From the sequence record OZ035795.1: a stretch of 64,000 bases of DNA. One strand, 5' to 3'. Positions 1 through 64,000 of this stretch are shown here, piece by piece. The notes beneath the pieces were generated by a model, which was not told the origin of the DNA, ran no database searches, and saw only the letters and a list, made by a program, of their open reading frames with translations. Numbering within the stretch: the stretch's first letter is position 1; every line of letters starts with the position of its first letter. The position numbers were made by a program, and so were the translations under genes. The DNA is from Krischvirus LF73P4.

Positions 1-168
1 GCGACCACTCAGTTTGTAGAGGAAAACTCTATCGAATATGGTCACTATCAGAAATATATTCCGGTGTCCATTATTGACAAGATCACACAAGAATGTATAG
101 TAAATAGAACGCTCAGGAAGGGAGTGATCGACGAACCGACCAACACTCTCGATATTTAAGGGGTATGT

Positions 169-849
169 ATGATCAGAAACCGTCTTCCTCCAGATCCAGA
201 TATGCGAATTAATGCTAAATCTGTGTATATGTTATATTGCATGATGAAAGCTCACATGAACGGGCGTTATGATTGCGTAAAATACAATTGGAGGATGCGG
301 TTGTCTGATGCCGCATTCAATAAACGCAGAGATAAGTATTATTTCGCAAAATTAGCGGAAAAGTACAATCTAAGAGAATTATACTTCCTATTCCTAAGCA
401 ATCTGGTAGCTAATACCGATGCATGGGTAGGTGAAATCACTGATGTTGACGCATACGGCTTTTATATGGAATACATAGGAAAGATAACCGATGCAGCAAC
501 ACGATTTGACGATGACATTAAAAGTCTGGTATACTTCTCCGAGAAACGCGGGGTTACTCTTAAAGAGCTAATTACATACAATCCCACAACCGAAACAAGC
601 GGTATCTTTAAACTACTGCAAAATCGGATTATATCGTTTGAGTCGTTTATGTTGTTAGATAGCTTTCTAAATATAATCGACGAACACGACAAGGTAGCCA
701 AAGACTTGATTTGGCAAACTTATAGTGTTAAAATGAAGGCGTACAAGAAACTACTTGTTATTGACGCCGCAAAAGCAAGAGCATTATTTGTTAAAGTAGT
801 TAAAGAGTGTAAAGAAATATCTCAATTAAAAGCCGAAACAAATAGTTGA
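169..849 (+). CDS. 59: helicase-loading protein gp59
   Basis: 226 aa; near-collinear with T4 gp59 (KSVYxLY, HMNGxYD, IKYNW, RRDKYxFxKL, LVANxDAW, FKLLQxxIISFExFxLLDSFLNIID); directly upstream of gene 32 as in T4. Confidence 0.85.
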   Translation: MIRNRLPPDPDMRINAKSVYMLYCMMKAHMNGRYDCVKYNWRMRLSDAAFNKRRDKYYFAKLAEKYNLRELYFLFLSNLVANTDAWVGEITDVDAYGFYMEYIGKITDAATRFDDDIKSLVYFSEKRGVTLKELITYNPTTETSGIFKLLQNRIISFESFMLLDSFLNIIDEHDKVAKDLIWQTYSVKMKAYKKLLVIDAAKARALFVKVVKECKEISQLKAETNS

Positions 850-873
850 CAAGTAAATTTAAATCTGTATAAT
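846..873 (+). promoter_or_regulatory. sigma70-like early promoter (TTGACA-16-TATAAT) upstream of gene 32
   Basis: TTGACA at 846-851, TATAAT at 868-873, followed by AAGAAGGA Shine-Dalgarno and start at 910. Confidence 0.6.
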
Positions 874-909
874 AGTCTAGTAAATTAATCAAAAGAAGGA
901 ATAGTGAAT

Positions 910-1878
910 ATGTTTAAACGCCAAGATTCTTCCAAACTGCAAGCTCAACTGGCCTCACTGAAAGGTGGCAACGGTTTCTCCAAAGAAGATCCGAAAGAGT
1001 GGAAGATTAAGACTGATGCAGCAGGTAACGGTGAAGCCCTGATTCGCTTCCTGCCGTCTAAGACAGAAGACGGTCTGCCGATTGTGAAACTGGTAAACCA
1101 TTCCTTCAAAGTTAATGGCAAATGGTATTGGGAAAACTGCTCCAGCACCCACGGTGATTTTGATTCTTGCCCTGTGTGCAAATATATTAACGAAAAAGAC
1201 CTGTACAATACCGATAAAACCGAATGGCAACTGATTAAGCGTAAAGCGTCTTACTACGCAAACATTCTGGTACTGAAAGATCCTCAAGCACCAGAAAATG
1301 AAGGTAAGGTATTCAAATTCCGCTTCGGTCAGAAAATTTATGATAAGATCGTTGCAATGGTGAACGTGAATACCGATATGGGCGAAGTTCCGGTAGATGT
1401 AACTTGTGTGTTCTCCGGTGCTAACTTCCTCCTGAAAGCTAAGAAGGTTGATAAACACCAGAACTATGATGATTCTCGTTTCATGCAGCAATCACAGCTT
1501 CCGAAAATTGAAGACGAAGCATATCAGAAATATCTGATGGAAAACATGGTTGATCTGGGTGAGATTGTAGCGCCTAGCCAGTTTAAACCGTTCGATGAAC
1601 TGGAAACCAAATTTAAGAAAACTATGGGCGTTTCTATGGTAGCTGGTGCTGCGGCTTCCAGTGCTGCGGCAGCGATTAACAGTCAGCTTGACGATTTTGA
1701 CGCACAGATGAATGCATTCGACTCTGGTATTACCGCAGCTAGCACTGTAGTTGGTATTAACGCAGCTAGCACGGCGTTAGATTCTTCCGCTGATGACCTG
1801 ATGGCATCGCTGGATCTGGGTGGCGGTACTTCCTCCGCTTCTGATCTGGATGACCTGGACTCACTTCTGAATCTGTAA
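910..1878 (+). CDS. 32: single-stranded DNA-binding protein gp32
   Basis: ATG at 910 (track ORF opens with GTG at 904); LIRFLPSK, FKxNGKWY, zinc site STHGDxDSCPVC, [25 protein letters not shown], Ser/Asp-rich acidic C-terminal tail; collinear with T4 gp32. Confidence 0.95.
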
Positions 1879-1887
1879 TGAATTTTT

Positions 1888-1914
1888 AAAGCCTTCCTTC
1901 GGGGAGGCTTTTTA
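1888..1914 (+). terminator. rho-independent terminator after gene 32
   Basis: GC stem GCCTTCC/GGGAGGC with TTCG loop followed by T-run. Confidence 0.6.
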
Positions 1915-1940
1915 TTGCCTAAAATTTTATGAAAAAGGTG

Positions 1941-1968
1941 TTGACATGCTGATGTGGTAATGTATAAT
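1941..1968 (+). promoter_or_regulatory. sigma70-like early promoter
   Basis: TTGACA 1941-1946, TATAAT 1963-1968, then conserved leader ACACATCGAAAC...GAGAGGATTATATTATG. Confidence 0.6.
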
Positions 1969-1999
1969 ACACACATCGAAACAAAGAGAGGATTATATT

Positions 2000-2329
2000 A
2001 TGTGGACTGTAGAACAAATCGTAAACGACTCAACCGAAATTATCTCATGCGGCACTATTGAAGAATGTCTTAAAGCCGCTAACCGTGAATGTATTACGGT
2101 TTATGAATCACGTCGCGGTGATGGCAGCTTGATTCAAAGCGATTACCGCTACACCGCAAATAAAATTATCTTCCGTTTCTGGGAAAATGGTGTTAATGTT
2201 GGTGTCAGCCTACTGAAAATGTGGCGTGATTATTCCGAACGCTATTATGTTTCTCCTGATGTTGGTAATGAGTTTAAAACCGAGATCACAGAAGAAAACG
2301 TTAACGAAAACTATCTCAAGCTGGTTTGA
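2000..2329 (+). CDS. hypothetical protein
   Basis: 109 aa ORF, ATG preceded by conserved GAGGATTATATT initiation module and promoter; no recognised motif. Confidence 0.5.
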   Translation: MWTVEQIVNDSTEIISCGTIEECLKAANRECITVYESRRGDGSLIQSDYRYTANKIIFRFWENGVNVGVSLLKMWRDYSERYYVSPDVGNEFKTEITEENVNENYLKLV

Positions 2330-2344
2330 TAGGAGATTTATATT

Positions 2345-2926
2345 ATGATTCAATGTGTATTTGCGATTGGTGACACTAAAATGTCGGATGAAAATTGGGC
2401 TTTTGGTTTTAAAGGCGGTTTACCGTGGGGTCGTCCAATCAAAAAGGACATGGAAAACTTTAAAATGCGCACTATGGGAGATGTTGATCTTGCGGCGGTT
2501 GTAATGGGACGCAATACCTTTGAAAGTCTTCCTAAAGCACTGGAAGGTCGTGTGAATGTGGTTGTTAGTACCGATACCAGTAAGCCAGCACCGAAAGCAA
2601 AAAACGGCGAACAACCTGATGTGTATACCGCGATTACTAATGATGGTGGATTGAAGGAATTATTAGAAGTCATAGAGAAATTGCAAGGTTTGGTAAGCGT
2701 TATCGGCGGACCTTCCCTGATTGAAAAAGCGGTTGACTTTGCGGACCGTATTGTGTTAACGTATGTTCAACGTTCAGGGGTCAACGATCCATTTGAATAT
2801 GATGTTGGTATCTCTAAGGAAATGATTCAGGAATTATATTTTGATTTTGCAACAAAAGAAGAACATAATTACTTCCTTGATGATTACCTGATCAGCGAAC
2901 AAATTTTAGAACGTAAGAAGGCGTAA
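2345..2926 (+). CDS. frd: dihydrofolate reductase
   Basis: 193 aa; DHFR signatures (GxGLPWG, VVMGRNTFESLP, VIGGxxL) and T4 frd position between 32 and td. Confidence 0.9.
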   Translation: MIQCVFAIGDTKMSDENWAFGFKGGLPWGRPIKKDMENFKMRTMGDVDLAAVVMGRNTFESLPKALEGRVNVVVSTDTSKPAPKAKNGEQPDVYTAITNDGGLKELLEVIEKLQGLVSVIGGPSLIEKAVDFADRIVLTYVQRSGVNDPFEYDVGISKEMIQELYFDFATKEEHNYFLDDYLISEQILERKKA

Positions 2927-2927
2927 C

Positions 2928-3020
2928 ATGAAAATTCTGACAGATTATGAGTGCAAACATTGTGGTGAATCTTTGATGTTTGCTGGTAGTCGGTGTTTAC
3001 ATTGTGGACGGGAACAATAA
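2928..3020 (+). CDS. small zinc-ribbon protein (30 aa)
   Basis: CxxC...CxxC in 30 aa; start overlaps frd stop; below the ORF-track size cut-off. Confidence 0.3.
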   Translation: MKILTDYECKHCGESLMFAGSRCLHCGREQ

Positions 3021-3289
3021 TGAAAATAACCATTATTCAATTATGGTCAGCTACCAGTGAAAACTACGCAGTAGCCGTAGATTATTACGGGTTACAATAT
3101 CTCTATGATGAAGCTAAAGCGTCATGGCTTCCAGTACAGGAAAATAGCGACATTTCAAGACCTGTTACTGTATTCGATCCGGGCGTTGTCTTTATCGATA
3201 TTGACGAGACAGTAGCAAAACTGCGTAAGAAAGCAATCAATAAGAAAAAGGTGAAGTGGGATGAAAGAATATTTGAAACTGTTGCGTGA
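3020..3289 (+). CDS. hypothetical protein
   Basis: 89 aa from internal ATG of track ORF 2993-3289; overlaps td start by 29 nt. Confidence 0.35.
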   Translation: MKITIIQLWSATSENYAVAVDYYGLQYLYDEAKASWLPVQENSDISRPVTVFDPGVVFIDIDETVAKLRKKAINKKKVKWDERIFETVA

Positions 3290-4484
3290 TGTTCTTGATA
3301 ATGGTTGGCCTCGTGAAGACCGCACGGGGGTAGGTACGCTCTCTAAATTCGGCGCAGAGATGCGAATTGATTTAAGCAAGGGTTTCCCCTTACTGACCAC
3401 TAAAAAGATGGCTACAGCCTCTGTAATTGGCGAATTGCTATGGTTTATGGAGGGATCACTTGACCGCCGTCGTTTACAGGAAATTACACGCGGTAAGTTT
3501 GACGAAGAAGCCTTCGACATTTGGCGCGGTAACTGTCTTGATATGAAAGAAAAGAATCCTTTGCGATTCAATGGTTATAATGTCGGTAATATGTATGGTA
3601 TGGCATGGCGACGCAAACCGATTCATCCACACGGTGAAATCAAAATTAAGCGCGTTAAGAGCAAATATACACATACATTTAAGCACCCGTGGGTAGAAGA
3701 CTTTACGCCAACTAACGACACAGAAGACCGTTTATGTGCTATCTGGCGTGGTATGCGTTATGAAGAGTTTGATTATATTCTGGTAGCAGACCACTGGAAG
3801 ACTCAATCTAATTTTGTTAATGATGCATATTGCTTGTGGGGATTCCAGGAATGGGTAGATGATGGTTATTTCGGTTATCTGCTTGATAATGAATATCTGG
3901 GCGGTGACATTTTAGCACCGGATACCACGATCTTTGTTAGTATGGACGTAGACACATCAAGCCCTAAAGACGATGAAGAATATGTCTATCGCCAGAAGAT
4001 CTGGGAAGACCAGTTACAAAAAGTTATTGACATGATCAAGAATGATCCATATAGTCGTCGTATTATCATTGATTCATGGAACGTACAGGAAACGCATAAT
4101 GCTGTGTTAGGTGTATGTCATCCGATGGTACAGTTTTATGTTTCCAACGACAACAAATTGAGTTGTTTATTTTTCATGCGTTCGAATGATCTCTTTTTAG
4201 GGAATCCGTTCAACGTAGCGAGCTATGCACTGTTAACGCATATCATCGCGAAGATTTGCGGGTTAGAAGTTGGCGAACTGGTTTATCAGTGTGGGGATTG
4301 CCACATTTACAAAAACCATTTTGATCAAGTTATGGAACAGTTAAGCCGTGTTCCGTTTGATAAACCAACAATTGAGTTGCCGGAATTTAAATCTTTAGAT
4401 GAGGTATTGACAAAGACTCCGAAAGACTTTAAAATTCACAACTATCAAAGCCATCCAGCAATCACCGCTCAAATGGCAGTATAA
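3261..4484 (+). CDS. td: thymidylate synthase with large internal insertion, intron-less
   Basis: 407 aa; TS signatures DRTGVGT, GFPLLTTKK, catalytic-Cys region VLGVCHPMVQFYV, FLGNPFNVASYALLTHIIA, DCHIYKNH; ~120-130 extra residues relative to T4 Td between the WRR and DPYSRRII segments. Confidence 0.9.
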   Translation: MKEYLKLLRDVLDNGWPREDRTGVGTLSKFGAEMRIDLSKGFPLLTTKKMATASVIGELLWFMEGSLDRRRLQEITRGKFDEEAFDIWRGNCLDMKEKNPLRFNGYNVGNMYGMAWRRKPIHPHGEIKIKRVKSKYTHTFKHPWVEDFTPTNDTEDRLCAIWRGMRYEEFDYILVADHWKTQSNFVNDAYCLWGFQEWVDDGYFGYLLDNEYLGGDILAPDTTIFVSMDVDTSSPKDDEEYVYRQKIWEDQLQKVIDMIKNDPYSRRIIIDSWNVQETHNAVLGVCHPMVQFYVSNDNKLSCLFFMRSNDLFLGNPFNVASYALLTHIIAKICGLEVGELVYQCGDCHIYKNHFDQVMEQLSRVPFDKPTIELPEFKSLDEVLTKTPKDFKIHNYQSHPAITAQMAV

Positions 4485-4490
4485 ACAAAT

Positions 4491-4508
4491 GCGGGGAGAA
4501 ATCCCCGC
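4491..4508 (+). repeat. GCGGGGA-GAAA-TCCCCGC hairpin (promoter-less copy of the PeSL stem-loop)
   Basis: same stem-loop as in the promoter repeats at 7093-7109, 7986-8002, 36353-36369; no T-run; lies just upstream of the ribosome-binding site of the 4521 ORF. Confidence 0.6.
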
Positions 4509-4520
4509 TAGGAGTATCAA

Positions 4521-4838
4521 ATGAAAATATGCCGCGTTGTAAACAAGTACAATAGCGATTTTGATGTTAACATTCAGCGTGGTACTATGTGGGGAAATCC
4601 ATACACCGCCAAAGAATACGGACGCGAGAAAGCTATTGCATTATACAAAGAGTGGTTGTATAATAAGATTCGAAATGGTGAGATAACACGAGCGCATTTA
4701 GAAGTATTAAGACATATGCGCTTAGGTTGTACTTGTTACCCTAAGAAATGCCACGGTGAAGTATTGGCGGATCTCGTTAATAGAGTTTTCGGCGATACTC
4801 CAGAAAATACGCTTGATATATTAAGTGAGGTAATATGA
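4521..4838 (+). CDS. DUF4326-like protein
   Basis: 105 aa; MWGNPY ... CxCxPxxCHGEVL pattern as remembered for DUF4326 family proteins. Confidence 0.4.
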   Translation: MKICRVVNKYNSDFDVNIQRGTMWGNPYTAKEYGREKAIALYKEWLYNKIRNGEITRAHLEVLRHMRLGCTCYPKKCHGEVLADLVNRVFGDTPENTLDILSEVI

Positions 4839-7078
4839 TTAAAAATGTTGTTAAGTCTTCCGGTCTGACTGTTCCGTTTGAAAAAGAAAAAGTAATGAAA
4901 ATTCTGGAAGCGGCAGCCGAAGGTCATAACGTTGATCCATATGAATTGTTTGATATGGTTGAACCACTTCTGACAGAAGGTATGTCTACCAATGATATCC
5001 AGAAAGTATTGATTAAGGTCGCCGCAGATAACATCACGGTAGAAACTCCTGATTATCAATATGTAGCAAGTAACCTTGCAATGTTCGCGCTTCGCAAATC
5101 AGTATACGGTCAATTCCAACCGATTGATTTTTACAGCCATATTGAGCGTAATATTGCAACCGGAAAATATGATCGCGAAATTCTGCAAAAATATTCCCGT
5201 GAAGAAGTGGAATATCTGGAGAAATTCATCGACCATAAACTTGATTTTAAAATGACCTATGCTGGTGCGATGCAGTTAAAAGAGAAATATCTTGTTCAAG
5301 ATCGCAGCACCAAGAAAATCATCGAAACACCGCAATTTGCGTATATGCTGATCGGTATGTGCTTGCATCAAGAAGAGACAGAAAATCGACTTGAACATGT
5401 GATTGATTTTTATAATGCGGTTGCGAATAAGCAAATCTCTCTGCCTACTCCGATTATGGCAGGTGTGCGTACCCCAACACGCCAATTTAGTTCGTGTGTG
5501 GTGATTGAAAGTGATGACTCATTGCAGGGTATTAATGAAACCGCAAATGCAATCATCAAGTATATTAGCAAGCGTGCTGGTATCGGTATCAACGCTGGCA
5601 TGATTCGCGCGGAAGGATCTAAGATCGGGCATGGTGAAGTTCGTCATACTGGAGTTATCCCATTCTGGAAACATTTTCAGACTGCCGTTAAGTCATGCTC
5701 ACAAGGCGGTATTCGTGGCGGGGCAGCGACACTCTATTACCCAATGTGGCATTTAGAGTTTGAAAGTCTGATTGTGTTAAAGAACAATAAGGGCGTGGAA
5801 GATAACCGCATTCGTCATCTTGATTACGGCGTACAGATTAATAACCTGATGGTAGAGCGATTCCTTAAACGGGATTACATTACTCTGTTTAGTCCAGATG
5901 TTGCGGGTGGCTTGTTGTGGGATCTGTACTTCCGAGACGAGGAAGGTTTCCGCCAACTTTACGAAAAACTGGAAAAAGATCCGAGTGTTCGTAAAACTCG
6001 TGTTAAAGCCGAAGACCTGTTTTTAGCGGTGGCAATTGAACGTTTTAACACTGGTCGAATCTACCCAACGTTCACAGACAACATGAACAATCACGGGGCG
6101 TTTATTCGTAATGTAGCACCGATTAAACAATCTAACCTGTGTTGTGAAATTGCACTGCCTACTAAACCGATGGGTCGTGATGATTCAGAGATCAGCCTAT
6201 GCACTTTGGCAGCATATGTTTTAGGTAATTTCGATATCGAAAACATGGAAGAAGTAGAACGCATTGCTATGGTTATGGTGCGTGCACTTGACAACCTGTT
6301 AGATTATCAGGATTATCCTGTAGAACAAGCTCTGACAGCAAAAAAACGTCGCTCTCTGGGCGTTGGTGTTACTAACTTTGCATCATATCTCGCGGATAAT
6401 TTCTTCACATATGAAGACGCTAACGAGTTTACGCATAAAACGTTTGAACGCTTGCAATATGCTCTGATTAAGGCTAGTGTGCAACTCGCAAAAGAGAAGG
6501 GTGCTTGCGAACTGATGCACGAAACACGCTACGGTCGCGGTGAACTTCCTATCGACTGGTACAAAAAGACAGTAGATGAACTGGTTGATCCGGTGTATGA
6601 GATGGATTGGGAAGAACTGCGCGAAGACCTGAAAAAATATGGCATTCGTAACAGTACGCTTTCGGCTCTGATGCCTTGTGAGTCGTCTTCTCAGGTATCT
6701 AACAGCACAAACGGTATTGAACCGCCTCGCGGGATTGTATCGGTTAAAGGATCGAAAGAAGGGCAATTTAATCAGGTTATTCCGAACGTAGAGAATAATG
6801 CTGATGTTATTGACCTGCTTTGGACACTGATCAAGAAAGGTAACAAGCCTTATCTGACACTTGCAGCGATCATGCAGAAGTTTGTAGACCAGGCGATTAG
6901 TTCCAACACATCCTACGATCCAAGCACTTATAAGACTGGTAAAGTCGATATTGCTGATGTGTTAGATGATATGTTGTTCGCTCAACATTACGGTCTGAAA
7001 ACCCTGTATTATGCGAACGTTCGCGACGGTGCAGATGGTACGGAAGACGCTAGCGAGTGTTCATCCTGTAAGCTGTAA
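4835..7078 (+). CDS. nrdA: aerobic ribonucleotide reductase large subunit
   Basis: 747 aa; N-terminal ATP-cone, class I RNR active-site region (NLCCEI, PCESSS), C-terminal CxxC tail; T4 order td-nrdA-nrdB. Confidence 0.95.
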   Translation: MIKNVVKSSGLTVPFEKEKVMKILEAAAEGHNVDPYELFDMVEPLLTEGMSTNDIQKVLIKVAADNITVETPDYQYVASNLAMFALRKSVYGQFQPIDFYSHIERNIATGKYDREILQKYSREEVEYLEKFIDHKLDFKMTYAGAMQLKEKYLVQDRSTKKIIETPQFAYMLIGMCLHQEETENRLEHVIDFYNAVANKQISLPTPIMAGVRTPTRQFSSCVVIESDDSLQGINETANAIIKYISKRAGIGINAGMIRAEGSKIGHGEVRHTGVIPFWKHFQTAVKSCSQGGIRGGAATLYYPMWHLEFESLIVLKNNKGVEDNRIRHLDYGVQINNLMVERFLKRDYITLFSPDVAGGLLWDLYFRDEEGFRQLYEKLEKDPSVRKTRVKAEDLFLAVAIERFNTGRIYPTFTDNMNNHGAFIRNVAPIKQSNLCCEIALPTKPMGRDDSEISLCTLAAYVLGNFDIENMEEVERIAMVMVRALDNLLDYQDYPVEQALTAKKRRSLGVGVTNFASYLADNFFTYEDANEFTHKTFERLQYALIKASVQLAKEKGACELMHETRYGRGELPIDWYKKTVDELVDPVYEMDWEELREDLKKYGIRNSTLSALMPCESSSQVSNSTNGIEPPRGIVSVKGSKEGQFNQVIPNVENNADVIDLLWTLIKKGNKPYLTLAAIMQKFVDQAISSNTSYDPSTYKTGKVDIADVLDDMLFAQHYGLKTLYYANVRDGADGTEDASECSSCKL

Positions 7079-7086
7079 AATAACTG

Positions 7087-7115
7087 TTGACGCGGGGAGA
7101 AATCCCCGCTATAAT
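7087..7115 (+). promoter_or_regulatory. PeSL-type promoter copy A (TTGACG-17-TATAAT, hairpin in spacer)
   Basis: TTGACG 7087-7092; spacer CGGGGAGAAATCCCCGC is a perfect hairpin; TATAAT 7110-7115; 32-nt identity with copy at 7977-8008. Confidence 0.7.
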
Positions 7116-7133
7116 GTGAGGTGAATTGTAAGA

Positions 7134-7983
7134 ATGAATTATTACAATGAGTGGGATAAAGGCGCGGCTAACTGGTTACGTGAACTTATAGCAAACAAAT
7201 TAATTCCTTATGGGTATGTCGATGAAAGATCAATTACAGAAGTCACCCCTAGAGATCTGGAAGGATTTACACAATGTCACTTCTTCGCGGGGATTGGGGG
7301 GTGGTCAAGAGCATTGCAACTCGCTGGAGTACCAGAAACAACAAGGCTATGGGCCGGATCGCCACCATGTCAACCATTTTCAAGAGCCGGAAAGCAAAAA
7401 GGAAAGTTCGACGAAAGACACCTTGCACCGACATTTCTTAAACTCGTGTCAGCGTGCAAACCTCCAATGCTCTTTGGGGAACAGGTTGCAAAAGCTATCG
7501 AAACCGGGTGGTTGGATGATCTTCACGAGGAATTGGAAAGAGAAGGTTACAGTGTCGGGGCTGCGGTATTATCATGTGATATCGTCGGTGCGCCGCACAA
7601 GCGGGACAGACTTTTCTTCGGGGCTATTAACGAGTTGGCAAACACCTACTGTAACGAATATATCAGCAAGATCGCCGGGCAATGCAACGGAGAATGGAAG
7701 CGAGACTTGCAACGGGGAGGAAATCACTAGCGCCGGGAAATTTATCAGAACAAGTGAAGATGTATTACGGTTTTGGGACAGTGGAACAGAGTATCTATGC
7801 AGAGACGGGAAAAAACGAATTGTTGAACCCACGATTCCCTTGTTGGCTGATGGGGTATCCTCAACAATGGGACGATTGCGCGGTTATGGCAATGCGATAG
7901 TTCCTCAAGTCGGAGCACTTTTTATAGAAAGTTTTGTAGGTGCTTACATTGATGCTTGCGATGGATTGTCAAATAGCTGTTGA
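7134..7983 (+). pseudogene. disrupted DNA (cytosine-5)-methyltransferase (motifs spread over three frames)
   Basis: frame of 7134: FAGIGGW (motif I), PPCQPFS (IV), FGEQV (VI-like), HKRDRLFFG (VIII), stop at 7730; frame of 7682: NPRFPCWLMGYP (motif IX-like), stop at 7900; frame ending 7983: RLRGYGNAIVPQV (motif X). At least two frame changes are needed for a full-length enzyme. Confidence 0.7.
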
Positions 7984-8008
7984 CGCGGGGAGAAATCCCC
8001 GCTATAAT
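7980..8008 (+). promoter_or_regulatory. PeSL-type promoter copy B (identical to copy A)
   Basis: TTGACG 7980-7985 (overlaps the TGA stop of the methyltransferase frame), hairpin spacer, TATAAT 8003-8008. Confidence 0.7.
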
Positions 8009-8039
8009 ACAACCATCAAAAACAAGTGAGGATTTTATT

Positions 8040-8207
8040 ATGACCAAATTAAAATGTGTTGCTGTAGATTTTGAACTAGCTGATAGCTTTGTTGTTGGTG
8101 ATGAATATGATGCTCGACATGATGGGACTTGCTACTACGTCGAGGATGAATACGGTGTAGAATGGGCGATTCTTCCTGATGATAAATGTTTTGAGGTTGT
8201 CGGATAA
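8040..8207 (+). CDS. hypothetical protein
   Basis: 55 aa from ATG after GTGAGGATTTTATT initiation module; acidic. Confidence 0.4.
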   Translation: MTKLKCVAVDFELADSFVVGDEYDARHDGTCYYVEDEYGVEWAILPDDKCFEVVG

Positions 8208-8380
8208 TGGCTACTGTATGGTTATTGATTGCAATAAGCAATTCAATGTATAATTACGGAAATATGTCAAGCATTGAGTTTGCAACAAAGCAGGATTGCG
8301 TTAAAGCTCGCGAGATTATCCGCGAAGACAATAAACGCTTTATGAATCTATATTGCGTTGAAAAACAAAAGGTGAACTAA
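8207..8380 (+). CDS. small protein, tandem paralogue 1 (MATVWLLIAIS...)
   Basis: 57 aa; hydrophobic N-terminus; start overlaps previous stop (TAATG); similar to the next ORF. Confidence 0.4.
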   Translation: MATVWLLIAISNSMYNYGNMSSIEFATKQDCVKAREIIREDNKRFMNLYCVEKQKVN

Positions 8381-8547
8381 TGGCTACATTATGGTTATTG
8401 CTTTCCGTTAGCGTAGGCGTATATAATAAAGGAACTGTTACCAGCGTAGAGTTTTCATCATATCAAAATTGTTTTGAAGCTGTGCAGGAATTGCAGCAGG
8501 ATAGCGAAATAAACAGAAATACTAAGTTCTTTTGTGTTAAAAAGTGA
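8380..8547 (+). CDS. small protein, tandem paralogue 2 (MATLWLLLSVS...)
   Basis: 55 aa; same architecture as 8207-8380; start overlaps previous stop. Confidence 0.4.
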   Translation: MATLWLLLSVSVGVYNKGTVTSVEFSSYQNCFEAVQELQQDSEINRNTKFFCVKK

Positions 8548-8562
8548 TAGTGAGGTGAATTA

Positions 8563-9726
8563 ATGAGCGTATTTAACCGCGAACATGTTGATATTATGAA
8601 CGAACCGATGTTTCTGGGTAGTGGGTTGGGTATCGCTCGCTATGATATTCAGCGTCATCAAGTATTTGAAGAATTAATTGAAAAATCTCTGTCATTTTTC
8701 TGGCGTCCAGAAGAGATTTCACTTGCAACCGACCGCATTCAATATCTTAATATGGGTGACGTTGAAAAGCGTTTCTTTACCGAAAACTTGAAGTATCAGA
8801 CATTACTTGATTCTATTCAAGGTCGCGCACCGTCCGCAGCATTTGGTCCAATTGTATCTGATCCAACTCTCGATACATGGTTGCAAACATGGACATTCAG
8901 CGAAACGATTCATAGCAGAAGCTATACACACATTATGCGTAACTGTTTCATTGATCCGGCTAGTGAGTTCGACCAGATCATCGATAACCCTGCTATCATG
9001 AAGCGAGCGGAATCTATCGGGAAATATTATGATGATGTTCTGGTGAAAATCCGTGAATACGAGGACGCTAAAGAAAGTTTTAGTCGTTCTTCTGAAAATG
9101 AATTTGACCTTGATGCATATTCTGATAGCATTTCGTACGTGGAAGAAACTAAACGCAATCTGATGGAATCACTCTATCTGTGTATGCATTGCGTTAATGC
9201 ACTGGAGGCAATCCGTTTTTATGTGTCCTTTGCATGTACTTTCAGCTTTGCCGAACGTGGTTTACTGGAAGGTAACGCGAAGATCATGAAATTTATTGCG
9301 CGTGATGAACAACTTCACTTAAAAGGCACACAATACATTATTCGTCAATGGCAAACGGGGGTTGATGGTGATGAGTGGAAACAGATTGCGGAAGAACTTG
9401 AAGGCGAAGCAACGAAAATCTTTCTGGATGTTGTCGAGCAAGAAAAAGAATGGGTAGACCACCTATTCGCAATGGGGTCAATTCCTGGCTTGTCACCGGA
9501 AATTCTGAAAACTTATGTAGAATACCTGGCAGATTCCCGTATGCGTGCTGTCGGACTGAAAAGCCCGTTTAGTGTTCGTCGTCATCCTTTACCGTGGATG
9601 CGTAAGTGGTTAAACTCTGACGAAGTACAGAATGCAGCGCAAGAAGTAGAGATTATGTATCTGGTATCTCAGGTTAATACCGATTTAACAGACGATGACT
9701 ACAACCGATTCGGGAAATATCTATGA
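8563..9726 (+). CDS. nrdB: aerobic ribonucleotide reductase small subunit, intron-less
   Basis: 387 aa; collinear with T4 NrdB (MNEPMFxGSGLGxARYDIQRH, FFWRPEE, SETIHSRSYTHI, FIARDEQLHLKGTQYII). Confidence 0.95.
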   Translation: MSVFNREHVDIMNEPMFLGSGLGIARYDIQRHQVFEELIEKSLSFFWRPEEISLATDRIQYLNMGDVEKRFFTENLKYQTLLDSIQGRAPSAAFGPIVSDPTLDTWLQTWTFSETIHSRSYTHIMRNCFIDPASEFDQIIDNPAIMKRAESIGKYYDDVLVKIREYEDAKESFSRSSENEFDLDAYSDSISYVEETKRNLMESLYLCMHCVNALEAIRFYVSFACTFSFAERGLLEGNAKIMKFIARDEQLHLKGTQYIIRQWQTGVDGDEWKQIAEELEGEATKIFLDVVEQEKEWVDHLFAMGSIPGLSPEILKTYVEYLADSRMRAVGLKSPFSVRRHPLPWMRKWLNSDEVQNAAQEVEIMYLVSQVNTDLTDDDYNRFGKYL

Positions 9727-10199
9727 TATATTTTGTCGATTTAGATTTTACGATCACAGATCCAACGCATCGACTAGCAAAGATGCCAACCGAAAATCTT
9801 GATAAAGTCGAGTCATGGATCGAATATAACAAAGCATGTGGGGGAGATTCCCCCATTTACGATGTAATTCGTGTTATTAATGCTCTTTCCGACAACGGGC
9901 ATTTGATTTACATCCTCACAGGACGAAGTTCACATGCTTACATGGAAACAATTGATTGGTTAATTTCTAACGGGGTGTGTTTTGATAAAATCTTTATGAG
10001 AGGCCGTACCGATTCCCGTAAAGACTATCACATCAAATTAGAGGTAATTAAATCCTTTGATAAAGATGAAGTTGTCGGAGTCTTTGAGGATAACCCAGAA
10101 GTGATTAAAGTTTTGCGTGAAAATGGTTATCGTGTCTTTGACGTAGGAAATCACAAAGATAAGACGCGAGCGGATATTGCAAATCACGGTCATGATTAA
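9723..10199 (+). CDS. HAD-superfamily phosphatase-like protein
   Basis: 158 aa; N-terminal FVDLDFTITD (DxDxT nucleophile motif), later Asp-rich motif; start overlaps nrdB stop. Confidence 0.5.
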   Translation: MIYFVDLDFTITDPTHRLAKMPTENLDKVESWIEYNKACGGDSPIYDVIRVINALSDNGHLIYILTGRSSHAYMETIDWLISNGVCFDKIFMRGRTDSRKDYHIKLEVIKSFDKDEVVGVFEDNPEVIKVLRENGYRVFDVGNHKDKTRADIANHGHD

Positions 10200-10211
10200 T
10201 GTTTGTTCAAA

Positions 10212-10236
10212 GTCGCCCATAGTGGCGACTTTTTTG
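10212..10236 (+). terminator. rho-independent terminator
   Basis: GTCGCC/GGCGAC stem followed by TTTTTT. Confidence 0.6.
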
Positions 10237-10246
10237 TTATTGGGTG

Positions 10247-10275
10247 TTGACAATCTGATCTTGCCATAGCATAAT
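10247..10275 (+). promoter_or_regulatory. sigma70-like early promoter
   Basis: TTGACA 10247-10252, 17-nt spacer, CATAAT; leader CACATCGAAACGGAGGAACATATG. Confidence 0.55.
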
Positions 10276-10299
10276 ACGCACATCGAAACGGAGGAACAT

Positions 10300-10518
10300 A
10301 TGGAAACAGAAGAACAAGTCATTGCATATTTTCATCGTAAAAAGATGAAACTTAGAATCGAAAAGCAGTACATCAATCACTACATTGACCGAGTTCACTT
10401 AACAAGTACACCTTACCTATTCCGGTTGATAAACCCTAGAAAACGGTGGGAGAAGTTGGATAGAAACACAAAAATAATTGATAAGCTCACCCAATGGTGG
10501 AATGAATACAACAAGTAA
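10300..10518 (+). CDS. hypothetical protein
   Basis: 72 aa basic ORF behind promoter and GGAGG ribosome-binding site. Confidence 0.5.
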   Translation: METEEQVIAYFHRKKMKLRIEKQYINHYIDRVHLTSTPYLFRLINPRKRWEKLDRNTKIIDKLTQWWNEYNK

Positions 10519-10525
10519 AAAGTAG

Positions 10526-10554
10526 TTGACACTGAATAACGGGGGTAGTAAGAT
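10526..10554 (+). promoter_or_regulatory. PeSL-type promoter (hairpin GGGGGTAGTAAGATACTCCC spanning -10)
   Basis: TTGACA 10526-10531, 17-nt spacer, TAAGAT -10 inside the palindrome; leader CATCGAAACGAAAC + AAGGAGAATCAAAATG. Confidence 0.65.
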
Positions 10555-10587
10555 ACTCCCATCGAAACGAAACAAAGGAGAATCAAA

Positions 10588-10806
10588 ATGAAATTTACTT
10601 GCACCGACTCTATCAGCAAACACTTTGTAGTAGGCGAAGTATACGAATCTACTACCATTCGCCAGCGTGACCTGATGGGTCGCCTTTACAATCAGCCAGT
10701 ATTCATTATTGGCGAAGAATTGTTCTACATTGAAAACCGTCCGTGGGTTGCTTTCAATAAACGAGGACGCAAGGTAGCAAAATTCGAACTTGTCATTAAA
10801 AAGTAG
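10588..10806 (+). CDS. hypothetical protein
   Basis: 72 aa ORF behind PeSL promoter and AAGGAG ribosome-binding site. Confidence 0.5.
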   Translation: MKFTCTDSISKHFVVGEVYESTTIRQRDLMGRLYNQPVFIIGEELFYIENRPWVAFNKRGRKVAKFELVIKK

Positions 10807-10835
10807 TTGACAGCATGAAACGGGGGTAGTAATAT
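10807..10835 (+). promoter_or_regulatory. PeSL-type promoter
   Basis: TTGACA 10807-10812, palindrome GGGGGTAGTAATATACCCCC across -10, conserved leader. Confidence 0.65.
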
Positions 10836-10873
10836 ACCCCCATCGAAACGAAATACACTTTAAGGAGAATCAA

Positions 10874-11023
10874 ATGAACAACTTTGACGCGGTACTGAAA
10901 ATGGCAATCGAAACTTACGCGGAGATCTCCGGCGAGAAAGTAGAGGACATTATCAAAGAATGTCAGAACTTTGAAAGCCAGACAGCCAAGAATGTTCAAA
11001 TGTTGATGTTTGCGGTTGCATAA
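10874..11023 (+). CDS. hypothetical small protein (49 aa)
   Basis: ATG behind AAGGAGAATCAA module; below track size cut-off. Confidence 0.4.
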   Translation: MNNFDAVLKMAIETYAEISGEKVEDIIKECQNFESQTAKNVQMLMFAVA

Positions 11024-11031
11024 AAAAGCAG

Positions 11032-11060
11032 TTGACAGCATATCACGGGAGTAGTAAGAT
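11032..11060 (+). promoter_or_regulatory. PeSL-type promoter
   Basis: TTGACA 11032-11037, palindrome GGGAGTAGTAAGATACTCCC, TAAGAT -10. Confidence 0.65.
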
Positions 11061-11093
11061 ACTCCCATACCAAAACAACTAAGGAGTATCAAG

Positions 11094-11492
11094 ATGATTA
11101 AATTTCAAACTCGCAAAGATGTTCTGGACTTCGTTAAAGTTTTCGGTTACGCTGCATTGCAACATGCAATGGACAAAATGGCCATCTCCCCAGATCAGAC
11201 TATGCTGATCCGTATGGTTAAAGCAACCGCCTACAAAAACGACATTACCCTCTCAGAAATCAACGACGGTAATACTGTTCGCGAGGTAATTGTTTCTTTC
11301 GAATCACCGAAAATTGGCGGTTTTCATACCACGATGTTAGGTGAAATCACTGTCACTGTATACGGGCAAGGTGGCGGAGTGTTTACCGTCAAAGAAGCAA
11401 TGGAAAATGGAACGCTGAACAAAGAAAAACTGGAATTTGTCCTGAAAATCATCAAGGAGCGTAACGAAGCTCGCGATATTCTGGAAAGTTAA
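11094..11492 (+). CDS. hypothetical protein
   Basis: 132 aa ORF behind PeSL promoter and AAGGAG ribosome-binding site. Confidence 0.55.
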   Translation: MIKFQTRKDVLDFVKVFGYAALQHAMDKMAISPDQTMLIRMVKATAYKNDITLSEINDGNTVREVIVSFESPKIGGFHTTMLGEITVTVYGQGGGVFTVKEAMENGTLNKEKLEFVLKIIKERNEARDILES

Positions 11493-11498
11493 TAAGGT

Positions 11499-11522
11499 GG
11501 GCGGGAGAAATCCCGCCTTTGT
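11499..11522 (+). terminator. hairpin GGCGGGA-GAAA-TCCCGCC + T-run
   Basis: same GAGAAATC loop family as the PeSL hairpins, followed by TTT. Confidence 0.45.
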
Positions 11523-11542
11523 TGTGACGTGAGGAAAGGATA

Positions 11543-12004
11543 ATGATTAATGAGCTAATAGAAAACTATGGATTCGTTAAATATTCATGTTTAGAGTGTA
11601 AAGATGGTGATGTGATTCTGCCGCCTCAGAAGAACCGTTTAAATGTTCTTTACGCTATTGTTGTTGATGATGAACTGGTATACATTGGTCAGACTGTCAA
11701 TCTCAGAAAGCGGATCAATTATTACCGGACTAGCATTAACAGACAAACACCAACAGCGGATACTCGCAAGAGTAAGAATATTCATAAGGCGCTAGAGGAA
11801 GGTAAGACAGTAACATTCTATTACCGCCAGTGTTTTGAGTTGTACATCGAGAATCCAACGGGTAAGGATATTATAAGCACTGCCGATATCGAAGAACCTG
11901 TTTTGATCACCAAATTTAAACCAGAATGGAACACAAATTATGTCAACAAAAGAAAACAACAAAAAAGTTTTAGCATTGTTCAAAAATCTGATGGCACTAT
12001 GTGA
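11543..12004 (+). CDS. GIY-YIG nuclease-domain protein
   Basis: 153 aa; LYAIVVDDELVYIGQT...RKRINYY matches the GIY-(x10)-YIG + conserved Arg core; 3' end overlaps rnlA start by 65 nt. Confidence 0.6.
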   Translation: MINELIENYGFVKYSCLECKDGDVILPPQKNRLNVLYAIVVDDELVYIGQTVNLRKRINYYRTSINRQTPTADTRKSKNIHKALEEGKTVTFYYRQCFELYIENPTGKDIISTADIEEPVLITKFKPEWNTNYVNKRKQQKSFSIVQKSDGTM

Positions 12005-13109
12005 CGGATCTGATACGTTCTATTACAAAGATGAAATTACGGCGATGCAAACTCGTATGCGCATTTTTAGCTATCTGTACTTGAGCAAACCGGAAATGTG
12101 GAATAAACCAGATGCGTTAGAGTGTCGCGGGATCATGTTTGAAATTGACGATAAAGGTCGTCCGGTCCGCATTGCATCTCGTCCTATGGAGAAGTTTTTT
12201 AATTTAGGCGAGAATGATCGCGCTCGCTTTAAGCCGGAAGATGTGGAAATGGTCATGGACAAAATGGACGGTAGTCTAGTAAGCACATACATTGATAACG
12301 GCTATGTTCAGTTGAAGTCTAAAGCGGCCTTGTACTCAAGCCAGGCAGAGAGAGCAAACGGTCTTCTGTATTCAGAGAAGTATGCGGATCTACGCGCTAA
12401 GATTGCTGATATTGGGTCTGATTATACTTTCAACTTTGAATATACAGCGCCCAGCAACCGAATTGTTGTAGAATATTCTGAACCGTCGCTAACACTTCTG
12501 AATGTACGCCATAACGTCACAGGAGAGTACGTACCGCATCAAATGCTATTTGTTGACGCAATCCTACGTCCTCATCTGGTAAATGCGTTACAGGTTGATT
12601 CAGCGCGTTTTGGCAATATTCTTGACGAAGTTCGGACCGCAGAAGGTATCGAAGGAATTGTTGCACGCACTAAAGACGGTCAAATGTTCAAAGTGAAGAG
12701 TGAATGGTATATTGGTGTGCATAACATTAAAAACACATCGATGTTTCCTAATAACCTGATCTACTATGTCGTAGAAAGCGAAACCGATGATTTGCGTGCT
12801 GCATATGAAGGCGAACCGGAAGCACTGGAACGAATCGAGCTATTCGAGGAAGCATTCAGGTCTATTCTTCGCAATGCCTTCACGACAGCAACAGAATTTT
12901 ATAGCGCACACGCGGGAGAAGACAGAAAGACATATGCATCAAATGCGACTATCGAATCACGTAAACATGGTGATGCACAAGCATATATTTTCATGTGTCT
13001 GATGATTGCATTTGATGGTCTTGATTATGACCGTATTCTGGATTCAATGAAAACTTACTATCTACGGAATTATAAGAAACTTATTCCGGCTGATAAGATT
13101 GATTGGTAA
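11940..13109 (+). CDS. rnlA: RNA ligase 1
   Basis: 389 aa; collinear with T4 gp63 (FKNLMALC, RIFSYxY, PDALECRGIMFE, VRIASRPMEKFFNL, DGSLVSTY). Confidence 0.9.
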   Translation: MSTKENNKKVLALFKNLMALCDGSDTFYYKDEITAMQTRMRIFSYLYLSKPEMWNKPDALECRGIMFEIDDKGRPVRIASRPMEKFFNLGENDRARFKPEDVEMVMDKMDGSLVSTYIDNGYVQLKSKAALYSSQAERANGLLYSEKYADLRAKIADIGSDYTFNFEYTAPSNRIVVEYSEPSLTLLNVRHNVTGEYVPHQMLFVDAILRPHLVNALQVDSARFGNILDEVRTAEGIEGIVARTKDGQMFKVKSEWYIGVHNIKNTSMFPNNLIYYVVESETDDLRAAYEGEPEALERIELFEEAFRSILRNAFTTATEFYSAHAGEDRKTYASNATIESRKHGDAQAYIFMCLMIAFDGLDYDRILDSMKTYYLRNYKKLIPADKIDW

Positions 13110-13115
13110 TAATAA

Positions 13116-13138
13116 GCGGGGCTAGTTCCCCGCCTTTT
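13116..13138 (+). terminator. rho-independent terminator after rnlA
   Basis: GCGGGG/CCCCGC stem + TTTT. Confidence 0.6.
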
Positions 13139-13154
13139 GTCGTTGGGGGGTAAT

Positions 13155-13478
13155 ATGTCAAAGCTGATATACATTGTTATCATATCTGTATTGCTGGGGG
13201 TAGGTGGCAATATGTGGTGGGAAAATAAAAAGGAGGTAGATCGACTGAATCAGGAATTTACAGAATATAAGAAAAAGACAGATGAGAAGATGAAGATTGT
13301 AGACTCGCTGCAAAAGGAGATGTACGGAATAAGAACTAAGTTTGCAGAAGAACAAAACAAAGCAATGAAAGACGCTACACGAGGCGATGTAGTAGCACAA
13401 AAACCCAAGTTGGTAGAGAAACAGCTTAATGACTCATTTAAGGAGTTTACCGAAGAATTAAGGGAGGCTACTAAATGA
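13155..13478 (+). CDS. putative i-spanin-like protein (N-terminal TM + coiled coil)
   Basis: 107 aa; single N-terminal TM helix then charged helical region; adjacent to pseT, where T4 carries its spanin genes (pseT.3/pseT.2). Confidence 0.45.
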   Translation: MSKLIYIVIISVLLGVGGNMWWENKKEVDRLNQEFTEYKKKTDEKMKIVDSLQKEMYGIRTKFAEEQNKAMKDATRGDVVAQKPKLVEKQLNDSFKEFTEELREATK

Positions 13479-13927
13479 GCATAGAAATATTTCCTACACA
13501 AGAGCAGATAAGCAATTTTAATCTGGTTGATTATCTGTGGATAGGTGCAAGCATTATTATCCTGATGGTGTTTTCAATTTTCGTGATACACTGGATGTTT
13601 AAGAAAGCACATAAGAATTTTCAGACCGCCATAATCCATGTCTTCGCTGTGCCTATTGTATTTGCGCTTTCTTCGTGTACAATGGACCATTATTCACAGG
13701 AACCGAAATTACATCCTCCACTACCAGCACCAATAGAAAAAGTTGACATTGACCTGAAAGTTGATACAATAGACGGTAAACCTAGAGTTTCTATGTCGTG
13801 GGAGGACTCCCAAAAATTCAGAGTCTGGCTTGCGGATATTAAGAGATATACACTTGAAAGTAAGTTGATCATGTGTTATTATCGAAAAGAACTTAATGAG
13901 GAACGGTGCAAACCGAAGGAGAAATAA
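13475..13927 (+). CDS. putative o-spanin-like lipoprotein / membrane protein
   Basis: AGGGAGG ribosome-binding site, ATG overlapping upstream stop; hydrophobic segment ending in lipobox-like ALSSC, Pro-rich region; product may start at internal Met (13595). Confidence 0.4.
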   Translation: MSIEIFPTQEQISNFNLVDYLWIGASIIILMVFSIFVIHWMFKKAHKNFQTAIIHVFAVPIVFALSSCTMDHYSQEPKLHPPLPAPIEKVDIDLKVDTIDGKPRVSMSWEDSQKFRVWLADIKRYTLESKLIMCYYRKELNEERCKPKEK

Positions 13928-14805
13928 TGCCGAAATGTGAAGTGATTTTAACCGTTGGTTGTTCTGGGTCTGGTAAAACTACATGGGCGATGGAAACATG
14001 TAAACGGTTTAGTAATTATCGTAATGTGAATCGTGATGATCTTCGTCTTATGTTGTTTGGTGTTGACTCACATTTGAAATACAAGTATACTAAGGAAAAA
14101 GAAAAACTGGTGGAGTCTATTCAGAGAATGATTGCTCGTGAGACTCTATCACGCGGATTGAGTATCATTATCTCTGATACCAACCTGAAAGAAAAACATC
14201 GTGTATTCTACAAAGAACTTGCAAAAGAATTTAACGCGGTGTATACTGAACAAGTGTTCAATGAATCATTTGAGACACTAAAGAAACGTAATTTCTATCG
14301 CGGCGAGAAAGCAATTCCACTTTCTCATTTGCGCAACCAATTTTATCTGATGCAGGAATATATGGGTCAAGAAGTATACAAACCGAATACCATGCTGCCA
14401 AAGGCAGTGATCTTTGATATTGATGGAACATTAGCGGATAAGGGCGGTCGTCATCCGTTTGACTGGACAAAGGTCAAAGAAGATAAACCGCGTCCGCAAG
14501 TGATCGAAATGCTTAAACTGTATCGTGATAATGGCTATCGTATCATTACATGCTCAGGGCGTGAGGATGTTTGCGAAGAAGATACTCTGCAATGGCTGCG
14601 TGAACAAGGTATTGAACCTAGTGATCACTTTCAACGTGAAACTAATGATCGTCGTCCTGATCATGAAGTGAAGAAAGAGATTTTCTTCTCTGAAATTGCA
14701 CCGCGTTATCATGTTGTTTTGGCGGTAGATGACCGTGATCAAGTGGTTGACATGTACCGCTCAATTGGTGTAGAATGTTTTCAGGTTAACTACGGAGAAT
14801 TTTAA
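13927..14805 (+). CDS. pseT: polynucleotide 5'-kinase / 3'-phosphatase
   Basis: ATG 13927 after AAGGAG; P-loop GCSGSGKTTWA, phosphatase DxDGT (IFDIDGTLA), collinear with T4 PseT to the C-terminal GVECxQV. Confidence 0.9.
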   Translation: MPKCEVILTVGCSGSGKTTWAMETCKRFSNYRNVNRDDLRLMLFGVDSHLKYKYTKEKEKLVESIQRMIARETLSRGLSIIISDTNLKEKHRVFYKELAKEFNAVYTEQVFNESFETLKKRNFYRGEKAIPLSHLRNQFYLMQEYMGQEVYKPNTMLPKAVIFDIDGTLADKGGRHPFDWTKVKEDKPRPQVIEMLKLYRDNGYRIITCSGREDVCEEDTLQWLREQGIEPSDHFQRETNDRRPDHEVKKEIFFSEIAPRYHVVLAVDDRDQVVDMYRSIGVECFQVNYGEF

Positions 14806-15008
14806 TGTTTACCGATAAACTCAAGCAATTAGGCGAAGCACTTGCTAAACGTGGTTTTAGTGTTGATATTGAACCAGCGCCAGTTATGCCGTTTAGCGAT
14901 GAACGTCGCAGTGTATATGTCATCATGAGAAATAATCATGGTGTGAATACATTCAATGTAAAACAGTATAGCGACGGATCAGTAGAATACTTTCGCGTAT
15001 ACGGTTAA
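14805..15008 (+). CDS. hypothetical protein
   Basis: 67 aa; start overlaps pseT stop. Confidence 0.4.
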   Translation: MFTDKLKQLGEALAKRGFSVDIEPAPVMPFSDERRSVYVIMRNNHGVNTFNVKQYSDGSVEYFRVYG

Positions 15009-15029
15009 TTACTATGTGAGGATTATATT

Positions 15030-15536
15030 ATGTTGTCACAAACTTACATGCAGATCGCCTATCTGATCGCAAAGAACTCTAAATGTGTTTCGTGGAAGGT
15101 AGGCGCACTGATCGAAAAAGACGGGCGAATCATTTCTACTGGATTTAACGGAACTCCAGCAGGGCAAGTAAATTGTAGCTGTCATGCACATAAAAACGGT
15201 TGGCTGGATGATGACGGCAAAATGATCCCAGAAAAACGACCAGAGCATAGTGCATGGTCACAGAAAAACGAGATCCATGCTGAATTAAATGCTATTTTGT
15301 TTGCTGCCCGTAGCGGTGTATCGATTGAAGGCGCTAGTATGTGGTGTACTGCTTCACCGTGTCCAGATTGCGCTAAAGCAATTGCAAACAGTGGTATTAA
15401 ACATCTATACTATTGCGACACATATGATCGAAATGGTGGGCGTGATTGGGCTGATATTCTGAATAATGCAGATATTACGATCACGCGTATTCCAAAAGCA
15501 TTATTGACTGATTTGAAGGGTATTGATAATGACTGA
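15030..15536 (+). CDS. cd: dCMP deaminase
   Basis: 168 aa; cytidine/dCMP deaminase zinc motifs HAELNAI ... PCPDCAKAI. Confidence 0.85.
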   Translation: MLSQTYMQIAYLIAKNSKCVSWKVGALIEKDGRIISTGFNGTPAGQVNCSCHAHKNGWLDDDGKMIPEKRPEHSAWSQKNEIHAELNAILFAARSGVSIEGASMWCTASPCPDCAKAIANSGIKHLYYCDTYDRNGGRDWADILNNADITITRIPKALLTDLKGIDND

Positions 15537-15843
15537 ACAAGTTGATAATATCGCACTTCGTGAAGCACTAAAGAAAATGTTTTCGGTCGGTACTCACTCT
15601 TTGCAGTTTACTAAGAAAGATGGTACTGTCCGTGAGATGATCGCCACGCGAGATCCGGCACTGATGCCGTTTGAAACATACGAAAAGTGGTTAGTTCCGA
15701 ATGTTGAAAAACCGCGTAAAGAATCAGAAACATCTTTGCCAGTATATGAAATTACAGTTGAAGGTTTCCGTAGTTTTGGGCTTGATAGTCTGATTAATGT
15801 AGATGGGCTGACTCCAGCGCAGATCGTCGAAATTTATAAATAA
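15529..15843 (+). CDS. hypothetical protein
   Basis: ATG 15529 overlapping cd stop; 104 aa. Confidence 0.4.
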   Translation: MTEQVDNIALREALKKMFSVGTHSLQFTKKDGTVREMIATRDPALMPFETYEKWLVPNVEKPRKESETSLPVYEITVEGFRSFGLDSLINVDGLTPAQIVEIYK

Positions 15844-15884
15844 TTCATCATTAAACTGTATTGATTTGAAGAGGTAATAAAATT

Positions 15885-16208
15885 ATGACCGTTAAAACTC
15901 CTAAAGCACTTGGTGATTATGTAATTATCGAAGCTAAAGCAGAAAGCGCAGGGACCGAAGTAAAAAGCTCTATGGGGATCATTATTGAGCAAAAGCGCAC
16001 TATGGGTGAGATTCCGCTGGTAGGTAAGATTATTGATATTGGCGAGACGGTAGATAAAGAATTGCTGGGTAAAACTGTTTTACTGCCACATGGAAAGATG
16101 AATAAAGTTCCTCATCCAGACGTTATTAACGGCGTTAAGAAGGAAGAAGAGATCGACCTGAAATGGACTGTAACGCACAAACAGAATATTGTGGTAGTTT
16201 ACGGTTAA
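15885..16208 (+). CDS. 31: co-chaperonin gp31 (GroES-like)
   Basis: 107 aa; pattern shared with T4 gp31 (GDYVIIE, SxGIIIExKR, GEIP, VPHP). Confidence 0.75.
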   Translation: MTVKTPKALGDYVIIEAKAESAGTEVKSSMGIIIEQKRTMGEIPLVGKIIDIGETVDKELLGKTVLLPHGKMNKVPHPDVINGVKKEEEIDLKWTVTHKQNIVVVYG

Positions 16209-16219
16209 TGATTTTAAAC

Positions 16220-16248
16220 GGCGGGAAATAATCCCGCCTATATTTTGG
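16220..16248 (+). terminator. rho-independent terminator after gene 31
   Basis: GGCGGGA/TCCCGCC stem + T-rich tail. Confidence 0.55.
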
Positions 16249-16444
16249 CTATATGATTTTGTAAGTTATTGATTATTAAGGAATTTTATTATGAAAACTA
16301 TGAATGTAAACATCCACGAAATCCATACCGAAGTATTCACCGAAGAAGACCAGTTTGGTGTATGGGTAAATCCTCATTCGATTACTATCGATATTCCTAA
16401 TGACGATTATGATCCGTTCTCTCTGATTAGCGAGATTAGTTTCA

Positions 16445-16924
16445 ATGACTTCTGAAATTGATATCTATGCGGGTGGACCTTATCCATCGGGTGAATTGAG
16501 CAATTTCAATAAAAGACCATTCCGTCTATTTGGTTGCGATATTAACAGCACAGAAGGATTTTTACAGGGGCTAAGATTTAAGAACCCTCAGAGACAAAGA
16601 GAAATCTTTTTGATGCACGGTGGCAAAGCAAAAAGAACCGGAAGAACTGAAAAGATTGAGAATCACATGTTATATTTTCAGGGTCGCCCGATTCATCGAA
16701 TGAGTGAGCATTATTACAGACTGGTACATCTGGCATTTGTTACGATGGCACGGAATAACCCAGAATTTTGTAAAGCATTACTCGCTACCGGAAATAAGAA
16801 ATTGCGTCATAGCATAGGTGGAACTGATCCGTTAAAGACTATATTGACTGAATCGGAATTTTGTAGTATCCTCAATGATATTCGTGAACGTTTAACAAAA
16901 CGAGGTGAAAATGTCAATTCTTAA
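16445..16924 (+). CDS. NADAR-family (YbiA/DUF1768-like) protein
   Basis: 159 aa; ELSNF, TEGFLQGLRF, GGKAKRTGR, LLATGNKKLRHSIGG match NADAR-domain conserved positions. Confidence 0.55.
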   Translation: MTSEIDIYAGGPYPSGELSNFNKRPFRLFGCDINSTEGFLQGLRFKNPQRQREIFLMHGGKAKRTGRTEKIENHMLYFQGRPIHRMSEHYYRLVHLAFVTMARNNPEFCKALLATGNKKLRHSIGGTDPLKTILTESEFCSILNDIRERLTKRGENVNS

Positions 16925-18407
16925 TATCATTAATCAGCTTGCAGCGACCGACAAAACATCGCTGAAAGAAAAGATCCTGAAAGAATCCGCAAGCAATGAA
17001 ACTCTGAAAGAATGCTTTTATCTGGCATATTGCAAACAGGTTACGTTTGGCGTAAAGAAATACGATAAACCATCTCGCTATTCGTCTGTATTGTCTTTAT
17101 CCGGTGCATTGCAGGTCTTTAAAAATAAACTTGCCACGCGTCAAGTAACTGGTAACGCAGCATTACAGCTAGTTACCGATACTCTGACTTGCTTGTCAGA
17201 AGATGATGCTAAAGTTGCAATGATGGTCCTGAATCGTGATCTGGAATGTGGTTGTTCCGCTACTACTGCAAACAAGGTATGGAAGAAACTGATCCCCCAG
17301 CAGCCGTGCCACCTTGCATCGTCATGTTCTGATAAGACTATTGCTAATATCAAGTATCCGGCGTATGCACAACTTAAAAGCGATGGCGCTCGTGGTATGG
17401 CTGATATTGACGGGGAAACATTAGCAATCTATACCCGCTCAGGTAATACCTATCAAGGACTTGATGATTTGTTTGCGGTTTTAGAGCGTCTACGAGGCCG
17501 TGGAATTGTTCTAGATGGCGAATTGGTATATATGCCTACCCTTTCGCAAACACCAGCGCAGAACTTCGTTGAAAGCGTTTATGATGGTACTCTGTCATGG
17601 ATATTTGAAGAAGAGGAAATGCCATTAACGCCAGTAGCGGAAGCAGTGAAAGAATCCGTTGTTGCAGATCGTCAGACCGGAAATGGTATCCTCAACAAAT
17701 CACTTAAAGGAACTATTCCAAAAGAAGAAGCCCAATGTATTGTTTATACTGTCTGGGATGTTATCGACCGTGATGTGTATTACGGAAATGAGAAAGCAAC
17801 GAAGCAATATAAAGATCGATTCGAAGAACTAAAACAGATTGTTGAAGAACTTAACGATCCTCGTGTTCAGATAATCGAAAACACTGTAGTTAACAATATA
17901 GATGAAGCTCGCGAAGTATATCATCGCTATGTAAACATGGGCTTAGAAGGTATTATCCTTAAAAATTTACATGGTGTATTTGAAGATCGCCGTAGTAAAG
18001 ATCAGGTTAAATTTAAAGAAGTGATTGACTTCGACGCGGAAATTGTTGATGTATATCCGCATAGTAAAGACCCCAATAAGGTAGGCGGTTTTACTGTCCG
18101 TAGTGCGTGCGGACGAATGATGACTAACACCGGATCGGGATTGACCGACACCACAACCGAAAAAGGCGATGATGGTATTGAACGTGTGATTCCGTTTGAC
18201 CGTCGAAATGAACTTGACCGAGAAATGTTATGGGCTGACCGTCATAACCTGATTGGAAAAGTTATTGAGATGACATGCAACGGGTATATCCGCAGCAAAT
18301 CACGTAAAGAAGATGAACCGGAGTTCTCTTTATTTCTCCCAATCATCAAACGTATTCGCTACGACAAGACCACTGCAAATACAGTAAAAGAGGTATTCGA
18401 TGTGTGA
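16911..18407 (+). CDS. 30: ATP-dependent DNA ligase
   Basis: ATG 16911; adenylation motif KSDGAR (KxDG), LDGELVY, EGIILKN, C-terminal FLPIxxRxRxDKTxANT as in T4 gp30. Confidence 0.9.
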   Translation: MSILNIINQLAATDKTSLKEKILKESASNETLKECFYLAYCKQVTFGVKKYDKPSRYSSVLSLSGALQVFKNKLATRQVTGNAALQLVTDTLTCLSEDDAKVAMMVLNRDLECGCSATTANKVWKKLIPQQPCHLASSCSDKTIANIKYPAYAQLKSDGARGMADIDGETLAIYTRSGNTYQGLDDLFAVLERLRGRGIVLDGELVYMPTLSQTPAQNFVESVYDGTLSWIFEEEEMPLTPVAEAVKESVVADRQTGNGILNKSLKGTIPKEEAQCIVYTVWDVIDRDVYYGNEKATKQYKDRFEELKQIVEELNDPRVQIIENTVVNNIDEAREVYHRYVNMGLEGIILKNLHGVFEDRRSKDQVKFKEVIDFDAEIVDVYPHSKDPNKVGGFTVRSACGRMMTNTGSGLTDTTTEKGDDGIERVIPFDRRNELDREMLWADRHNLIGKVIEMTCNGYIRSKSRKEDEPEFSLFLPIIKRIRYDKTTANTVKEVFDV

Positions 18408-18873
18408 TAATGAAGGGGCGAAAGCCCCTAAACCTAAAAAATTGTCAAAGAAAGAGCAACGCCAGATCCTGAAAATGAAATATGGTGGACGTTGTGCCTA
18501 TTGTGGCGAGGAACTAGGGGATCGCTGGCACGCAGACCACATCAAACCAGTATTGCGACGCTCAAAGGTAGTCTATGATGAAAATGGACGAATTGCCCGT
18601 AATGATGATGGATCGTGGAAGTATAAGGTTGTAGGAATGCATAAACCGGAACATGATATACTTGATAACATGAATCCGGCGTGTGTGCAATGCAATCTTT
18701 ATAAAAGCTGTATGGGCTTAGAATACTGGCGTAAGTGTATACGCGAGAACTTCCAGAAGTACATTCAGCGCAATATGGGATTGCGAGCGGCTAAACGCTT
18801 TGGCTTGCTGTCAATTCATGACCAGCCAGTAGAATTTTATTTCGAAAAGTACGAGCGCGAAAATAAGGAGTAA
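18400..18873 (+). CDS. HNH endonuclease
   Basis: 157 aa; CAYCGE...HADHIKP...CVQCN (HNH core with zinc-binding cysteines); start overlaps ligase stop. Confidence 0.7.
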   Translation: MCDNEGAKAPKPKKLSKKEQRQILKMKYGGRCAYCGEELGDRWHADHIKPVLRRSKVVYDENGRIARNDDGSWKYKVVGMHKPEHDILDNMNPACVQCNLYKSCMGLEYWRKCIRENFQKYIQRNMGLRAAKRFGLLSIHDQPVEFYFEKYERENKE

Positions 18874-18880
18874 CCATTAT

Positions 18881-19225
18881 ATGTTCTTTCTGTTTATCTA
18901 TATCCTTTTTGTTTTCCTGGTAGGCATGTACGCAAGCCGTTTAAACCGTAGCGTTATCGGTTATGTTATCCTATCATTGATCATTAGCCCGTTGATCACC
19001 TTTATCATTTTGTTGGTGTTGGGTCCAACGAAATCATATGAACAGGAACAAGCAGACAAGCTAAAAGCCGAGATGGTAGAGAAACAATTTGTTCAACTGT
19101 ATCTAGAAAACCCAGATTTTGAGGAAGTTTCCACCCTTAAGCGAATGTATGACGATCTAACACGATACCCTAACTATCGAAATGTGCTGGCTATGGAAGA
19201 AGCCATTAAGCTCATGAAAAAATAA
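18881..19225 (+). CDS. hypothetical membrane protein
   Basis: 114 aa; two N-terminal hydrophobic helices. Confidence 0.45.
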   Translation: MFFLFIYILFVFLVGMYASRLNRSVIGYVILSLIISPLITFIILLVLGPTKSYEQEQADKLKAEMVEKQFVQLYLENPDFEEVSTLKRMYDDLTRYPNYRNVLAMEEAIKLMKK

Positions 19226-19238
19226 TTCAAAAAAGTTG

Positions 19239-19267
19239 TTGACAGGGGATCACGTATCCCCTATACT
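19239..19267 (+). promoter_or_regulatory. PeSL-type promoter (hairpin GGGGATCACGTATCCCC in spacer)
   Basis: TTGACA 19239-19244, 17-nt hairpin spacer, TATACT 19262-19267, conserved leader + AAGGAGAATCAAAATG. Confidence 0.65.
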
Positions 19268-19309
19268 ACACACATCAAAACGAAACACACTTTCTTAAGG
19301 AGAATCAAA

Positions 19310-19588
19310 ATGAGCAACCTGTCTTTCGCTAAAGTAGAAATTTCTAAAACTCGCGGTGGCTTTAAAATCAAAACTTCCAATATCACTTCCTGCCGTGGTT
19401 GCGTCCGGTTTGCGTTCGACTTGGCAGCGAAGCTGGGTATTAAAACCTTTACCGTTGAGAGCGGATCTAACTGGACCACTCTGATTGTTACTGCCGCTTG
19501 GATTAATGGCGAGTATGTGGAAAAAGCATACTTTGACATTTTCTATGACTATGAAGAAAAATGCTTTTATGCACTGCAAGACATGTAA
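19310..19588 (+). CDS. hypothetical protein
   Basis: 92 aa behind PeSL promoter. Confidence 0.5.
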   Translation: MSNLSFAKVEISKTRGGFKIKTSNITSCRGCVRFAFDLAAKLGIKTFTVESGSNWTTLIVTAAWINGEYVEKAYFDIFYDYEEKCFYALQDM

Positions 19589-19598
19589 GGAGGATAAC

Positions 19599-19907
19599 GT
19601 GACAACACAAGATATTGTTAATGTGCTTTATATCTGGACTACTGGTGCAATGATCTCGTATCTAGTATTCTGCTTGTACGCCAGATTCGACAAGGACACC
19701 AAAGAGGTCGATACAGGAGCATTTTGTATTGCTGCAATCGTATGGCCTATAACGTGGACCGTGGTTGATATTGTTATGTGTTATAAAGGATTGAAATGTT
19801 TTGGTTTGATGATTGCTGGTAAACCGGAAGCGAAGCCGCGCAAGCATAAAGGATTTACTCCAAAACAAGAAGACGACGGTCGATATAAACCGGAAGAAGA
19901 TTTTTAA
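19599..19907 (+). CDS. hypothetical membrane protein
   Basis: GTG start after AAGGAGG; two TM segments; C-terminal basic tail. Confidence 0.4.
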   Translation: MTTQDIVNVLYIWTTGAMISYLVFCLYARFDKDTKEVDTGAFCIAAIVWPITWTVVDIVMCYKGLKCFGLMIAGKPEAKPRKHKGFTPKQEDDGRYKPEEDF

Positions 19908-19912
19908 AACAG

Positions 19913-19941
19913 TTGACATGAAAATGCGGTTATCCTATAAT
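19913..19941 (+). promoter_or_regulatory. PeSL-type promoter (hairpin GCGGTTATCCTATAATAACCGC spanning -10)
   Basis: TTGACA 19913-19918, TATAAT 19936-19941 inside hairpin. Confidence 0.65.
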
Positions 19942-19975
19942 AACCGCATCAAATGAACGATGTGAGGATTATATT

Positions 19976-20284
19976 ATGTTTATCTCTTCTGCTACTCCAG
20001 TTAAAGTTTACGGCGAAACTGTGTATCTTCCGGCTGGCTATCGCTATGTTATCGTTGACCGTCACGGTGTAGTGTATGCTTTTAAAGGCCGTCCGGTTGA
20101 GATTGATTCTGAATATGGCACATGGGGATATAAAGCCGCATACATGGATATTCCTGATTTGGGAGTACGTTTAGGAAGATTTGATAATGATGTTAAACCA
20201 TGCTTGATTAAGTATGCATCCTATGGTAAAACTGTTAAACCAAATAGCGTCGGCTGGATTGATGACGGCGTTAACGTGAAATAA
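19976..20284 (+). CDS. hypothetical protein
   Basis: 102 aa; GAGGATTATATTATG initiation module. Confidence 0.5.
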   Translation: MFISSATPVKVYGETVYLPAGYRYVIVDRHGVVYAFKGRPVEIDSEYGTWGYKAAYMDIPDLGVRLGRFDNDVKPCLIKYASYGKTVKPNSVGWIDDGVNVK

Positions 20285-20298
20285 TGTGAGGTGAATTT

Positions 20299-20592
20299 AT
20301 GCTGTCTACTCGTAAAATGGTTGTTGGTGTCGCTGAAAATGCTTTAGAAATCGCTGATGAGGCTTTGACCGTCGCTTATGTTCGACGTGAAGAATTGCTA
20401 TTGAAACACGCGGATCTATTGGTTGAACGGAAAGAGACTATGAAAGCTGGTAAAAGCACGCTCGCGATTGCCATTAAACTATCTGATAGTGAAGATGAGA
20501 TCGTGGAGATCCACACTAAGATCAAGGAAGTAGAAAAATACTCTGAAATGCTGCGACATAATCTTGATGAATTAGGGGTAAATCATGGCTAA
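20299..20592 (+). CDS. hypothetical protein
   Basis: 97 aa; GTGAGGTGAATTTATG ribosome-binding site. Confidence 0.5.
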   Translation: MLSTRKMVVGVAENALEIADEALTVAYVRREELLLKHADLLVERKETMKAGKSTLAIAIKLSDSEDEIVEIHTKIKEVEKYSEMLRHNLDELGVNHG

Positions 20593-20806
20593 GTTACGAT
20601 CTGGACGAGTTTTAACGCTGGCTGAACTGAAAGAAAAAGGTTTAGACCCTGATTCTGTAGGTATTAGACCTATTAATTACATTCTGTTTCTAGAGGGTAA
20701 ACTCTTTACTAATGCTCATCCAGCATTAAATGCACCACATTTTTATAAGTGTAATGACTTTAACGGTTATATCGTTCCAGAATATTTCTTAGAATTTGAT
20801 GATTAG
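20585..20806 (+). CDS. hypothetical protein
   Basis: 73 aa; start overlaps upstream stop. Confidence 0.4.
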   Translation: MAKLRSGRVLTLAELKEKGLDPDSVGIRPINYILFLEGKLFTNAHPALNAPHFYKCNDFNGYIVPEYFLEFDD

Positions 20807-21092
20807 TATAAAACACTCACCGACCGGAAAGGGGTCGGTGATCTTCAATGACGATAAACCGTTAATCTTGATTCGTAATGGTGACTGGACATTGCATGAT
20901 ACCCGTGTTACTATCCATTCACCGCCTAAAGAGATTCAACGGGAATTGGTTAGGATCGCCCTAACCGATAAGCATAAAGAGGCGGTAGGCTATTCTCTTC
21001 TGAAATTAGGTGTTGACTTTCCTTTCGAGTATACGCTAACATTCAGAGAGCAGTCAGTGAAGCTAACAGAGATTCTATTCTCTGAGATATGA
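20796..21092 (+). CDS. hypothetical protein
   Basis: 98 aa; overlaps upstream ORF end. Confidence 0.4.
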   Translation: MMISIKHSPTGKGSVIFNDDKPLILIRNGDWTLHDTRVTIHSPPKEIQRELVRIALTDKHKEAVGYSLLKLGVDFPFEYTLTFREQSVKLTEILFSEI

Positions 21093-21102
21093 GGATTATA
21101 TA

Positions 21103-21534
21103 ATGGTTTATCCAACTCCTAGTAAGATTTACATTGACGATACTCATTTTCTTGTTGAAATTATGGGTATAAAGTTTAGTGGTAATGTTAAAATTGTAGA
21201 ATGGGAATTGCACGGTCAACCTGTAACCGATTATGACAATTATATCCCTTTCGGTGGCGATGATAACTTTGTTTCATTCGACCATGAAGGTTACATGAAC
21301 TTTGAGCAAGACGATGTACCTTTGTATCTGGCAATGATGGATATTCCTACCAAAACAGAATATACAGAGGGTGATTGCGATTGTTGCGGATACTACAGCG
21401 TAACAGATATTAAGCTGCCATCCGGTAAAGAACTTTACAAAGAGGATCATTTCGGAAACTGCAATTTTCCGTGTGATTGGCAAGAATTTTTTGAACTGGT
21501 AGAGATTGAGCGAACTTATTTGAGGAAGGGATAA
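21103..21534 (+). CDS. hypothetical protein (Cys-rich C-terminal half)
   Basis: 143 aa; CDCCGYY...CNFPC; ATGAGGATTATATAATG start context. Confidence 0.5.
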   Translation: MVYPTPSKIYIDDTHFLVEIMGIKFSGNVKIVEWELHGQPVTDYDNYIPFGGDDNFVSFDHEGYMNFEQDDVPLYLAMMDIPTKTEYTEGDCDCCGYYSVTDIKLPSGKELYKEDHFGNCNFPCDWQEFFELVEIERTYLRKG

Positions 21535-22346
21535 TGAAGAAAGCATTAGGTTTAATTCCCTATACGGGCAATAAGGAAAAGTTATTGCCTGGTGTTAGTA
21601 AGTATTTCCCTAAGCACTATAACCGCTTTGTCGATGCCTTTTGTGGCGGTTTGAGCGTGTCTCTGTACGTCGAAGGGGATGTTCTGGCTAATGACTATGA
21701 TCACCGCTTAATTGATGCTTACAAAGCGATTGACGAGTGTCCTGATCCGGTTTTTATGATCAAGCGGATTATTGCCGAAAATGGTTTGTCTCGTGATGAT
21801 AAAGATGCTTACATGGCATTCCGTAAGAAGTATAATGAGAATCCAGATCCGCTATCTCTGTTTGTTCTGATTCAGCACAGTTTTAGCAACATTAACCGCC
21901 ATAACCGGAAGGGCGAATTTAATGCTAATTTTGGTCGCCGGACTTTTAACGAAAACGCGGTAGAGCGTGTCCTGAATTTTAAGGAAGAAAACAAAGACGG
22001 TCGAATCAATTTTACGTCTGGTCGTTATGACGAGATCGAGATCTTGCCCGGTGATTTCGTTTATTTGGACCCGCCGTACCTTATCACTTCTGCGGAATAT
22101 AATAAGTTCTGGAGTGACGAGGAAGAGATTAAATTCTATCAGTGGGTGGAATCTATTATGGCGCGTGGTTTTCAGTTTGGTATCAGTAATGTCACGCATC
22201 ATAAGGGAAAGGTAAATGATCATCTTCTTGACTTTATCAAGCGGAATGATCTAAACTGCGTCCTGTTGAATAAGACCTATTGCCTAGATCGTTCAGGTGG
22301 CAAGTCTTCTGATACGCAAGAAGTTTATGTAACTAACGTAGATTGA
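21534..22346 (+). CDS. dam: DNA adenine methyltransferase (Dam)
   Basis: 270 aa; PYTGNK, FxKHYNRFVDAFCGGLSV (AdoMet motif), DPPY catalytic motif, collinear with T4 Dam. Confidence 0.85.
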   Translation: MKKALGLIPYTGNKEKLLPGVSKYFPKHYNRFVDAFCGGLSVSLYVEGDVLANDYDHRLIDAYKAIDECPDPVFMIKRIIAENGLSRDDKDAYMAFRKKYNENPDPLSLFVLIQHSFSNINRHNRKGEFNANFGRRTFNENAVERVLNFKEENKDGRINFTSGRYDEIEILPGDFVYLDPPYLITSAEYNKFWSDEEEIKFYQWVESIMARGFQFGISNVTHHKGKVNDHLLDFIKRNDLNCVLLNKTYCLDRSGGKSSDTQEVYVTNVD

Positions 22347-22354
22347 GGTATAAT

Positions 22355-22636
22355 ATGGTAGAAATTTTTGGTTTTGAAGGTTACAACTGTAAGTATTGCC
22401 AGAATGCAAAGCGCCTTTGTGAATCGCGTAAGATCCCTTACATCTACATTCCGGTTAATGATGGTGTAGACGAAAACGGTCGTCCGGTAAAGATTGATTC
22501 TATCATTGCCGACATTCAGGATCGCGCAGGGGTAGAAGTTATTGCCACCATGCCGCAGATTTTCTATAATGGTGATTATATAGGTGGTTTTGATGAGTTC
22601 AGATCCTTTGTAGTCAAAAACAAGATTAATGGTTAA
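22355..22636 (+). CDS. nrdC: glutaredoxin/thioredoxin-like protein
   Basis: 93 aa; CKYC active-site motif near N-terminus, PQIFxNGxYIGGFDE C-terminal glutaredoxin signature; assignment to nrdC is by position/size. Confidence 0.6.
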   Translation: MVEIFGFEGYNCKYCQNAKRLCESRKIPYIYIPVNDGVDENGRPVKIDSIIADIQDRAGVEVIATMPQIFYNGDYIGGFDEFRSFVVKNKING

Positions 22637-22660
22637 ATACCTTCTTTGGAGGGTGAATTT

Positions 22661-23134
22661 ATGTTACTGACTGCTAAGAGTGCTAAAGAGTACAAACAAG
22701 AACTATTCGAAAAACAGGGGGGCATTTGCCCCCTTTGTCAATTGCCCCTTTTTGAGGATATGAGCAAAAACCATCTTGACCACGACCACGATCTAGATGG
22801 GAAAGGTCAAGGCCGTGTAAGGGGATTGCTTCATTCGTGTTGCAACCGCCTAGAAGGATCGTTGACCGGAGACTTTAAGCGGTTTGGAGTTGGTGCTTTA
22901 GGTGCTGATTTCGTTGTTTGGGCTACAAACTATGTTAATTACATCAAAGGAGACTACACCAACAATCATTTACATCCTCAATATGCTGTTGATAAAGTAA
23001 AACGATTTTCACGCTTGACACGCGCGGAGATGGTTGCTATTATGGACGCAGAAGGTTTCGATTACTGCGACGCTGATACACGAGAAGAAATCACGAAGAA
23101 GTATAAGAAACAATTTATACAAAGATTAAGATAG
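22661..23134 (+). CDS. 49: recombination endonuclease VII
   Basis: ATG 22661 after GGAGGGTG; collinear with T4 endo VII (CxLCQ, NHLDHDH, GxVRGLL, CNxxEG, SRLxxxEM). Confidence 0.85.
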   Translation: MLLTAKSAKEYKQELFEKQGGICPLCQLPLFEDMSKNHLDHDHDLDGKGQGRVRGLLHSCCNRLEGSLTGDFKRFGVGALGADFVVWATNYVNYIKGDYTNNHLHPQYAVDKVKRFSRLTRAEMVAIMDAEGFDYCDADTREEITKKYKKQFIQRLR

Positions 23135-23137
23135 TGG

Positions 23138-23166
23138 TTGACAATAAGAAATGGGAGTAGTAAAAT
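23138..23166 (+). promoter_or_regulatory. PeSL-type promoter
   Basis: TTGACA 23138-23143, palindrome GGGAGTAGTAAAATACTCCC, TAAAAT -10. Confidence 0.65.
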
Positions 23167-23197
23167 ACTCCCATCTAATCAAGAAGGAGAATCAACA

Positions 23198-23470
23198 ATG
23201 CGTAAGATGTTTAAAGCTGGTGTGGCCTATGTTTTTAAATCTGAGCAAGCACGTAAAGACTTCTTAGAGGACGACTACGAAGGTCTGAAAGATACCTACG
23301 AAGCAATCAAGAATGGATTTACTGTTCTTAAAGTGTCACCTATTGGTTATGTAAGTGAAATCTCGGTTGATGGGAAAACCTACACCGCTAAAGACTTTGA
23401 TCCGCGTTGGGAATTTATGCTGCTTCCATGTGACCGCATTCTGTTTCGTGCTGTTCAATTAGTGAAATGA
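23198..23470 (+). CDS. paralogue-family protein, one module
   Basis: 90 aa; shares the GFxVLKV...G.V.EI.VDGxxYTAxDF module with following ORFs. Confidence 0.55.
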   Translation: MRKMFKAGVAYVFKSEQARKDFLEDDYEGLKDTYEAIKNGFTVLKVSPIGYVSEISVDGKTYTAKDFDPRWEFMLLPCDRILFRAVQLVK

Positions 23471-23484
23471 TAGAGGATTATATT

Positions 23485-24051
23485 ATGGTACAGAAAACGT
23501 ATAAATTGTATCCGGCTAAGTCTTCAAATGATGCTGTTTTTGAACGAGGTCGTTATTACACTTTCCGTAATGCTGAGTCCGCAGTGGAATTTGTTAAACG
23601 CTATCCACAACATAACAAATTCCTGCATGATGTGCTTCGCAATGGCTTTAAAGTTCTGACGGTTAATGTTATGGGTAAAGTGTATTTGGTAGAAACTCAT
23701 GATTATGAGGGCGCGTCAATAATGATTGATGCAAGCGAGCGAAAATACTTTAAACGCATCACTAAAAAGCAGTTTGAAGAAATGAAACCAGTTAAGAAAG
23801 AAGAATCTCTGGAAGACCTGATTAACTTGTTTGCGAAGTCTTCTTTGGTGTCATTGACGCTGGAAGATTTTAGCTTTGATAATCAGCTATACTTTAAAAA
23901 TGCAGATGACTTGAAAGATTTTCTGATTGAGAATAAACCTAAGCTAGAAACCTATATCAAAGGTGAGCTTAAGCGCATGGAACATCAAGCAAAATATAGC
24001 GCCGATAAAGTAGCTGAACTGAAAGAGATCCAAAAGTCATTTAACGCTTGA
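23485..24051 (+). CDS. paralogue-family protein, one module + helical tail
   Basis: ATG after GAGGATTATATT; module YYTFRN...GFKVLTV...ERKYFKRITKKQFEEM. Confidence 0.55.
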   Translation: MVQKTYKLYPAKSSNDAVFERGRYYTFRNAESAVEFVKRYPQHNKFLHDVLRNGFKVLTVNVMGKVYLVETHDYEGASIMIDASERKYFKRITKKQFEEMKPVKKEESLEDLINLFAKSSLVSLTLEDFSFDNQLYFKNADDLKDFLIENKPKLETYIKGELKRMEHQAKYSADKVAELKEIQKSFNA

Positions 24052-24076
24052 CATGATGAAACGGGAGTAGTAAGAT
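24048..24076 (+). promoter_or_regulatory. PeSL-type promoter
   Basis: TTGACA 24048-24053, palindrome GGGAGTAGTAAGATACTCCC, TAAGAT -10. Confidence 0.65.
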
Positions 24077-24107
24077 ACTCCCATCTAAACAACGAGAGGA
24101 TTATATT

Positions 24108-25286
24108 ATGGCTAAATTCTTTGAAGGTCATTACTATGCATTCCGTGAAGGCGGTAAAGATGAGTTTCTAGACTTTTCTCGCTATTCAATTATTCTGACC
24201 GATGCTTCGCGCCGTGGTCATATTCGGGTTGCTGAAATCGTAGAAAAGGGCTTTAAAGTATTAGAAAAAGATGACCACGGTCATGTTATTACTATTGAAG
24301 CTGGAGATGTAGTTTATTCCGCTAATGATATTGTTGATTATTGGGCTACTATGATTATGAACAATGAGCGCAAATACTTTAAACGTATCTCAAAAGAGGC
24401 ATACGAAGCGATGAACAAGAAAGAGGATGCAATGCCGACTTACTTTGAAAAAGGTAAATGTTATTCGTTTACCCCAGAAGGTTTGCAAGAATTTAAGCGA
24501 TTCTGGGGAGAGCATGACCCAGAGCACAAAGAAGCTATGAAACTTGTTGATTTTGTCGAATATGGCTTTTTAGTTGAAGAAGAATTGCACGGATCAGCTA
24601 CCATGATCACCGCGAAAGGTGAAACTGTTAAGGCAGATCGTTTTTGTGACCAATGGAATTGCTTGTTTGACGGTAGCGAATTTGAATACTTCGCGGAAAT
24701 CACGCGAGTTGAATATGTCCGTATGCAGGAGCGTGGTCAGAGATTTAAAGTAGGCGAACGCTACAAACCAAATCCACATAATTTGCCTCATTGGTTTAAC
24801 ACTGAAACCGTATCCAGTCATGTTATTGAAATTGTTCAAAAGCTGGAACATGGATTTAAGGTAACTAAAGTAGATTCTTTCGGAAGTGTTGACGCGGTTG
24901 AAATTGATGGTGTAGAATATACACCGAAATCTTTCGGGCTTTGCTGGTATCACTTGATCAGCAATGATGAACGTTATAACTTTGTTGAACTGCCATCTGA
25001 ACCGGAAGAAGCACTAGAAGATCATGATCATCTGTCTGAACTGGTTAAGCTGTTTGGTGATCTGCCGGATGGTGTGGGTGTTGCGGTAATGGGTGAAGGT
25101 ACTGTTATTCGCAACCTGAAAGACCTTAAAAAGTTCTTGATCGACATGCTTCCTAAACTCGATGAGAATCTAGATACAGATATTCAGAATCGCAAAGAAA
25201 TTGTTAAAGAGACTGAAAAAGAGATCGAAGAGATTCGAGCAATTCGCCAGAAGGTGAAAGCAGTAAAGAAAAAAGTTAGTGTTTGA
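24108..25286 (+). CDS. paralogue-family protein, about four modules + helical tail
   Basis: 392 aa with internal repeats (YYAFRE.../CYSFTPE.../RYKPNP...), each ending in an (E/D)RKYF / EFEYF / ERYNF motif. Confidence 0.6.
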   Translation: MAKFFEGHYYAFREGGKDEFLDFSRYSIILTDASRRGHIRVAEIVEKGFKVLEKDDHGHVITIEAGDVVYSANDIVDYWATMIMNNERKYFKRISKEAYEAMNKKEDAMPTYFEKGKCYSFTPEGLQEFKRFWGEHDPEHKEAMKLVDFVEYGFLVEEELHGSATMITAKGETVKADRFCDQWNCLFDGSEFEYFAEITRVEYVRMQERGQRFKVGERYKPNPHNLPHWFNTETVSSHVIEIVQKLEHGFKVTKVDSFGSVDAVEIDGVEYTPKSFGLCWYHLISNDERYNFVELPSEPEEALEDHDHLSELVKLFGDLPDGVGVAVMGEGTVIRNLKDLKKFLIDMLPKLDENLDTDIQNRKEIVKETEKEIEEIRAIRQKVKAVKKKVSV

Positions 25287-25310
25287 CATGCGAAGGGAGT
25301 ATGCTATAAT
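25283..25310 (+). promoter_or_regulatory. PeSL-type promoter
   Basis: TTGACA 25283-25288, palindrome GGGAGTATGCTATAATACTCCC containing TATAAT. Confidence 0.65.
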
Positions 25311-25340
25311 ACTCCCACTTAACAACGAGAGGATTATATT

Positions 25341-25835
25341 ATGTGGGTACAAGATGTTTGGTATACTGTAACTAAAGAAAACCTTGACGCATTCAGCGAC
25401 CAATCTTGCGCTAATAGCTCAATTGCTGGTATACTTACTGATGTGTTTGGTGGTGTTGATAAAATTCGTTTTAAAGTTGTTGTTAGTTCGATGGGGCATG
25501 TGCAAGATCTTTACACCGAAGATAAAGACCTTGATCTTGAACTTCGTCTTCGTATTGAGAATGCAAGTCTAGGTTATTGGTTTGAAGATAACGAGTATGA
25601 ATACTTCACACCAGCAATTAAAGTTTTTGCAACTAAACTGGAAGCTGTACTAAATCTCCGACCAATTAATGTTGACGGTTACATTATCAAAAATATTCAG
25701 GAGTGGGATTCATATCTAGATCAGATTATCCGAAATAGTAAGCAGGAAGCCGCTAATAAGAAGCGACAAGAGATCAAACAACTGAAAGCTGAACTGGAAG
25801 CGGCGGAAAAAGAATTAGCAGAACTGGTAAAATAA
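25341..25835 (+). CDS. hypothetical protein (possible divergent family member, coiled-coil tail)
   Basis: 164 aa; EYEYFTPAIK motif and C-terminal KQLKAELEAAEKELAEL. Confidence 0.5.
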   Translation: MWVQDVWYTVTKENLDAFSDQSCANSSIAGILTDVFGGVDKIRFKVVVSSMGHVQDLYTEDKDLDLELRLRIENASLGYWFEDNEYEYFTPAIKVFATKLEAVLNLRPINVDGYIIKNIQEWDSYLDQIIRNSKQEAANKKRQEIKQLKAELEAAEKELAELVK

Positions 25836-25844
25836 CTATCAACG

Positions 25845-25867
25845 AGCGGGAGAAATCCCGCTTTTTC
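25845..25867 (+). terminator. rho-independent terminator
   Basis: AGCGGGA-GAAA-TCCCGCT hairpin + TTTTT. Confidence 0.6.
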
Positions 25868-25879
25868 ATAGGTGATACA

Positions 25880-27742
25880 ATGGAAAAACTAATCAAAGAC
25901 ATTACAGAGATCGCAACGGGTAAAGAAAACGAAGTAAGCAAAGAGAACGCGAACAAAGACGCGCGAACATTCCCGACACGTCGAGATCTGATTGCTGGTG
26001 CTGTGTCTAAACAGATTGCTAAAACCGTGTTACCTGAGCACATCTATAAAGCGCATGTAGACGGTGACATTCATTATCATGATATGGATTATGCACCCGC
26101 TATGCCGTTTACTAACTGCTGTCTTGTTAATCTCAAAGACATGTTAGAGAATGGTTTTAAATTGGGTAGCGCACAAATCGAAAGTCCGAAATCAATCGGC
26201 GTTGCTTGTGCTGTAACCGCTCAAATTATCGCACAGGTGGCAAGTCATCAATATGGCGGGACCACAATTGCAAACATCGATCAGGTTTTAGCGCCATACG
26301 TTGAGAAAACATATCATAAACACCTTGCTGATGCCGAAACCTACGGAATCAAAGCGGATACTCTCTATGCACAAGAGAAGACAGAAAAAGAAACGCTAGA
26401 CGGGTATCAAGCGTTGGAATATGAAATCAACACTTTGTTCTCCACCAACGGTCAAACACCTTTTGTGACTTTAACATTTGGTATGGGTACTAGCTGGGAA
26501 GAAAAACTGATTCAGAAAGCGATCCTGAACGTTCGAACTAAAGGTTTAGGTAAAGATGGTATCACTCCGGTGTTTCCTAAGCTGGTGATGTTCTTAGAAG
26601 AAGGATTAAACCTTAAACCGGAAGATCCGAACTACGACATTAAGCAACTTGCATTGGAATGTTCTAGTAAGCGTCTTTACCCTGATTATATCTCTGCGAA
26701 GAATAACCGTAGTATCACCGGATCTAGTGTTCCGGTTAGCCCGATGGGTTGTCGTAGCTTCCTGGGTGTGTGGCATAATGAGAAAGGCGAAGAAGTATTA
26801 GACGGACGTAATAACTTAGGTGTTGTGACTCTGAATCTTCCGCGTATTGCCCTTATTGCCGCTCGTCGTGCTGGTAAAGCGTCTGTAATGCGCAGAATTG
26901 AGCTATTCGAACAAGAGCTAGCTAATCGTATGCCTATTTGCTTTGATGCGCTCATGAGTCGCGTAGACGCTTTAAAAGGGGCTAAAGCCAATGTTGCTCC
27001 GGTGCTGTATACAGAAGGTGCATTTTTCCGTATTCATCAAAACGATGAAATTTTGGAAGTGCTGAAAGATGGTCGCGCTAGTATCTCTCTTGGATATATT
27101 GGTTTACATGAGGTATTGAGCGTCCTGTTTGGTGTTCATCCGTTTGATTCGGAAGATGCGCAGCGATACGGTAAACATATTCTTAAGATCTTGCGTCATT
27201 ATACTGAAAAATGGAAGGACGAAACCGGACTTGGGTTTAGTCTTTACGGTACTCCAGCCGAGAGCCTTTGCTATCGATTTAATCGACTGGACCGAGAGCA
27301 ATTTGGTATTGTTAAGGGTGCTACCGATAAAGACTGGTACACCAACTCATTCCACCTTGACGTAGACCGGAAAGTCACACCGTTTGAGAAAATCGACTTT
27401 GAGAAAGATTATCACTGGCTGGCGTCCGGTGGCATGATCTCTTATGTTGAGTTCCCAGACATGAAAAACAACCTGAAAGGTCTTGAAACTGTAGTAGACT
27501 ATGCAATGGATAAATTGCACTACTTCGGTGTTAATACTCCTTCTGATGTATGTCATGTATGCGGATCTAATAAGGAAATGAGAGCGACCGAGTCTGGTTT
27601 TGTTTGCCCTGATTGCGGCAATGACAATCTGGAAAAGATGAATGTTATCCGTCGCGTTAGTGGATATCTTGGATCTGTTGATCTGCGTCCATTTAACCAC
27701 GGGAAACACTCCGAGATGGTAAACCGCGTTAAGCACATGTAA
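25880..27742 (+). CDS. nrdD: anaerobic ribonucleotide reductase, intron-less
   Basis: 620 aa; class III RNR features incl. C-terminal zinc ribbon CHVCG...CPDCG and glycyl-radical motif RRVSGYLG. Confidence 0.9.
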   Translation: MEKLIKDITEIATGKENEVSKENANKDARTFPTRRDLIAGAVSKQIAKTVLPEHIYKAHVDGDIHYHDMDYAPAMPFTNCCLVNLKDMLENGFKLGSAQIESPKSIGVACAVTAQIIAQVASHQYGGTTIANIDQVLAPYVEKTYHKHLADAETYGIKADTLYAQEKTEKETLDGYQALEYEINTLFSTNGQTPFVTLTFGMGTSWEEKLIQKAILNVRTKGLGKDGITPVFPKLVMFLEEGLNLKPEDPNYDIKQLALECSSKRLYPDYISAKNNRSITGSSVPVSPMGCRSFLGVWHNEKGEEVLDGRNNLGVVTLNLPRIALIAARRAGKASVMRRIELFEQELANRMPICFDALMSRVDALKGAKANVAPVLYTEGAFFRIHQNDEILEVLKDGRASISLGYIGLHEVLSVLFGVHPFDSEDAQRYGKHILKILRHYTEKWKDETGLGFSLYGTPAESLCYRFNRLDREQFGIVKGATDKDWYTNSFHLDVDRKVTPFEKIDFEKDYHWLASGGMISYVEFPDMKNNLKGLETVVDYAMDKLHYFGVNTPSDVCHVCGSNKEMRATESGFVCPDCGNDNLEKMNVIRRVSGYLGSVDLRPFNHGKHSEMVNRVKHM

Positions 27743-27747
27743 TTTTC

Positions 27748-27774
27748 AGCCGATCCGAAAGGGTCGGCTTTTTC
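27748..27774 (+). terminator. rho-independent terminator after nrdD
   Basis: AGCCGATCC-GAAA-GGGTCGGCT hairpin + TTTTT. Confidence 0.65.
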
Positions 27775-27785
27775 GTTTTGGGGTG

Positions 27786-27813
27786 TTGACAACCTGATTA
27801 GCTAATGTATAAT
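27786..27813 (+). promoter_or_regulatory. sigma70-like early promoter
   Basis: TTGACA 27786-27791, TATAAT 27808-27813, conserved leader CACATCGAAAAC. Confidence 0.6.
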
Positions 27814-27842
27814 GCTCACATCGAAAACAACGAGAGGACAAC

Positions 27843-28385
27843 ATGATGATGATGTTTTGTGTACTGAGCAAAGAAGTTAAACTTCGTAAACTGGAAATTG
27901 GCGATGGTGTTGTTGTTAAAATGCACGCTAGCACATTGGCTAGTTTTAATTTAAAGGAAAGTTTTTTTATTAGAGGAACGGTGGTTAATATCTGCTGGAG
28001 TCAAGGCGAAGGAATCCGTAGCTTTTGCGTAATTGACGATGATAATAACCTGTATGTGATTCGCTATCATAATAATTCTGTATTGGTCTATACCGACAAT
28101 TCACGAGAATTATATACTCTTGAATTTGTTAAGCGTACTGATTGCGACCGATTTGTTCGTGCTTATGAAGAAGATGGCTGTTTTGCGACTGAAACAGAAA
28201 CAAATGAATATGTTCCTATGGAAGTAGGGGCAGAAATTAAACACAAGATCACGGATCGTATTTTTAAGGTTGTGGCGGTTGCTCATACTCAATTTGTAGC
28301 GCAAGCGCCGGATGAAGAATTTATTATCTACAATATTGGTAATGCAAGTTCTCATTTTCATAATGTACTATATCGCGACCTTTGA
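27843..28385 (+). CDS. hypothetical protein
   Basis: 180 aa; no recognised motif. Confidence 0.5.
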   Translation: MMMMFCVLSKEVKLRKLEIGDGVVVKMHASTLASFNLKESFFIRGTVVNICWSQGEGIRSFCVIDDDNNLYVIRYHNNSVLVYTDNSRELYTLEFVKRTDCDRFVRAYEEDGCFATETETNEYVPMEVGAEIKHKITDRIFKVVAVAHTQFVAQAPDEEFIIYNIGNASSHFHNVLYRDL

Positions 28386-28402
28386 TAATGTGTGAGGTGA
28401 AT

Positions 28403-28930
28403 ATGAAATCATTAAACCGTAAGCGTAAAGCACAACGACACAAAGAACGAGCTAAAAAGATTGCTATTGAACTGGTTGAGCGTGAGGATAGCTATTTGTC
28501 TACGGGTCGTTTGTATACATTCCATGCATTGATTGATGGTAAGCTAGTGTTGCATAATCATGATTGTTTGGCACTGTTTCACGAGATCGAACCAATCCAT
28601 CGTGAATGGGATGACAACAAAGCAAAAGGACAATATTTCCTTACTTGTTCGTGTGGTCATGCTGGATGTGCTGGATATTGGGAACCTGTTACTATCCGTG
28701 AGAAAAATGATACCATTCAATGGGTCGCCCGTACCCGCGATGGTTATGATAAAGGTGCTGATGGTACTGGCGATAACGTAGTTTACTTTAATCGTGATTG
28801 GTATTATATGGCGCGATGTATGATCCTGTTTTATCTTGACTCGATGCCGTATGAATATTTCAGTTTCCAGAATGGGACCGAACTGACAGGGAAGGAATGG
28901 TCTGACTACATTCGAAAAAATTTAAAATAA
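28403..28930 (+). CDS. hypothetical protein (basic N-terminus, CSCGHAGCAG)
   Basis: ATG 28403 after GTGAGGTGAAT; 175 aa. Confidence 0.5.
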   Translation: MKSLNRKRKAQRHKERAKKIAIELVEREDSYLSTGRLYTFHALIDGKLVLHNHDCLALFHEIEPIHREWDDNKAKGQYFLTCSCGHAGCAGYWEPVTIREKNDTIQWVARTRDGYDKGADGTGDNVVYFNRDWYYMARCMILFYLDSMPYEYFSFQNGTELTGKEWSDYIRKNLK

Positions 28931-28934
28931 ATGC

Positions 28935-28963
28935 TTGACGGGGATCGCGAGATCCCCTATACT
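28935..28963 (+). promoter_or_regulatory. PeSL-type promoter (hairpin GGGGATCGCGAGATCCCC in spacer)
   Basis: TTGACG 28935-28940, 17-nt hairpin spacer, TATACT. Confidence 0.65.
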
Positions 28964-29005
28964 ATATTCATCAAGACGAGATACAACTTTACAGGAGAAT
29001 CAAAT

Positions 29006-29158
29006 ATGTGGACTTTACTGATTTGGGAAACTGAAAACGCACAAGTAGAAATCCGTGAATACGAATACCTAAGCCCAGCTTATCTATTGGCATCTCGCGG
29101 TGGTTACTATAAAGCGCAGATTGTAAACGAGTTCGGGGTAATTGAATATGAGTTCTGA
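29006..29158 (+). CDS. hypothetical small protein (50 aa)
   Basis: ATG after AGGAGAATCAAAT; internal start of track ORF 28931-29158. Confidence 0.4.
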   Translation: MWTLLIWETENAQVEIREYEYLSPAYLLASRGGYYKAQIVNEFGVIEYEF

Positions 29159-29651
29159 TACATACGGAAAACTACGCTATGCCGATATTAAAGATTGTGA
29201 TATGGTTAACGGTGAGGGAGTGAGAGTCTCCCTTTACGTTACCGGATGTTCACACGCATGTGATGGTTGCTTTAATGCTAGCCTACTCAATCCTAAGAAC
29301 GGGGAACCATTCACCGATGATACAATGGGATTGATTCTGGATCTGCTTAGACCTGATTTTATTCAGGGGCTAACATTCTTAGGTGGCGATCCACTGTATA
29401 AACGCAATTTAAAGGGTGTACAGCGGATCATCGATGAAGTAAAATCATGGATGCCAAATAAAGATATTTGGCTATGGTCCGGTTATACCCTTGACCAATT
29501 GAATGATGAGCAAAGAAAAATCGTAGAATCAGTTGACATGTTCATCGATGGGCGTTATATTAAAGATATGCCAACGAAGAAGCCGTGGCGGGGGTCTGAC
29601 AATCAAGTACAATACAAGATTGTTAATAGTATTCCAGTAAAAATTATTTGA
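29148..29651 (+). CDS. nrdG: anaerobic RNR activating enzyme (radical SAM)
   Basis: CSHACDGC (CxxxCxxC) cluster, GLTFLGGDPLY, DIWLWSGY, KKPWRGSDNQ as in T4 NrdG. Confidence 0.85.
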   Translation: MSSDTYGKLRYADIKDCDMVNGEGVRVSLYVTGCSHACDGCFNASLLNPKNGEPFTDDTMGLILDLLRPDFIQGLTFLGGDPLYKRNLKGVQRIIDEVKSWMPNKDIWLWSGYTLDQLNDEQRKIVESVDMFIDGRYIKDMPTKKPWRGSDNQVQYKIVNSIPVKII

Positions 29652-29661
29652 GGTGATTGCT

Positions 29662-30150
29662 ATGAAATGGGAATTGGGTAAGATGTACACTCTTGATGGT
29701 GATGAGAAGAAAGCAGAATTTACCAAATCTGAACTGTCAATCAACCGTCAAGTTGCTGAGTTTCTTGATGGACGTCCTTTTACAGTCGAGGTTATGAGTA
29801 ATGAGGGTCATGTTCTTGAAATCTCGTTAAGTGATGGTAAATGTATTTCTGTTCGAGACACTCCAATTGGTGCGCACGGTGCATGGTTTTGGGCTGGTGA
29901 ACGTCGATTCTTTAAAGAAGTTAAAGAACCAGATCTAACTTTAGAACGTCTGGGTCTGCTTATGGAAGCCTACGACATTCAGTTAATCGATAAGACGGGG
30001 TTACAACATAGTATTGCCAAAATTACTACCCTAGAAGGTATTAAGAGCGTTCTAAATGGTATGCCTAGCCGGATTGGTGCTATCCGCGAATACAAGCAAA
30101 CGCGAGACCGTATGATCCAATTAGAATCACGTATCAAAAATGAGAGATAA
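29662..30150 (+). CDS. MKWE-family paralogue 1
   Basis: ATG 29662; MKWELGKMYT...RPFTVEV...GERRFFKEVKE module + helical tail. Confidence 0.55.
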   Translation: MKWELGKMYTLDGDEKKAEFTKSELSINRQVAEFLDGRPFTVEVMSNEGHVLEISLSDGKCISVRDTPIGAHGAWFWAGERRFFKEVKEPDLTLERLGLLMEAYDIQLIDKTGLQHSIAKITTLEGIKSVLNGMPSRIGAIREYKQTRDRMIQLESRIKNER

Positions 30151-30154
30151 TATT

Positions 30155-30640
30155 ATGAAATGGGAAGAAGGTAAGACCTATGCGTTGGTTGGCGAATACG
30201 AAAAGCGTATTTTGCGTGATTGTTGGAGTTACGAACAAAGACCTAATATTGATGGTATGTTTACATATCTAGATAAACCATTTACTGTCGCTACGGTAGA
30301 CCGTTGGGGTAATGTGCGTTCAATCTATAATCACGAAGGGGATTATATTAGTTCTATCGATATTGGTGATAATATATGGTTTTCCGATGGTGACCGAGCG
30401 TGCTTCAAAGAAGTTTTATTACCTGGTCATGAATATGATCTAATAGACCTTCTCAAATTGGCGATGGATAATTATAAAATCCGCTTTGAATGCAAATCAC
30501 ATGCGGCTATCGGTGCTAACGCCTTGCGTCATATCTCCAGTTTTGAAGAGTTGAAAGATTTTCTTGACAAAATGCCGGAAAGGGTGCAAGCTATACAGGA
30601 AGCAGAGAAAGCATTAAACGAACTTGATAAAATCGGTTAA
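30155..30640 (+). CDS. MKWE-family paralogue 2
   Basis: MKWEEGKTYA...KPFTVATV...GDRACFKEVLL module + helical tail. Confidence 0.55.
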   Translation: MKWEEGKTYALVGEYEKRILRDCWSYEQRPNIDGMFTYLDKPFTVATVDRWGNVRSIYNHEGDYISSIDIGDNIWFSDGDRACFKEVLLPGHEYDLIDLLKLAMDNYKIRFECKSHAAIGANALRHISSFEELKDFLDKMPERVQAIQEAEKALNELDKIG

Positions 30641-30652
30641 GGGGAATATATT

Positions 30653-31477
30653 ATGAAATGGGAAATTGGTAAAACTTACACTTGGAAAGATGAAAACGCT
30701 AAAACTGAGTTTATTACTAACGGAGAAGGTGTTCTTTCTCCACTTAACAGCGATATTAGTGCATCTATTGGTGACAAGCCATTTACCATCATCGAGATCG
30801 ATGGCAACGGTTGGATTAATGCAATAGAGCTAGACGGTGTTTATCATACGGCGAAAACTGCTACAGGAAAAGACATTTGGACTGCAACATATTTCTTTAG
30901 TCCATTCGATAGAAAATTCTTTCGTGAAGTTGAAGAAGTTCCCCAGAAATGGGAAGTTGGTAAAACTTATACTTGGAAAGATGTGAATGCTATGACAGAC
31001 TTCTGCCATTATGCTGAAAACGTATCTAACCTTAATTATGTTATTGCACGAGCAATAAATTATAGACCTTTTACTGTTAAAAATGTTAGTCCATGTGGGC
31101 AAATTGATGTAATTGAAATTGATGGTAAAGACCATACTCTAATGAGCGCAACCGAAGATAGAGACCATAAAGGAACTAGCTGGTTTATTGATTCTGATAG
31201 AAAATTCTTTCGTGAAGTAGAAGAATTGGAAGTTATAACCACTGATTCTAAAATCGTTGGACAGTTGAAACGTCTGTTTAGTAGTCGTTACGGCCTGACA
31301 ATGGTTAAATTTGGCGAAGCAAATGAAGGTAAAACCTTTGAACGTTTCGATGATTTCATCGCAGCACTTGACAAGATGGACGAAATAATGCAAGATCGCC
31401 AGAAGATTAAAGACCTTCAAGAAGACATTAAACGTCGTGAAGTTGAATTTTTGATTGGTAAAGAGCGAGGATGGTAA
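30653..31477 (+). CDS. MKWE-family paralogue 3 (internal duplication, two modules)
   Basis: MKWEIGKTYTWKD...FDRKFFREVEEV then QKWEVGKTYTWKD...SDRKFFREVEELE; near-identical DNA repeats at 30657/30948 and 30908/31198. Confidence 0.6.
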   Translation: MKWEIGKTYTWKDENAKTEFITNGEGVLSPLNSDISASIGDKPFTIIEIDGNGWINAIELDGVYHTAKTATGKDIWTATYFFSPFDRKFFREVEEVPQKWEVGKTYTWKDVNAMTDFCHYAENVSNLNYVIARAINYRPFTVKNVSPCGQIDVIEIDGKDHTLMSATEDRDHKGTSWFIDSDRKFFREVEELEVITTDSKIVGQLKRLFSSRYGLTMVKFGEANEGKTFERFDDFIAALDKMDEIMQDRQKIKDLQEDIKRREVEFLIGKERGW

Positions 31478-31478
31478 T

Positions 31479-31958
31479 ATGTTTGTTGTTGGTATGACCT
31501 ATCAGTGGAAAAACGATCGAGCGCGGAAAGCCTTTGCAACCAGTGTTGCAAATGATGCAATAGCAGACTTTATCGGTGACCGTACATTTAAAGTTATCGC
31601 TTTTGAAAAAATTGCGTCAGATATCGAATATGTTTCTGCGATTGAAATTGATGGAAAAACATACACCTGTCGAGATGTTGATGATGTACGGGAATACGCG
31701 CACAACTGGTTTTTGCAATCAGAAGAACGTTATTTTAAAGTGGTGTCGTCAGAACTGACTACTGATGCAATGTTGGAACAATTTTTCAACAACTACGAAG
31801 TTTCTGTACGTCGCTATGGCGAAGAAGAAGTGTTTAAAATCGATGATTACAATCAGTTTAAACGAGTATTCGCCACTAAGTTGCAGCGTGACTTTGAACG
31901 TGACCAACGGATCAAGGAACTGGAAGAAGAATTGGAAAGATTAAAGGCTGAGAAATGA
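31479..31958 (+). CDS. MKWE-family paralogue 4 (divergent)
   Basis: MFVVGMTYQWKND...EERYFKVV module, C-terminal coiled coil RIKELEEELERLKAEK. Confidence 0.5.
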   Translation: MFVVGMTYQWKNDRARKAFATSVANDAIADFIGDRTFKVIAFEKIASDIEYVSAIEIDGKTYTCRDVDDVREYAHNWFLQSEERYFKVVSSELTTDAMLEQFFNNYEVSVRRYGEEEVFKIDDYNQFKRVFATKLQRDFERDQRIKELEEELERLKAEK

Positions 31959-32224
31959 TCGAGATATACGGTATACCGAAAGAGGCTTATCATTGTTATG
32001 GTTGTATTAGTGCAATGAAGCTACTGGATGATCTGGGTATTCCGTATACACTTAAACCAGTATTCAAGCAGGTCGGGGTTGACATTATTCCCGACCGTGA
32101 TATGATTGAAGAACTGGCGGGGAGGCTAAACTCAAAGAGCCTCCGGTTTGTATACCCCCAGATATTCATTGACAACGAGCACATTGGAGGCTATAAAGAA
32201 CTGAGGGCGATTTATGATTATTGA
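31955..32224 (+). CDS. nrdH: glutaredoxin-like protein (NrdH-like)
   Basis: 89 aa; CYGC active site, PQIFIDNEHIGGYKEL glutaredoxin-type C-terminus; assignment to nrdH is tentative. Confidence 0.55.
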   Translation: MIEIYGIPKEAYHCYGCISAMKLLDDLGIPYTLKPVFKQVGVDIIPDRDMIEELAGRLNSKSLRFVYPQIFIDNEHIGGYKELRAIYDY

Positions 32225-32372
32225 GAATTTAGTTTCGGTGTTCATTATTGCTTTATTTGCTATAATGGCTTTACCGTTGAAGAAGTGTAAACACTGTAAC
32301 GGAACAGGATTGCGTGGTGATGGGTGTTGCGCTCATTGTCACGGATCTGGTAAAGTAAGTATCATTAAGTAA
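32214..32372 (+). CDS. small membrane/zinc-ribbon protein (52 aa)
   Basis: N-terminal TM helix then CKHCNGTG...CCAHCHGSG (DnaJ-like CxxCxGxG repeats); below track cut-off. Confidence 0.35.
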   Translation: MIIENLVSVFIIALFAIMALPLKKCKHCNGTGLRGDGCCAHCHGSGKVSIIK

Positions 32373-32393
32373 TTCTTGAGTGAGGAATATATT

Positions 32394-32681
32394 ATGTTAG
32401 TACACAATGCAATCGCACACATGGTTTATTCTCGATTTGGGCGCATGGAAGAAATCAATATTACCGATGCAGATTTAGATCTGATGCAAGTCGAAGGCCA
32501 GACATATCTGAAAAATAACGGCGTGAATATCGGTAAAGCGCGTGTGCGTGAATTGTTGGTTGAATATATTCTCTCTGAATTTGGCATTAGTGCTTTCGGT
32601 GTGAAAGAGATTGCACCTAAGCGCGAAATTTCTGATAAAATGATCAAGAAATGCCAGAAAGCACGACGTAAGGGTTTCTAA
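32394..32681 (+). CDS. hypothetical protein
   Basis: 95 aa from ATG after GAGGAATATATT module. Confidence 0.45.
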   Translation: MLVHNAIAHMVYSRFGRMEEINITDADLDLMQVEGQTYLKNNGVNIGKARVRELLVEYILSEFGISAFGVKEIAPKREISDKMIKKCQKARRKGF

Positions 32682-34150
32682 TGAAGATTGAAACATTAAT
32701 CGCATTGCCAGCGGCGGGGAAAACTGATGCTATACTTTCCCACGTCCTAGAGACAAAAGAAAAAGCGGTTATTGCTTCGCCATCTCGTGTTTTAAGTGAA
32801 CAATCTTACAATAAGTTTAAAAGAATGGGCGGTCGTGCTGTCTTGATTGATAGCACCAGACTAAGAAGCCTTAAGACAGTGCAAGCGTCGATAATGCAAT
32901 CAGTTAAAGACGGTGCTGATGTGATATTCATTACACATACAGCGTTATCTAATATGGAACGTTCAAAAATGTTTGGTGATTATGCTCTTTACATTGATGA
33001 AGTTCCTCAACTGGTTGAATTTAATGAGTATCCGTTTAAGTCTAATCTTGAACTTATCACGAAGCATTGCGAACCAATCGCCGACGAATCGGAATGCCTA
33101 CAGAACTTAGTTCTAAAAGACTCTGAGAAGGCCGCTATCAAAGAAAAGATAGAAAGTGCAAAGGATGGTACTGATATGATCGATTCTTCTCTTAGAGGGC
33201 TTTATGAGGCGTTATTAGAGAAGAAAATCAACGTTATGGTAAAACATAACGAAGGACACCGGAAGAATGGGTCGAAAATTGTTTTCTTGAACGATAACAA
33301 ACACGGTACGTGGGGAGACTTTAAAAAAGTTACGATAGCATGTGCAAATCTCTTTGATACATATAGTGGGAAGTATCTACGATACTATGCAAATTGCGAT
33401 TTTGTTCCGAGTGCGCTAGAATCCAGACTATATTTCAAAGAGTATAAAAATACAGATAGAGTTAACATCATCCTTATGACGGACTCCGAACGATGGTCGC
33501 GTCACCAGTCAGAAACAAACAATACCTTTGAACGTCTTGTTGATATGGTTAAAAATGAATGTGGTGATGACTTCATTTATACCGTGAATCGGGACCGTGA
33601 AGCGTGCACAAATGGTATTGGTGAGCGGATACCTTACGGATCTTATGGTCTTAACTCTTACATTCATCATAAAAATGTTGCTGTGATGTTCAGCTTTAAC
33701 CCTCAACGATGGGAGATTGATATTTTAAAAGGTCTTGCTAATAGTTGTGATCTCCCGACAAACGAGTTTTTGAAAGCGCGTCATGTGTCTGATTATCTGG
33801 AACCAGCATTTCAATTATGTTTGCGTTGTAACCTGAGAGACAACGAGAGCAAGGAGAATGTTAATCTATATGTTCCTGATTGGGCGTTGGTGGATTATCT
33901 AAAAACGTTTCTACCTAATGCCAATGTAATAACAGACCGAATGATTCCGCTAGAATGTGGTGAGCGTAAAGGGAGAAAATCATTTAAAAAGATGTTCGAC
34001 TTTAACGAGCAAGAGAATGCAAGATTTAACGGATTTAAGTATCGCATGAAGAAAAAAGGAAAAACTCTTGATCCGTCTGACGGCGAATCTGTAGAGATGG
34101 TTAGAGTGTGGATAACTAAGCAAAGAAAGTATAATGGCAATGGGGAATAG
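32681..34150 (+). CDS. P-loop NTPase (helicase-like N-terminal domain) of unknown function
   Basis: 489 aa; Walker A ALPAAGKT at residues 9-16, PSRVLSEQ (motif Ia-like), Walker B LYIDEV; Cys-containing C-terminal half without recognised motif. Confidence 0.45.
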   Translation: MKIETLIALPAAGKTDAILSHVLETKEKAVIASPSRVLSEQSYNKFKRMGGRAVLIDSTRLRSLKTVQASIMQSVKDGADVIFITHTALSNMERSKMFGDYALYIDEVPQLVEFNEYPFKSNLELITKHCEPIADESECLQNLVLKDSEKAAIKEKIESAKDGTDMIDSSLRGLYEALLEKKINVMVKHNEGHRKNGSKIVFLNDNKHGTWGDFKKVTIACANLFDTYSGKYLRYYANCDFVPSALESRLYFKEYKNTDRVNIILMTDSERWSRHQSETNNTFERLVDMVKNECGDDFIYTVNRDREACTNGIGERIPYGSYGLNSYIHHKNVAVMFSFNPQRWEIDILKGLANSCDLPTNEFLKARHVSDYLEPAFQLCLRCNLRDNESKENVNLYVPDWALVDYLKTFLPNANVITDRMIPLECGERKGRKSFKKMFDFNEQENARFNGFKYRMKKKGKTLDPSDGESVEMVRVWITKQRKYNGNGE

Positions 34151-34190
34151 CCCGAAAGGGTTATTTCCTAAATAATAGCGAGGGTGCGAA

Positions 34191-34724
34191 GTGTCTGATT
34201 ATGTAAACAATAAAGAGCTTTACGAAGAAATTTGCCGTTGGAAACAACGAATTGCAGCAGAAGGTCGGCAAGTGCCAATGAGCGATCAAATCGGCCTGGC
34301 AATTATGCAAATCTCTAAAAATCTATCACGGCGTTTTAACTTTTCTGGCTATAGTCAAACATGGCGCGAAGAAATGATCGACGATGGAATCGAAGCGGCG
34401 GTCAAGGGTTTGATTAATTTTGACGAGACAAAGTATAAAAATCCTCATGCTTACATCACGCAAGCGTGCTTTAATGCTTTTGTACAGCGCATTAAAAAAG
34501 AGAGAACAGCGACAGCCGCAAAATACAAATATTTTGTGCATCATGTATATGACGAACGCGACGCTGATATGTGCCAGATTGCTGATGAGGCATTCATACA
34601 GGACATTTACGATAAAATCAACAACTACGAGGAATCGGTCAATAAACCGAAAGCGCCAAAGGTTGAAGATGTATTGACCGAGGAATTGCCTAGCTTGGAC
34701 CAATTTTATGAGATTGAAAATTAA
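34191..34724 (+). CDS. 55: late sigma factor gp55
   Basis: GTG start; YVNNKEL, [21 protein letters not shown], [28 protein letters not shown] nearly identical to T4 gp55. Confidence 0.9.
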
Positions 34725-34941
34725 CATTTCCCGTTTGCTGGAAGAAGCAGAGTTTGAAACTGACCTTGTGCCGTATTTCGCCAAATTATTTTTGAGAGAT
34801 TGCGGCGTTCCGGTGATTATCGATCCGTGCAATATCAAATCACCGGATCTTGAGGTCTTGACGGGTACAATCTCACATAGCTATAATGTATCAGAAGATG
34901 AATTTTCTTTAATCATCGACTATATCCCAGAAGGAAAATAA
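34708..34941 (+). CDS. hypothetical protein
   Basis: 77 aa; overlaps gp55 end. Confidence 0.4.
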
Positions 34942-34942
34942 C

Positions 34943-35230
34943 ATGACTTACGATGAACAGCATGACCAGATTGCAGTGAATGAAGTAGACAAAGTACAAG
35001 CAGAACTAGAGGCTAAAGCCGCTAAGAAAGCGGAAAAGATCTTGCGTAAGAACTCGCGAGAGATTGCACGCCTTAAGCGGTGGGCGGAACAAGCTATCAT
35101 CGATGATAATCGTGATGCGTATATCTACGCTATCGGAAAGTTACGTGATATCTACAAACAGCCACACACGCCAGAACTGCTTTCTGCTATGTGGATTAGT
35201 ACACGGCAAACGGTATTAAGTATGCTGTAA
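34943..35230 (+). CDS. hypothetical protein
   Basis: 95 aa; charged/helical. Confidence 0.45.
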   Translation: MTYDEQHDQIAVNEVDKVQAELEAKAAKKAEKILRKNSREIARLKRWAEQAIIDDNRDAYIYAIGKLRDIYKQPHTPELLSAMWISTRQTVLSML

Positions 35231-35320
35231 TGGCTTTATAAGGGAGACTCTGAAAGGGGTTTCCCTTTTTATTTTTCTGTGATATAGTGAGAGCATCGAA
35301 AACGAAGAGAGGAAGAGACT

Positions 35321-36346
35321 ATGAAAATTTTGCTTTTAGGTGATCTGCATACTGGTATCGGTGGCGATGATCCGTGGGTGCATGAGTATATTCTTGATAC
35401 CATCAAGAAAGCGGTTGAATACTCCAAAGAGCATAATATTAAGACATGGATTCAAACAGGGGATTGGTTTGATTGCCGAAAAGCAATTACCCATGAAACC
35501 ATGAAATTTAACCGTACTAAGGTCATCCCGTTACTGGAAGAGGCTGATATTACTTGTTATATCACGGTCGGGAATCATGATATGTTTAAACGAAACAAGA
35601 TCCAGCCTAACGCACCGCGCGAAGTGTTAAGCCAGTATGATTGCATTAAGGTTATCGATAAACCGGAAACAGTTACCTTTGATGGTGTATCATTTGATCT
35701 GTTCCCGTGGTTTTGTGATGACAATAAATCAGAGGTTTTAGAGTTTATTCAAAACTCATTCAGCGAATATTGTGTAGGCCATTGGGAATTGTCCGGTTAC
35801 TATTTCTATAAAGGGCTAAAATCCGAAGGTTATAGCTCGGACTTCCTCAAGAAATACCGTGAAGTGTTTTCGGGTCACTTTCATACTATCAGTGATGGCG
35901 GTAACGTAACGTATATTGGTACACCATACACACTAACGGCGGGTGACGAAAACGATCCGCGTGGTTTTTGGGTATTCGATACCGATACACACAAAAAAGA
36001 GTTTATTCAGAATGACAAAACTTATCATGTGCGTATCACTTACCCGTCAGATGATAAAATCGATGTAGAACGCTTTAAAGGGCTTAGTGTGCGTCTTATC
36101 GCAACGGTCGCTGATAATGGATTAACTAAGTTAGAAAGCGCGTTAGAGGCCGTTGTACACAAGCTAAAAGTGGTCCATAAACTGGAGAGTAGCGCATCAC
36201 AGGAAACAGGTGTTATTGAAGTTAAAAGCACTATTCAGATGGTCTATGAATATCTGGAAGAACAAAACCTAGAACCGGAAGAACTTGCGGCGGTCAAGCG
36301 TATTTCTGATGAACTTTTAGCCGAAGTAAATAACGCAAAAAGTTAG
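35321..36346 (+). CDS. 47: recombination nuclease subunit gp47 (Mre11-like)
   Basis: 341 aa; calcineurin-like phosphoesterase motifs LGDLH, GDWFD, GNHD, GHxH. Confidence 0.85.
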   Translation: MKILLLGDLHTGIGGDDPWVHEYILDTIKKAVEYSKEHNIKTWIQTGDWFDCRKAITHETMKFNRTKVIPLLEEADITCYITVGNHDMFKRNKIQPNAPREVLSQYDCIKVIDKPETVTFDGVSFDLFPWFCDDNKSEVLEFIQNSFSEYCVGHWELSGYYFYKGLKSEGYSSDFLKKYREVFSGHFHTISDGGNVTYIGTPYTLTAGDENDPRGFWVFDTDTHKKEFIQNDKTYHVRITYPSDDKIDVERFKGLSVRLIATVADNGLTKLESALEAVVHKLKVVHKLESSASQETGVIEVKSTIQMVYEYLEEQNLEPEELAAVKRISDELLAEVNNAKS

Positions 36347-36375
36347 TTGACGCGGGGAGAAATCCCCGTTATACT
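36347..36375 (+). promoter_or_regulatory. PeSL-type promoter copy C (same hairpin as copies A/B)
   Basis: TTGACGCGGGGAGAAATCCCCG identical to 7087-7108; -10 TATACT; TTGACG begins right after the gp47 stop. Confidence 0.65.
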
Positions 36376-36400
36376 CTCTAAAAATTGATTGGAGGTTGTT

Positions 36401-36652
36401 ATGATTACTAATGCACTGAAAGAAATCAACGAAGGTTTATCGAAATTCACTAAGATCCATGTATTTGAGGTTGTGCGAGATGGTCAGTATATGCTATCAT
36501 TTCGGTCTAACTATGGTTTGTGGACTCATGACGAAATCCCATTTGATCGTGAAAATATCACCAAAGAGGGGCTAACAAACATCGTATCTCGTAAGGTTGC
36601 TGATATTACCCAGAATGTTATTGCTCGTGGGTCTATGGGGTCTGTACGATGA
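36401..36652 (+). CDS. hypothetical protein
   Basis: 83 aa; ATG after GGAGGTTG. Confidence 0.45.
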   Translation: MITNALKEINEGLSKFTKIHVFEVVRDGQYMLSFRSNYGLWTHDEIPFDRENITKEGLTNIVSRKVADITQNVIARGSMGSVR

Positions 36653-36966
36653 AAACACTTGCACAAAAAGTAATGGAATTTAATGCCGCGTTGCCTATGT
36701 TTGCTCGACGCAAGGGGATCTCCGTTGATGTATGGTATTCCAAAGAGCATGAAGAAGTTCGGATGATGGTCGAAAAGCGACTCACCGATACTACTGTTAA
36801 GTGTAAGATTCGCTCTATTCCTCGCGCGGAAATAGAATTTGATGAAAGCTATTACTTTACGCTACGTCATACACTGAAACAAGCAGTGGATGAACTTTTA
36901 GAAGACCTGAAACAATATGAAATTGAACGAGGAACATATTATGAATACGACTATGGTCGCGGCTGA
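36649..36966 (+). CDS. hypothetical protein
   Basis: 105 aa; start overlaps upstream stop. Confidence 0.45.
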   Translation: MKTLAQKVMEFNAALPMFARRKGISVDVWYSKEHEEVRMMVEKRLTDTTVKCKIRSIPRAEIEFDESYYFTLRHTLKQAVDELLEDLKQYEIERGTYYEYDYGRG

Positions 36967-37513
36967 TCCTGATTCGATAGCAATGGAATATTTTATTGAA
37001 TTGGTGCACGCGTACACACTAAAACAATCATATTACAAGAATCCGATCTATGGTTATCTGAAAGCGCGTATTGCTAAAATGTGGGGTCAGCCAGTGGTTA
37101 AGCTGTGGTATGATGACGGCTACCGTCGTTACCTTAAAGTGATTCACCCACAAGAATTGATGGTGACTATGGGCATTGGCGACTTTGTAAAAGACAAAGT
37201 AGAATCCATTATTAAGAGTGTGGTTGGTGAATATAATCCGATTGTATATGGTGCTTTCGTCCAGTGGAAACAATCCAGCAAATATTATTTTCCGAATACT
37301 CCATTGACGCTAACAGGTTGGATCTCTGTCATGCATAGTGGGGTATTCCTGGAAGCGTCAGAGACGATGTATAAAGGGTATATTCTCCCACATCGACTGG
37401 TGAAGTGTGATTATCGCTTGACTGTAGGTGAATTTCGCGATATTCTGGAACAACAAGCGGAAGACCTGCAAGGTGAAATTGAAGAATTTTTAGAGGAACA
37501 TAAACTAAAATGA
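36941..37513 (+). CDS. hypothetical protein
   Basis: 190 aa from ATG after GAGGAACATATT module. Confidence 0.45.
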   Translation: MNTTMVAADPDSIAMEYFIELVHAYTLKQSYYKNPIYGYLKARIAKMWGQPVVKLWYDDGYRRYLKVIHPQELMVTMGIGDFVKDKVESIIKSVVGEYNPIVYGAFVQWKQSSKYYFPNTPLTLTGWISVMHSGVFLEASETMYKGYILPHRLVKCDYRLTVGEFRDILEQQAEDLQGEIEEFLEEHKLK

Positions 37514-37773
37514 TTCTATCGATGACCTACCTTAGACACAGGGTTATAGAAGGTCTTCGCGAATATCTGGCATTGAATAAAGGGATTTATGTTGATCCCT
37601 TTATGACATATGATCCGGCGACACTGGATTATGTGATCATGTTGCCAGATCGCAGAGACACACTAGTTAAAGTGAAGGCGGCAAGTGTTTACAACATTGA
37701 TGAAGATGTGTTAGCATTTAATATTATGGAATGTGTGATTGCGGAGTGGATTAATGGCAAAGTTAAATTTTAA
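37510..37773 (+). CDS. hypothetical protein
   Basis: 87 aa; overlaps neighbours. Confidence 0.4.
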   Translation: MILSMTYLRHRVIEGLREYLALNKGIYVDPFMTYDPATLDYVIMLPDRRDTLVKVKAASVYNIDEDVLAFNIMECVIAEWINGKVKF

Positions 37774-39436
37774 AACCTTGCGCTATCAAAATATAATGAG
37801 CGTGGGTGCTGAACCTGTTGAGATTCAGCTAGACGGATTCAAAAAGACACTAATCACTGGTGTTAACGGTGCTGGTAAATCAACAATGATCGAGGCGCTT
37901 TGCTTTGTGTTGTTCGGTAAACCGTTTCGTAGTATCAAGAAAGGCCAATTGATTAACAGCGTCAACAAAAAGAAACTGTTAGTCGAAGTCTGGTTTGAAC
38001 TGGACGGGAAAGAGTTTTATATAAAACGTGGTCAAAAACCGGAAGTATTCGAAGTGCATCGCGACGGTCAAAAGATCGACGAGAGCGCAAGCACCAAAGA
38101 CTTTCAGGAATATTTTGAAGGTATCATAGGCATGAACCTAGCCAGCTTCAAACAGATCGTTGTTTTAGGCACTGCTGGTTATGTTCCGTTTATGAGTCTT
38201 CCGGCAGCGGGTCGCCGTAAACTGGTCGAGGATTTGCTTGATATTGCTACGCTAGGCGAAATGGATAAACTGAATAAAGCGTATGTGCGCGAGATTACCC
38301 AGAATATCCAAATGCAGGAAATGAAAGCTAATCACGTTCAGCAACAAATCAACACTCATAAAAAGTACATAGAAGACGCTAGCAAGGCGAGTGCCGAGAA
38401 TCTCCAGCGTTTACAGAATATGTATGATAAAGAGGTAGAATCGGCTAAAGCATTTAAAGCCGAAGAAACGCGCTTGACCGATGAGCTATTGGCTGTTGTT
38501 ATGCCGGAAGATCCTAGCGCGGTATTGGCTAAAATTAATACTGCTATCGCACAGATTGGTGCGCAGATCCAGAACTTTGACCGTGTTATCCATATGCACG
38601 AGAAAGGCGGGATCTGTCCTACGTGCACACAACCGATCATTCAGGGTAATGATCAGACTGTACGCGAACAAAAAGCACAAGCGGAACATAAACTGTTTCT
38701 GATTGACGAGAAACGCGTAGAATACGCCGAGAAAGCAAATTCTTTCCAGGCAGCACAAACTAAGGTCTTGGAAATTAAACGCGCTATAGAGTCACAGAGA
38801 GCGAATTTAACGGCATCTGTAGGTCGTGCTAAACAGATCCAGAAAGCAATGCAGGAATTGCAAAAAGAAAGGGTTGACAATTCCGAAGAACTTGCTAAAC
38901 TGGAACACGAACTGGTAGAGATTACTAATGAAAAATCAAAGCTAGTTCTTGAAAAATATCACCGTGGATTTGTAACAGAAATGTTGAAGGATTCCGGTGT
39001 TAAGGCGTCTATCGTCAAGAAATATATTCCATATTTCAATGATCGGATTGCGTATTATCTTGATATTATGGAAGCGGATTATATCTTTACGCTAGATGAA
39101 GAGTTTAACGAAACAATCAAATCACGGGGGCGTGAATCGTTTTCGTATACATCGTTCAGTCAAGGCGAAAAGGCACGTATTGACCTTGCGATGCTCTTTA
39201 CATGGCGTGATGTTGCTGGTAAAGTATCTGGTACTAATATTTCTTTGTTGGTACTCGACGAAATTTATGATGGGGCTACGGACGTTCAGGGCGTAAAAGC
39301 ACTTGATTCCATCATTGACAAGTTAGATGATAACGTGTATATTATCAGCCATCGTGACCATAACCCTGATGATTTTAGCCGTCATCTCAAGATGGTTAAA
39401 CGTGGGCGATTCACTGAAATGAATGTTAACATTTGA
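37754..39436 (+). CDS. 46: recombination ATPase gp46 (Rad50/SbcC-like)
   Basis: ATG 37754; collinear with T4 gp46 (YxNIMSVG, Walker A TGVNGAGKST, zinc hook CPTC, signature SFSxGEKARIDLAMLFTWRD, Walker B LLVLDE). Confidence 0.9.
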   Translation: MAKLNFKTLRYQNIMSVGAEPVEIQLDGFKKTLITGVNGAGKSTMIEALCFVLFGKPFRSIKKGQLINSVNKKKLLVEVWFELDGKEFYIKRGQKPEVFEVHRDGQKIDESASTKDFQEYFEGIIGMNLASFKQIVVLGTAGYVPFMSLPAAGRRKLVEDLLDIATLGEMDKLNKAYVREITQNIQMQEMKANHVQQQINTHKKYIEDASKASAENLQRLQNMYDKEVESAKAFKAEETRLTDELLAVVMPEDPSAVLAKINTAIAQIGAQIQNFDRVIHMHEKGGICPTCTQPIIQGNDQTVREQKAQAEHKLFLIDEKRVEYAEKANSFQAAQTKVLEIKRAIESQRANLTASVGRAKQIQKAMQELQKERVDNSEELAKLEHELVEITNEKSKLVLEKYHRGFVTEMLKDSGVKASIVKKYIPYFNDRIAYYLDIMEADYIFTLDEEFNETIKSRGRESFSYTSFSQGEKARIDLAMLFTWRDVAGKVSGTNISLLVLDEIYDGATDVQGVKALDSIIDKLDDNVYIISHRDHNPDDFSRHLKMVKRGRFTEMNVNI

Positions 39437-39653
39437 CAGAGTAACGCAGCCGGAGTTAGAATTGTATACCTTAATCAATCTATATTCCGGTGAAGAATAT
39501 GTAGTTAGTATGGGGGACATGAAAAACAGCATATACAGCGATGCAGACATAACAAAAATGTTGTCTTGTCGTCATCATGAGTTTATGCTGGTCCCCAAAT
39601 TTGATAAACTTGATTACCCTGATGCTGGGGTTGCAACAAACTTTAGAACGTGA
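39423..39653 (+). CDS. hypothetical protein
   Basis: 76 aa; overlaps gp46 end. Confidence 0.35.
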   Translation: MLTFDRVTQPELELYTLINLYSGEEYVVSMGDMKNSIYSDADITKMLSCRHHEFMLVPKFDKLDYPDAGVATNFRT

Positions 39654-39683
39654 TATACTGATTTTATTTTGGAGATTAATATT

Positions 39684-40061
39684 ATGACTACTTCCGCAAA
39701 CCTGGCTAAAATTACTGTAGCAGACATTCAGAACAAGAAAACCAGCCTCGAATTTGACCGAGCAATGAACAAGATCCGTAAAGCGTGGGTACTGCAAATG
39801 CCGGAAAGCGAGAAAGCTAAAATGAAGGTTATCCCGCAGCAAGCACGCTTTGAACTGTACGCGCATATTGATGATATGGTGCAAAAAGAATGGATCGCTG
39901 CAATGCGCAAGTATTACGATGATTCAATTGCTAAAGGCGCTAAAACTATTCGAGGTAAAGATATTCTCGAAAAGGGTTATCAGATTGACACTGATGAACT
40001 GCTGATTGAAGCCGCTAGCGTAGTAGTAACTCGTCTGATCGCAATTGCTGATGGGAAGTGA
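39684..40061 (+). CDS. hypothetical protein (occupies rpbA-like position between 46 and 45)
   Basis: 125 aa; ATG after GGAGATTAATATT; positional inference only. Confidence 0.4.
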   Translation: MTTSANLAKITVADIQNKKTSLEFDRAMNKIRKAWVLQMPESEKAKMKVIPQQARFELYAHIDDMVQKEWIAAMRKYYDDSIAKGAKTIRGKDILEKGYQIDTDELLIEAASVVVTRLIAIADGK

Positions 40062-40065
40062 TAGA

Positions 40066-40443
40066 ATGAAACGTATGAGCTTAAAAGAACAAATGCTATT
40101 CATCCTACAAAATAGTAAATTATGTCATATTCCGTTTGACTATATCAAAGATAATGATGTAATGAACTACCGTCACGGGATAGAGTGTATTGAGTGGTAT
40201 TTTGTCCTAGATAAATTTGTTGATGATGTGATTCGTCGTAAACTTGCGTTTGATGTTCGTGGTGATCTGGTATATCTCGACGGAAAAAAGACCGCAAAGA
40301 ATCCTGTTACTGTCTATGCTCTGCAACAATACTTGACAGCTTACATTGGATTGAAGTATACTCACTCATCCGATAAGGAAGCCGAGAAAAAATTTATCGA
40401 AAGAATGCTAAAGATTCAAAATGAGCACGAAGTAAACCCGTAA
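40066..40443 (+). CDS. hypothetical protein
   Basis: 125 aa; ATG after GGAAGTG. Confidence 0.4.
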   Translation: MKRMSLKEQMLFILQNSKLCHIPFDYIKDNDVMNYRHGIECIEWYFVLDKFVDDVIRRKLAFDVRGDLVYLDGKKTAKNPVTVYALQQYLTAYIGLKYTHSSDKEAEKKFIERMLKIQNEHEVNP

Positions 40444-40473
40444 TTAATTGATTAACATGATAAAGGTGATTTG

Positions 40474-41160
40474 ATGAAACTGACTAAAGAAACCATTGCT
40501 ACCCTGAAAAACTTTTCCGCTATTAACCCAGGTATCATCCTGAAAAAAGGAAACGTCCTAATCACCAAAAACATGACAAACGTTGTATATGGTGAAGCGA
40601 CTCTGAATCAAGAACTGGAACACGAAATCGGGATCTATGATCTTAACTCTTTCCTGGGCATTCTGAATCTGGTGGGCGATGAAGCAGATATTACGGTTGA
40701 TAACCGCACCGGAAACATTCGTGTGTCTAATGATCGTCTGAAAATTAATTATCCTGGTGCTAGTGCTGCTGCTATCGTATCACCGAAAGGCCGAGTTACT
40801 CCACCTGCAAGCGATGTAGATTACGAACTGAGCAACGACGATCTGAAACAGCTTATGAAAATGAGCAATCAGCTTAAAGTGGATCGCCTTGAATTTCTAC
40901 CGATTGATGGTCGTCTGATGATCAAAGGCTGGGAAGAGATTGACAAAAATAATCCTAATGAGATGTTTTGTCTTGATATGGGCGAATATACCGGAACCGC
41001 AGACTTCCATTTCTTTATTCGTAAAGATAACATGAAACTGGTTGCTACTGACTTCGGCGATTACAAACTGAGCTTCACTCGCCGTAAGGCTGTATGGCTG
41101 GCAAGTGAAACCGTATCTTATATGATCGCGTGTGACCTTGACTCCAGCTACACCGACTAA
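40474..41160 (+). CDS. 45: sliding clamp gp45
   Basis: ATG 40474; MKLTKETIATLKNFSAINPGIILKKG collinear with T4 gp45 (MKLSKDTTALLKNFATINSGIMLKSG), size 228 aa. Confidence 0.9.
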   Translation: MKLTKETIATLKNFSAINPGIILKKGNVLITKNMTNVVYGEATLNQELEHEIGIYDLNSFLGILNLVGDEADITVDNRTGNIRVSNDRLKINYPGASAAAIVSPKGRVTPPASDVDYELSNDDLKQLMKMSNQLKVDRLEFLPIDGRLMIKGWEEIDKNNPNEMFCLDMGEYTGTADFHFFIRKDNMKLVATDFGDYKLSFTRRKAVWLASETVSYMIACDLDSSYTD

Positions 41161-41172
41161 TATAATGTTTGT

Positions 41173-41196
41173 GGGGAGTGTAAATACTCCCCGTTT
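41173..41196 (+). terminator. hairpin GGGGAGT-GTAAAT-ACTCCCC + T-run after gene 45
   Basis: palindrome followed by GTTTT. Confidence 0.5.
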
Positions 41197-41225
41197 TAAT
41201 GATGTAATTTGTGAGAGGTGATTAT

Positions 41226-42200
41226 ATGCTGAGTGTTAATGAAAATGAGTTTCAGTGGGAACAGAAATACCGTCCGAAATCAATTTCTGAATGTATTCTG
41301 CCGGAAGCAGATAAAAAGATCTTCGCGCAGATTGTTAAGCAAGGCCGAATCCCTTCTATGATCCTGCATAGCCCATCGCCGGGTACTGGTAAAACAACCG
41401 TTGCTAAGGCGCTTTGCGAAGATGTGGGTGTTGATTATCTGTTTGTTAACGGCGCAGATTGTAAGATTGATTTTATCCGCGATGAGATTACACGCTTTGC
41501 GCAGAGTGTATCACTCGATGAAGAAAAACGAGAAAAAGGCAAAGTTGTTATTATCGATGAGTATGACCGAGCGGGGTTGGCTGACGCTCAAAGACACTTG
41601 CGTAGTTTCTCTGAGGCATACTCAAACAACGTGACATTCATTATCACAGCAAACGATCTAGAAGGTATTATCCCAGCGTTACGATCTCGATTTGATCCCA
41701 TCACGTTTGGATCTCCGACTAAAGATGATCAGCTTCGCATGATGAAAGAAATGATCGTCCGGTGTAAAGCAATTCTTGATAAAGAAGGTGTGCCAGTAGA
41801 AGAAATGCGCGTATTAGCGGAACTGGTTAAACAGAACTTCCCAGACTTCCGACGCGTAATGAAACTTTTGGACCGCTACGCTAAACATGGTAAAATTGAT
41901 GCTGGCGTATTGAGCATGGTTATCGAAAGTAGCAATACCGAAGTAACCGATGTGGTGGAAGCACTTAAAACTAAACAGTTTGCTAATGTGCGTAAACTTG
42001 CACCGCGATATACCAATACATACGCTCAATTTGTCAAGAAACTTTATAATGAGTTGTATACTCAAGTTAAGCCAGCTTCTATTATTCGTCTGACCGAGAT
42101 TATCGGTGAAAATAATCAGATGTTTGCGCACGCGGCTGATAAAGAGATTCACATTGTCTTTTTGTTAATGCAATTAATGGTTGAATTGGAGTTCGTATAA
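41226..42200 (+). CDS. 44: clamp-loader large subunit gp44 (AAA+)
   Basis: ATG 41226; Walker A SPSPGTGKTT, Walker B VVIIDEYD, sensor ITAN, WEQKYRP N-terminus. Confidence 0.9.
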   Translation: MLSVNENEFQWEQKYRPKSISECILPEADKKIFAQIVKQGRIPSMILHSPSPGTGKTTVAKALCEDVGVDYLFVNGADCKIDFIRDEITRFAQSVSLDEEKREKGKVVIIDEYDRAGLADAQRHLRSFSEAYSNNVTFIITANDLEGIIPALRSRFDPITFGSPTKDDQLRMMKEMIVRCKAILDKEGVPVEEMRVLAELVKQNFPDFRRVMKLLDRYAKHGKIDAGVLSMVIESSNTEVTDVVEALKTKQFANVRKLAPRYTNTYAQFVKKLYNELYTQVKPASIIRLTEIIGENNQMFAHAADKEIHIVFLLMQLMVELEFV

Positions 42201-42778
42201 TGTTAGGTCAATTTTTCGGTGAAGATGATACACAATTAAACGAGCATGAAATTGCATGGCGCTCTCGTGATTGGGAAAAGGTGTCTGAATTAGCTGACAC
42301 ATTCACCGAGAAAACCGACAATGCATTATTTGCTCTGATGGATCATATCACCTTAGATAAACAGCGCGTTAATGTTGGGAACAATTCTGCATATAACCAG
42401 AGATGGATTAATACCGCTCTTTCCCAGCACGCAGATTGCCTATATAGCGCGTATGTGATGAATTTAATCGGTCATGGCCTCCCAGATCAAATGCATTTTG
42501 ATTATCTCTTACAGAGTATTTCTAAGGGGAAACGATACGGTAAATGGGCTAAACTAACAGAAGAATTGGACCAAAAATTGGTTTTAATGGCAGTGGCGAA
42601 AGCATATTGTGTAAATATGGATGACGCCCGGTTTTATCTCGATTTGGCTAATGAAAAGGGATATATGGACAAGTTATTGAAGCACATTAAACCGTATGCG
42701 ACCGATGAACTTTTGGCGGGTGTTACTAAGAATCAGACAGAAAGGAAACGACTTAAAAAGATTATAGAAAGGTGGTAA
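42200..42778 (+). CDS. 62: clamp-loader small subunit gp62
   Basis: 192 aa; LNEHxxAW, GKRYGKWAKL, C-terminal basic tail as in T4 gp62; start overlaps gp44 stop. Confidence 0.85.
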   Translation: MLGQFFGEDDTQLNEHEIAWRSRDWEKVSELADTFTEKTDNALFALMDHITLDKQRVNVGNNSAYNQRWINTALSQHADCLYSAYVMNLIGHGLPDQMHFDYLLQSISKGKRYGKWAKLTEELDQKLVLMAVAKAYCVNMDDARFYLDLANEKGYMDKLLKHIKPYATDELLAGVTKNQTERKRLKKIIERW

Positions 42779-42779
42779 A

Positions 42780-43142
42780 ATGATTGAAATTAATTTGATT
42801 AGTCCTGAAAACTTCCTTAAAATTAAGGAGACTTTAACCCGCTGCGGCATTGCCAACAATCGAGACAAGACGCTGTATCAGTCTTGTCATATTCTCCAGA
42901 AGAAAGGGCGCTATTACATCGTTCATTTCAAGGAGTTGTTGAAATTAGATGGTCGTAGTGTTAAAATGACGTGGGAAGATGAATTACGCCGTAATAACAT
43001 TGCAAAACTTCTGGCGCAGTGGAATCTGTGTACCCTGATTGATAGTGATTTTGAAACTACCGAAGTTAATAATTTCCGTGTATTGTCTTTCAAACAGAAA
43101 GAAGAGTGGACGCTGATCGAGAAATATCAGATCGGACGATAA
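42780..43142 (+). CDS. regA: translational repressor RegA
   Basis: 120 aa; MIEI, FLKxKETLTRxGIANNxDKxLYQSCHILQKKG, NNFRVxSFKQK nearly identical to T4 RegA. Confidence 0.9.
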   Translation: MIEINLISPENFLKIKETLTRCGIANNRDKTLYQSCHILQKKGRYYIVHFKELLKLDGRSVKMTWEDELRRNNIAKLLAQWNLCTLIDSDFETTEVNNFRVLSFKQKEEWTLIEKYQIGR

Positions 43143-43163
43143 GATACTGATGGGATAGGGGTA

Positions 43164-43192
43164 TTGACAAACTAAGTCGATTCCCCTATAAT
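43164..43192 (+). promoter_or_regulatory. sigma70-like promoter upstream of gene 43
   Basis: TTGACA 43164-43169, 17-nt spacer, TATAAT 43187-43192. Confidence 0.6.
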
Positions 43193-43224
43193 GAGTGTCT
43201 TTCGTAAGTGAAGGAGTTTATATT

Positions 43225-45903
43225 ATGTATTTTCTGTCATGTGAGCGAGTGGGTGATAAGATCTACGAGCGTTATATTGATGATGCTGGACAAGAACAAG
43301 AGCGTTACGTTGAATATACGCCAACTTTATTTCATCATGCCGCGCCCGGTATGGTTACGAATTATAAAGATATCTATGGCAAGCCTTGCATTGCTAAAAA
43401 ATTCCCATCTATGAACGAGGCCAACAAATGGCGTAAAAAGATGGGAGAAATGGGGCAGGAGGCACTAGGGATGGATGATTTTATCATCTCCTATCTGTCC
43501 GATACATATAAAGGCGAGATTCGATATGACCGAAATAAAATCCGTGTAGCCTGGGTTGATATTGAGGTCACTGCACCGGAATTTCCTAAACCAGAAGAAG
43601 CGAAATATCCTATCGATGCTATTACGCATTATGATTCCGTACATGATCGTTTCTTTGTATTTGATTTGAAAGGAAAAAACGGTGAAATCTGGGAAGCAAG
43701 CAAGTCTATTCTTCGACCTGATATTGTAGAGCGCGTTGTTTATAACGTCTATGACACAGAAGATGAATTGCTGTTAGAATACATCCGATTCTTTGAGGAA
43801 AACCGACCCGTTGGTTTCACTGGCTGGAACACAGAAACATTCGATATTCCATATATCATTAAACGTATCAGTAATAAGTTCGGAAGTAGAACCGCTAACC
43901 GTCTAAGCCCATGCGGTAAGATTAAATCCCGAATCTCGCAGGATGATTTTGGCAACGAGCGTGAAGCATTTACGATCATGGGGATCGAAAGCCTTGATTA
44001 TATTGACCTGTACAAGAAATTTAGCTTTACGACTCAACCAACATATGCATTAGATTATGTTGCTGAATATGAGACCGGAATCGGTAAGGTTGATTATGAT
44101 GGTCCGTTAAAGAAATTGCGTGATGACAACCATCAACTTTACATCGATTATAACATCGGCGACGTTGATCGTGTGCTGGCGATTGATAAAAAGCGTGGAT
44201 TTATCGATCTTGTGTATAGTCTATGTTTCTATGCAAAGATTAAATTTAACCATGTTTATAACCCGATGAAAGTATGGGATGCTATTATCTTCGGATCTCT
44301 GAAAGCAGAGGGTAAAGTAGTACCGGAAAATAAGATACAGCCTAAGCAGACTTATCCTGGCGCATTCGTAAAAGAACCTGTACCGAATGCTTACCGTTGG
44401 ATGATGAGCTTTGACTTAACAAGTCTGTACCCATCTATTATTCGACAGGTTAATATTTCTCCTGAAACAATCGCTGGATCTTTTGATGCTGCACCGATGC
44501 ACGAGTATATCAATAAAACTGCACCACGTCCGAGTGATGAGTATTCTTGCTCGCCTAACGGATGGATGTATAGAAAAGATATTCACGGTATCGTACCGAT
44601 TGAGATTAAAAAGGTATTCGATCAGCGTAAGCAGTACAAAAACATGATGTTGGCATGTGATCGCAATGCTGAACTCTGTAAAGCGATTCTACACGATGAA
44701 AATCATGTTTATGGGGGAACCATTAGCTATAGCGTTGAAGTGCGTCACGACTTCGATGAAGCGTTTAAATCGATGCTTTCTGAATTGAGCAAAGATGCCT
44801 TAGAGAAATTGCTGGAAGAATGTAAAGACGAGTCGATCTTGTGCAATACAAACCAGCTTTCTCGAAAAGTTTTGATCAACTCCCTTTATGGTGCGTTGGG
44901 GAATCCTAAATTCCGTTTTTATGATCTCCGTAACGCTAGTGCGATCACACTGTTCGGTCAGCTTGCAATTCAGTGGATTGAGCGTAAGATTAACGAATAC
45001 TTAAACGAGCTTTGCGGAACGACTGATTTTGCATATGTTCGTTATTGTGATACTGACTCCGTTTATGTGCTGGTTAACAATGTTATTGATAAGGTTGGCG
45101 GGGAAGACCGTTTCGACGATACCGAAAAACTTGTTGACTTCCTTGATAATTTCGGTAAACATCGAATGGAACCTATTATCGACAAGGGATATCGCGAGTT
45201 ATGCGAGTACATGAACAACTATGAGCACTTGATGTTTATGGACCGTGAGGCAATTGCTGGTCCTCCGTTGAAATCTGCGGGTATCGGTGGATTCTGGACT
45301 GGTAAAAAGCGTTATGCTCTTAATGTTTGGGATATGGAAGGAACGCGCTTTGCTGAACCTAAGCTAAAAATCATGGGCTTGGAAACGCAACGTAGCTCCA
45401 CCCCTAAAGCATGTCAGAAATCACTGAAAGAATGTATTCGCCGTATGTTGCAGGAAGGTGAAGAGTCATTGCAGGAATACTACGGTATTTTTGAGCAAGA
45501 ATTTAGAAAACTTGACTATCTTGATGTTGCTGCGGTATCATCTGCAAACAACCTACAGAAATACAGCGATTCAAACGGGTATCCGATTAAGGGTTGTCCG
45601 TATGCGGTTAAGAGTGTATTGTGTTATAATCGTAATGCTCGAAAATTCGGACTAGACCCGATTCGTGAGGGTGAGAAGGTTATGATTGTACCGCTTAAAG
45701 ACCGAAATCCGTTTGGAGAAATCTGTTTTGGTTGGTTGTCTGGTACTCGTATTCCACCAGAAATTGAATCAGAGGTGTTGAAGTGGTTGGACTGGCCTTT
45801 GTTGTTTAATAAGACTTTCGTCAAACCACTGGAGAACATTACCACGGCTGCAAAGCTGCAATATGAAAAAGTTGCTTCACTGACTGACCTGTTTGACATT
45901 TAA
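43225..45903 (+). CDS. 43: DNA polymerase gp43 (family B)
   Basis: ATG 43225; exo motifs (VAWVDIEV, YNIGDVD), pol motifs SLYPSII, KILINSLYGALG, YCDTDS; collinear with T4 gp43. Confidence 0.95.
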   Translation: MYFLSCERVGDKIYERYIDDAGQEQERYVEYTPTLFHHAAPGMVTNYKDIYGKPCIAKKFPSMNEANKWRKKMGEMGQEALGMDDFIISYLSDTYKGEIRYDRNKIRVAWVDIEVTAPEFPKPEEAKYPIDAITHYDSVHDRFFVFDLKGKNGEIWEASKSILRPDIVERVVYNVYDTEDELLLEYIRFFEENRPVGFTGWNTETFDIPYIIKRISNKFGSRTANRLSPCGKIKSRISQDDFGNEREAFTIMGIESLDYIDLYKKFSFTTQPTYALDYVAEYETGIGKVDYDGPLKKLRDDNHQLYIDYNIGDVDRVLAIDKKRGFIDLVYSLCFYAKIKFNHVYNPMKVWDAIIFGSLKAEGKVVPENKIQPKQTYPGAFVKEPVPNAYRWMMSFDLTSLYPSIIRQVNISPETIAGSFDAAPMHEYINKTAPRPSDEYSCSPNGWMYRKDIHGIVPIEIKKVFDQRKQYKNMMLACDRNAELCKAILHDENHVYGGTISYSVEVRHDFDEAFKSMLSELSKDALEKLLEECKDESILCNTNQLSRKVLINSLYGALGNPKFRFYDLRNASAITLFGQLAIQWIERKINEYLNELCGTTDFAYVRYCDTDSVYVLVNNVIDKVGGEDRFDDTEKLVDFLDNFGKHRMEPIIDKGYRELCEYMNNYEHLMFMDREAIAGPPLKSAGIGGFWTGKKRYALNVWDMEGTRFAEPKLKIMGLETQRSSTPKACQKSLKECIRRMLQEGEESLQEYYGIFEQEFRKLDYLDVAAVSSANNLQKYSDSNGYPIKGCPYAVKSVLCYNRNARKFGLDPIREGEKVMIVPLKDRNPFGEICFGWLSGTRIPPEIESEVLKWLDWPLLFNKTFVKPLENITTAAKLQYEKVASLTDLFDI

Positions 45904-45964
45904 GATAAAGTGTGTATAATGGCGGGTGTTGGGTGACGATACCCGCCAATGTGAGAAATATATT

Positions 45965-46153
45965 ATGAGAGACATTGAAAAGATTAAACGTGAACGTGAG
46001 GAAGGCATAGAGCATTTCAAGAAAGTTCACGGAAATCACAGCAACGAAGTATTTGTGACGATCAATGTTGATGCGATGAAAAAGTTAATTCAAGAGCACT
46101 ACAAAGATCGAATAACAATGAAGCAATTAAAGTATTACGGATTAACTGAATAG
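45965..46153 (+). CDS. hypothetical protein
   Basis: 62 aa; only ORF between gene 43 and uvsX. Confidence 0.4.
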   Translation: MRDIEKIKREREEGIEHFKKVHGNHSNEVFVTINVDAMKKLIQEHYKDRITMKQLKYYGLTE

Positions 46154-46164
46154 AGGTATTAATA

Positions 46165-47235
46165 ATGTCTGTACTGGAAAAACTGAAAAAGAACTCTACC
46201 CTGAAAACTACTGCGGTACTGTCTAAATCCAGCTTCTTTAACGAAAAAACAAATACTCGCACTAAGATCCCGATGCTGAATATTGCGTTTTCAGGTGATC
46301 TTAAAAAGGGCTTTCAATCTGGTCTGATTTTCTTTGCTGGTCCGTCTAAGCACTTTAAATCAAACATGGGATTAACTTGTGTTAGTGCATACATGAAACA
46401 GAATCCTGATGCGGCGTGTTTGTTCTTTGATTCTGAGTTCGGTATTACACCCGCTTATCTTGAATCTATGGGTGTAGATCCTGATCGCGTGGTGCATGTT
46501 CCAATCAAGAACATCGAAGAACTTAAATTTGAAATCATGAACCAGCTTGAGCAAATTACCCGTGAAGATAAAGTGATCATCTTTATTGACTCAATCGGTA
46601 ACTTAGCAAGTAAAAAAGAAGTTGAAGACGCGATTAATGAGAAATCCGCACAGGATATGACGCGAGCTAAAGCACTTAAAGGCTTGTTCCGTATGGTGAC
46701 GCCATATCTGACTATGAATGATATCCCGTGCATCGCTATTAACCACACTTACGAAACGCAAGAAATGTTTAGTAAGACCGTTATGTCCGGCGGTACGGGC
46801 GCGATGTATTCAGCCAATGAAGTTTTCATTATTGGTCGTCGTCAGCAGAAAGAAGGAACCGAAATTACTGGTTATGATTTTATCCTGAATGCGGAAAAAT
46901 CACGAACCGTTAAAGAAAAATCTAAGTTCCCGATTAGCGTAACATTTAGCGGTGGTATCGATCCTTATTCCGGCTTGCTGGAATTGGCTGTAGAGTTAGG
47001 CTGGGTAGTGAAACCGTCAAACGGCTGGTATTCTCGTTCAATCCTAAATACCGAGACCGGAGAGATGGAAACCGAAGAACGCAAGTTCCGTGCTAAAGAA
47101 ACCAATAGCATTGAGTTCTGGAAACCACTTCTGACAAACGATAAGTTTAACGAAGCAATCAACGATCATTATAAGCTGGGGCAAGTGATCAGCGACGAAG
47201 CAGTTGACAAAGAAATCGAAGATATGTTAGCATAA
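46165..47235 (+). CDS. uvsX: recombinase UvsX (RecA-like)
   Basis: 356 aa; Walker A GPSKHFKS, collinear with T4 UvsX (FFDSEFGITPAYLESMGVDP, INHTYETQEMFSKTVMSGGTG, KSRTVKEKSKF). Confidence 0.95.
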   Translation: MSVLEKLKKNSTLKTTAVLSKSSFFNEKTNTRTKIPMLNIAFSGDLKKGFQSGLIFFAGPSKHFKSNMGLTCVSAYMKQNPDAACLFFDSEFGITPAYLESMGVDPDRVVHVPIKNIEELKFEIMNQLEQITREDKVIIFIDSIGNLASKKEVEDAINEKSAQDMTRAKALKGLFRMVTPYLTMNDIPCIAINHTYETQEMFSKTVMSGGTGAMYSANEVFIIGRRQQKEGTEITGYDFILNAEKSRTVKEKSKFPISVTFSGGIDPYSGLLELAVELGWVVKPSNGWYSRSILNTETGEMETEERKFRAKETNSIEFWKPLLTNDKFNEAINDHYKLGQVISDEAVDKEIEDMLA

Positions 47236-47246
47236 CAATGGTAGTA

Positions 47247-47269
47247 AAGGGGCTACGTGCCCCTTTTTC
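47247..47269 (+). terminator. rho-independent terminator after uvsX
   Basis: AAGGGGC-TACG-TGCCCCTT hairpin + TTTT. Confidence 0.6.
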
Positions 47270-47290
47270 ATATCTAGAGAGGATTATATT

Positions 47291-47608
47291 ATGGATAAGA
47301 AACCAACAAGTTTAGAAGAAGCACACAGCTTGATTCAAGAAGCAATGAAGACAGTTATCCAGGAACTGATAATTGTTGATGAAGAGGGAGAACATCATAT
47401 TGTCTATATTCATAATGTTGAATACGATCCAGACACTAAAGGTATTATGGTCGACTACTCCACGCCGTCAGATCGTGATGTGGTATATCCACACGTCATT
47501 AAGGCGTTAACCGCGCAGATCAAAGAAGCAGAAGAAAAGTTGAAAAAAGAAACTTTCTGGTATAAACTCAAGACCTTTGTTATGCGTGTAGTTGGGGGCT
47601 ATGTATGA
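47291..47608 (+). CDS. hypothetical protein (gene-40 position)
   Basis: 105 aa; GAGGATTATATTATG start; positional only. Confidence 0.4.
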   Translation: MDKKPTSLEEAHSLIQEAMKTVIQELIIVDEEGEHHIVYIHNVEYDPDTKGIMVDYSTPSDRDVVYPHVIKALTAQIKEAEEKLKKETFWYKLKTFVMRVVGGYV

Positions 47609-49017
47609 TTAAAACTATCTTTTCACAGTTGATTTACAATGGCGCATTCTTTACGAATGTATGGCCTCACCTTAAAGCGGACTACTTCACCGAAGACGAA
47701 GAAAAACTGATTTATAAGCTGATTAAAAAGCACGTAGACGAATATTCCAATATTCCTACGCCAACAGCATTACAGATTGCTTTAGACAAGGAGAGAGGCA
47801 ATCAGACAACATATGAAGGGGCGAAAACTCTTCTTGATTCGCTTGAGAATACACCGGAAGACCTTGATTGGTTAATGAAGGAAACCGAAAAATTTATTCG
47901 TGACCGCGCTATGTATAATGCAATGTCACGGGCGCTAGAGATTCAGGCGAACGCACAACTACCAAAAGAGAAACAGAATAAGAAATTGCCTAGTGAGGGC
48001 GCTATTCCTGAAATTATGCAGGAAGCACTATCCATTACGTTTGATTCTGATGTAGGTCATGACTGGTTTAATGACTTTGAAAAACGATTCTTGCTATATC
48101 AGACTAAGGCGAATAAGATCCCATTTAAGCTGCCGATGTTGAATAAAATCACGAAAGGAGGGGCGGAAAGAAAAACGCTAAATGTGTTGCTTGCTGGTGT
48201 AAACGTTGGTAAATCGCTTGGATTGTGTTCTCTTGCTGCGGATTATATGGAATGTGGTTATGATGTATTGTATATCTCAATGGAGATGGCAGAGCATGTC
48301 GTAGCCAAACGTATCGACGCAAACTTGCTTGACATTACATTAGATGAATTGGATAATGGTAATGTTTCTTTTGCGGAATATTCCGCACGCATGAAGCGTG
48401 TTAAGAATAAGAAGATCGGGGATCGTCCGGTTGGAAAATTGATGATCAAGCAGTATCCGACTGGTGGCGCGAACTCCAATCACTTTGAGGCGTTAATGAA
48501 TGAATTGCGACTCAAGAAACAGTTTAAACCTGATGTTGTGATTGTTGACTATCTTGGGATTTGCGCATCGTCTCGCTTGCGTGTATACTCTGAAAATAGT
48601 TACACACTAGTTAAGGCGATTGCGGAAGAACTGCGAGGATTTTTTGTTAAGTGGGATGTTGTTGGTTGGACTGCGGCACAGACTACCCGCGCTGGTTGGG
48701 ATGCTTCCGACCTTAACATGAGTGATACCGCTGAATCAGCAGGTCTTCCGGCTACAGCCGACTTTATGTTGGGTGTTATCGAAACCGAAGACCTGGCTAA
48801 AATGGGCGTCCAACTCATGAAGCAGATCAAGTCTCGTTACGGTGATAAGAACTATTATTCACGGTTTAACGTTGGTGTGAAGAAAGGCAATCAGCGTTGG
48901 TATGAAGTACCAAACCAGATCGCAGATCAGGAGAACGCACAAGTTAAACCACAAAGCGCACAGCAAGCCGAGAAACGCGAAAAACTCGACGAGCTAGCAA
49001 ATACCATGACTTTCTAA
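47605..49017 (+). CDS. 41: replicative DNA helicase gp41 (DnaB-like)
   Basis: 470 aa; Walker A AGVNVGKS, Walker B DVVIVDYLG, DnaB-family architecture. Confidence 0.9.
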   Translation: MIKTIFSQLIYNGAFFTNVWPHLKADYFTEDEEKLIYKLIKKHVDEYSNIPTPTALQIALDKERGNQTTYEGAKTLLDSLENTPEDLDWLMKETEKFIRDRAMYNAMSRALEIQANAQLPKEKQNKKLPSEGAIPEIMQEALSITFDSDVGHDWFNDFEKRFLLYQTKANKIPFKLPMLNKITKGGAERKTLNVLLAGVNVGKSLGLCSLAADYMECGYDVLYISMEMAEHVVAKRIDANLLDITLDELDNGNVSFAEYSARMKRVKNKKIGDRPVGKLMIKQYPTGGANSNHFEALMNELRLKKQFKPDVVIVDYLGICASSRLRVYSENSYTLVKAIAEELRGFFVKWDVVGWTAAQTTRAGWDASDLNMSDTAESAGLPATADFMLGVIETEDLAKMGVQLMKQIKSRYGDKNYYSRFNVGVKKGNQRWYEVPNQIADQENAQVKPQSAQQAEKREKLDELANTMTF

Positions 49018-49067
49018 TAAAATGCGCCCTACGGGGCGCTGGTGAATGATTTGATAGGAGATATAAC

Positions 49068-49703
49068 ATGATCGCTAATGCTTTACCGCCAAAATGGATC
49101 GTAAGTCGCTTTTATACTCTCAAGGAAGGTAACGCACCTGATGGTCGTCCGATCCGAGATCTGTTTCTGGAGATGACTACAGCCGAAGCACAGTTTTATA
49201 ATGATCTGACAGACGATAAGCCATTTCTCGTAAATTCGGTGGACCTCGATGGCAATGTCACATCAATCATCACACATGGTGGGGGAGTGAAAAATATTAC
49301 TTCTCTGCGTGATCACGGTTGGGAAATTGCTTGTGTATTTCCTGCGGATGTACGCGGATTCTTTGATGAGGTATCTGATATTAAAGTAAATGCACTGGAA
49401 CCATATGACGAGATCCCACCACTGAAAGAAGAAAAAGAGTTGACACCGGAAGATGTAGATAGTACACTACACCCCGACCTATTTAAGAAGATTAGCGGTT
49501 TATGGACTGTTACCCTGTATCCAACCGCATTAGGTCTAGAATTGGGTATGCCAACTTATTCTGATATTGATAATTGGACTAAGCATATTGATAAAGATGT
49601 TGAAAAACAGCGAAATAATGCTAAAATGCAACTTAAAGAGAAACGCAAAGATCTTGAACGACAACTGAAAGAAACAAAACGTTTGCTTTCTACATTCGCT
49701 TGA
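49068..49703 (+). CDS. hypothetical protein
   Basis: 211 aa; C-terminal charged coiled-coil. Confidence 0.45.
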   Translation: MIANALPPKWIVSRFYTLKEGNAPDGRPIRDLFLEMTTAEAQFYNDLTDDKPFLVNSVDLDGNVTSIITHGGGVKNITSLRDHGWEIACVFPADVRGFFDEVSDIKVNALEPYDEIPPLKEEKELTPEDVDSTLHPDLFKKISGLWTVTLYPTALGLELGMPTYSDIDNWTKHIDKDVEKQRNNAKMQLKEKRKDLERQLKETKRLLSTFA

Positions 49704-49733
49704 TCTATAATGAAACTCTAAGGAGACTATATT

Positions 49734-50111
49734 ATGAAAAATATGATTACGCCGGAAGATGTAGCATTCAAAACCGCATTCAACGGAGATATTCTTATTT
49801 TTATCGACGGTAAACACGCCGGAATGATTGAACAGGAAGGTCGCTGGGGTGTTGCTGAACTATATAACGTGGCGGGTGTAGAAGGTCATAAAACAGCACT
49901 TGTTTTCTTGTCGGATAAAGATCAAATGCGTCGAAAAATTGCTGCGCTCTATAATGAAGCAGTATATTTCTACGAACCGTTTCATCGTATTAAAACGATC
50001 TCCCGCGTGACTCGAAAAGATGTTAATGCTTGTGTTATCAAGATTGTAGAGAATCAGGATAAACTGACGAAAGACCAGATTGTTGACTTACTGAAAGAGA
50101 TTATTCTATGA
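49734..50111 (+). CDS. hypothetical protein
   Basis: 125 aa; AAGGAG ribosome-binding site. Confidence 0.45.
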   Translation: MKNMITPEDVAFKTAFNGDILIFIDGKHAGMIEQEGRWGVAELYNVAGVEGHKTALVFLSDKDQMRRKIAALYNEAVYFYEPFHRIKTISRVTRKDVNACVIKIVENQDKLTKDQIVDLLKEIIL

Positions 50112-50284
50112 TTGGATTTAAACAGTTTGTTGAAGAAAATAAACTCAAAGAAGATATGACCGCTGGCGATGCTGGCGGCAATCCTGAGAAGATCGCAGCA
50201 GGTGAAACGAGCGGATCTATTACCAATCGTGGACCTAGTGTAGCGGGTAAAGAAAAACGCAAAAAGGAGAAAGACGGTGCTTAG
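50108..50284 (+). CDS. hypothetical small protein (58 aa)
   Basis: start overlaps upstream stop; Gly/charged-rich. Confidence 0.3.
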   Translation: MIGFKQFVEENKLKEDMTAGDAGGNPEKIAAGETSGSITNRGPSVAGKEKRKKEKDGA

Positions 50285-50435
50285 TATCATCATGTTTATC
50301 GTTGGCTTGCTGTCCGCTATTATCGGTGTTGTTATTTTCGGATTATCTGGACACAAAACAAAAACAGAAAAGTTATCCGAGATCACAATGTATGTTGGTG
50401 TAGTTCTCATTCTGTTGTCGGTGGCGCTTAAATGA
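50277..50435 (+). CDS. hypothetical small membrane protein (52 aa)
   Basis: GTG after AAGGAG; two hydrophobic helices. Confidence 0.3.
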   Translation: MLSIIMFIVGLLSAIIGVVIFGLSGHKTKTEKLSEITMYVGVVLILLSVALK

Positions 50436-50635
50436 TTACGATGAAATGTCTTAAAAGCACATATGCACTTTTTGAAGCCGGAAAAGAATATGAATTTACA
50501 GAACTTGACCCGGTAGGCCGTTTTCGTGTATTCTCTTACACATCGCCAGATGGTAGTGTCTACAAATTTGGATTAGATGAGAACGGAGAGAATGAAAATG
50601 AAAGTGTAGGAACTTTCATGAAATTTGAGCTATAA
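50432..50635 (+). CDS. hypothetical protein
   Basis: 67 aa. Confidence 0.35.
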   Translation: MITMKCLKSTYALFEAGKEYEFTELDPVGRFRVFSYTSPDGSVYKFGLDENGENENESVGTFMKFEL

Positions 50636-50644
50636 GAGGTTATT

Positions 50645-51673
50645 ATGATTTACTACGCAGATTATGAAATAGCGGAAAAAGCCATATACGGCGAACGAAA
50701 TTTTAAACGGTTGCATACTAGCTCATTTACGCTGGTCTGTAGTTGTCCGATCTGCGGTGACTCAAAGAAAAATCATACTCAAGCGCGATTCCGTATCTAT
50801 ACCTATAAGGATAGTTTGCGTTGTGGTTGTTTCAACTGTAACTACAATCAGCCGTTAGGTGAATTTCTCAAACAGTATAAACCGGACCTATTCAGGGAAT
50901 GGCTTATGGAGAGACGGAAGGAACAAGGCGACCACAAGAACACCACGTTCAAGCCACTGAAAAAGGTAGAAAAGCCGGAGATTAAGAAAGTGCAAACATT
51001 GCCTTTCTGCGAGAGATTAGATACTCTTCCGGCTAATCATCCTATAATAAAGTATGTCAGTGATCGTTGCATCCCTCACGATAAATGGGATCTTCTGTAT
51101 TTCACGAGAGAATGGCAAAAGGTAGCAAATCACATTAAGGCTGATACTTTCAAGAACCCACAACCTGAACCGCGTTTAGTGATTCCTATCTTTAACCGCG
51201 AGAACAAGATAGAATCCATTCAGGGGCGAGCATTGAGAAAGGATTACGGAAAGACCAAATATATGACGATTAAAACTCATGAGTTAGCGAGTAAGGTCTA
51301 TGGTCTTGAACGCGCCGATCCGAGTAAGCCAGTGTATTTCTTAGAAGGTCCGATCGATTCATTGTTTATTGATAACGGGTGTGCAATTACTGGCGGTACT
51401 TTGGGATTAGATGAAATACCTTTCCCAGACCAGCGAGTGTTTGTACTTGATGCGGAACCACGGTCTGCCGATACAATGCACCGACTGGAAAAGTTTATCA
51501 ATGCAGGGGAAAAGATTGTATTGTGGGACCGTTGCCCGTGGCATTCTAAAGACGTTAACGCCATGATTCAGGACGAGGGCGCTACACGCGACCAGATCAT
51601 GGAATATATCAAAGAGAACACCGTACAAGGTCTGATGGCTAAAATGCGGTTTATGAAATATTGTAAATTTTAA
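50645..51673 (+). CDS. 61: DNA primase gp61
   Basis: 342 aa; N-terminal zinc ribbon CSCPICGDSKKN...CGCFNC, central Toprim-like acidic motifs; same size as T4 gp61. Confidence 0.85.
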   Translation: MIYYADYEIAEKAIYGERNFKRLHTSSFTLVCSCPICGDSKKNHTQARFRIYTYKDSLRCGCFNCNYNQPLGEFLKQYKPDLFREWLMERRKEQGDHKNTTFKPLKKVEKPEIKKVQTLPFCERLDTLPANHPIIKYVSDRCIPHDKWDLLYFTREWQKVANHIKADTFKNPQPEPRLVIPIFNRENKIESIQGRALRKDYGKTKYMTIKTHELASKVYGLERADPSKPVYFLEGPIDSLFIDNGCAITGGTLGLDEIPFPDQRVFVLDAEPRSADTMHRLEKFINAGEKIVLWDRCPWHSKDVNAMIQDEGATRDQIMEYIKENTVQGLMAKMRFMKYCKF

Positions 51674-51687
51674 TTAATGAGGTGAAT

Positions 51688-52206
51688 ATGTCAGAATTTA
51701 ATTCTTGTGCTGGTCTGGTTAACGAAAAAGATATTAACGCGGCTATCGCCGCATATCATCACGCTATTGCAGAAGGTAAAGATCCGTTTCAGGTGATGCT
51801 CGAAATGCAAACTGGTTTGCAGGTTGCATTATCCGAAAAATTTGATTGGGTCCCAAATCCAACTAAGCTAGAGACTTGCGGTGAAATGCTGGATTGGATG
51901 CAACGGATGGATGACGCTATCGCAGACGAAACACGAGAGCTTTACACATCGCTGGGTGGAATGTCCAATGGTAAAGATGCAAGTGCAATCTGGAAAATGT
52001 GGAAAAAGAACCACGGAGAAGCGCGAGCGCGTAAATTCTCTGAACTGTCACCGGAAGATCAGCTTGAAGTGAAATTTGAATTTGTGGACGCGATCCACTT
52101 CATTCTGTCAAAGATGATCCCGCTGGGTATTGACGCTCAAGAACTCTTTATTCTGTACTATCTGAAAAATGCTGAAAACTTCGCCCGTCAAGAACGCGGC
52201 TACTAA
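51688..52206 (+). CDS. 56: dCTPase/dUTPase gp56
   Basis: ATG 51688; collinear with T4 gp56 (DPxQVMLxMQ, PxKLETxG, SPEDQLExKFExVDxxHFxL, LYYLKNxENFARQxRGY). Confidence 0.85.
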   Translation: MSEFNSCAGLVNEKDINAAIAAYHHAIAEGKDPFQVMLEMQTGLQVALSEKFDWVPNPTKLETCGEMLDWMQRMDDAIADETRELYTSLGGMSNGKDASAIWKMWKKNHGEARARKFSELSPEDQLEVKFEFVDAIHFILSKMIPLGIDAQELFILYYLKNAENFARQERGY

Positions 52207-52213
52207 AAATTAG

Positions 52214-52242
52214 TTGACACTAATCTATAATGGTTTTATTAT
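52214..52242 (+). promoter_or_regulatory. sigma70-like promoter followed by hairpin + U-run
   Basis: TTGACA 52214-52219, 17-nt spacer, TATTAT 52237-52242; hairpin GCCTCC...GGAGGC 52243-52266 and T-run before ATG 52276. Confidence 0.5.
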
Positions 52243-52275
52243 GCCTCCCGTCGAAAGATTGGAGGCTTTTTTATT

Positions 52276-52779
52276 ATGCAATTTACACCAGAAGAACTTA
52301 ACATCATTGATGAAGTGATGAACTCTAAAGAAAATATCGATATGTCGATCCTTAATGGATTGATCGAAAAGACTGAGCGGTTAGTGCATCATGAAGCCTT
52401 GTATCGCGGTGTGAGCAAAAGAGAAGGCCGTAAGCTGGATACCTTAATTGTAGGTGATTCTTTCGTTGTAGAGCGTCCTATGAGCTTTACGCCACTGAAA
52501 TCAACAGCAGAGGACTTTGCAACCGATGTTTATGCAACAGGAAAGATTATTGCAATAAAACCTACCAAGCCTTGCATGAATTATTACGAACATGCTATTG
52601 ACCGAGTGGTGTCTAAAGAGTATGACAATCCGACTACTCGACTGTCTTTGTATGCTATGTTGGCAGATGAGCGCGAGTGCATATACAAGACAGGGACGAC
52701 CATGATCCTTGATGAGATCGAGGAAGTTTACGCGTGTAATGGCGAGCTGATAGAGATTTACAAATTTTCTTTAATTTAA
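52276..52779 (+). CDS. putative mono-ADP-ribosyltransferase (Mod/Alt-like)
   Basis: 167 aa; R-S-E triad pattern: LYRGV (Arg), SFTPLKST (S-T motif), DERECIYKTG (ExE-like). Confidence 0.45.
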   Translation: MQFTPEELNIIDEVMNSKENIDMSILNGLIEKTERLVHHEALYRGVSKREGRKLDTLIVGDSFVVERPMSFTPLKSTAEDFATDVYATGKIIAIKPTKPCMNYYEHAIDRVVSKEYDNPTTRLSLYAMLADERECIYKTGTTMILDEIEEVYACNGELIEIYKFSLI

Positions 52780-52782
52780 GTG

Positions 52783-52812
52783 TTGACAGCACAAACCAGA
52801 TAGACAATAATA
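52783..52812 (+). promoter_or_regulatory. sigma70-like early promoter
   Basis: TTGACA 52783-52788, A/T-rich -10 near 52806-52812, leader + AAGGAGAATCAATTATG. Confidence 0.5.
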
Positions 52813-52840
52813 CACACATACCAACTAAGGAGAATCAATT

Positions 52841-53596
52841 ATGAAACTGTTTGCTTTTAAATCTAACGAAGAATTGGCGCTGGTTGTTTTCCGGCTGAAC
52901 TCTATCATGGCTGGTGCTTCACGTCGCAACAAAGACTTCTCTATGAGCTTAGTCACTGTGCGTAACATTTACCGACAGACTCATTGCGCCTATTCCGGTG
53001 AGGCTTTCGGTGAAGGTGATGATGGACTCTCCTTAGAGCGCATTGATTGCAATCTAGGATATGTTGATGGCAATGTAATTCCGGTTAAACTGAAATACAA
53101 TTCTTTCCGTGGCAATCACACTATCGAATCTCTTAAAGAGATCCAGGAACTAGGAACTAACGGTAAACTTTCTGATGATGAAATTGCCCTACGTGCGAAG
53201 TACATCGAGTGGATCGAACTTAACGAGAATCGCATCAAAAATCAGGAACTGGCAATCGAAGAAAAGAAATTAGCAATCGAGCGCCACAAAAAGCACAACG
53301 AACCTGAGAAAGCAGAGGCAGTCGAGCGAGCTATTAAAAATACTCTCTTCCGTATGGAAGAACGTTATCAGAAAATTGCAGATCTCAAGCAAGCCCTTAG
53401 CGAAATCAACAAGAAAGAAGAAAAACTTAAGGCTATTGCAAACAATACCGAAGTCGTGCTAAAATATACCAGCGTTTTGATTGAATCTCTTTCTAAGTAT
53501 GAGAACTTAACGCCAGCACAAAAAGAACGCGTGAAATACGGGCTTCCGATTGATGCGTCGTGGATTGAATTGATGAAAGCGAAGGTAGGTTTATAA
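52841..53596 (+). CDS. hypothetical protein (C-terminal coiled coil)
   Basis: 251 aa; no firm motif. Confidence 0.5.
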   Translation: MKLFAFKSNEELALVVFRLNSIMAGASRRNKDFSMSLVTVRNIYRQTHCAYSGEAFGEGDDGLSLERIDCNLGYVDGNVIPVKLKYNSFRGNHTIESLKEIQELGTNGKLSDDEIALRAKYIEWIELNENRIKNQELAIEEKKLAIERHKKHNEPEKAEAVERAIKNTLFRMEERYQKIADLKQALSEINKKEEKLKAIANNTEVVLKYTSVLIESLSKYENLTPAQKERVKYGLPIDASWIELMKAKVGL

Positions 53597-53910
53597 TGCA
53601 TGTATTTGCTGTATGTTATCGTGATAAAGACGGATTCTTTCAATACTCAGTGGACGCGAAGGGTCGCGTCCTAACTTGCGAAACACATGATGCTGCGTTA
53701 GCGTCAATGTGTGATCAGATAGATTATTGTGAGAGTCTATTGGCAGGTGAACCGAAATACAAGGTTGTACCTAAACGAAAATTTGGCATAATCCGGTCTT
53801 CTGAAATTGTTCGGGATGGTATCGAATATAAAATTCCTGAATATGAAAAAGAACGGGTACGGCGAGAACTCAATACTATCTGTGTTCGCAAGGTGAGGAT
53901 TTTAGGATAA
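53596..53910 (+). CDS. hypothetical protein
   Basis: 104 aa; start overlaps upstream stop. Confidence 0.4.
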   Translation: MHVFAVCYRDKDGFFQYSVDAKGRVLTCETHDAALASMCDQIDYCESLLAGEPKYKVVPKRKFGIIRSSEIVRDGIEYKIPEYEKERVRRELNTICVRKVRILG

Positions 53911-55301
53911 TGAGCAGAGTATTAACTTTCGATATGTTAACAGACGGGCAAAAACATGCTTTTGATGTTCTAATGAAACGCATTGAACAAAAGAAGCATA
54001 CAACTGTCCGTGGTGCGGCGGGTACTGGTAAAACCGCAATGATGAAATTCATTGTTCAGGAAATGGTCCGCCGTGGTGTAACTGGTGTGGTTTTGGCAAC
54101 GCCTACCCACCAGGCTAAAAAAGTTTTGAGTAAAGCGGTAGGTCGTCAAGCATTTACTTTACATGCACTACTGCGACTAAACCCGACCAACTATGAAGAT
54201 ACTCAAGTATTTGAGCAAAAAGATACTCCTAAGCTAGATGATGTTCAGATCATCATTGTTGATGAAGCGAGTATGGTCGATAAGAAACTATTTGATATTC
54301 TCATGAAGAGTATCAACGGTCGAATTGTTGTTATTGCAGTTGGCGATCCGCACCAGTTACGACCAGTTGATCCGAGCGGTGCAACGTCGATCTCTCCTTT
54401 CTTCACGGATGAAAATTTTCAAAACGTGGAGTTGACAGAAATTAAACGATCTAATGCACCGATCATTGATGTGGCGACCGCTGTCCGTAATGGTAAATGG
54501 GTATTCGAAAAGCAGTGCGGCAACGAGGGTGTATTCCATAGCTCAACTCTGCCGGAGTTTATGAAGCATTATTTCGAAACCGTTAAAACGCCGGAAGACC
54601 TGCTAGAAAACCGTATTCTGGCCTACACTAACAAGAGCGTCGAAAAACTCAATGAAATTGTGCGTAAGCGCGTTTATAACACCGATGAACCAGTGATTGT
54701 AGATGAAATTCTGGTTACTCAGGAACCATTGATCGAATATCTGCGAGATGAACGCGGGAAGAAGATTCCCAATGTTATTTTTAACAATGGTGAGATGATC
54801 CGAGTTAAAGAGGTCATCCCGCGCGAATTTACATTACGTTGCACGGGGGTAGATCCGCAACCAGTTTTAGGCTATACTCTGAAAGTGGAAAGCGTCGATG
54901 ATGACGAAGACAAAGAAATCCTAAATCAGAAAGTCGGTTTAGATGCAGTCGGAATCACTACAGATAAACCAGATTTAGTAGAAATCAACATTCTGACAGA
55001 ACAACGTCAGAAGAACATTTTCTCTATCTATCTGAATACGGTCGCCGGACAATATCGCGAAATGAAGAAAGAGAATCCAAAATTTAAACCAGATTGGGAT
55101 TCCTTCTGGACGATGAAGCGTATGTTCTTGAATGTAAAAGCATTACCAGCTTGCACCATTCATAAGTCACAAGGGATCAGCGTAGACCGCGTGTTCCTGT
55201 ATACTCCTTGCATGTGTACAGACAATGTTGACTTTGAATTGGCAATGCAGTTATTATATGTGGGTGTTACCCGTGCGCGGTATCGAGTAGACTATATTTG
55301 A
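53910..55301 (+). CDS. dda: SF1 DNA helicase Dda
   Basis: 463 aa; Walker A GAAGTGKT, Walker B IIVDEASM, collinear with T4 Dda (KRSNAPIIDVATxVRNGKW, LLYVGVTR). Confidence 0.95.
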   Translation: MSRVLTFDMLTDGQKHAFDVLMKRIEQKKHTTVRGAAGTGKTAMMKFIVQEMVRRGVTGVVLATPTHQAKKVLSKAVGRQAFTLHALLRLNPTNYEDTQVFEQKDTPKLDDVQIIIVDEASMVDKKLFDILMKSINGRIVVIAVGDPHQLRPVDPSGATSISPFFTDENFQNVELTEIKRSNAPIIDVATAVRNGKWVFEKQCGNEGVFHSSTLPEFMKHYFETVKTPEDLLENRILAYTNKSVEKLNEIVRKRVYNTDEPVIVDEILVTQEPLIEYLRDERGKKIPNVIFNNGEMIRVKEVIPREFTLRCTGVDPQPVLGYTLKVESVDDDEDKEILNQKVGLDAVGITTDKPDLVEINILTEQRQKNIFSIYLNTVAGQYREMKKENPKFKPDWDSFWTMKRMFLNVKALPACTIHKSQGISVDRVFLYTPCMCTDNVDFELAMQLLYVGVTRARYRVDYI

Positions 55302-55311
55302 GGAAATTATT

Positions 55312-55479
55312 ATGATTATGCGAAGTATCCCAGAATTTAATGATGTGACGGTAAGCCGTCACAATGGAACTGTTACCATGTGCTTTAGATGGGGTCTATA
55401 CGGCTGGAACGTGTCCGGCGATAGTGAAGCTGCATGTATCAATAAAATGATCGAGCATTTCACTAAGCGAGGGTTTTGA
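55312..55479 (+). CDS. hypothetical small protein (55 aa)
   Basis: below track cut-off; ATG after GAGGAAATTATT. Confidence 0.3.
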   Translation: MIMRSIPEFNDVTVSRHNGTVTMCFRWGLYGWNVSGDSEAACINKMIEHFTKRGF

Positions 55480-55480
55480 T

Positions 55481-55723
55481 ATGGTTGTTATTAATAATGT
55501 GGCTAATGTAATACATCTACAATCAATTGTCGCGTGGAACCGTCAAAAGATTCATTGTGACTATGCACAACATGTAATGAATTTTAACAACAAAGTACGC
55601 GCATACATGGCAACGGAACGACTGTTAACCGATAATTACGGTAACGGGATTATTGATTGTAGCGGTTTCATTCTGGATAAAAACGATCTGGAGTTGTTCC
55701 GGCATATCGCGGAGGATATTTAA
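55481..55723 (+). CDS. hypothetical protein
   Basis: 80 aa. Confidence 0.4.
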   Translation: MVVINNVANVIHLQSIVAWNRQKIHCDYAQHVMNFNNKVRAYMATERLLTDNYGNGIIDCSGFILDKNDLELFRHIAEDI

Positions 55724-55724
55724 A

Positions 55725-56393
55725 ATGCTTCCAGTGGATTTAATGATTGACTTTGAAAGTTTAGGTTATCCGCCCGATGGGGCGGTTATCAATATGGCGG
55801 CAATCGGATTTAAAGAAGATCCGCACAATCCACCTACATTTAAAGAACTGGTCGACAATTCCTTTCTGGTAAAATTTGATATTCCTTCCCAGAAAGGTGT
55901 AAGGGTGTTTGATCATGGTGTGGTTGAATGGTGGAAGAATACCGCCTCAGAAGGTATGAGAAAGCAATTAATCACAAATGGTACGGAAGTATCAACTAAA
56001 GAAGGTTTAGCGCGTTTTAACGCATTCTGTGAAGCCGTAGGGGTAGATCCGGTTAAATCCGTAATGTGGTCACGCGGTAATGCGTTTGATATTCCGTTAC
56101 TAGTTGATATGATCCGCCGTGCACACAATACACGAGAGACGTTCAGCCTTGAACCTGTGCGATTCTGGAATATCCGAGATGTTCGCACCGCCATTGAGCG
56201 TACATTGATGCATCGCGGGATGTGTGAGTGTCCGTTACCAATGGGTACGCTAGATGGTTTTATCGCACATGATGCAATTCATGATTGCGCTCGCGATATT
56301 CTTATGCTAATCTATGCACAACGTTATGCTATGGGTCTGGAAGACCTACCAGAAAATCCAGATCCAAATTCAGTTAAGAAACAAAGGGGATAA
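55725..56393 (+). CDS. dexA: exonuclease A (DEDD family)
   Basis: ATG 55725; collinear with T4 DexA (IDFExxG, SQKGxRxF, EWWKN, FDxPxLVDxIR, LEPxxFWNxRDxRT, GTLDGFxAHDxIHDCAxDIxML, YAMGLED). Confidence 0.85.
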   Translation: MLPVDLMIDFESLGYPPDGAVINMAAIGFKEDPHNPPTFKELVDNSFLVKFDIPSQKGVRVFDHGVVEWWKNTASEGMRKQLITNGTEVSTKEGLARFNAFCEAVGVDPVKSVMWSRGNAFDIPLLVDMIRRAHNTRETFSLEPVRFWNIRDVRTAIERTLMHRGMCECPLPMGTLDGFIAHDAIHDCARDILMLIYAQRYAMGLEDLPENPDPNSVKKQRG

Positions 56394-56394
56394 T

Positions 56395-56568
56395 ATGCCA
56401 TTATACGATTATTCTTGTGAAGAACACGGTCAATTTCAGAAAATCCGCAAAATTTCCGAGCGTGAAAAGGCAGAATGCCCTGAATGCGGTAAAGAATGCA
56501 AACAGGGATTGACTGCCCCGCGCGGGATTAATGGCGGGTACTATGATAAAAATGTGCGCGTGTCATGA
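56395..56568 (+). CDS. small zinc-ribbon protein (FmdB-like CxxC...CxxC)
   Basis: 57 aa; YDYSCEEHG...CPECG. Confidence 0.4.
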   Translation: MPLYDYSCEEHGQFQKIRKISEREKAECPECGKECKQGLTAPRGINGGYYDKNVRVS

Positions 56569-56666
56569 GTCATATACTTGACAATCACTCAATTTTAATA
56601 TGATTGTTGCAGCCGTCTTTGTGGCGGTTGCAGTAAGTTATGGTTATGTTATGAAGAGGTTTAATA

Positions 56667-58490
56667 ATGAGTGAGTTTCGCATTTTATCTGATCGTGAGC
56701 ATGTCCTTAAGCGTGCAGGAATGTATATAGGATCAACAACTTACGAAGAACATCAACGTTTCCTGTTCGGTAAATGGACAAAAATTTCATATGTTCCTGG
56801 ACTGGTGAAAATCATTGATGAGATCATCGACAACTCTGTAGACGAGGCGATTCGCACTAATTTTGAATTTGCCAATGTGATTAGCGTCGATATCCAAAAC
56901 AATATTGTTACGGTAACAGACAACGGTCGCGGTATTCCTCAACATATGGTTACTACCCCAGAGGGCACGCAGATTCCGCAACCTGTAGCCGCATGGACAC
57001 GAACAAAAGCAGGGTCTAACTTTGATGATACCAATCGATTAACGCAAGGGATGAACGGTGTAGGGTCGTCGTTGTCAAATTTCTTTAGCGATTGGTTTAC
57101 TGGTGTGACCTGTGACGGCGAAACAGAAATGACCGTTCAATGTACAAACGGTGCTGAAAATATCACATGGTCATCGAAACCATCAAAATTGAAGGGAACA
57201 AAGGTTACATTTTGCCCAGACTTCGACCACTTCGAAGGTTATATGATGGACAACTCTGTTTTAGATATTGTTCATGATCGTCTGCAATCATTGAGCGTAA
57301 TATTTCCTAAGATCACGTTTAAGTTTAATGGTAAACGTATTGTTAGTAAGTTCAAGGATTATGCTAAACTATACAATGATGATCCGTTTGTCATTGAAGA
57401 TAAAAACTTTTCACTTGCCCTAGTTCCTGCGGTCGAGGGAGAAGGTTTTAAATCAGTATCCTTTGCTAATGGTCTGTTTACCAAAAACGGGGGAACACAC
57501 GTAGACTACGTGACAGATGATCTTTGTGAAGAGATTGTAAAACGAATCAAGAAAGAATATAAGGTTGATGTTACTAAAGCTGCGGTTAAATCTGGATTGA
57601 CCTGTATTCTTATTGTTCGTGAATTGCCTAACCTTCGTTTTGATTCACAGACAAAAGAACGATTGACTAATCCAACTGGTGATATCAAGCGTCATATTGA
57701 TCTTGATTTTAAAAAGCTGGCTAAAGTCATTGCGAAGAAAGAAAACATTATCATGCCTATTATTGCTGTAGTCCTGGCACGCAAAGAGGCAGCAGATAAA
57801 GCGGCAGCGACTAAGGCAGCAAAGGCAGCGAAACGGGCTAAGGTAGCAAAACACGTTAAAGCTAACCTTATTGGAACTGACGCAGAAACTACCCTGTTTT
57901 TGACGGAAGGTGATTCCGCGATCAACTATCTGATCTCTGTACGTGATCAAGATTTACATGGCGGTTTCCCGTTGCGAGGCAAAACTCTTACAACGTGGGA
58001 ACAACCGGAGGCAAAGATCGTTAAGAACGCCGAAATTTTTAACATCATGGCGATCACTGGCTTGCAATTTGGTGTTGATGCATTGGAAGTTATGCAATAC
58101 AAAAATATTGCGATTATGACAGACGCTGATACTGACGGGATCGGGTCTATTAAACCTAGTCTGATCTCTTTCTTTGCTCGTTGGCCTGAATTGTTCGAAG
58201 ATGGACGAATCCGGTTTATCAAAACACCTATTATCATTGCGGAACCAAAGAAAGGTGATGATGTTCGATGGTATTATGACCTAGAAGATTTTGAGAACGA
58301 CCGAGATAATATCAAAGGTTACAACATTCGATATATCAAAGGTTTAGCATCGCTCACAGAATCAGACTATCATCGCGTGATCAACGATCCTGTCATGGAG
58401 ATCATCACGTTACCGGAAAACTATAAAGAGCTATTCGATTTGCTCTATAGTGAAGATTCAGACATGAGGAAGGCATGGATGGCGTCATAA
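56667..58490 (+). CDS. 39: topoisomerase II ATPase subunit, gp39 fused to gp60-like C-terminal region
   Basis: 607 aa; GHKL ATPase motifs (DNGRGIP, GxNGVGSS), collinear with T4 gp39, C-terminal Toprim-like TDADTDG region corresponding to the separate T4 gene 60. Confidence 0.85.
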   Translation: MSEFRILSDREHVLKRAGMYIGSTTYEEHQRFLFGKWTKISYVPGLVKIIDEIIDNSVDEAIRTNFEFANVISVDIQNNIVTVTDNGRGIPQHMVTTPEGTQIPQPVAAWTRTKAGSNFDDTNRLTQGMNGVGSSLSNFFSDWFTGVTCDGETEMTVQCTNGAENITWSSKPSKLKGTKVTFCPDFDHFEGYMMDNSVLDIVHDRLQSLSVIFPKITFKFNGKRIVSKFKDYAKLYNDDPFVIEDKNFSLALVPAVEGEGFKSVSFANGLFTKNGGTHVDYVTDDLCEEIVKRIKKEYKVDVTKAAVKSGLTCILIVRELPNLRFDSQTKERLTNPTGDIKRHIDLDFKKLAKVIAKKENIIMPIIAVVLARKEAADKAAATKAAKAAKRAKVAKHVKANLIGTDAETTLFLTEGDSAINYLISVRDQDLHGGFPLRGKTLTTWEQPEAKIVKNAEIFNIMAITGLQFGVDALEVMQYKNIAIMTDADTDGIGSIKPSLISFFARWPELFEDGRIRFIKTPIIIAEPKKGDDVRWYYDLEDFENDRDNIKGYNIRYIKGLASLTESDYHRVINDPVMEIITLPENYKELFDLLYSEDSDMRKAWMAS

Positions 58491-58491
58491 T

Positions 58492-59055
58492 ATGAAAAGT
58501 GCGAAATTTTGGAATACTGAAATTCAAGAGGAATTAAAACGAAGATTTGGACACACGGAAGGTGTTCTATATCACAAAACAAATAGTCCGTCTTTTAATG
58601 GTCTGCCAGAGGGATATTTCTACCAAGTCGGTGATAAAGTAAAAACAAAAAAGTTAAATTACGGTCATTTGGCAATAGATGTTTACAATAAGGTTAAAAA
58701 GAGAACATCTACATATCTTGTACATAGAATTGTCTGGTTTCTTGAATATGGAACACAGGTTAAGGTAATAGACCACATAGACGGGAATCCAGAAAACAAC
58801 AATCCACCAAATTTACGGGAGGCAACACAACAACAAAACATGTACAATAAAAAGAAAATGGACGGGTGCACGAGCATATATAATGGTGTTACTCATCGCA
58901 AAGGATCTAGCAAAAGACCGTGGCAAGCACAAATAAGGATAAACGGATACAGAAAATACATAGGATCGTTTGCTACTCAGGAGGAAGCCGCTAGAGCATA
59001 TGATGAATATGCAAAAATTCATCATGGGGAGTTTGCATCTTTAAATTTTAGTTGA
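58492..59055 (+). CDS. HNH homing-endonuclease-like protein with AP2 DNA-binding domain
   Basis: 187 aa; HRIVW...IDHIDGNPENNNPPNLR (HNH_3-type) then YNGVTHRK...WQAQIRINGYRKYIGSFATQEEAARAYDE (AP2-like); AT-rich, AGA/AGG/ATA-rich codon usage unlike neighbours. Confidence 0.7.
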   Translation: MKSAKFWNTEIQEELKRRFGHTEGVLYHKTNSPSFNGLPEGYFYQVGDKVKTKKLNYGHLAIDVYNKVKKRTSTYLVHRIVWFLEYGTQVKVIDHIDGNPENNNPPNLREATQQQNMYNKKKMDGCTSIYNGVTHRKGSSKRPWQAQIRINGYRKYIGSFATQEEAARAYDEYAKIHHGEFASLNFS

Positions 59056-59079
59056 CACACAAGGGAGATTCTCTATAAT
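59052..59079 (+). promoter_or_regulatory. PeSL-type promoter (hairpin GGGAGA...TCTCCC spanning -10, then U-run)
   Basis: TTGACA 59052-59057, TATAAT 59074-59079 inside palindrome, TTTTCTTTT downstream. Confidence 0.6.
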
Positions 59080-59113
59080 GGGAGTCTCCCTTTTCTTTTA
59101 TGAGGATTTAACG

Positions 59114-59413
59114 ATGAGCAAAAAGAATAACATGATGATGAGTATGGCAAAGTTCATGGAAGCAGACCTGATCAAAAATACAGTACAGCATGAACGCCAG
59201 CGAGAAGCCGCAGTGATTGCAGAACAAGGTTTTCAGGTTATCCGCAATCCACCTAAAGATACGATTAAATCGAAATACAGAGACGATCTGAAAGACCATG
59301 AAGTACGGGAACTGGTTAATGATCTGCGTGACATTGCCATCAAATATCATGGTTATCAGTGCTTACGAGAACTGATCGCAGAGCGAGTAATGGATGCCCT
59401 GAAAAAAGATTAA
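59114..59413 (+). CDS. hypothetical protein
   Basis: 99 aa from ATG after GAGGATTTAACG. Confidence 0.45.
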   Translation: MSKKNNMMMSMAKFMEADLIKNTVQHERQREAAVIAEQGFQVIRNPPKDTIKSKYRDDLKDHEVRELVNDLRDIAIKYHGYQCLRELIAERVMDALKKD

Positions 59414-59420
59414 AAATCTG

Positions 59421-59449
59421 TTGACGCTGGATCGGGGATATATCATAAT
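59421..59449 (+). promoter_or_regulatory. PeSL-type promoter (hairpin GGGGATATATCATAATGTCCCC spanning -10)
   Basis: TTGACG 59421-59426, 17-nt spacer, CATAAT 59444-59449, conserved leader CATCGAAAAC. Confidence 0.6.
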
Positions 59450-59479
59450 GTCCCCATCGAAAACAAAAGGTTGACTTAT

Positions 59480-59674
59480 ATGAAACCGTTTAAGAATGAA
59501 GAAACTCAAAAATTTTGTGAAAAAATTGCAGAAATCTACTTGACAGGGGAAAAGGAAAAAGCTAATATTATGTTCAAAGAGTCGGTTTCTATGATGAAAG
59601 TAGCACGCTGGGAACTGATCGCAATGCAAGACCAAATTCGTTATCTAGTAACAAAGGAGAATCAAAATGCGTAA
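59480..59674 (+). CDS. hypothetical protein
   Basis: 64 aa. Confidence 0.4.
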   Translation: MKPFKNEETQKFCEKIAEIYLTGEKEKANIMFKESVSMMKVARWELIAMQDQIRYLVTKENQNA

Positions 59675-59861
59675 CCATTACATCGAACTGGCAAGCCGTA
59701 AAGTTTCAGACCTGAAAGGCGTAATTGCTTACTATGAAGAAGTCCTGAAAAACGAAATTGCGGAGTGGGAACGTAAAGAATACAGCAAGTGCTTAGAGAA
59801 AAGCCGCGCTGAACTGGTTGACGCAGAAGCCCATCTGCAATGGGTGATTGAAAATGTATAA
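59667..59861 (+). CDS. hypothetical protein
   Basis: 64 aa; AAGGAGAATCAAAATG start. Confidence 0.45.
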   Translation: MRNHYIELASRKVSDLKGVIAYYEEVLKNEIAEWERKEYSKCLEKSRAELVDAEAHLQWVIENV

Positions 59862-59871
59862 GGAGTAGAAA

Positions 59872-60129
59872 ATGAGTCGAAGTTTTGATTTTCTGATCGC
59901 CAAGTGTCATCGAGAAAAGAAATCGATGGACCTGTTTATGAAATGTTTGAGGTATGAATATGCACACCTTCGTAAACACAAAATTGATCCGCAAGTTTCC
60001 TACGAAAACATCAAGAAATATGCGAAAGAAGTGATTGACAACGATTGCACCGTGACATATAATGCGTTTATTGATTTATGGGCGTGGGATGTAATCTACG
60101 CAGAGATGGACAAAGAAGATTTTAATTAA
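59872..60129 (+). CDS. hypothetical protein
   Basis: 85 aa; AAGGAG ribosome-binding site. Confidence 0.45.
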   Translation: MSRSFDFLIAKCHREKKSMDLFMKCLRYEYAHLRKHKIDPQVSYENIKKYAKEVIDNDCTVTYNAFIDLWAWDVIYAEMDKEDFN

Positions 60130-60143
60130 GTGAGGATTATATT

Positions 60144-62252
60144 ATGAAAATGCATATCGATAATGAAGAAGTATTTGGCAGTGACCTGAGCGGTGCGGTT
60201 GATTTTTCACTGAAAGCAAGTAGCAAGGCTTTTATGGTGCTTTCTAAGAACACTTATCAATATTGTGAGCGTGCTTGCGTCCGTGAGTATTCGTGCAATG
60301 CTACCGACACTCACAAAGAAGCCGGAACCTTAGATCGTCCGTTTGATATTCATTTACCGACTGCAATCGAACCGTATTTTTCTGTGCGTGATTATGGTAC
60401 GGGTATTCCGTCTAAGAAAGAATTAGAACAACTGTTTACGGTTTACTTTGAATCAACAAAAGACCAGACTAATGATTATATCGGATCTTTTGGTTTAGGT
60501 GCGAAGTCTGCTTATAGCTATACTGACACCTTTACAATCGTAAACTACTACAATGGTCGCGCTTATGGCTTTACTGCATTTGTGCAAAACTCTATGCCGA
60601 AAATGGTGCAGATTTTCGACGAACCGACCTATGAAGACAACGGTCTGAAAATCACTATTCCGGTGAAAGAAAAAGACATTCAGACATGGCATCGAGAAGC
60701 ACAATTTGTACTTCGTCATTTTGGGGAACACAAACCTAATATCAATGCAATCGAAATTAATTATTTCCCTAGCTTTGATAATTATTATGTTTGCAATGGG
60801 CGTGATAACGATTCCTATGTAGTATATGCAATCATGGGTAAGATCCAGTATCCGATCCCGTATGAATATGTTCGCGGAACATGGTTAGAAGCTGTAAACC
60901 GCCAGCACCAGACCATTTACATTAATTTTGATTTGGGTGATCTGGACCTGATGCCATCGCGCGAAGAAGTTCACTTGTCAATCGAGACTAAAGCGAACAT
61001 CGAAAAACGTATTGCAGAAATCAATGAAATGATGTTGGAAAAGGTTAAAGAAAAGATCGCCAACATTAAAACAGAGCGTAAACTTGCGCAATTTATGAGC
61101 GAGTATTCATCGACTCAACGCAATATTATTAGCAAGATGGGTAAGATCGGGCAGTGGGATGATCCGGTAGCAATCTATAATAAGTTTGTGAATGCGGGTA
61201 AAGATTCGCCTAGTGACGTAGAAGGTCAGGTGTATACTCTGTATCGTACTCGTCACACAATCAGTAAATTGCGCCCTGCTTTCGTTAGCAGTCAATACAA
61301 CATTACGCATTTTGTATGGATGCATAAAGAAGATATTCTGTGTGTAATTGATGATACCGATAAACCGAAACTGCGTGCACTGACTCTTAACGGCATGGTC
61401 CAGGAATACGGAATCAATAAAAAGGTACTGGTGTTCCGTCAGCGCAACGAAAAACATATGGAGACTTTCGAGTACATCAAACAGTATTATGATGAATCTG
61501 AAATGACCGTGATTAAGGTATCAGAGGCCGATGATCTGCGTGCTAAAGCAGTTAAACCGGAAAAGACCGAGCGTACACAACGTGAAGCGACTCCCAAGCT
61601 GCCTAACGTGTATATCATGGAAAAGATTGGTGACAGTTGGCATAAAACCAGCCATCACATGAAAGCGGCAGAGATTCGCGAGTTATCAGGCTTGCACATG
61701 TTCCGCGTAGGTGATGCATTCGAAAGCCGTAGTCGTAAATCGATCTATAGTGAAAATACATTACACACGGCGCTTGACTACTTCGGGGTAACAAAGTATA
61801 TTATTACTCGAAACGAGACACAAAAATATCTCGTTGACGAACAATTGGAATGTGCGCTAGAATTTGTTCGCGGTAAGCTGGCTGGTCTGGCTAAGAAGGT
61901 TAAGACCAATCATCTGGGGTATGGCGAATATCTGGGTGTGATCACTATGTTGTTTCATGACGATGAACTAGAACGCTGTGTTCCAGAATTTATTGACAGA
62001 CTGTACGGTCGTCATTATAATAAAGAGGTTTCCAAGTTACTCCTTCGTACTCGTTGGATTATGGACGAAGAAACTAAAAAGATCTGTGATGAAAAATTCA
62101 CGGCAGCAAACGAACGAATTAAAGCAGTTTGTGCGAAGTTTAAAGAGAATAGCCCGTTACTGTATGATATTGTAGATAACTGGTATCGTATTCTGCATAA
62201 CGACAAACGCGCACAAGACTTTATGAAACTGGTTAAGAATGTTAAATTTTAA
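60144..62252 (+). CDS. rIIA: rIIA-like membrane-associated protein (GHKL ATPase-like domain)
   Basis: 702 aa; DYGTGIP...GSFGLGAKS ATPase-like motifs; size and position immediately upstream of rIIB as in T4. Confidence 0.7.
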   Translation: MKMHIDNEEVFGSDLSGAVDFSLKASSKAFMVLSKNTYQYCERACVREYSCNATDTHKEAGTLDRPFDIHLPTAIEPYFSVRDYGTGIPSKKELEQLFTVYFESTKDQTNDYIGSFGLGAKSAYSYTDTFTIVNYYNGRAYGFTAFVQNSMPKMVQIFDEPTYEDNGLKITIPVKEKDIQTWHREAQFVLRHFGEHKPNINAIEINYFPSFDNYYVCNGRDNDSYVVYAIMGKIQYPIPYEYVRGTWLEAVNRQHQTIYINFDLGDLDLMPSREEVHLSIETKANIEKRIAEINEMMLEKVKEKIANIKTERKLAQFMSEYSSTQRNIISKMGKIGQWDDPVAIYNKFVNAGKDSPSDVEGQVYTLYRTRHTISKLRPAFVSSQYNITHFVWMHKEDILCVIDDTDKPKLRALTLNGMVQEYGINKKVLVFRQRNEKHMETFEYIKQYYDESEMTVIKVSEADDLRAKAVKPEKTERTQREATPKLPNVYIMEKIGDSWHKTSHHMKAAEIRELSGLHMFRVGDAFESRSRKSIYSENTLHTALDYFGVTKYIITRNETQKYLVDEQLECALEFVRGKLAGLAKKVKTNHLGYGEYLGVITMLFHDDELERCVPEFIDRLYGRHYNKEVSKLLLRTRWIMDEETKKICDEKFTAANERIKAVCAKFKENSPLLYDIVDNWYRILHNDKRAQDFMKLVKNVKF

Positions 62253-62263
62253 GAGGTGATATT

Positions 62264-62395
62264 ATGACTAAACTGACCGCTATCCAGAAAGAAACCATCC
62301 GTAAACAATACGCTCGCGGCTTGACTAAAGGCGAACTGGCACGAATCTATAATGTATCAGACCGCACAATCCGCAAGGTTGTAGAAGCAAAATAA
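62264..62395 (+). CDS. small helix-turn-helix protein (43 aa)
   Basis: LTKGELARIYNVSDRTIRKV helix-turn-helix-like; GAGGTGATATTATG start; below track cut-off. Confidence 0.3.
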   Translation: MTKLTAIQKETIRKQYARGLTKGELARIYNVSDRTIRKVVEAK

Positions 62396-62457
62396 TTCTG
62401 GTATAATGATGTGAATCGGGCGGCGATAGTCGCCCAACTAATAGAGGAATGAATACT

Positions 62458-63450
62458 ATGACTAAAGCAAAAATCACCGTCTCTGACCGTAACGTTCAAT
62501 GCCTGGATTCTGCGAAACAAATCAAACTGGCTAAACAGTGGGGCGAAGGTAAGTTTACTACCCGCGAAGCACTTGCGGCAGCATTTGGTGTATCTCGTCG
62601 CACTGCCTCCCGTGTATTACTGATTCAGAAAGACGCAGTAGCGGAAGGTCGCAAGGCACTAGAAAAACGTAAAGCACGCCGTAAAACCAGTAAAGGAAAA
62701 GGCGGTGAACGCGCAAAAAAGCCCGTGACTACTTCCTCAAAAATCGTAGCCATAGCCTCAACTAAGTTTATTACTATTACATGTGGTGACATTGTTTATA
62801 CTGCTGATCCATCACATGTTAACTTTAATGAAGCACTGGAAGCGATTAAACATAATGATTTCATCAAAGCTATTACGCTGATTGACATTAAGAAAGCGGT
62901 TGAAGTATATTATCACGGCGCTTTCCGTATCGAAAATGGTATTGTGTATTATCATAATATTGTTCTTGATAATAATCTGACTCGTCGAGTTGTGGAGTCG
63001 ATTAAAGAGAATAAGCCATATACGCACTATCTGAACTTCTTTGAGAAGTGCAAGAAAAACCCTAGCCGTAAGGCCGTAGATCGTCTATTTGACTTCTTAG
63101 AGCACAACGACATTGAGATCGTGGAAGATGGTTGTTTCTATGCATGGAAACGTGTTGATGTTGATTATAAAGATTTCTTTACGCATACGTTTGATAATAG
63201 CCCAGGTCGCACGGTTAAAATGAAGCGTAAAGACGTGGACCCAGATGATGATCGCACTTGCTCTAATGGCCTCCACGTTGCAGCGAAACACTATATTCCG
63301 CACTATGGCGGTGGACGAGGCCGAATCATTAAATGTAAAGTTGATCCGCGTCACGTTGTAAGTATCCCGAAAGATTATGCGAATGCCAAAATGCGCTGTC
63401 ATCGTTACTATGTGGTTGAAGATGTAACCGAAGGTTTTAGCCATTACTAA
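62458..63450 (+). CDS. rIIB: rIIB protein
   Basis: ATG 62458 after AGAGG; collinear with T4 rIIB (SRKAVDRLFDFLxxNDIEIxEDGxFYAWK, CSNGLHV, KVDPRHVVSIPxDYxxAKMR, YxVVEDVTE). Confidence 0.9.
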   Translation: MTKAKITVSDRNVQCLDSAKQIKLAKQWGEGKFTTREALAAAFGVSRRTASRVLLIQKDAVAEGRKALEKRKARRKTSKGKGGERAKKPVTTSSKIVAIASTKFITITCGDIVYTADPSHVNFNEALEAIKHNDFIKAITLIDIKKAVEVYYHGAFRIENGIVYYHNIVLDNNLTRRVVESIKENKPYTHYLNFFEKCKKNPSRKAVDRLFDFLEHNDIEIVEDGCFYAWKRVDVDYKDFFTHTFDNSPGRTVKMKRKDVDPDDDRTCSNGLHVAAKHYIPHYGGGRGRIIKCKVDPRHVVSIPKDYANAKMRCHRYYVVEDVTEGFSHY

Positions 63451-63464
63451 CAGAGGAATTAATT

Positions 63465-63791
63465 ATGGTTGATATGAAAGTTACTTGCGAAAGTGCACAT
63501 GTTGAAGTTGAAAGTAGCCAATATTCATTGCGTCCGTCCGGTCGTGTTACTGTGACTATGGATGATGTTGATTTGGTTAATAATGTTAGTGTTGAAGATA
63601 TCGTTAATGAGTATGATCATAGCGAACTGCTAGACGCAATTCCTGAACATGTTGTTATCCAGCACGTAGTAAGCAATAATGATCCATCGACTTTCATTAA
63701 AGAATATGGCGCTGATGAAATGCTCGATGAAATTGGCGAAAAGATTGTTATTGCATGGCTTGAAAACAACGGTTATACTGTAGAACAATAA
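63465..63791 (+). CDS. hypothetical acidic protein
   Basis: 108 aa. Confidence 0.45.
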   Translation: MVDMKVTCESAHVEVESSQYSLRPSGRVTVTMDDVDLVNNVSVEDIVNEYDHSELLDAIPEHVVIQHVVSNNDPSTFIKEYGADEMLDEIGEKIVIAWLENNGYTVEQ

Positions 63792-63799
63792 TCAACATA

Positions 63800-63822
63800 G
63801 GCCGCTTTGCGCGGCCTTTCTT
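63800..63822 (+). terminator. rho-independent terminator
   Basis: GGCCGC/GCGGCC stem + TTTCTT. Confidence 0.55.
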
Positions 63823-63836
63823 AGAGGGAATACATT

Positions 63837-64000
63837 ATGACAGTCACGGTTATTACCAAATACGACGACGAAAATGTGATTTACGGTGATGTGGTTGTTG
63901 TTCACGGTCGTAGCATGAAAGTTACTGGCAATTGTAAAGATGGTGCTATTATTTGCGGTGAATTGGTGAGAACAGTCAATCCTATCACCGACGAACAAAA
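63837..64000 (+). CDS. hypothetical protein (3' truncated by window end)
   Basis: ATG after GGGAATACATT; open to the end of the window. Confidence 0.3.
   Translation, partial: MTVTVITKYDDENVIYGDVVVVHGRSMKVTGNCKDGAIICGELVRTVNPITDEQ

Follow-up and report, generated by a model that had tools for sequence, protein, structure and literature searches.

A predicted Fe-S-less helicase with XPD/DinG-like architecture encoded beside gene 55 in Krischvirus and other T4-like phages

Introduction

The XPD/Rad3/DinG proteins, represented here by S. acidocaldarius XPD (3crv), E. coli DinG (6fwr) and F. magna DinG (9kqh), are the closest known SF2 5'-3' DNA helicases to the phage protein analyzed in this study. 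Their chains comprise 551-738 residues and carry a DEAH-type motif II, a 4Fe-4S domain that has four conserved cysteines and lies between motifs Ia and II, and an Arch domain that is inserted in motor domain 1 between motifs II and III. Some accepted DinG-like subgroups also lack the Fe-S domain (PMC11981726). Fe-S-less DinG-like proteins include type IV CasDinG (8s35_M, 8e2w) and the helicase module of Hna (9yhn), both of which belong to a CRISPR or defence context, and Hna bears a C-terminal PD-(D/E)XK nuclease domain on its DinG-like motor. They also include the short-type sDinG (Cheng 2025), which consists of two motor domains and a compact Arch domain, without Fe-S or other domains (PMC11981726).

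In this study, we analyzed a window of 64,000 nucleotides from Krischvirus LF73P4 (sequence record OZ035795.1), an RB49/JSE-type T4-like phage, and examined one gene of this window, designated ORF489 after the length of its product. T4 serves as the textbook case of phage DNA replication, and its helicases gp41 (SF4), Dda (SF1B) and UvsW (SF2) are assumed to meet the requirements of its replisome. Dda translocates in the 5'-3' direction, as do XPD and DinG. Like these three proteins, ORF489 appears to be a phage-encoded motor of T4-type replication or recombination, although its role is putative.

Results

Genomic context of ORF489

ORF489 occupies positions 32681..34150 on the plus strand and encodes 489 amino acids plus a stop codon, starting with ATG. 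It is a real gene, with a reading frame far longer than expected by chance. The upstream gene on the same strand (32394..32681) is an orthologue of T4 55.2 (42% identity, E=7e-20), whose stop codon overlaps the ORF489 start in the sequence TAATG (32679-32683), which suggests that the two genes are co-transcribed and translationally coupled. A Shine-Dalgarno-like element, AAGGG, is located 6 nt 5' of the ATG. On the other side, gene 55 for the late sigma factor (34191..34724, plus strand) follows after a gap of 40 nt. The adjacency of ORF489 and gene 55 was kept in Krischvirus, Aeromonas phage 25 and Erwinia phage Cronus. Two other ORFs separate 55.2 from the ORF489 homologue in phage 25, and no 55.2 was annotated in the examined stretch of the Cronus record.

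The T4 protein gp55.2 inhibits Topo I and is produced from an early transcript (PMC4396842). Since ORF489 lies on the same strand as the orthologue of this early gene and overlaps it, early expression of ORF489 is suggested. A promoter scan revealed 29 sigma-70-like sites compared with 24.8 +/- 5.9 in shuffled sequence, which is no excess, and no TATAAATA late promoter was seen by eye within 31900-32760 and 34080-34260.

Distribution of the family

The ORF489 protein is 100% identical to EpJSE_00045 of phage JSE and 99.8% identical to its RB49 counterpart. Full-length homologues with 35-74% identity were detected by tblastn in 243 phage records, and also in metagenomes. Conserved and syntenic homologues were found in Krischvirus, Pseudotevenvirus, Tulanevirus and Roskildevirus, as well as in many T4-like phages of Aeromonas, Proteus, Cronobacter and Serratia. 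When a profile search was used, the family expanded to 1,333 cluster representatives (E<=1e-3). Thus, the term orphan, under which a first-pass annotation of the window had listed this protein, has to be abandoned, given its presence in several genera. On the other hand, that annotation had recognized no T4 counterpart, and we agree: in T4, which has 55.2 and lacks the ORF489 gene, the place between 55.2 and 55 is taken by an unrelated 87-aa gp55.1, and no Tequatrovirus was present among the 243 tblastn matches. The possibility that T4 gp55.1 is a remnant of ORF489 was rejected (BLASTP E=1.6).

In the phage records listed, the matching region is annotated as 'hypothetical protein' or not at all, with two exceptions. 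PHROG 2467, whose function is not assigned, matches residues 1-489 over profile positions 8-502 of 502 (E=2.9e-175). A literature search for RB49 or Krischvirus together with DinG, XPD or helicase yielded no relevant paper, and neither genetic nor biochemical data came to light. The family is large, and it has neither a solved structure nor a curated family that spans the whole protein.

Domain layout and conserved residues

The first part of RecA-like motor domain 1 (residues 1-110; 32681..33010, plus strand, as are all features below) was delineated by a Pfam DEAD match, invariant residues and the order of strands and helices. The DEAD match itself covers residues 11-130 and is marginal (27.3 bits, with the cut-off at 26). 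This part contains motif I/Walker A (PAAGKT, residues 10-15; 32708-32725), motif Ia (SPSRVLSEQS, residues 33-42; 32777-32806), the FITH strand (residues 83-86) and motif II/Walker B (LYIDEVP, residues 103-109; 32987-33007). Motifs I, Ia and II are conserved, and the early description of a P-loop ATPase with a helicase-type N-terminus was therefore borne out, including the strings that it had quoted (ALPAAGKT, residues 8-15; PSRVLSEQ, 34-41; LYIDEV, 103-108).

Motor domain 1 is interrupted by an insertion of about 105 residues (111-215; 33011..33325, approximate boundaries), made up of one beta strand, a pair of long helices (147-162, 166-179) and a beta hairpin at 186-205. In the model, this insertion falls between motif II and a motif-III-like strand, the position at which XPD and DinG carry the Arch domain. 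The chain then returns to motor domain 1 (residues 216-255; 33326..33445) with the motif-III-like strand KVTIACAN, in which T218 and N223 are nearly invariant in the T4-like clade.

A second RecA-like motor domain is predicted by the AF2 model at residues ~256-420 (33446..33940). Its signatures are WS(R/K) with S273, YTxN with N303, (H/Y)GLN with G323 and N325 (33641-33655), NP with N340, the motif-VI-like FQLCLRCNLR with Q378, R382 and R386 (33809-33838), and VPD (residues 398-400; 33872-33880). Thus, the earlier statement that there is no second RecA-like domain does not agree with the model, where the predicted domain contains an invariant motif-VI-like Q378-x3-R382-x3-R386. Similarly, the C-terminal 350 residues, previously considered to be free of known signatures, include this element as well as the insertion at the predicted Arch position. 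The combination of Walker A and Walker B (DEVP, residues 106-109) in the N-terminal RecA-like domain with a modelled second RecA-like domain bearing an arginine-containing motif VI is that of SF2 proteins.

The remaining C-terminal tail (residues 421-489; 33941..34147) begins where homology to a class of longer relatives ends (~420). It is composed of a low-confidence basic linker (pLDDT <50 at 426-431) followed by helices 443-458 and 468-484, in which E445 and W477 are invariant, and only the T4-like short form has it.

G13, K14, T15, D106 and E107 were invariant in the ORF489 family. In alignments of 81 and 147 sequences, in which identity to ORF489 decreased to ~18%, K14, D106, E107, G323, N325, Q378, R382 and R386 were also invariant, suggesting that catalysis is under selection. 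Because K14, D106, E107, Q378, R382 and R386 are all preserved, ORF489 is probably an active ATPase.

Ten cysteines are present in ORF489 (130, 139, 221, 239, 294, 309, 356, 380, 383 and 426). Although the C-terminal cysteines noticed at first are indeed there, they do not form a conserved metal site: invariance within the T4-like clade is limited to C130 and C380, and the family alignment contained no cysteine conserved family-wide. This, together with the short distance of only ~60 residues between the end of motif Ia (residue 42) and the start of motif II (103), indicates that ORF489 is devoid of an Fe-S cluster.

Relationship to XPD/DinG and to Fe-S-less DinG-like proteins

The best structural matches of the ORF489 model were DNA helicases, and the model is consistent with a two-domain helicase-type motor of XPD/DinG-like architecture without the Fe-S cluster. 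In contrast with XPD and DinG, the 4Fe-4S domain is missing, the protein is only 489 aa long with a compact insertion, and motif II reads DEVP instead of DEAH. Sequence profiles do not place ORF489 in XPD/DinG and recognize nothing beyond a generic SF2 N-terminus. Pfam DEAD_2 (PF06733) and Helicase_C_2 (PF13307) did not match ORF489 at E<=1, and a search with 30 aligned homologues did not report them either (E<=0.1). NCBIfam gave no match. In an hhalign comparison of the 81-sequence profile with E. coli DinG, only motifs I-Ia were aligned (probability 10%). PDB searches by phmmer and by hmmsearch with the T4-like profile found nothing, and the 81-sequence profile retrieved generic SF2 N-termini only (such as those of PriA, DEAD-box proteins and Mfd), with no XPD or DinG among the PDB sequence matches shown. 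Our best reading is that ORF489 comes from an uncharacterised family within a known kind of DNA helicase or translocase.

The absence of the 4Fe-4S domain likens ORF489 to CasDinG, sDinG and Hna. Whereas CasDinG and Hna belong to CRISPR or defence systems, ORF489 has no such context, being phage-encoded and syntenic in a T4-type genome. According to the model, ORF489 has the layout of sDinG (two motor domains, a compact Arch-like insertion and no Fe-S domain) plus its tail of ~70 residues. However, sDinG is cyanobacterial and has degenerate ATP- and DNA-binding residues, while the ATP-site residues of the ORF489 family, which occurs in phages and proteobacterial mobile elements, are invariant. 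Unlike Hna, ORF489 has no nuclease or exonuclease domain, and a comparison with PADLOC defence models gave nothing beyond a chance-level match; on these two grounds, and because a long-class relative (see below) did not match the Hna chain by sequence, ORF489 was rejected as an Hna-type defence protein or relative. Our results would extend the Fe-S-less XPD/DinG-like architecture from defence systems such as CasDinG and Hna to lytic phages.

Long relatives in integrative elements

Uncharacterised relatives of ~800 aa (phrog_31024; e.g., P0043, P0190 from Bradyrhizobium, and P0221) are homologous to ORF489 over residues 1-420, a stretch that contains the insertion (hhalign probability 100%, E=2.3e-48), and have the HGLN, NP, YQxxxRxxxR and VPD motifs in common with it. 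Instead of the basic helical tail of ORF489, they possess a primase-like C-terminal domain of ~350 residues. This domain aligns with the N-terminal portion of PHROGs whose annotation is DNA primase or helicase: phrog_9765 for 10 of 13 members (best E=4.8e-10), and phrog_2135 and phrog_256 as well. In it, D579 and D661 are invariant, position 581 is E or D, and H607 is present in 22 of 29 sequences; this D-x-[DE], sxH, D pattern resembles the motifs of AEP primases.

Replication genes of satellites and islands usually follow an integrase and an AlpA-like gene. A P4-type integrase and an AlpA-like HTH_17 gene immediately precede one long-class gene, and others lie near integrases or a resolvase. 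The long class resides in integrative elements, whereas ORF489 is found in a lytic phage genome with no adjoining integrase. The Fe-S-less architecture would then also extend to putative helicase-primase fusions of such elements.

Discussion

We consider it fairly likely that ORF489 is an SF2 motor that acts as an accessory DNA helicase or translocase of XPD/DinG layout. ATP would be bound and hydrolysed at the interface of the two RecA-like domains (K14; D106/E107; Q378/R382/R386). By analogy with XPD and DinG, the protein may load on single-stranded DNA and translocate, most likely 5'-to-3', and this movement would unwind duplex DNA or DNA:RNA hybrids, or displace proteins; many SF2 proteins translocate without unwinding. 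It would probably be an early, non-essential accessory helicase in phage replication, recombination or repair, working alongside the canonical T4-type helicases. The gene itself, its conservation and synteny, the modelled fold, the intact catalytic motifs and the lack of an Fe-S site come from our observations, whereas we infer DNA as the substrate, and likewise the polarity, the timing and the biological role. A link with replication comes from relatives on integrase-bearing elements, in which the homologous helicase module is fused to the primase-like domain.

The same fusion could be read more specifically. ORF489 might be a replication-initiation or priming helicase, namely the stand-alone helicase half of a mobile-element helicase-primase, which, perhaps together with the phage primase gp61, would open DNA or load at origins, R-loops or stalled forks and so allow synthesis to start or restart. 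It would then help to assemble the replisome and would not be a general accessory helicase. The sharing of the whole helicase module with proteins that add a domain with an AEP-like motif pattern, and the location of their genes near integrases or a resolvase, in one case in a P4-type replication-gene setting, speak for this idea, which we nevertheless regard as unlikely. More doubtful still is a protein-displacing translocase or counter-defence factor that, instead of taking part in replication, would remove host or defence proteins from phage DNA, or would imitate or titrate out DinG-like defence helicases (Hna, CasDinG): PADLOC gave no match above chance level, no nuclease or effector domain is present, and stable synteny across several genera is commoner among DNA-metabolism genes than among anti-defence cargo with its fast turnover.

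An RNA or RNA:DNA-hybrid helicase, which might remodel early mRNAs or remove the R-loops accumulating when co-expressed gp55.2 inhibits Topo I, appears improbable to a similar degree. Loss of Topo I activity promotes R-loops and E. coli DinG unwinds them; the apparent translational coupling to the 55.2 orthologue fits this proposal, as does the fact that the Pfam DEAD/DEAH box is the only curated-profile match. However, that match is marginal and limited to motifs I-II, the best structural matches of the model are to DNA helicases, and the link with 55.2 is not universal (Aeromonas phage 25, Cronus and T4). Finally, cyanobacterial sDinG has been proposed to be a degenerate pseudo-helicase, and the three-part architecture that ORF489 appears to share with it (PMC11981726) could imply a protein that binds nucleic acid or a partner without hydrolysing ATP. 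With all ATP-site residues examined being invariant family-wide, unlike those of sDinG, this is very improbable. An accessory DNA helicase or translocase is the reading that we prefer.

A broader and rather speculative scenario, which we would not expect to hold, is that the family of more than 1,300 members is an unrecognised Fe-S-less XPD-like lineage that ancestrally served mobile-element replication, and that T4-like phages outside the T4 genus captured its helicase half. If true, islands would have fused the module to an AEP-like primase, in the unusual order helicase-then-primase, as a one-protein replication initiator; the half kept beside gene 55 would provide a second route of replication start or restart, independent of gp41/gp59, and might be functionally tied to the co-translated Topo I inhibitor gp55.2 via R-loop metabolism.

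The immediate practical gain from our analysis is annotation. ORF489 is also a tractable subject: the protein is small, consists of a single chain and is modelled with confidence, and its phages are genetically easy. It would be a fourth helicase, of different architecture, kept in hundreds of T4-like phages (of Escherichia, Aeromonas, Proteus, Cronobacter, Erwinia and others), and this conservation suggests that some task of DNA metabolism is handled differently outside the T4 genus. By sequence and position, ORF489 is not orthologous to T4 Dda or UvsW. The idea that it substitutes for Dda was rejected, since a Dda orthologue is encoded in the same window, and Cronus, phiP4-3 and Lw1 carry both genes. 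Restriction of the gene to T4-like phages without glucosyl-hmC DNA was likewise rejected, because Cronus, a member of Tevenvirinae, carries an annotated DNA alpha-glucosyltransferase a few genes from its ORF489 homologue.

Gene neighbourhood and conservation

ORF489 lies at 32681-34150 (+), exactly where the first-pass annotation had placed it, with an ATG start and 489 codons plus a stop codon. The genes nrdH, 55.2, ORF489 and 55 are all on the same strand. The ATG of ORF489 and the stop codon of its upstream neighbour overlap in the sequence TAATG, and 6 nt before the ATG there is an AAGGG element. The gene directly upstream (32394-32681, +) is an orthologue of T4 55.2 (42% identity, E=7e-20), and the overlap suggests that the two genes are translationally coupled. 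Gene 55 begins at 34191, 40 nt 3' of ORF489. In the spacer between them (34151-34190, +), a small hairpin (CCC-GAAA-GGG) precedes TTATTT, after which come a GAGGGTG Shine-Dalgarno-like element and the GTG start of gene 55. This hairpin, absent from the output of the terminator scan, might act as a weak terminator or affect RNA stability.

The window comes from a Krischvirus, a T4-like phage of the RB49/JSE type. Its DNA was 99.1-99.5% identical to the best 20 matching records, all of them RB49-type phages, and the ORF489 protein was 100% identical to JSE EpJSE_00045, annotated as 'hypothetical protein'. Full-length homologues were found by tblastn in 243 phage records, with at least 97% identity within the Krischvirus group and 35-42% identity in T4-like phages of Aeromonas, Cronobacter, Enterobacter, Citrobacter, Klebsiella, Serratia, Proteus, Morganella and Erwinia as well as in RB16/Lw1; metagenomic homologues spanned 74% down to 31% identity. 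ORF489 also matched PHROG 2467 ('unknown function') from end to end (E=2.9e-175). With regard to gene order, gene 55 was immediately downstream of the homologue in JSE, Aeromonas phage 25 and Erwinia phage Cronus, and 55.2 directly preceded it in JSE and RB16. The start of the homologue overlapped the stop of the preceding gene, whichever gene that was, in all four genomes (JSE, RB16, Aeromonas phage 25 and Cronus). Thus, with homologues in 243 phage records, a PHROG match and conserved synteny, the earlier description of ORF489 as an orphan does not hold. A comparison of presence and absence over T4-like genomes, proposed in the same annotation, revealed homologues in many T4-like phages and none in T4. 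The T4 order at the corresponding place is 55.2, 55.1, 55, and gp55.1 showed no relationship to ORF489 (E=1.6), whereas the upstream gene in the window is a true 55.2 orthologue; therefore, the initial impression that T4 has no counterpart was correct.

Domain architecture and ATPase motifs

The three motif strings quoted in the first-pass annotation were all found, ALPAAGKT at residues 8-15, PSRVLSEQ at 34-41 and LYIDEV at 103-108. In the 30-sequence alignment of homologues from T4-like phages, the invariant residues were P10, G13, K14 and T15 (motif I), S33, L38 and S42 (motif Ia), F83 and T85 (between motifs Ia and II), D106, E107 and P109 (motif II) and, in the C-terminal half, S273, N303, G323, N325, N340, P375, F377-Q378-L379-C380, R382, R386 and V398-P399-D400, where the block from F377 to R386 reads as a helicase motif VI. 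K14, D106, E107, G323, N325, Q378, R382 and R386 were also invariant over 81 and 147 sequences of the wider family, at identities to ORF489 down to about 18%.

A confident ColabFold model based on the 30-sequence alignment (mean pLDDT 87.7, pTM 0.76) had its first RecA-like domain at residues 1-110 and about 216-255. The ~105 residues inserted after motif II and before a motif-III-like strand form one strand, a pair of long helices and a hairpin. A second RecA-like domain (residues about 256-420) follows, and then a C-terminal tail consisting of a low-confidence basic linker and two helices (443-484). The earlier statement that no second RecA-like domain was apparent is therefore wrong.

Relationship to XPD and DinG

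The fold comparison yielded, with both of its values in brackets, Finegoldia magna DinG (9kqh; 18.6, 356), XPD (3crv; 18.2, 326), type IV CRISPR DinG (8s35_M; 17.8, 337), yeast Rad3 (5fmf_Y; 17.4, 339), XPD4 (2vl7; 17.3, 318) and E. coli DinG (6fwr; 14.6, 366). The position of the Arch domain is established from XPD structures. Since an extra 70-110 residues were aligned with XPD/DinG, and the place between motifs II and III agrees with theirs, the insertion would be Arch-like and at the Arch position. ORF489 is without the four-cysteine 4Fe-4S domain that separates motifs Ia and II in XPD and classical DinG: the interval in ORF489 is only ~60 residues, only C130 and C380 of its 10 cysteines are invariant in the T4-like clade, and no cysteine is conserved family-wide in the wider-family alignment.

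Pfam returned a marginal DEAD match (residues 11-130, 27.3 bits vs a cut-off of 26), also seen in half of the homologues (15/30) at E<=0.1, and no match to DEAD_2 or Helicase_C_2; NCBIfam gave no match. In PDB sequence searches, the T4-like clade profile had no match, and the broader 81-sequence profile matched only the N-termini of generic SF2 proteins (PriA, DEAD-box, Mfd, UvrB, NS3); hhalign of the broader profile against E. coli DinG aligned only motifs I-Ia (probability 10%). Because sequence profiles fail to recognise ORF489 as XPD or DinG, the family is separate in sequence; judging from the model, it is built like, and predicted to work like, an Fe-S-less XPD/DinG-type motor.

The DinG domain set includes the Arch as in XPD (PMC11981726), and there are precedents for DinG-like proteins that have a reduced Arch and no Fe-S domain, namely CasDinG, short-type sDinG and Hna, a defence protein (PMC11981726; PMC13381803). 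ORF489, as a predicted SF2 helicase of this structural type and Fe-S-less compact-Arch form, is thus not categorically new. The ATP site of sDinG is described as degenerate (PMC11981726), in contrast with the eight invariant residues of the ORF489 family. The latter is distinct, large and uncharacterised, and has its own signature (HGLN, NP, YQxxxRxxxR, VPD). No description of the protein was found in the literature and no curated family describes it. In the phage records examined, the matching region was annotated as 'hypothetical protein' or not at all, save for one 'putative helicase' (phage W115) and one record with a 'DNA primase' feature under the match.

Wider family and mobile elements

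Searched with a family profile, 1.84 billion cluster representatives yielded 1,333 proteins with E<=1e-3, of which 766 had E<=1e-10, and the top 150 family matches formed two size classes (about 450-600 and about 760-850 aa). Foldseek against BFVD placed members in the jumbo phages Atu_ph07 and phiRSL1, Fusobacterium phage Fnu1 and others, all uncharacterised. The whole helicase module, including the insertion, was common to the long class and ORF489 (hhalign probability 100%, E=2.3e-48, query residues 1-420), and long-class proteins add ~350 residues after it. This C-terminal domain ended in a four-helix bundle and gave matches to the N-terminal part of PHROGs that carry the name 'DNA primase' or 'DNA helicase': phrog_9765 was matched by 10 of 13 members (best E=4.8e-10), and there were matches to phrog_2135 and phrog_256 as well. 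Within it D579, R615 and D661 were invariant, position 581 was E/D and H607 was present in 22 of 29 sequences; the pattern of D579, 581, H607 and D661 is presumably similar to that of the D-x-D/E, sxH and D motifs in archaeo-eukaryotic-type primases.

Long-class relatives of ~810 aa adjoin tyrosine integrases at three loci (L004, 8168-12445; L005, 6023-10300; L015, 46-4626). The order in L004 and L005 was integrase, small ORF(s), AlpA-like HTH_17, the helicase-primase-like gene and defence-like cargo (PLDc_2, Mrr_cat). Individual genes had the following contexts: one directly followed a P4-type integrase and an AlpA-like HTH_17 gene, with defence-like cargo thereafter, another was ~1 kb from a divergently transcribed tyrosine recombinase, one had a resolvase, an AAA_25 protein and a transposase nearby, one was 5 kb from an integrase, and a Bradyrhizobium chromosomal relative adjoined an ATP-dependent DNA ligase. 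These contexts point to mobile elements. The family is distributed over phages and mobile elements, with some relatives fused to a primase-like domain. Taken together, the primase-like domain and the mobile-element contexts suggest that the helicase module serves in replication of mobile DNA, and genes of the L004/L005/L015 type may possibly encode a new helicase-then-primase replication protein of integrative islands.

Two large Aeromonas phages, PX29 (GU396103.1, 23660-24370) and phiAS5 (NC_014636.1, 119626-120336), matched the long-class query P0075 only over residues 221-468, which correspond to the latter half of its helicase module, and may have truncated or split gene copies. A 146-kb phage-like metagenomic contig (L010, region 5610-9497) carried a 498-aa short-class homologue directly after an N6/N4 DNA methyltransferase and a CapR-domain protein (PF21817), a gene context unlike that of T4-like phages.

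Proposed function

ORF489 combines intact SF2 ATPase sites and an XPD/DinG-like architecture with conservation and synteny. We consider it rather likely that the protein is an active DNA motor of the XPD/DinG-like kind and plays an accessory part in DNA metabolism, any one specific substrate being much less likely. XPD and DinG translocate 5'-to-3'. The ORF489 protein would be made early, would bind ssDNA and move 5'-to-3' by analogy with them. In replication, recombination or repair it would be a non-essential accessory, which may clear proteins or unwind either DNA or RNA:DNA hybrids.

Descent from a helicase-primase fusion protein, as a replication-initiation or restart helicase, would accord with the long class and is unlikely for ORF489. 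In T4, the 55.2 product binds DNA and inhibits E. coli Topo I, and the 55.2 mRNA belongs to the early transcripts (PMC4396842); a functional tie of the 55.2 orthologue and ORF489 through supercoiling or R-loops is conceivable, and an RNA or R-loop helicase linked to gp55.2 seems still less probable than the restart role. The odds are similarly poor for a protein-displacing or counter-defence motor. Invariance of the ATP-site residues is what one expects of an active ATPase, and an inactive pseudo-helicase is highly improbable.

Two further proposals concerning the accessory motor were rejected. ORF489 is no replacement for Dda, because a Dda orthologue (53922-55298, +; 46% identity to T4 Dda over full length by tblastn) is present in the window and both genes occur in Cronus, phiP4-3 and Lw1. 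Nor is it limited to phages without hmC glucosylation, since Cronus encodes an alpha-glucosyltransferase. An extra helicase in a T4-like phage is no great surprise to a specialist; the family-level picture and the conserved place beside 55.2 and 55 make it a reasonable experimental target.

Other features of the region

Four paralogous ORFs lie in tandem between nrdG and nrdH (29653-31958, +): 29653-30150 (165 aa), 30140-30640 (166 aa), 30653-31477 (274 aa) and 31455-31958 (167 aa). All four, hypothetical in the JSE annotation, have an (M)KWExGKTY-type motif at the start and a charged helical tail at the end, and the 274-aa ORF is an internal duplication in which 'KWE(I/V)GKTYTWKD...FFREVEE' is present twice. 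Between nrdH and 55.2, a 52-aa ORF (32214-32372, +) is hydrophobic in its N-terminal segment, after which come two CxxCxGxG repeats (CKHCNGTG ... CAHCHGSG) similar to the DnaJ-type zinc-finger motif.

Follow-up and report, generated by a model that had tools for sequence, protein, structure and literature searches.

In coliphage T4, the interval between gene 43 and uvsX holds imm, gene 42 and b-gt, and the interval between genes 55 and 47 holds a-gt. This layout, against which the original prediction read a 64,000-nucleotide stretch of Krischvirus LF73P4 (OZ035795.1; hereafter the window), is correct. In the window both intervals are short, and a homologue of the gp56 dCTPase/dUTPase is present. 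The locus raises two linked questions, namely in what state cytosine occurs in the virion DNA of such a phage and why gp56 is kept.

By its high nucleotide identity to RB49-type genomes and the gene order it has in common with them, the window represents early-gene DNA from a Krischvirus coliphage of the RB49-like ("pseudo-T-even") group. It is 96-99.7% identical to the Krischvirus genomes FL04, KMB43, and RB49 over nearly its full length, and it keeps the RB49 gene order save for a junction at 19.2 kb. The closest relative is FL04 (97-99.7% identical), which has a complete genome of 162.6 kb. The rest of the source phage genome, beyond the 64-kb window, is inferred from relatives.

The gap between gene 43 (ending at 45903) and uvsX (starting at 46165) spans 261 bp (45904-46164) and holds a single 62-aa ORF, as predicted, whereas the T4 interval spans 3,635 bp with imm.1, imm, 42, b-gt, and segA. 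The flanking replication genes stand in the same order as in T4, and by tblastn gp43 and UvsX are 55% (over 903 aa) and 64% identical to their T4 counterparts, respectively. The 62-aa ORF differs from its RB49 and FL04 homologues by 1-2 amino acids, and no Pfam family was assigned to it. It was rejected as a remnant of imm, imm.1, gp42, b-gt, or a-gt, since it shows no similarity to these T4 proteins (tblastn). The predicted promoter upstream of the ORF matches the early sigma-70 consensus at 12 of 12 positions, and overlaps the gp43 stop codon; the RB49 record lists a "hypothetical early promoter" at the same site. None of 200 shuffled sequences was as stable as the hairpin that follows its -10 box. 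A promoter-early stem-loop (PeSL) was taken to combine, within an intergenic spacer, a stable stem-loop with a strong sigma-70-like promoter, with a small ORF starting after them; its definition and the occurrence of PeSL elements at the g43 locus have been published (PMC2839356). The predicted promoter and hairpin form such a cassette and resemble those of RB49 and phi1, in which a consensus sigma-70 promoter and a G+C-rich stem-loop also precede a small ORF. In this compact gap, the strong early promoter with its hairpin would drive the lineage-specific 62-aa ORF. The same 261-bp gap, promoter, and ORF occur in the Krischviruses RB49, phi1, JSE, FL04, and KMB43. The region is collinear in 58 database records, including the phages SAP and TB34, and no hydroxymethylase or glycosyltransferase was found in it in any of them.

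The interval between genes 55 and 47 is similarly compact, with 596 bp compared to 3,152 bp in T4, where it contains a-gt.5, a-gt.4, a-gt.3, a-gt.2, mobB, a-gt, and 47.1. Where T4 has its modification cassette, the window retains only the a-gt.5 and a-gt.4 homologues, which are the two small ORFs that had been noticed there. Neither can be considered a remnant of a-gt (or of imm, 42, or b-gt), to which they show no similarity by tblastn. RB49, phi1, JSE, FL04, and KMB43 likewise have a-gt.5 and a-gt.4 only, apart from an HNH endonuclease that RB49 carries between a-gt.4 and gene 47. This endonuclease is missing from the window, and the slot upstream of gene 47 is therefore demonstrably plastic.

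Table 1 Genes and predicted elements of the window that bear on cytosine modification
Feature	Position	Strand	Support
frd, dihydrofolate reductase	2345..2926	+	Pfam DHFR_1; 37% identity to T4 Frd
td, thymidylate synthase, 407 aa	3261..4484	+	TIGR03284, 277 bits (cut-off 108); PF00303
C5-cytosine DNA methyltransferase pseudogene	7134..7983	+	PF00145, E 5e-19 on 198-aa 5' ORF
denA, endonuclease II homologue	11543..12004	+	49% identity to T4 DenA; GIY-YIG
cd, dCMP deaminase	15030..15536	+	56% identity to T4 Cd; Pfam dCMP_cyt_deam_1
dam, DNA adenine methyltransferase, intact	21534..22346	+	TIGR00571, 149.6 bits (cut-off 114.85); PF02086
Gene 55, late sigma factor	34191..34724	+	61% identity to T4 gp55; RB49p043
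a-gt.5 homologue, 77 aa	34708..34941	+	tblastn with T4 a-gt.5, E 6e-8; phrog_1169
a-gt.4 homologue, 95 aa	34943..35230	+	Pfam DUF2654, E 1e-22; tblastn with T4 a-gt.4, E 1e-12; phrog_951
Gene 47, nuclease subunit	35321..36346	+	Pfam Metallophos; 56% identity to T4 gp47
Gene 43, DNA polymerase (left gap border)	43195..45903	+	Pfam DNA_pol_B and exonuclease domain; RB49p026
Predicted early sigma-70 promoter, TTGACA-16 nt-TATAAT	45893..45920	+	Promoter scan
Predicted G+C-rich hairpin, right after -10 box	45920..45948	+	Fold energy -23.7 kcal/mol, z = -5.7
62-aa ORF, RB49p025 homologue (sole gap gene)	45965 (ATG)..46153 (stop)	+	phrog_12120, E 1e-41
uvsX, recombinase (right gap border)	46165..47235	+	Pfam T4_UVSX_C and RecA
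Gene 56, dCTPase/dUTPase homologue, 172 aa, intact	51688..52206	+	tblastn; PF08761; phrog_173, E 5e-37

Tblastn searches and synteny confirmed that gene 42 and glucosyltransferase genes are absent from both of their canonical T4 positions. Searches with T4 proteins also found no homologue of a-gt, b-gt, imm, alc, denB, ndd, or ipI, all of which T4 has, in the window or in the complete FL04 genome; denA was the only anti-cytosine-DNA function recognised. For the alpha- and beta-glucosyltransferases, no tblastn match in the window or FL04 was better than E 0.2. Pfam scans of 30 further ORFs from both sequences gave no recognisable glycosyltransferase and no second thymidylate-synthase-family protein. 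T4 gp42 matched td alone, and weakly (tblastn E 9e-5 in the window and 0.006 in FL04). The encoded protein is 48% identical to E. coli ThyA, its C286 and PFN motif align with E. coli C146 and N177, and it has the dUMP-specific Asn at the N177 position, where T4 gp42 has Asp. No gene 42-type hydroxymethylase, with Asp at this base-specificity position, was found in the window or FL04. A disguised hydroxymethylase was considered for td, which carries an insert of roughly 130 aa, and was rejected on the specificity Asn, the ThyA identity, and the equivalog score. The E. coli ThyA and Dut query sequences were used solely as probes and alignment references. The original prediction had allowed that gene 42 may lie outside the window. 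A genome-wide search for gene 42 and glucosyltransferases in FL04 found none, and imm, alc, denB, and ipI are missing there too, which rules this out at least for the 97-99% identical relatives. From the T4 glucosyl-hmC system, the window has orthologues of 56, denA, cd, td, frd, and dam; tblastn found gp56, dam, cd, denA, and frd in FL04 as well, and gene 1 (gp1, 36% identity) in FL04 only, outside the window. Genes 56 and 1 are not specific to hmC phages (PMC2993671).

The window also contains two DNA methyltransferase genes, one intact and one decayed, as had been noted. Dam is 47% identical to T4 Dam. It is a weak argument for cytosine DNA, since T4 also has Dam. The Dcm-like gene lies between nrdA and nrdB; only three database records share it, and most Krischviruses lack it. 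Three sister phages, among them KMB43 and Delraymugoa (283 and 279 aa), carry an intact version of 279-283 aa, relative to which the copy in the window has lost 2 bp ("AA") near 7678. Motifs I (FAGIGG) and IV (PPCQPFS, at 7365) fall inside the 198-aa ORF, and the C-terminal part, including GNAIVP, is shifted to another frame. No uninterrupted C5-methyltransferase ORF with motifs I, IV, VI, VIII, and X was found at 7134-7983. By established chemistry, C5-methyltransferases require an unsubstituted C5 on DNA cytosine, and the intact gene in sister phages supports the cytosine-DNA reading. The Dcm-like methylase cannot be the Krischvirus shield against the phages' own DenA and gp56, as one paper has speculated, because most Krischvirus genomes lack the gene and it is frameshifted in the window phage.

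A further line of evidence comes from restriction sites. In FL04 (162.6 kb), 23 of 62 six-base palindromes occur at 0-2 copies, where 4-65 are expected, and the median observed/expected ratio, which is 1.00 for non-palindromes, drops to 0.64 for palindromes (Mann-Whitney p = 2e-24). T4 does not show this avoidance, with a palindrome median of 0.92 over 60 kb and only 2 of 51 palindromes below 0.4. The ratios for GGCC and CCWGG are 0.40-0.53 in FL04 versus about 1.0-1.4 in T4. The purge has spared the sites of HpaII, MspI, NheI, and XbaI; FL04 has 323 copies of CCGG. This avoidance, added by the present analysis, fits DNA that is exposed to restriction enzymes; a literature search on restriction-site avoidance in RB49 found nothing specific. 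The purge of 6-bp sites provides independent evidence, from sequence alone, of long-term unmodified DNA. The phage appears to cope with host restriction by site purging, plus an intact Dam, and not by base hypermodification.

Published data point the same way. HpaII and NheI both cut RB49 DNA, which contains no hmC or ghmC (PMC4041780), and Krischvirus TB34 contains only canonical nucleosides by HPLC/MS (PMC13390438). Krischvirus has been scored as hmC-negative (PMC12115623, Table 4; PMC2993671, Table 4; PMC13390438), and gene 42 is absent from RB49-, RB43-, Aeh1-, and KVP40-type phages (PMC2993671). With the hmC suite absent, RB49 and TB34 canonical, and restriction sites avoided, the prediction of cytosine rather than glucosyl-hmC DNA is supported. 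Cytosine-containing DNA is the best-supported reading, and we infer that the virion DNA of the window phage itself is unmodified.

The gp56 homologue is full length and orthologous to T4 gp56, with 49% identity across residues 1-171 (E 7e-51), although its PF08761 score of 24.8 bits is borderline (cut-off 22.9). The protein is identical in RB49, phi1, JSE, FL04, and KMB43. In codon comparisons with RB49 and FL04, 6 synonymous and 0 nonsynonymous differences were found, and a comparison with MIZ3, which has the divergent Krischvirus allele, gives a dN/dS of 0.21; gp56 is under purifying selection. Across gp56 proteins of hmC and non-hmC phages, 51 columns are invariant, including DE.REL, E..D..HF, and LK...N..R. 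The catalytic motifs are conserved equally in Krischvirus and hmC phages, and the sequence bears no sign of lost dCTPase activity. Residues separating hmC- from cytosine-phage gp56 (S6 vs E6, the WVP vs N-R motif, C65 vs A) were rejected as evidence of changed specificity because, in a set of only ten sequences, they track phylogeny (Tevenvirinae vs the others). When eight gp56 sequences were combined into a profile, it matched the C. jejuni dimeric dUTPase 1W2Y, with both acidic motifs aligned; this match to dimeric dUTPases of solved structure is weak (E 0.012) and seen by profile only, as a single-sequence search against PDB sequences gave nothing. Within the dimeric all-alpha dUTPase/dCTPase family (PF08761; 1W2Y), the conserved E..D..HF and KN..N..RQ..GY motifs of gp56 align to 1W2Y. 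No trimeric Dut homologue was found in the window or FL04, and gp56 is the only recognisable candidate dUTPase of the phage in these sequences.

The retention of gp56 had been called notable. This was overstated, as retention is the rule among T4 relatives. Of the sequenced T4 relatives, only four giant Aeromonas and Vibrio phages lack gene 56, and these have a host-type dUTPase; gp56 supplies an essential dUTPase function, and phages without it have a host-like dUTPase instead (PMC2993671). Among phage records, 1,399 have a gp56 homologue and 965 a gp42 homologue, 191 of the latter being Microbacterium phages. Gp56 is present in every non-hmC genus sampled, namely Krischvirus, Pseudotevenvirus, and the putatively non-hmC Slopekvirus. 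The RB43-type phages (Pseudotevenvirus) and Slopekvirus (KP15/KP27) are T4-related and keep gp56 like the window phage; however, their gp56 is only 51-54% identical and they belong to other genera with other hosts. Pseudotevenvirus is hmC-negative (PMC12115623, Table 4), and RB43 keeps DenA and dCTPase-dUTPase (PMC8056088).

We consider it very probable that Krischviruses have no hmC pathway, package ordinary-cytosine DNA, and keep gp56 as a precursor-set gene and not for hmC. The lineage lacks gene 42, the alpha- and beta-glucosyltransferases, and the hmC-dependent alc, denB, and ipI, as well as ndd and imm. Gp56 would belong to the conserved T4-type nucleotide-precursor set (nrdAB, nrdDG, td, frd, cd, tk, gene 1, and gene 56), in which it would keep uracil out of DNA and make dUMP directly from dUTP and dUDP. 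A second route to dUMP may run from dCTP and dCDP through gp56 to dCMP and then through the Cd deaminase. Td and Frd would convert the gp56-derived dUMP to dTMP for a genome of ~60% A+T. Unlike T4, a phage carrying gp56 here must keep dCTP for its own DNA, and gp56 of the window phage probably acts mainly on dUTP, with a dCTPase activity that is little or tightly balanced. T4 DenA attacks cytosine DNA, and the retention of denA in a putative cytosine-DNA phage was counted against this explanation.

How the lineage came to lack the hmC suite is a separate matter. The suite may have been present in an hmC-containing ancestor and lost long ago, with the two gaps as deletion scars at hyperplastic, PeSL-bounded sites. 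We regard this history as possible but rather unlikely. The homologues of a-gt.4 and a-gt.5, which flank a-gt in T4, still stand beside gene 55, the slot between genes 55 and 47 is plastic (the RB49 HNH endonuclease is missing from the window), and a PeSL lies exactly at the 43-uvsX site, such elements being mediators of cassette gain and loss (PMC2839356). DenA and gp56, which are tied to the exclusion of cytosine DNA in T4, are also present; however, both have hmC-independent roles, and tblastn found no pseudogene remnants. Furthermore, the record taxonomy places Krischvirus outside Tevenvirinae, and with gene 42 absent from RB49-, RB43-, Aeh1-, and KVP40-type phages, a gain on the Tevenvirinae branch is equally parsimonious (PMC2993671).

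One report from 2026 is a caveat to the cytosine-DNA reading. By HPLC/MS, DNA of the Krischvirus isolate SAP contained about one-third 5-hmdC and two-thirds alpha-gentiobiosyl-mdC, and it was cut by BrxU. SAP nevertheless shares 99.96% identity with TB34, whose DNA is unmodified, and genes of a known pathway are missing from it; the authors call the modification pathway unknown (PMC13390438).

These data are a reason to consider an unrecognised hmC or glycosyl-cytosine pathway in Krischviruses, with gp56 as a true dCTPase that clears dCTP and feeds dCMP. Many ORFs in the window have no assigned function, and the gp56 catalytic motifs are conserved as in hmC phages. We nevertheless hold such a pathway to be very improbable. 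TB34 is canonical, and the SAP/TB34 SNP analysis gave no candidate gene; seven Tequatrovirus phages in the collection to which SAP belongs have the identical modification profile (PMC13390438), which suggests to us a mix-up of stock or DNA. RB49 DNA is also unmodified (PMC4041780). The genome-wide site purge indicates long-term exposure as unmodified DNA and weighs against this recent claim of T-even-type cytosine modifications in a Krischvirus isolate. The intact C5-methyltransferase of sister phages belongs to a family that cannot act on 5-substituted cytosine, and the single thymidylate-synthase-family gene is of the dUMP type. It is very improbable that some Krischviruses, such as SAP, use enzymes with no relation to gene 42 or to known glucosyltransferases to replace cytosine with its hydroxymethyl or glycosylated form. 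If they did, gp56 would be the first step, clearing dCTP and supplying dCMP, and a few nucleotide differences would switch the pathway on or off.

Still less credible is the proposal that gp56 is a functionless, decaying relic of a recent loss of the hmC pathway. Its T4 role in cytosine exclusion would be obsolete in the window phage, and a neighbouring modification gene, the Dcm-like one, is indeed a pseudogene. However, gp56 is full length, shows the codon pattern of constraint described above (RB49 and FL04 differ from it at 6 synonymous and no nonsynonymous codons; dN/dS of 0.21 between the two Krischvirus alleles), and keeps all family-invariant residues; it occurs in all sampled non-hmC genera, no other dUTPase is recognisable in the window or FL04, and the gaps hold no remnants of 42, b-gt, or a-gt. 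Least probable of all is that gene 42 and the glucosyltransferases have moved outside the window, leaving hmC or glucosyl-hmC DNA with gp56 acting as in T4: only 64 kb is visible and the junction at ~19.2 kb is unusual, but the complete FL04 genome has no gp42, a-gt, or b-gt homologue, its largest unannotated ORFs have no glycosyltransferase or thymidylate-synthase domain, alc and denB, distributed like gene 42, are absent too, published surveys score Krischvirus as hmC-negative (PMC12115623, PMC2993671, PMC13390438), and strong site avoidance would be pointless for ghmC DNA.

That Krischviruses have no 42, a-gt, or b-gt, contain unmodified cytosine, and retain gp56 and denA is already known. 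The combination of dCTPase-dUTPase and DenA without hmC genes in RB49- and RB43-type phages is in print (PMC8056088, PMC12115623), and the observation at this locus, correct but ordinary, has little weight as a discovery. Two points are added here, the exclusion of the Dcm-like methylase as a DenA/gp56 shield and the site purge as evidence of modification state. On the practical side, Krischviruses are found in phage therapy collections, they are amenable to Cas9 editing, and because of their ordinary DNA they show high-frequency transduction.

A minor observation concerns the junction at ~19.2 kb, where the window fuses the gene-30 block to the dam/nrdC block. This adjacency is absent from all database genomes, no known Krischvirus being collinear there, and the junction pattern had no match in IMG/VR. 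A control pattern retrieved two Krischvirus contigs from IMG/VR, in which homology to the window begins only at the PeSL. The junction may stem from PeSL-mediated recombination or from a chimeric assembly. The PeSL at 19.2 kb differs from that of the 43-uvsX gap, in which the hairpin follows the -10 box; here the hairpin sits after its -35 box and before its -10 box.

The window was identified as Krischvirus DNA, belonging to the RB49-like 'pseudo-T-even' coliphages, by a megablast search in which three large segments were compared with 50,697 phage records. Positions 43000-48000 were 99.7% identical to FL04, the closest complete relative, and 98-99% identical to KMB43, RB49, JSE, and others, while identities were 97.7% to FL04 for positions 19219-43999 and 96.6-96.9% to RB49 and FL04 for positions 1-19313. 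The G+C content was ~40% all along the window, and the plus-strand gene order was taken from the RB49 and FL04 annotations.

Features of the LF73P4 window and their positions
Feature	Position	Strand	Remarks
Gene block 1	window	+	59, 32, frd, td, nrdA, Dcm-like, nrdB, denA, rnlA, pseT, cd, 31, 30
Gene block 2	window	+	dam, nrdC, 49, nrdD, nrdG, nrdH, 55, a-gt.5, a-gt.4, 47, 46, 45, 44, 62, regA, 43
Gene block 3	window	+	62-aa ORF, uvsX, 40, 41, 61, 56, modB, srd, dda, dexA, 39, rIIA, rIIB
td	3261-4484	+	thymidylate synthase equivalog model, 277 bits (cut-off 108)
C5-cytosine methyltransferase gene	7134-7983	+	PF00145; between nrdA and nrdB
denA	11543-12004		endonuclease II homologue
HNH ORF	18400-18873		after gene 30
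Junction	19219-19313		context 18860-19330
dam	21534-22346	+	intact
ORFs around nrdG	27843-31958		equivalents of RB49p048-p055
Site of RB49 HNH endonuclease	35231-35320		between a-gt.4 and gene 47
Sigma-70 consensus	45893-45920	+	TTGACA-16 nt-TATAAT, perfect; overlaps gp43 stop codon
Stable hairpin	45920-45948	+	-23.7 kcal/mol, z = -5.7; 3' of promoter
62-aa ORF	45965-46153	+	phrog_12120; no Pfam family
Gene 56	51688-52206	+	dCTPase/dUTPase homologue
HNH ORF	58492-59055		after gene 39; HNH_3 + AP2

The original prediction, that the sites at which T4 carries its hydroxymethylcytosine (hmC) and glucosylation genes hold only small ORFs here, was confirmed. The gap between gene 43 and uvsX is exactly 261 bp (gp43 ends at 45903 and uvsX starts at 46165) with a single ORF, and the 596-bp interval between genes 55 and 47 contains only homologues of T4 a-gt.5 and a-gt.4. 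In contrast, the T4 record, which agrees with the layout given in the prediction, has 3,635 bp between 43 and uvsX (imm.1, imm, 42, b-gt, and segA) and 3,152 bp between 55 and 47 (a-gt.5, a-gt.4, a-gt.3, a-gt.2, mobB, a-gt, and 47.1). The 43-uvsX region was collinear with the window in all 58 database genomes covering it, where the sole insertions were HNH endonucleases within gene 43. The RB49 record marks a hypothetical early promoter at the site matching the sigma-70 consensus, and the gap ORF is conserved, differing from its RB49 and FL04 counterparts at one or two residues. With its promoter, stem-loop, and small ORF, the gap resembles in anatomy the promoter-early stem-loop (PeSL) cassettes known from RB49 and phi1 (PMC2839356).

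Twenty-one T4 proteins were searched by tblastn against the window and the whole 162,587-bp FL04 genome. The query gp42 (dCMP hydroxymethylase) matched only the thymidylate synthase gene, at family level (E = 9e-5 in the window and 0.006 in FL04), and a-gt, b-gt, imm, imm.1, alc, denB, ndd, and ipI gave nothing better than E = 0.1 in either sequence. Homologues of gp56, dam, cd, denA, and frd were found in both, and a gene 1 homologue in FL04 only. The suggestion that gene 42 might lie outside the window was therefore not borne out in this complete related genome. A Pfam scan of 20 additional ORFs of the window and, from the part of FL04 beyond it, the 10 largest unannotated ones detected neither a glycosyltransferase nor a second thymidylate-synthase-family protein. 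That td could be a disguised hydroxymethylase was ruled out by its equivalog score, its 48% identity to E. coli ThyA, and the Asn at the E. coli N177 position, where T4 gp42 has Asp; the td product is a dUMP methylase. This protein reaches 407 aa through a ~130-aa insertion that falls between E. coli residues ~85 and ~90 in the alignment, and the td segment is ~90% identical to FL04 compared with ~98% in its flanks.

Restriction-site frequencies were compared with maximal-order Markov expectations in the whole FL04 genome, the window, and a mostly orthologous 60-kb stretch of T4. In FL04 (162.6 kb), 23 of 62 testable six-base palindromes occurred in 0-2 copies, including TCCGGA (1 vs 65.5 expected), GAATTC (1 vs 47.6), AAGCTT (0 vs 38.4), and GGATCC (1 vs 34.1). 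The median observed/expected ratio was 0.64 for palindromes and 1.00 for ~4,000 non-palindromic hexamers (p = 2e-24, Mann-Whitney), and palindromes in the window alone had a median of 0.62 (p = 1e-19). T4 showed no such strong purge, with a palindrome median of 0.92 and 2 of 51 below 0.4. GGCC and CCWGG were at 0.40-0.53 in Krischvirus DNA but ~1.0-1.4 in T4, whereas GATC was not avoided in Krischvirus DNA (1.02-1.06) and was avoided in T4 (0.37). Palindromes of A/T only were mostly not avoided. Such a purge is expected for DNA long exposed to type II restriction enzymes, and lends independent, sequence-only support to cytosine DNA. The sites used to cut RB49 experimentally, HpaII CCGG, NheI GCTAGC, XbaI TCTAGA, and DraI TTTAAA, were unpurged, which fits the published digests.

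Previous studies reported that gene 42, alc, and denB are absent in RB49-type phages (Petrov et al., PMC2993671), that HpaII and NheI cut RB49 DNA, which contains no hmC or ghmC (PMC4041780), and that DenA and dCTPase-dUTPase are kept in RB49- and RB43-type phages without genes for non-canonical base synthesis (PMC8056088, PMC12115623). Krischvirus has been tabulated as dCTPase+, hmC-, denB-, denA+, ndd-, and alc- (PMC12115623). The predicted cytosine rather than glucosyl-hmC DNA is thus supported by this literature, by the absence of hmC genes from the window and FL04, and by site avoidance. Since these gene absences and cytosine DNA were already reported for RB49-type phages, the finding is a correct rediscovery of known biology and of low interest.

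A recent study (2026) reported 5-hmdC and alpha-gentiobiosyl-mdC in Krischvirus SAP, whose DNA was cut by BrxU (PMC13390438), which would imply a hidden cytosine-modification pathway in Krischvirus. We consider such a pathway very improbable. TB34, 99.96% identical to SAP, has canonical cytosine, that study identified no pathway and no causal SNP, and seven Tequatrovirus phages of the same collection had a modification profile equal to that of SAP (PMC13390438). The shared profile suggests to us a sample mix-up. Between 43 and uvsX, SAP has the same gene order as the window.

Consistent with the prediction of Dam and decayed Dcm methyltransferases, dam is intact and the Dcm-like C5-methyltransferase gene, which occupies the slot of mobE in T4, is frameshifted. 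Only three of 82 matching phage records (KMB43, Delraymugoa, and Aragogtheria) share this gene, which is intact (279-283 aa) in the two checked, KMB43 and Delraymugoa. Relative to these, the window has lost 'AA' at ~7678 (CCGGAAGCAATG to CCGGGCAATG), and this 2-bp deletion ends the ORF at 198 aa and leaves the C-terminal motifs out of frame. The known chemistry of C5-methyltransferases requires an unsubstituted C5, so the presence of the gene in the lineage fits cytosine DNA. A denA homologue 49% identical to that of T4 is kept despite cytosine DNA; T4 DenA starts cytosine-DNA breakdown. It was speculated that such a methylase protects these phages against the DenA and gp56 they encode (PMC8056088). 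Most Krischviruses have no C5-methyltransferase gene, and it is therefore not a general means of such tolerance.

The retained gp56 is full-length (172 aa, with 49% identity to its T4 counterpart over the entire protein), matches phrog_173, and narrowly clears the PF08761 gathering score. The window, RB49, and FL04 encode an identical protein, and the codon differences are six synonymous and zero nonsynonymous. A second Krischvirus allele (MIZ3 type, ~20 records) is likewise intact at 69% identity (31% protein difference), with a dN/dS of 0.21 between the two alleles. The existence of two intact alleles suggests allelic replacement by recombination. An alignment of ten gp56 sequences, covering hmC phages (T4, HY03, and PG7) as well as Krischvirus, Slopekvirus, and Pseudotevenvirus, had 51 invariant columns, including acidic motifs that align to the C. 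jejuni dimeric dUTPase 1W2Y (profile search, E = 0.012). Group-specific substitutions were rejected as a sign of altered dCTPase activity, being confounded with phylogeny in these ten sequences. No trimeric Dut homologue was found in the window or FL04. Homologues of gp56 occurred in 1,399 phage records and those of gp42 in 965, including 191 Microbacterium phages. On the parsimonious reading, gp56 would be a member of a conserved precursor-supply set, providing this phage with dUTPase activity and a source of dUMP. Along with cd, td, and frd, which also lie in the window, it may serve a genome of ~60% A+T.

Window positions 1-19313 correspond to FL04 67970-87399, and those from 19219 on to FL04 from 2148 on, so that the gene-30 block is immediately followed by the hyperplastic region that precedes dam. 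A PeSL repeat (TTGACA-GGGGATCACGTATCCCC-TATACT plus conserved leader) present at both FL04 sites makes up the 94-bp overlap, and relative to FL04 the junction omits ~77-80 kb that contains all late genes. This adjacency occurred in none of 58 Krischvirus records and in no IMG/VR contig, two Krischvirus contigs included, and the junction reflects either recombination through the PeSL or a chimeric assembly. The remainder of the LF73P4 genome was therefore inferred from relatives; the hmC and gp56 finding is unaffected.

Homing-endonuclease content differs between Krischvirus genomes. The HNH endonuclease that separates a-gt.4 from gene 47 in RB49 is missing from the window, which carries HNH ORFs after genes 30 and 39, and gene 43 is interrupted by an HNH insertion in several relatives. 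Around nrdG, six ORFs of 165-274 aa without a Pfam family lie in a row.

Follow-up and report, generated by a model that had tools for sequence, protein, structure and literature searches.

A Mod-family ADP-ribosyltransferase gene of a Krischvirus coliphage behind a promoter-early stem-loop with a predicted transcription start inside the terminator stem

We found that the 167 aa open reading frame (ORF) downstream of gene 56 in Krischvirus LF73P4 is, as judged by homology, a known and previously annotated ADP-ribosyltransferase gene of the Mod family in an RB49-like T4-type coliphage. The best explanation of the locus, to which we give a probability of about 80%, is a single Mod enzyme of the R-S-ExE type encoded behind a promoter-early stem-loop (PeSL) whose transcription start lies inside a terminator stem. 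The finding is real and the main reading correct, but what it describes is ordinary and already known, namely an annotated gene behind a described regulatory class. The first-pass annotation of the locus had missed both the prior annotation of the gene and the fit of its promoter and stem-loop to the PeSL class.

The window analysed here is the whole stretch of 64,000 nt (OZ035795.1). Within it, a 2.1-kb stretch around the mod locus was 98.7–99.2% identical to RB49-type T4-like Krischvirus coliphages (PHB13, E26, RB49, JSE and GEC-3S). The gene order in RB49 is 61 (primase), 56 (dCTPase), modB, srd, a dda.1-like ORF and dda, and the same order was found in the window (50645-51673, 51688-52206, 52276-52779, 52841-53596, 53596-53910 and 53910-55301), where RB49 positions were converted as window = 61696 - RB49 coordinate. 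The frame that had been described as a 167 aa ORF downstream of gene 56 was present on the plus strand at 52276-52779, with an intergenic region of 70 nt between gene 56 and mod. When the 91-nt leader was compared with that of RB49, a single base differed, in the promoter spacer. The features of the locus are as follows.

51688..52206, plus strand: gene 56 (dCTP pyrophosphatase), 172 aa; ATG at 51688 according to the RB49 annotation, the ORF list giving a GTG at 51682
52204..52206, plus strand: stop codon (TAA) of gene 56
52204..52213, plus strand: A/T-rich tract TAAAAATTAG, UP-element-like, directly upstream of the -35 hexamer and starting at the TAA stop of gene 56
52214..52219, plus strand: -35 hexamer TTGACA, within the predicted RB49 early promoter Pe:9496 (window 52200-52250) and conserved in five relatives
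52237..52242, plus strand: -10 hexamer TATTAT, after a 17-nt spacer and abutting the hairpin
52243..52266, plus strand: stem-loop GCCUCC-C-GUC-GAAA-GAU-U-GGAGGC, putative intrinsic terminator hairpin for gene 56 transcripts and stem-loop of the PeSL
52249..52250, plus strand: predicted transcription start, seventh or eighth nt after the -10 hexamer (C or G), placed by sigma-70 spacing
52261..52265, plus strand: Shine-Dalgarno sequence GGAGG, 10 nt before the ATG and in the 3' arm of the hairpin
52267..52272, plus strand: run of six T, the terminator U-tract, followed by ATT and the ATG at 52276
52276..52779, plus strand: mod gene (modB in the RB49 annotation), 167 aa, ATG to TAA, R-S-ExE mono-ADP-ribosyltransferase with catalytic candidates R44, S70, E132 and E134
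52783..52811, plus strand: separate early promoter of srd, TTGACA N17 AATAAT, within RB49 Pe:8927 (window 52769-52819)

The srd promoter was without a stem-loop. Transcripts of the upstream gene 56 meet the mod hairpin.

The window protein was 98.8% identical to RB49 modB (RB49p014, NP_891585), both being 167 aa long. A profile search matched residues 2-153 to the Mod family profile phrog_832, 'RNA polymerase ADP-ribosylase' (E = 8.8e-21), and the corresponding Pfam family PF26816 (Mod_ADP_RT) was precomputed for a protein 98% identical to that of the window (P0001) as well as for P0002–P0006. A local Pfam-A search, in a copy from which PF26816 was absent, gave nothing significant (only DUF5507, E = 0.11), and a search of NCBIfam returned no significant match. 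BLASTP aligned the window protein with T4 ModB at 33% identity over 113 aa (E = 1e-10) and with T4 ModA at 24% over 159 aa (E = 7e-7). Relatives were few; an exhaustive profile search among 1.8 billion representatives found only 23. This exhaustive HMM search supplied the alignment, a word-indexed protein search having returned three homologues only.

Across 24 aligned sequences including T4 ModA and ModB, the invariant columns were R44, G45, S70, F81, E132 and E134, plus the initiator Met and K18. The first six of these align with R73, G74, S99, F110, E171 and E173 of ModB and with R72, G73, S96, F107, E163 and E165 of ModA, and the R, S and ExE motifs are therefore not chance look-alikes. 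They are carried by three motifs of the window protein, LYRGV (R44), SFTPLKSTAEDF (S70-F71-T72) and DERECIY (E132-R133-E134), in which R44-G45 provide the catalytic Arg of a (Y/W)RG strand, the invariant S70 is the Ser of an S-x-S/T motif (here S-F-T), and E132 and E134 form the E-x-E catalytic pair. Mutation of R73 in ModB (R73A) abolishes both ADP-ribosylation and RNAylation (PMC10468400). Burst size and lysis timing have been measured for T4 carrying ModB(R73A,G74A). The Arg and ExE-like residues had been picked out correctly in the first-pass annotation, their columns being invariant across the 24 sequences. Its S-T string was right in part: S70-F-T72 is the family motif, and the later 'KST' was not conserved. 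The overall reading of the ORF as a Mod-like R-S-E mono-ADP-ribosyltransferase agrees with the RB49 GenBank annotation and is supported by the profile homology, the BLASTP matches to ModB and ModA, the invariant R, S and ExE residues and the fold.

The fold was predicted with AlphaFold2 from a 22-sequence alignment, giving a model with pLDDT 94.9 and pTM 0.88. In this model R44 lies in a strand (42-45), S70 in another strand (69-72) that is followed by a helix (75-85), and the ExE pair at a helix-to-strand junction (132-135). A Foldseek search of the PDB revealed that the top 50 matches were all R-S-E ADP-ribosyltransferases (Certhrax, C3, VIP2, iota Ia, CDTa, ExoS/T and HopU1), with E-values from 4e-7 (about 1e-7 to 1e-5) and TMq of 0.5–0.6. 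Against the viral predicted structures of BFVD, modB-named entries matched at TMq 0.91 and modA-named entries at TMq 0.84. Comparison with ModB/Alt folds had been proposed as a check, with a fold that is not ART-like as the refuting outcome; the PDB top 50 and the modB and modA predicted structures were all ART. By sequence, a PDB search with the single window protein gave no match, and a profile search of the PDB gave Vis only, at a non-significant E of 0.067, in which S70 aligned with the TSTS of Vis.

We wanted to place the enzyme with respect to the two T4 proteins. RB49-type genomes have one Mod locus and T4-type genomes two. In a neighbour-joining tree the window protein grouped with five short homologues (161-176 aa), four of them metagenomic (P0003–P0006), and this clade formed a separate branch that was sister to neither T4 ModA nor ModB. 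The core identity was 27% to ModB and 24% to ModA, and the N-terminal extension of about 29 residues found in T4 ModA and ModB was missing. Because the protein belongs to a short clade of its own, about equally far from ModA and ModB, ModA-type or ModB-type targets cannot be assigned to it from sequence, and the name 'modB' in RB49 is, by these comparisons, a best-hit label. Given the identity of only 24–27% and the missing extension, the targets may differ from those in T4. We tentatively propose, as a possibility rather than a probability, that the short Krischvirus-type Mods are a third lineage, each acting as the sole Mod and combining or replacing the roles of ModA (RNA polymerase alpha) and ModB (ribosome/RNAylation), with a three-in-one PeSL in which about 60 nt would terminate upstream transcripts, promote from inside the terminator stem and present the 3' arm as a gated ribosome-binding site. 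The single, shortened Mod of RB49-type phages, not assignable to ModA or ModB, would be well suited to testing which of the Mod activities are essential.

The leader was then analysed. The promoter agreed with the consensus at 11 of 12 positions, the joint best score in the 6-kb region scanned. The hairpin at 52243-52266 has a 6-bp GC-rich base, an internal C/U mismatch, 3 bp and a GAAA loop, with a folding energy of -15 kcal/mol (z = -4.5; one of 200 shuffles folded as well). A simple terminator scan missed it owing to the internal mismatch, and a custom hairpin scan recovered it. Among the 17 sites in the window with a hairpin and T-run (eight on the plus strand and nine on the minus strand), it was the only one with an abutting promoter, and no other copy of it was found within the window. 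An Rfam search of the leader gave no cis-regulatory family, the only matches being two sub-threshold chance ones. Promoter, hairpin and U-tract (52243-52272) were thus all present where the first-pass annotation had placed them.

The last base of the -10 hexamer (52242) and the first base of the stem (52243) are adjacent. Transcription from sigma-70 promoters starts 7–8 nt downstream of the -10 hexamer. The start predicted at 52249-52250 would lie inside the hairpin, just past the 6-nt GC-rich 5' base, and RNA from this start was predicted to fold at only about -1 to -2 kcal/mol with GGAGG free. The claim that the hairpin lies between the promoter and the start codon therefore holds on the DNA and probably fails for the RNA made from the mod promoter itself, in which the hairpin would be incomplete since the -10 touches the first base of the stem. 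The published span of the promoter model (Pe:9496) ends at window 52250. A TATAAT at 52226-52231, which as the -10 would put the hairpin inside the leader, was considered and rejected; it lies 6 nt from TTGACA, has CTAAAA at its own -35 position and was not conserved in one of the relatives (L004).

Both elements had been predicted in RB49 by Nolan et al. 2006 (PMC1524935), the early promoter Pe:9496 at 9446-9496 (window 52200-52250) and a TransTerm terminator, 'modB<--56', at 9430-9453 with a score of 100 (window 52243-52266). PeSLs were defined in RB49 and phi1 by Arbiol et al. 2010 (PMC2839356) and are also treated by Comeau et al. 2014 (PMC4122927). Their parts are the stop codon of the upstream gene within an AT-rich tract, a sigma-70 promoter close to the consensus (TTGACA-N17-TATAAT), a stable stem-loop by which upstream transcription is terminated or attenuated, and a downstream Shine-Dalgarno sequence with ATG; in one subclass covered by the definition the stem-loop follows the -10, and terminator and promoter activity has been shown for other PeSLs (PMC2839356). 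PeSLs have been shown to mediate indels and mini-circles, and a role in modular shuffling has been proposed for them (PMC2839356). [quoted passage not shown] By its sequence the mod leader fits this class: a near-consensus promoter (TTGACA-17-TATTAT) follows the AT-rich tract, and a stable stem-loop stands next to it, between the upstream stop and the Shine-Dalgarno sequence and ATG. The GN-loop-CN (PolyG...polyC) stem, which is frequent but not obligatory, was not found, as the mod stem GCCUCC...GGAGGC has the opposite polarity. The 56/modB element is not named in the main text of the PeSL paper (PMC2839356). About twenty further PeSL-like elements were found in the window, most with GGGG...CCCC stems over the -10 or between the -35 and -10.

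To see how the layout holds in diverged relatives, we searched the phage collection with the leader by blastn. As every match came from a Krischvirus genome with at least 95% identity, covariation was sought in metagenomic contigs. Five contigs (L003–L007) were compared, with Mod homologues at 74, 62, 49, 40 and 38% protein identity. All five carried TTGA(C/T)(A/T)-N16/17-TAnnnT, with 0–2 nt separating the -10 from a GC-rich hairpin, behind which came a T-run and then the mod ATG. The stem variants were GCCTCC/GGAGGC, GCCCCC/GGGGGC, GCCCTC.../...GGGGGC (11 bp), GCCACCAATTA/TAATTTGGTGGC and GCCCCAAG/CTTGGGGC. In the six-sequence hairpin alignment 93% of cells were paired and four pairs had changed on both sides (pair 4 being U-A, C-G or A-U); none of 500 shuffles scored as high in covariation, and when the 3' partners were slid, pairing fell to 37–57%. 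This covariation, from six related sequences, is supportive but not conclusive. When the RNA was begun at the seventh nt, folding weakened from between -14 and -19 kcal/mol to between 0 and -1.6 kcal/mol in five of the six lineages, the sixth (L007) keeping another structure at -7.9 kcal/mol. L007 has a separate Shine-Dalgarno sequence, GGGAG, downstream of the hairpin, and masking of the ribosome-binding site is thus not universal. The upstream neighbour of mod was gene 56 in L003–L005, a Mom-like gene in L006 and an N6/N4 methyltransferase in L007; downstream, srd was present in L004 and absent in L005–L007. These varied neighbours fit the idea of a PeSL and gene moving as a cassette.

From these sequences, the most likely role of the hairpin is to end transcripts of gene 56 and, on RNA that reads through, to mask the Shine-Dalgarno sequence. 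It has the make-up of an intrinsic terminator, being GC-rich, placed downstream of a gene and directly followed by a U-tract, and of the two roles suggested in the first-pass annotation, that of a gene 56 terminator gained support from the RB49 TransTerm prediction and from the covariation in relatives. The other role, attenuation, lost ground with a predicted start past the GC-rich base of the 5' arm. An attenuator would be a terminator lying wholly within the transcript of its own promoter, with an alternative fold or a ligand; judged by the predicted start, the mod hairpin extends beyond that transcript. Since the -10 abuts the stem and the predicted start is inside the hairpin past its 5' base, mod mRNA from its own promoter should lack the complete hairpin, and an attenuator role is therefore unlikely. 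In its full form, where the hairpin and U-run would end most of the mod promoter's own transcripts before the ATG unless a factor or an alternative fold intervened, we consider it very improbable. The hairpin does sit between the -10 and the ATG on the DNA, and dampening would be sensible as over-expressed Mod enzymes are toxic to E. coli (PMC3014915, PMC2988021), but a start 7–8 nt past the -10 would remove six G-C-rich base pairs and leave only the weak residual fold, the abutment of 0–2 nt was kept in all six lineages, no competing antiterminator appeared in the fold of 52200-52300, and Rfam held no cis-regulatory match. Rather more can be said for the stem-loop being chiefly a translational gate that hides GGAGG on long upstream transcripts, so that Mod would be made only from its own promoter, although we regard this as doubtful. 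GGAGG at 52261-52265 forms the 3' arm, this G-rich arm is the sole Shine-Dalgarno-like sequence in five of the six lineages (8–11 nt before the ATG), and T4 e, soc, 49 and I-TevI offer a precedent, as their inhibitory hairpins contain a promoter in the 5' strand (PMC3014915). Yet a T-run of at least five follows the stem in every lineage, which masking does not need, and in L007 the Shine-Dalgarno sequence lies outside the hairpin. Gating is moreover compatible with termination and would be an added function, not an exclusive rival.

A different view follows from the published role of PeSLs, in which the mod element would be chiefly a recombination linker, a patch of homology that moves the promoter and mod cassette, with regulation secondary. 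PeSLs of RB49 and phi1 mediate indels and mini-circles (PMC2839356), and the promoter-hairpin-mod unit follows different genes in the relatives, with srd downstream in some only. We nevertheless think this unlikely, as compensatory stem changes with pairing kept argue for selection on RNA or DNA structure and not on sequence identity for homologous recombination, and the mod hairpin is not repeated elsewhere in the window. For the protein, an equally improbable reading is that it retains the ART fold while its substrate is something other than protein, or that its main activity is RNAylation, the transfer of NAD-capped RNA, and not that of plain ADP-ribose. T4 ModB RNAylates rS1 and rL2 (PMC10468400), and the window protein lies slightly closer to ModB than to ModA; against this, no sequence feature tells these activities apart, and R-S-ExE is the signature of arginine-specific protein ARTs.

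The reading that we prefer remains a single R-S-ExE Mod enzyme behind a PeSL with its start inside the terminator stem. We infer the enzymatic activity, targets, exact start site and termination efficiency of the mod locus, and the mechanism would run as follows. The enzyme would be an early, arginine-specific, NAD+-dependent mono-ADP-ribosyltransferase of the R-S-ExE clade, in which R44 and S70 would bind NAD+ and E132-x-E134 on the ARTT loop would carry out catalysis; by analogy with T4 ModA and ModB, host proteins of transcription and/or translation would be modified soon after infection. RNA polymerase arriving from genes 61 and 56 would transcribe the full hairpin and U-run and terminate at 52267-52272, and any read-through RNA would keep GGAGG paired. 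The near-consensus sigma-70 promoter of mod itself would start RNA at about 52249-52250, past GCCUCC; such RNA could not form the hairpin, so that there would be no termination and the ribosome-binding site would be unmasked.

What is new here is limited. In RB49 and dozens of sister phages the gene already bears the annotation ADP-ribosylase, the predictions of its promoter and terminator date from 2006, and the PeSL class was described in 2010 in the same phage group. The increment consists of a predicted start inside the terminator stem, accompanied by compensatory changes, and an enzyme that is not assignable to ModA or ModB. Because the start-inside-terminator geometry persists, with compensatory changes, in relatives of as little as 38% protein identity, the element may serve as a clean model of how a PeSL insulates a gene without terminating that gene's own transcripts. 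Both points are of modest interest to T4 specialists, and otherwise the finding matters little beyond annotation.

Compared with known systems, the nearest counterparts of the gene are RB49 modB and its Krischvirus orthologues (phi1, JSE, GEC-3S, PHB13 and others), which occupy the same position between 56 and srd/dda; nothing of substance separates them from the window gene, all being one gene in sister isolates. T4 ModB (P39423), which works as an ADP-ribosyltransferase and in RNAylation on rS1, rL2, EF-Tu and trigger factor, shares the R-S-ExE order, and its gene is likewise early, lies in the 56-dda region and has an early promoter of its own and GGAGG as its Shine-Dalgarno sequence; ModB differs in reading ...REQEWMIP at the ExE site where the window protein has ...DERECIY, and the stretch from promoter to ATG in T4 modB has no hairpin. 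T4 ModA, which ADP-ribosylates Arg265 on both RNA polymerase alpha subunits, has the same fold and motifs as the window protein. The C3-like/VIP2-like R-S-E toxins (Certhrax, C3bot, iota Ia, CDTa and Vis) also share the fold, and their YRG, STS-like and ExE columns align with those of the window protein in the case of Vis (the non-significant profile match above), but identity is only 10–15% and the window protein has a smaller core without toxin delivery domains.

As for the leader, the mod element is unusual among the PeSL-like elements of the window in its reversed C-then-G stem, its true U-run and a 3' arm that doubles as the ribosome-binding site, and it precedes a gene of known family, not an ORFan. 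The nearest mechanistic precedent is found in the leaders of T4 e, soc, 49 and I-TevI, where long transcripts hide the ribosome-binding site in a hairpin and proximal transcripts without its 5' strand are translated (PMC3014915). In those leaders the proximal promoter is late (gp55), giving a temporal switch, whereas both promoters acting on the mod element are of the early sigma-70 type and the hairpin is also a putative intrinsic terminator.

A scan for promoter-hairpin combinations in the window identified about 20 consensus sigma-70 promoters carrying GGGG...CCCC-type hairpins whose predicted folding energies range from -9 to -21 kcal/mol. Such elements are typical PeSLs, the composite early promoter and stem-loop cassettes defined in RB49 and phi1, and much of the window is therefore a PeSL-rich hyperplastic region. 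In those listed here by the position of the -35 hexamer, the hairpin either covers the -10 or lies between the two hexamers.

PeSL-like elements in the window
-35 at 10526, 10807, 11032, 19913, 23138, 24048, 25283, 59052 and 59421: hairpin over the -10
-35 at 7087, 7980, 19239, 28935 and 36347: hairpin between -35 and -10

Two of these elements, 7087-7120 and 7980-8013, lie about 0.9 kb apart, and each combines a TTGACG-17-TATAAT promoter with the identical stem-loop GCGGGGAGAAATCCCCGC; a near-identical stem-loop was found in the element starting at 36347. Arbiol et al. (PMC2839356) tied a direct-repeat PeSL arrangement to mini-circle formation, and, judged by its sequence, the 7087/7980 pair is an arrangement of this type.

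Other geometries were also observed. At 45893-45960, the hairpin accompanying a perfect 12/12 promoter (TTGACA-16-TATAAT) is very stable, at -22.9 kcal/mol; it begins inside the -10 and reaches 33 nt downstream. At 47204-47270, a complete hairpin (47249-47263) and T5 come after a promoter-like TTGACA-18-TAGCAT, with the first base of the hairpin 12 nt past the -10. This terminator would fall within the transcript of its own promoter, a true leader-terminator geometry, unlike that of the element upstream of mod.

We also examined the genes flanking mod. The mechanical ORF of gene 56 starts at GTG 51682 (174 aa), and the start according to the RB49 annotation is ATG 51688 (172 aa), which has the Shine-Dalgarno sequence GAGGTG 3 nt before it. 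PHROG profile searches showed that srd (52841-53596) encodes a homologue of the Srd anti-sigma factor (phrog_1400, E 3e-73), with additional matches to HNH endonuclease and endonuclease VII PHROGs, mostly in the N-terminal ~100 residues. The best stretch for phrog_3118 (E 2e-12) extended beyond these, over residues 26-210, and phrog_1035 matched at 6e-5. These matches hint that the srd product may include an HNH-derived domain.

In three contigs encoding diverged mod homologues, a dda.1-like (Y01A) gene directly follows the promoter-hairpin-mod unit, with no srd.

Regions around the promoter-hairpin-mod unit in relatives
L005 3001-3907
L006 72-1689: preceded by a Mom-like gene
L007 479-3803: upstream, Mom-like, weak Tad2-like and N6/N4 methyltransferase genes replace gene 56

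The upstream region of T4 modB (L002 5131-5200, minus strand) lacks a stem-loop; its early promoter is of the T4 type (GTTTAC ... TATGAT), and its Shine-Dalgarno sequence is GGAGG. Because the RegB endoribonuclease is known to target GGAG in the Shine-Dalgarno sequences of early genes (PMC3014915), the mod mRNAs of T4 and RB49-type phages alike are candidate RegB substrates.
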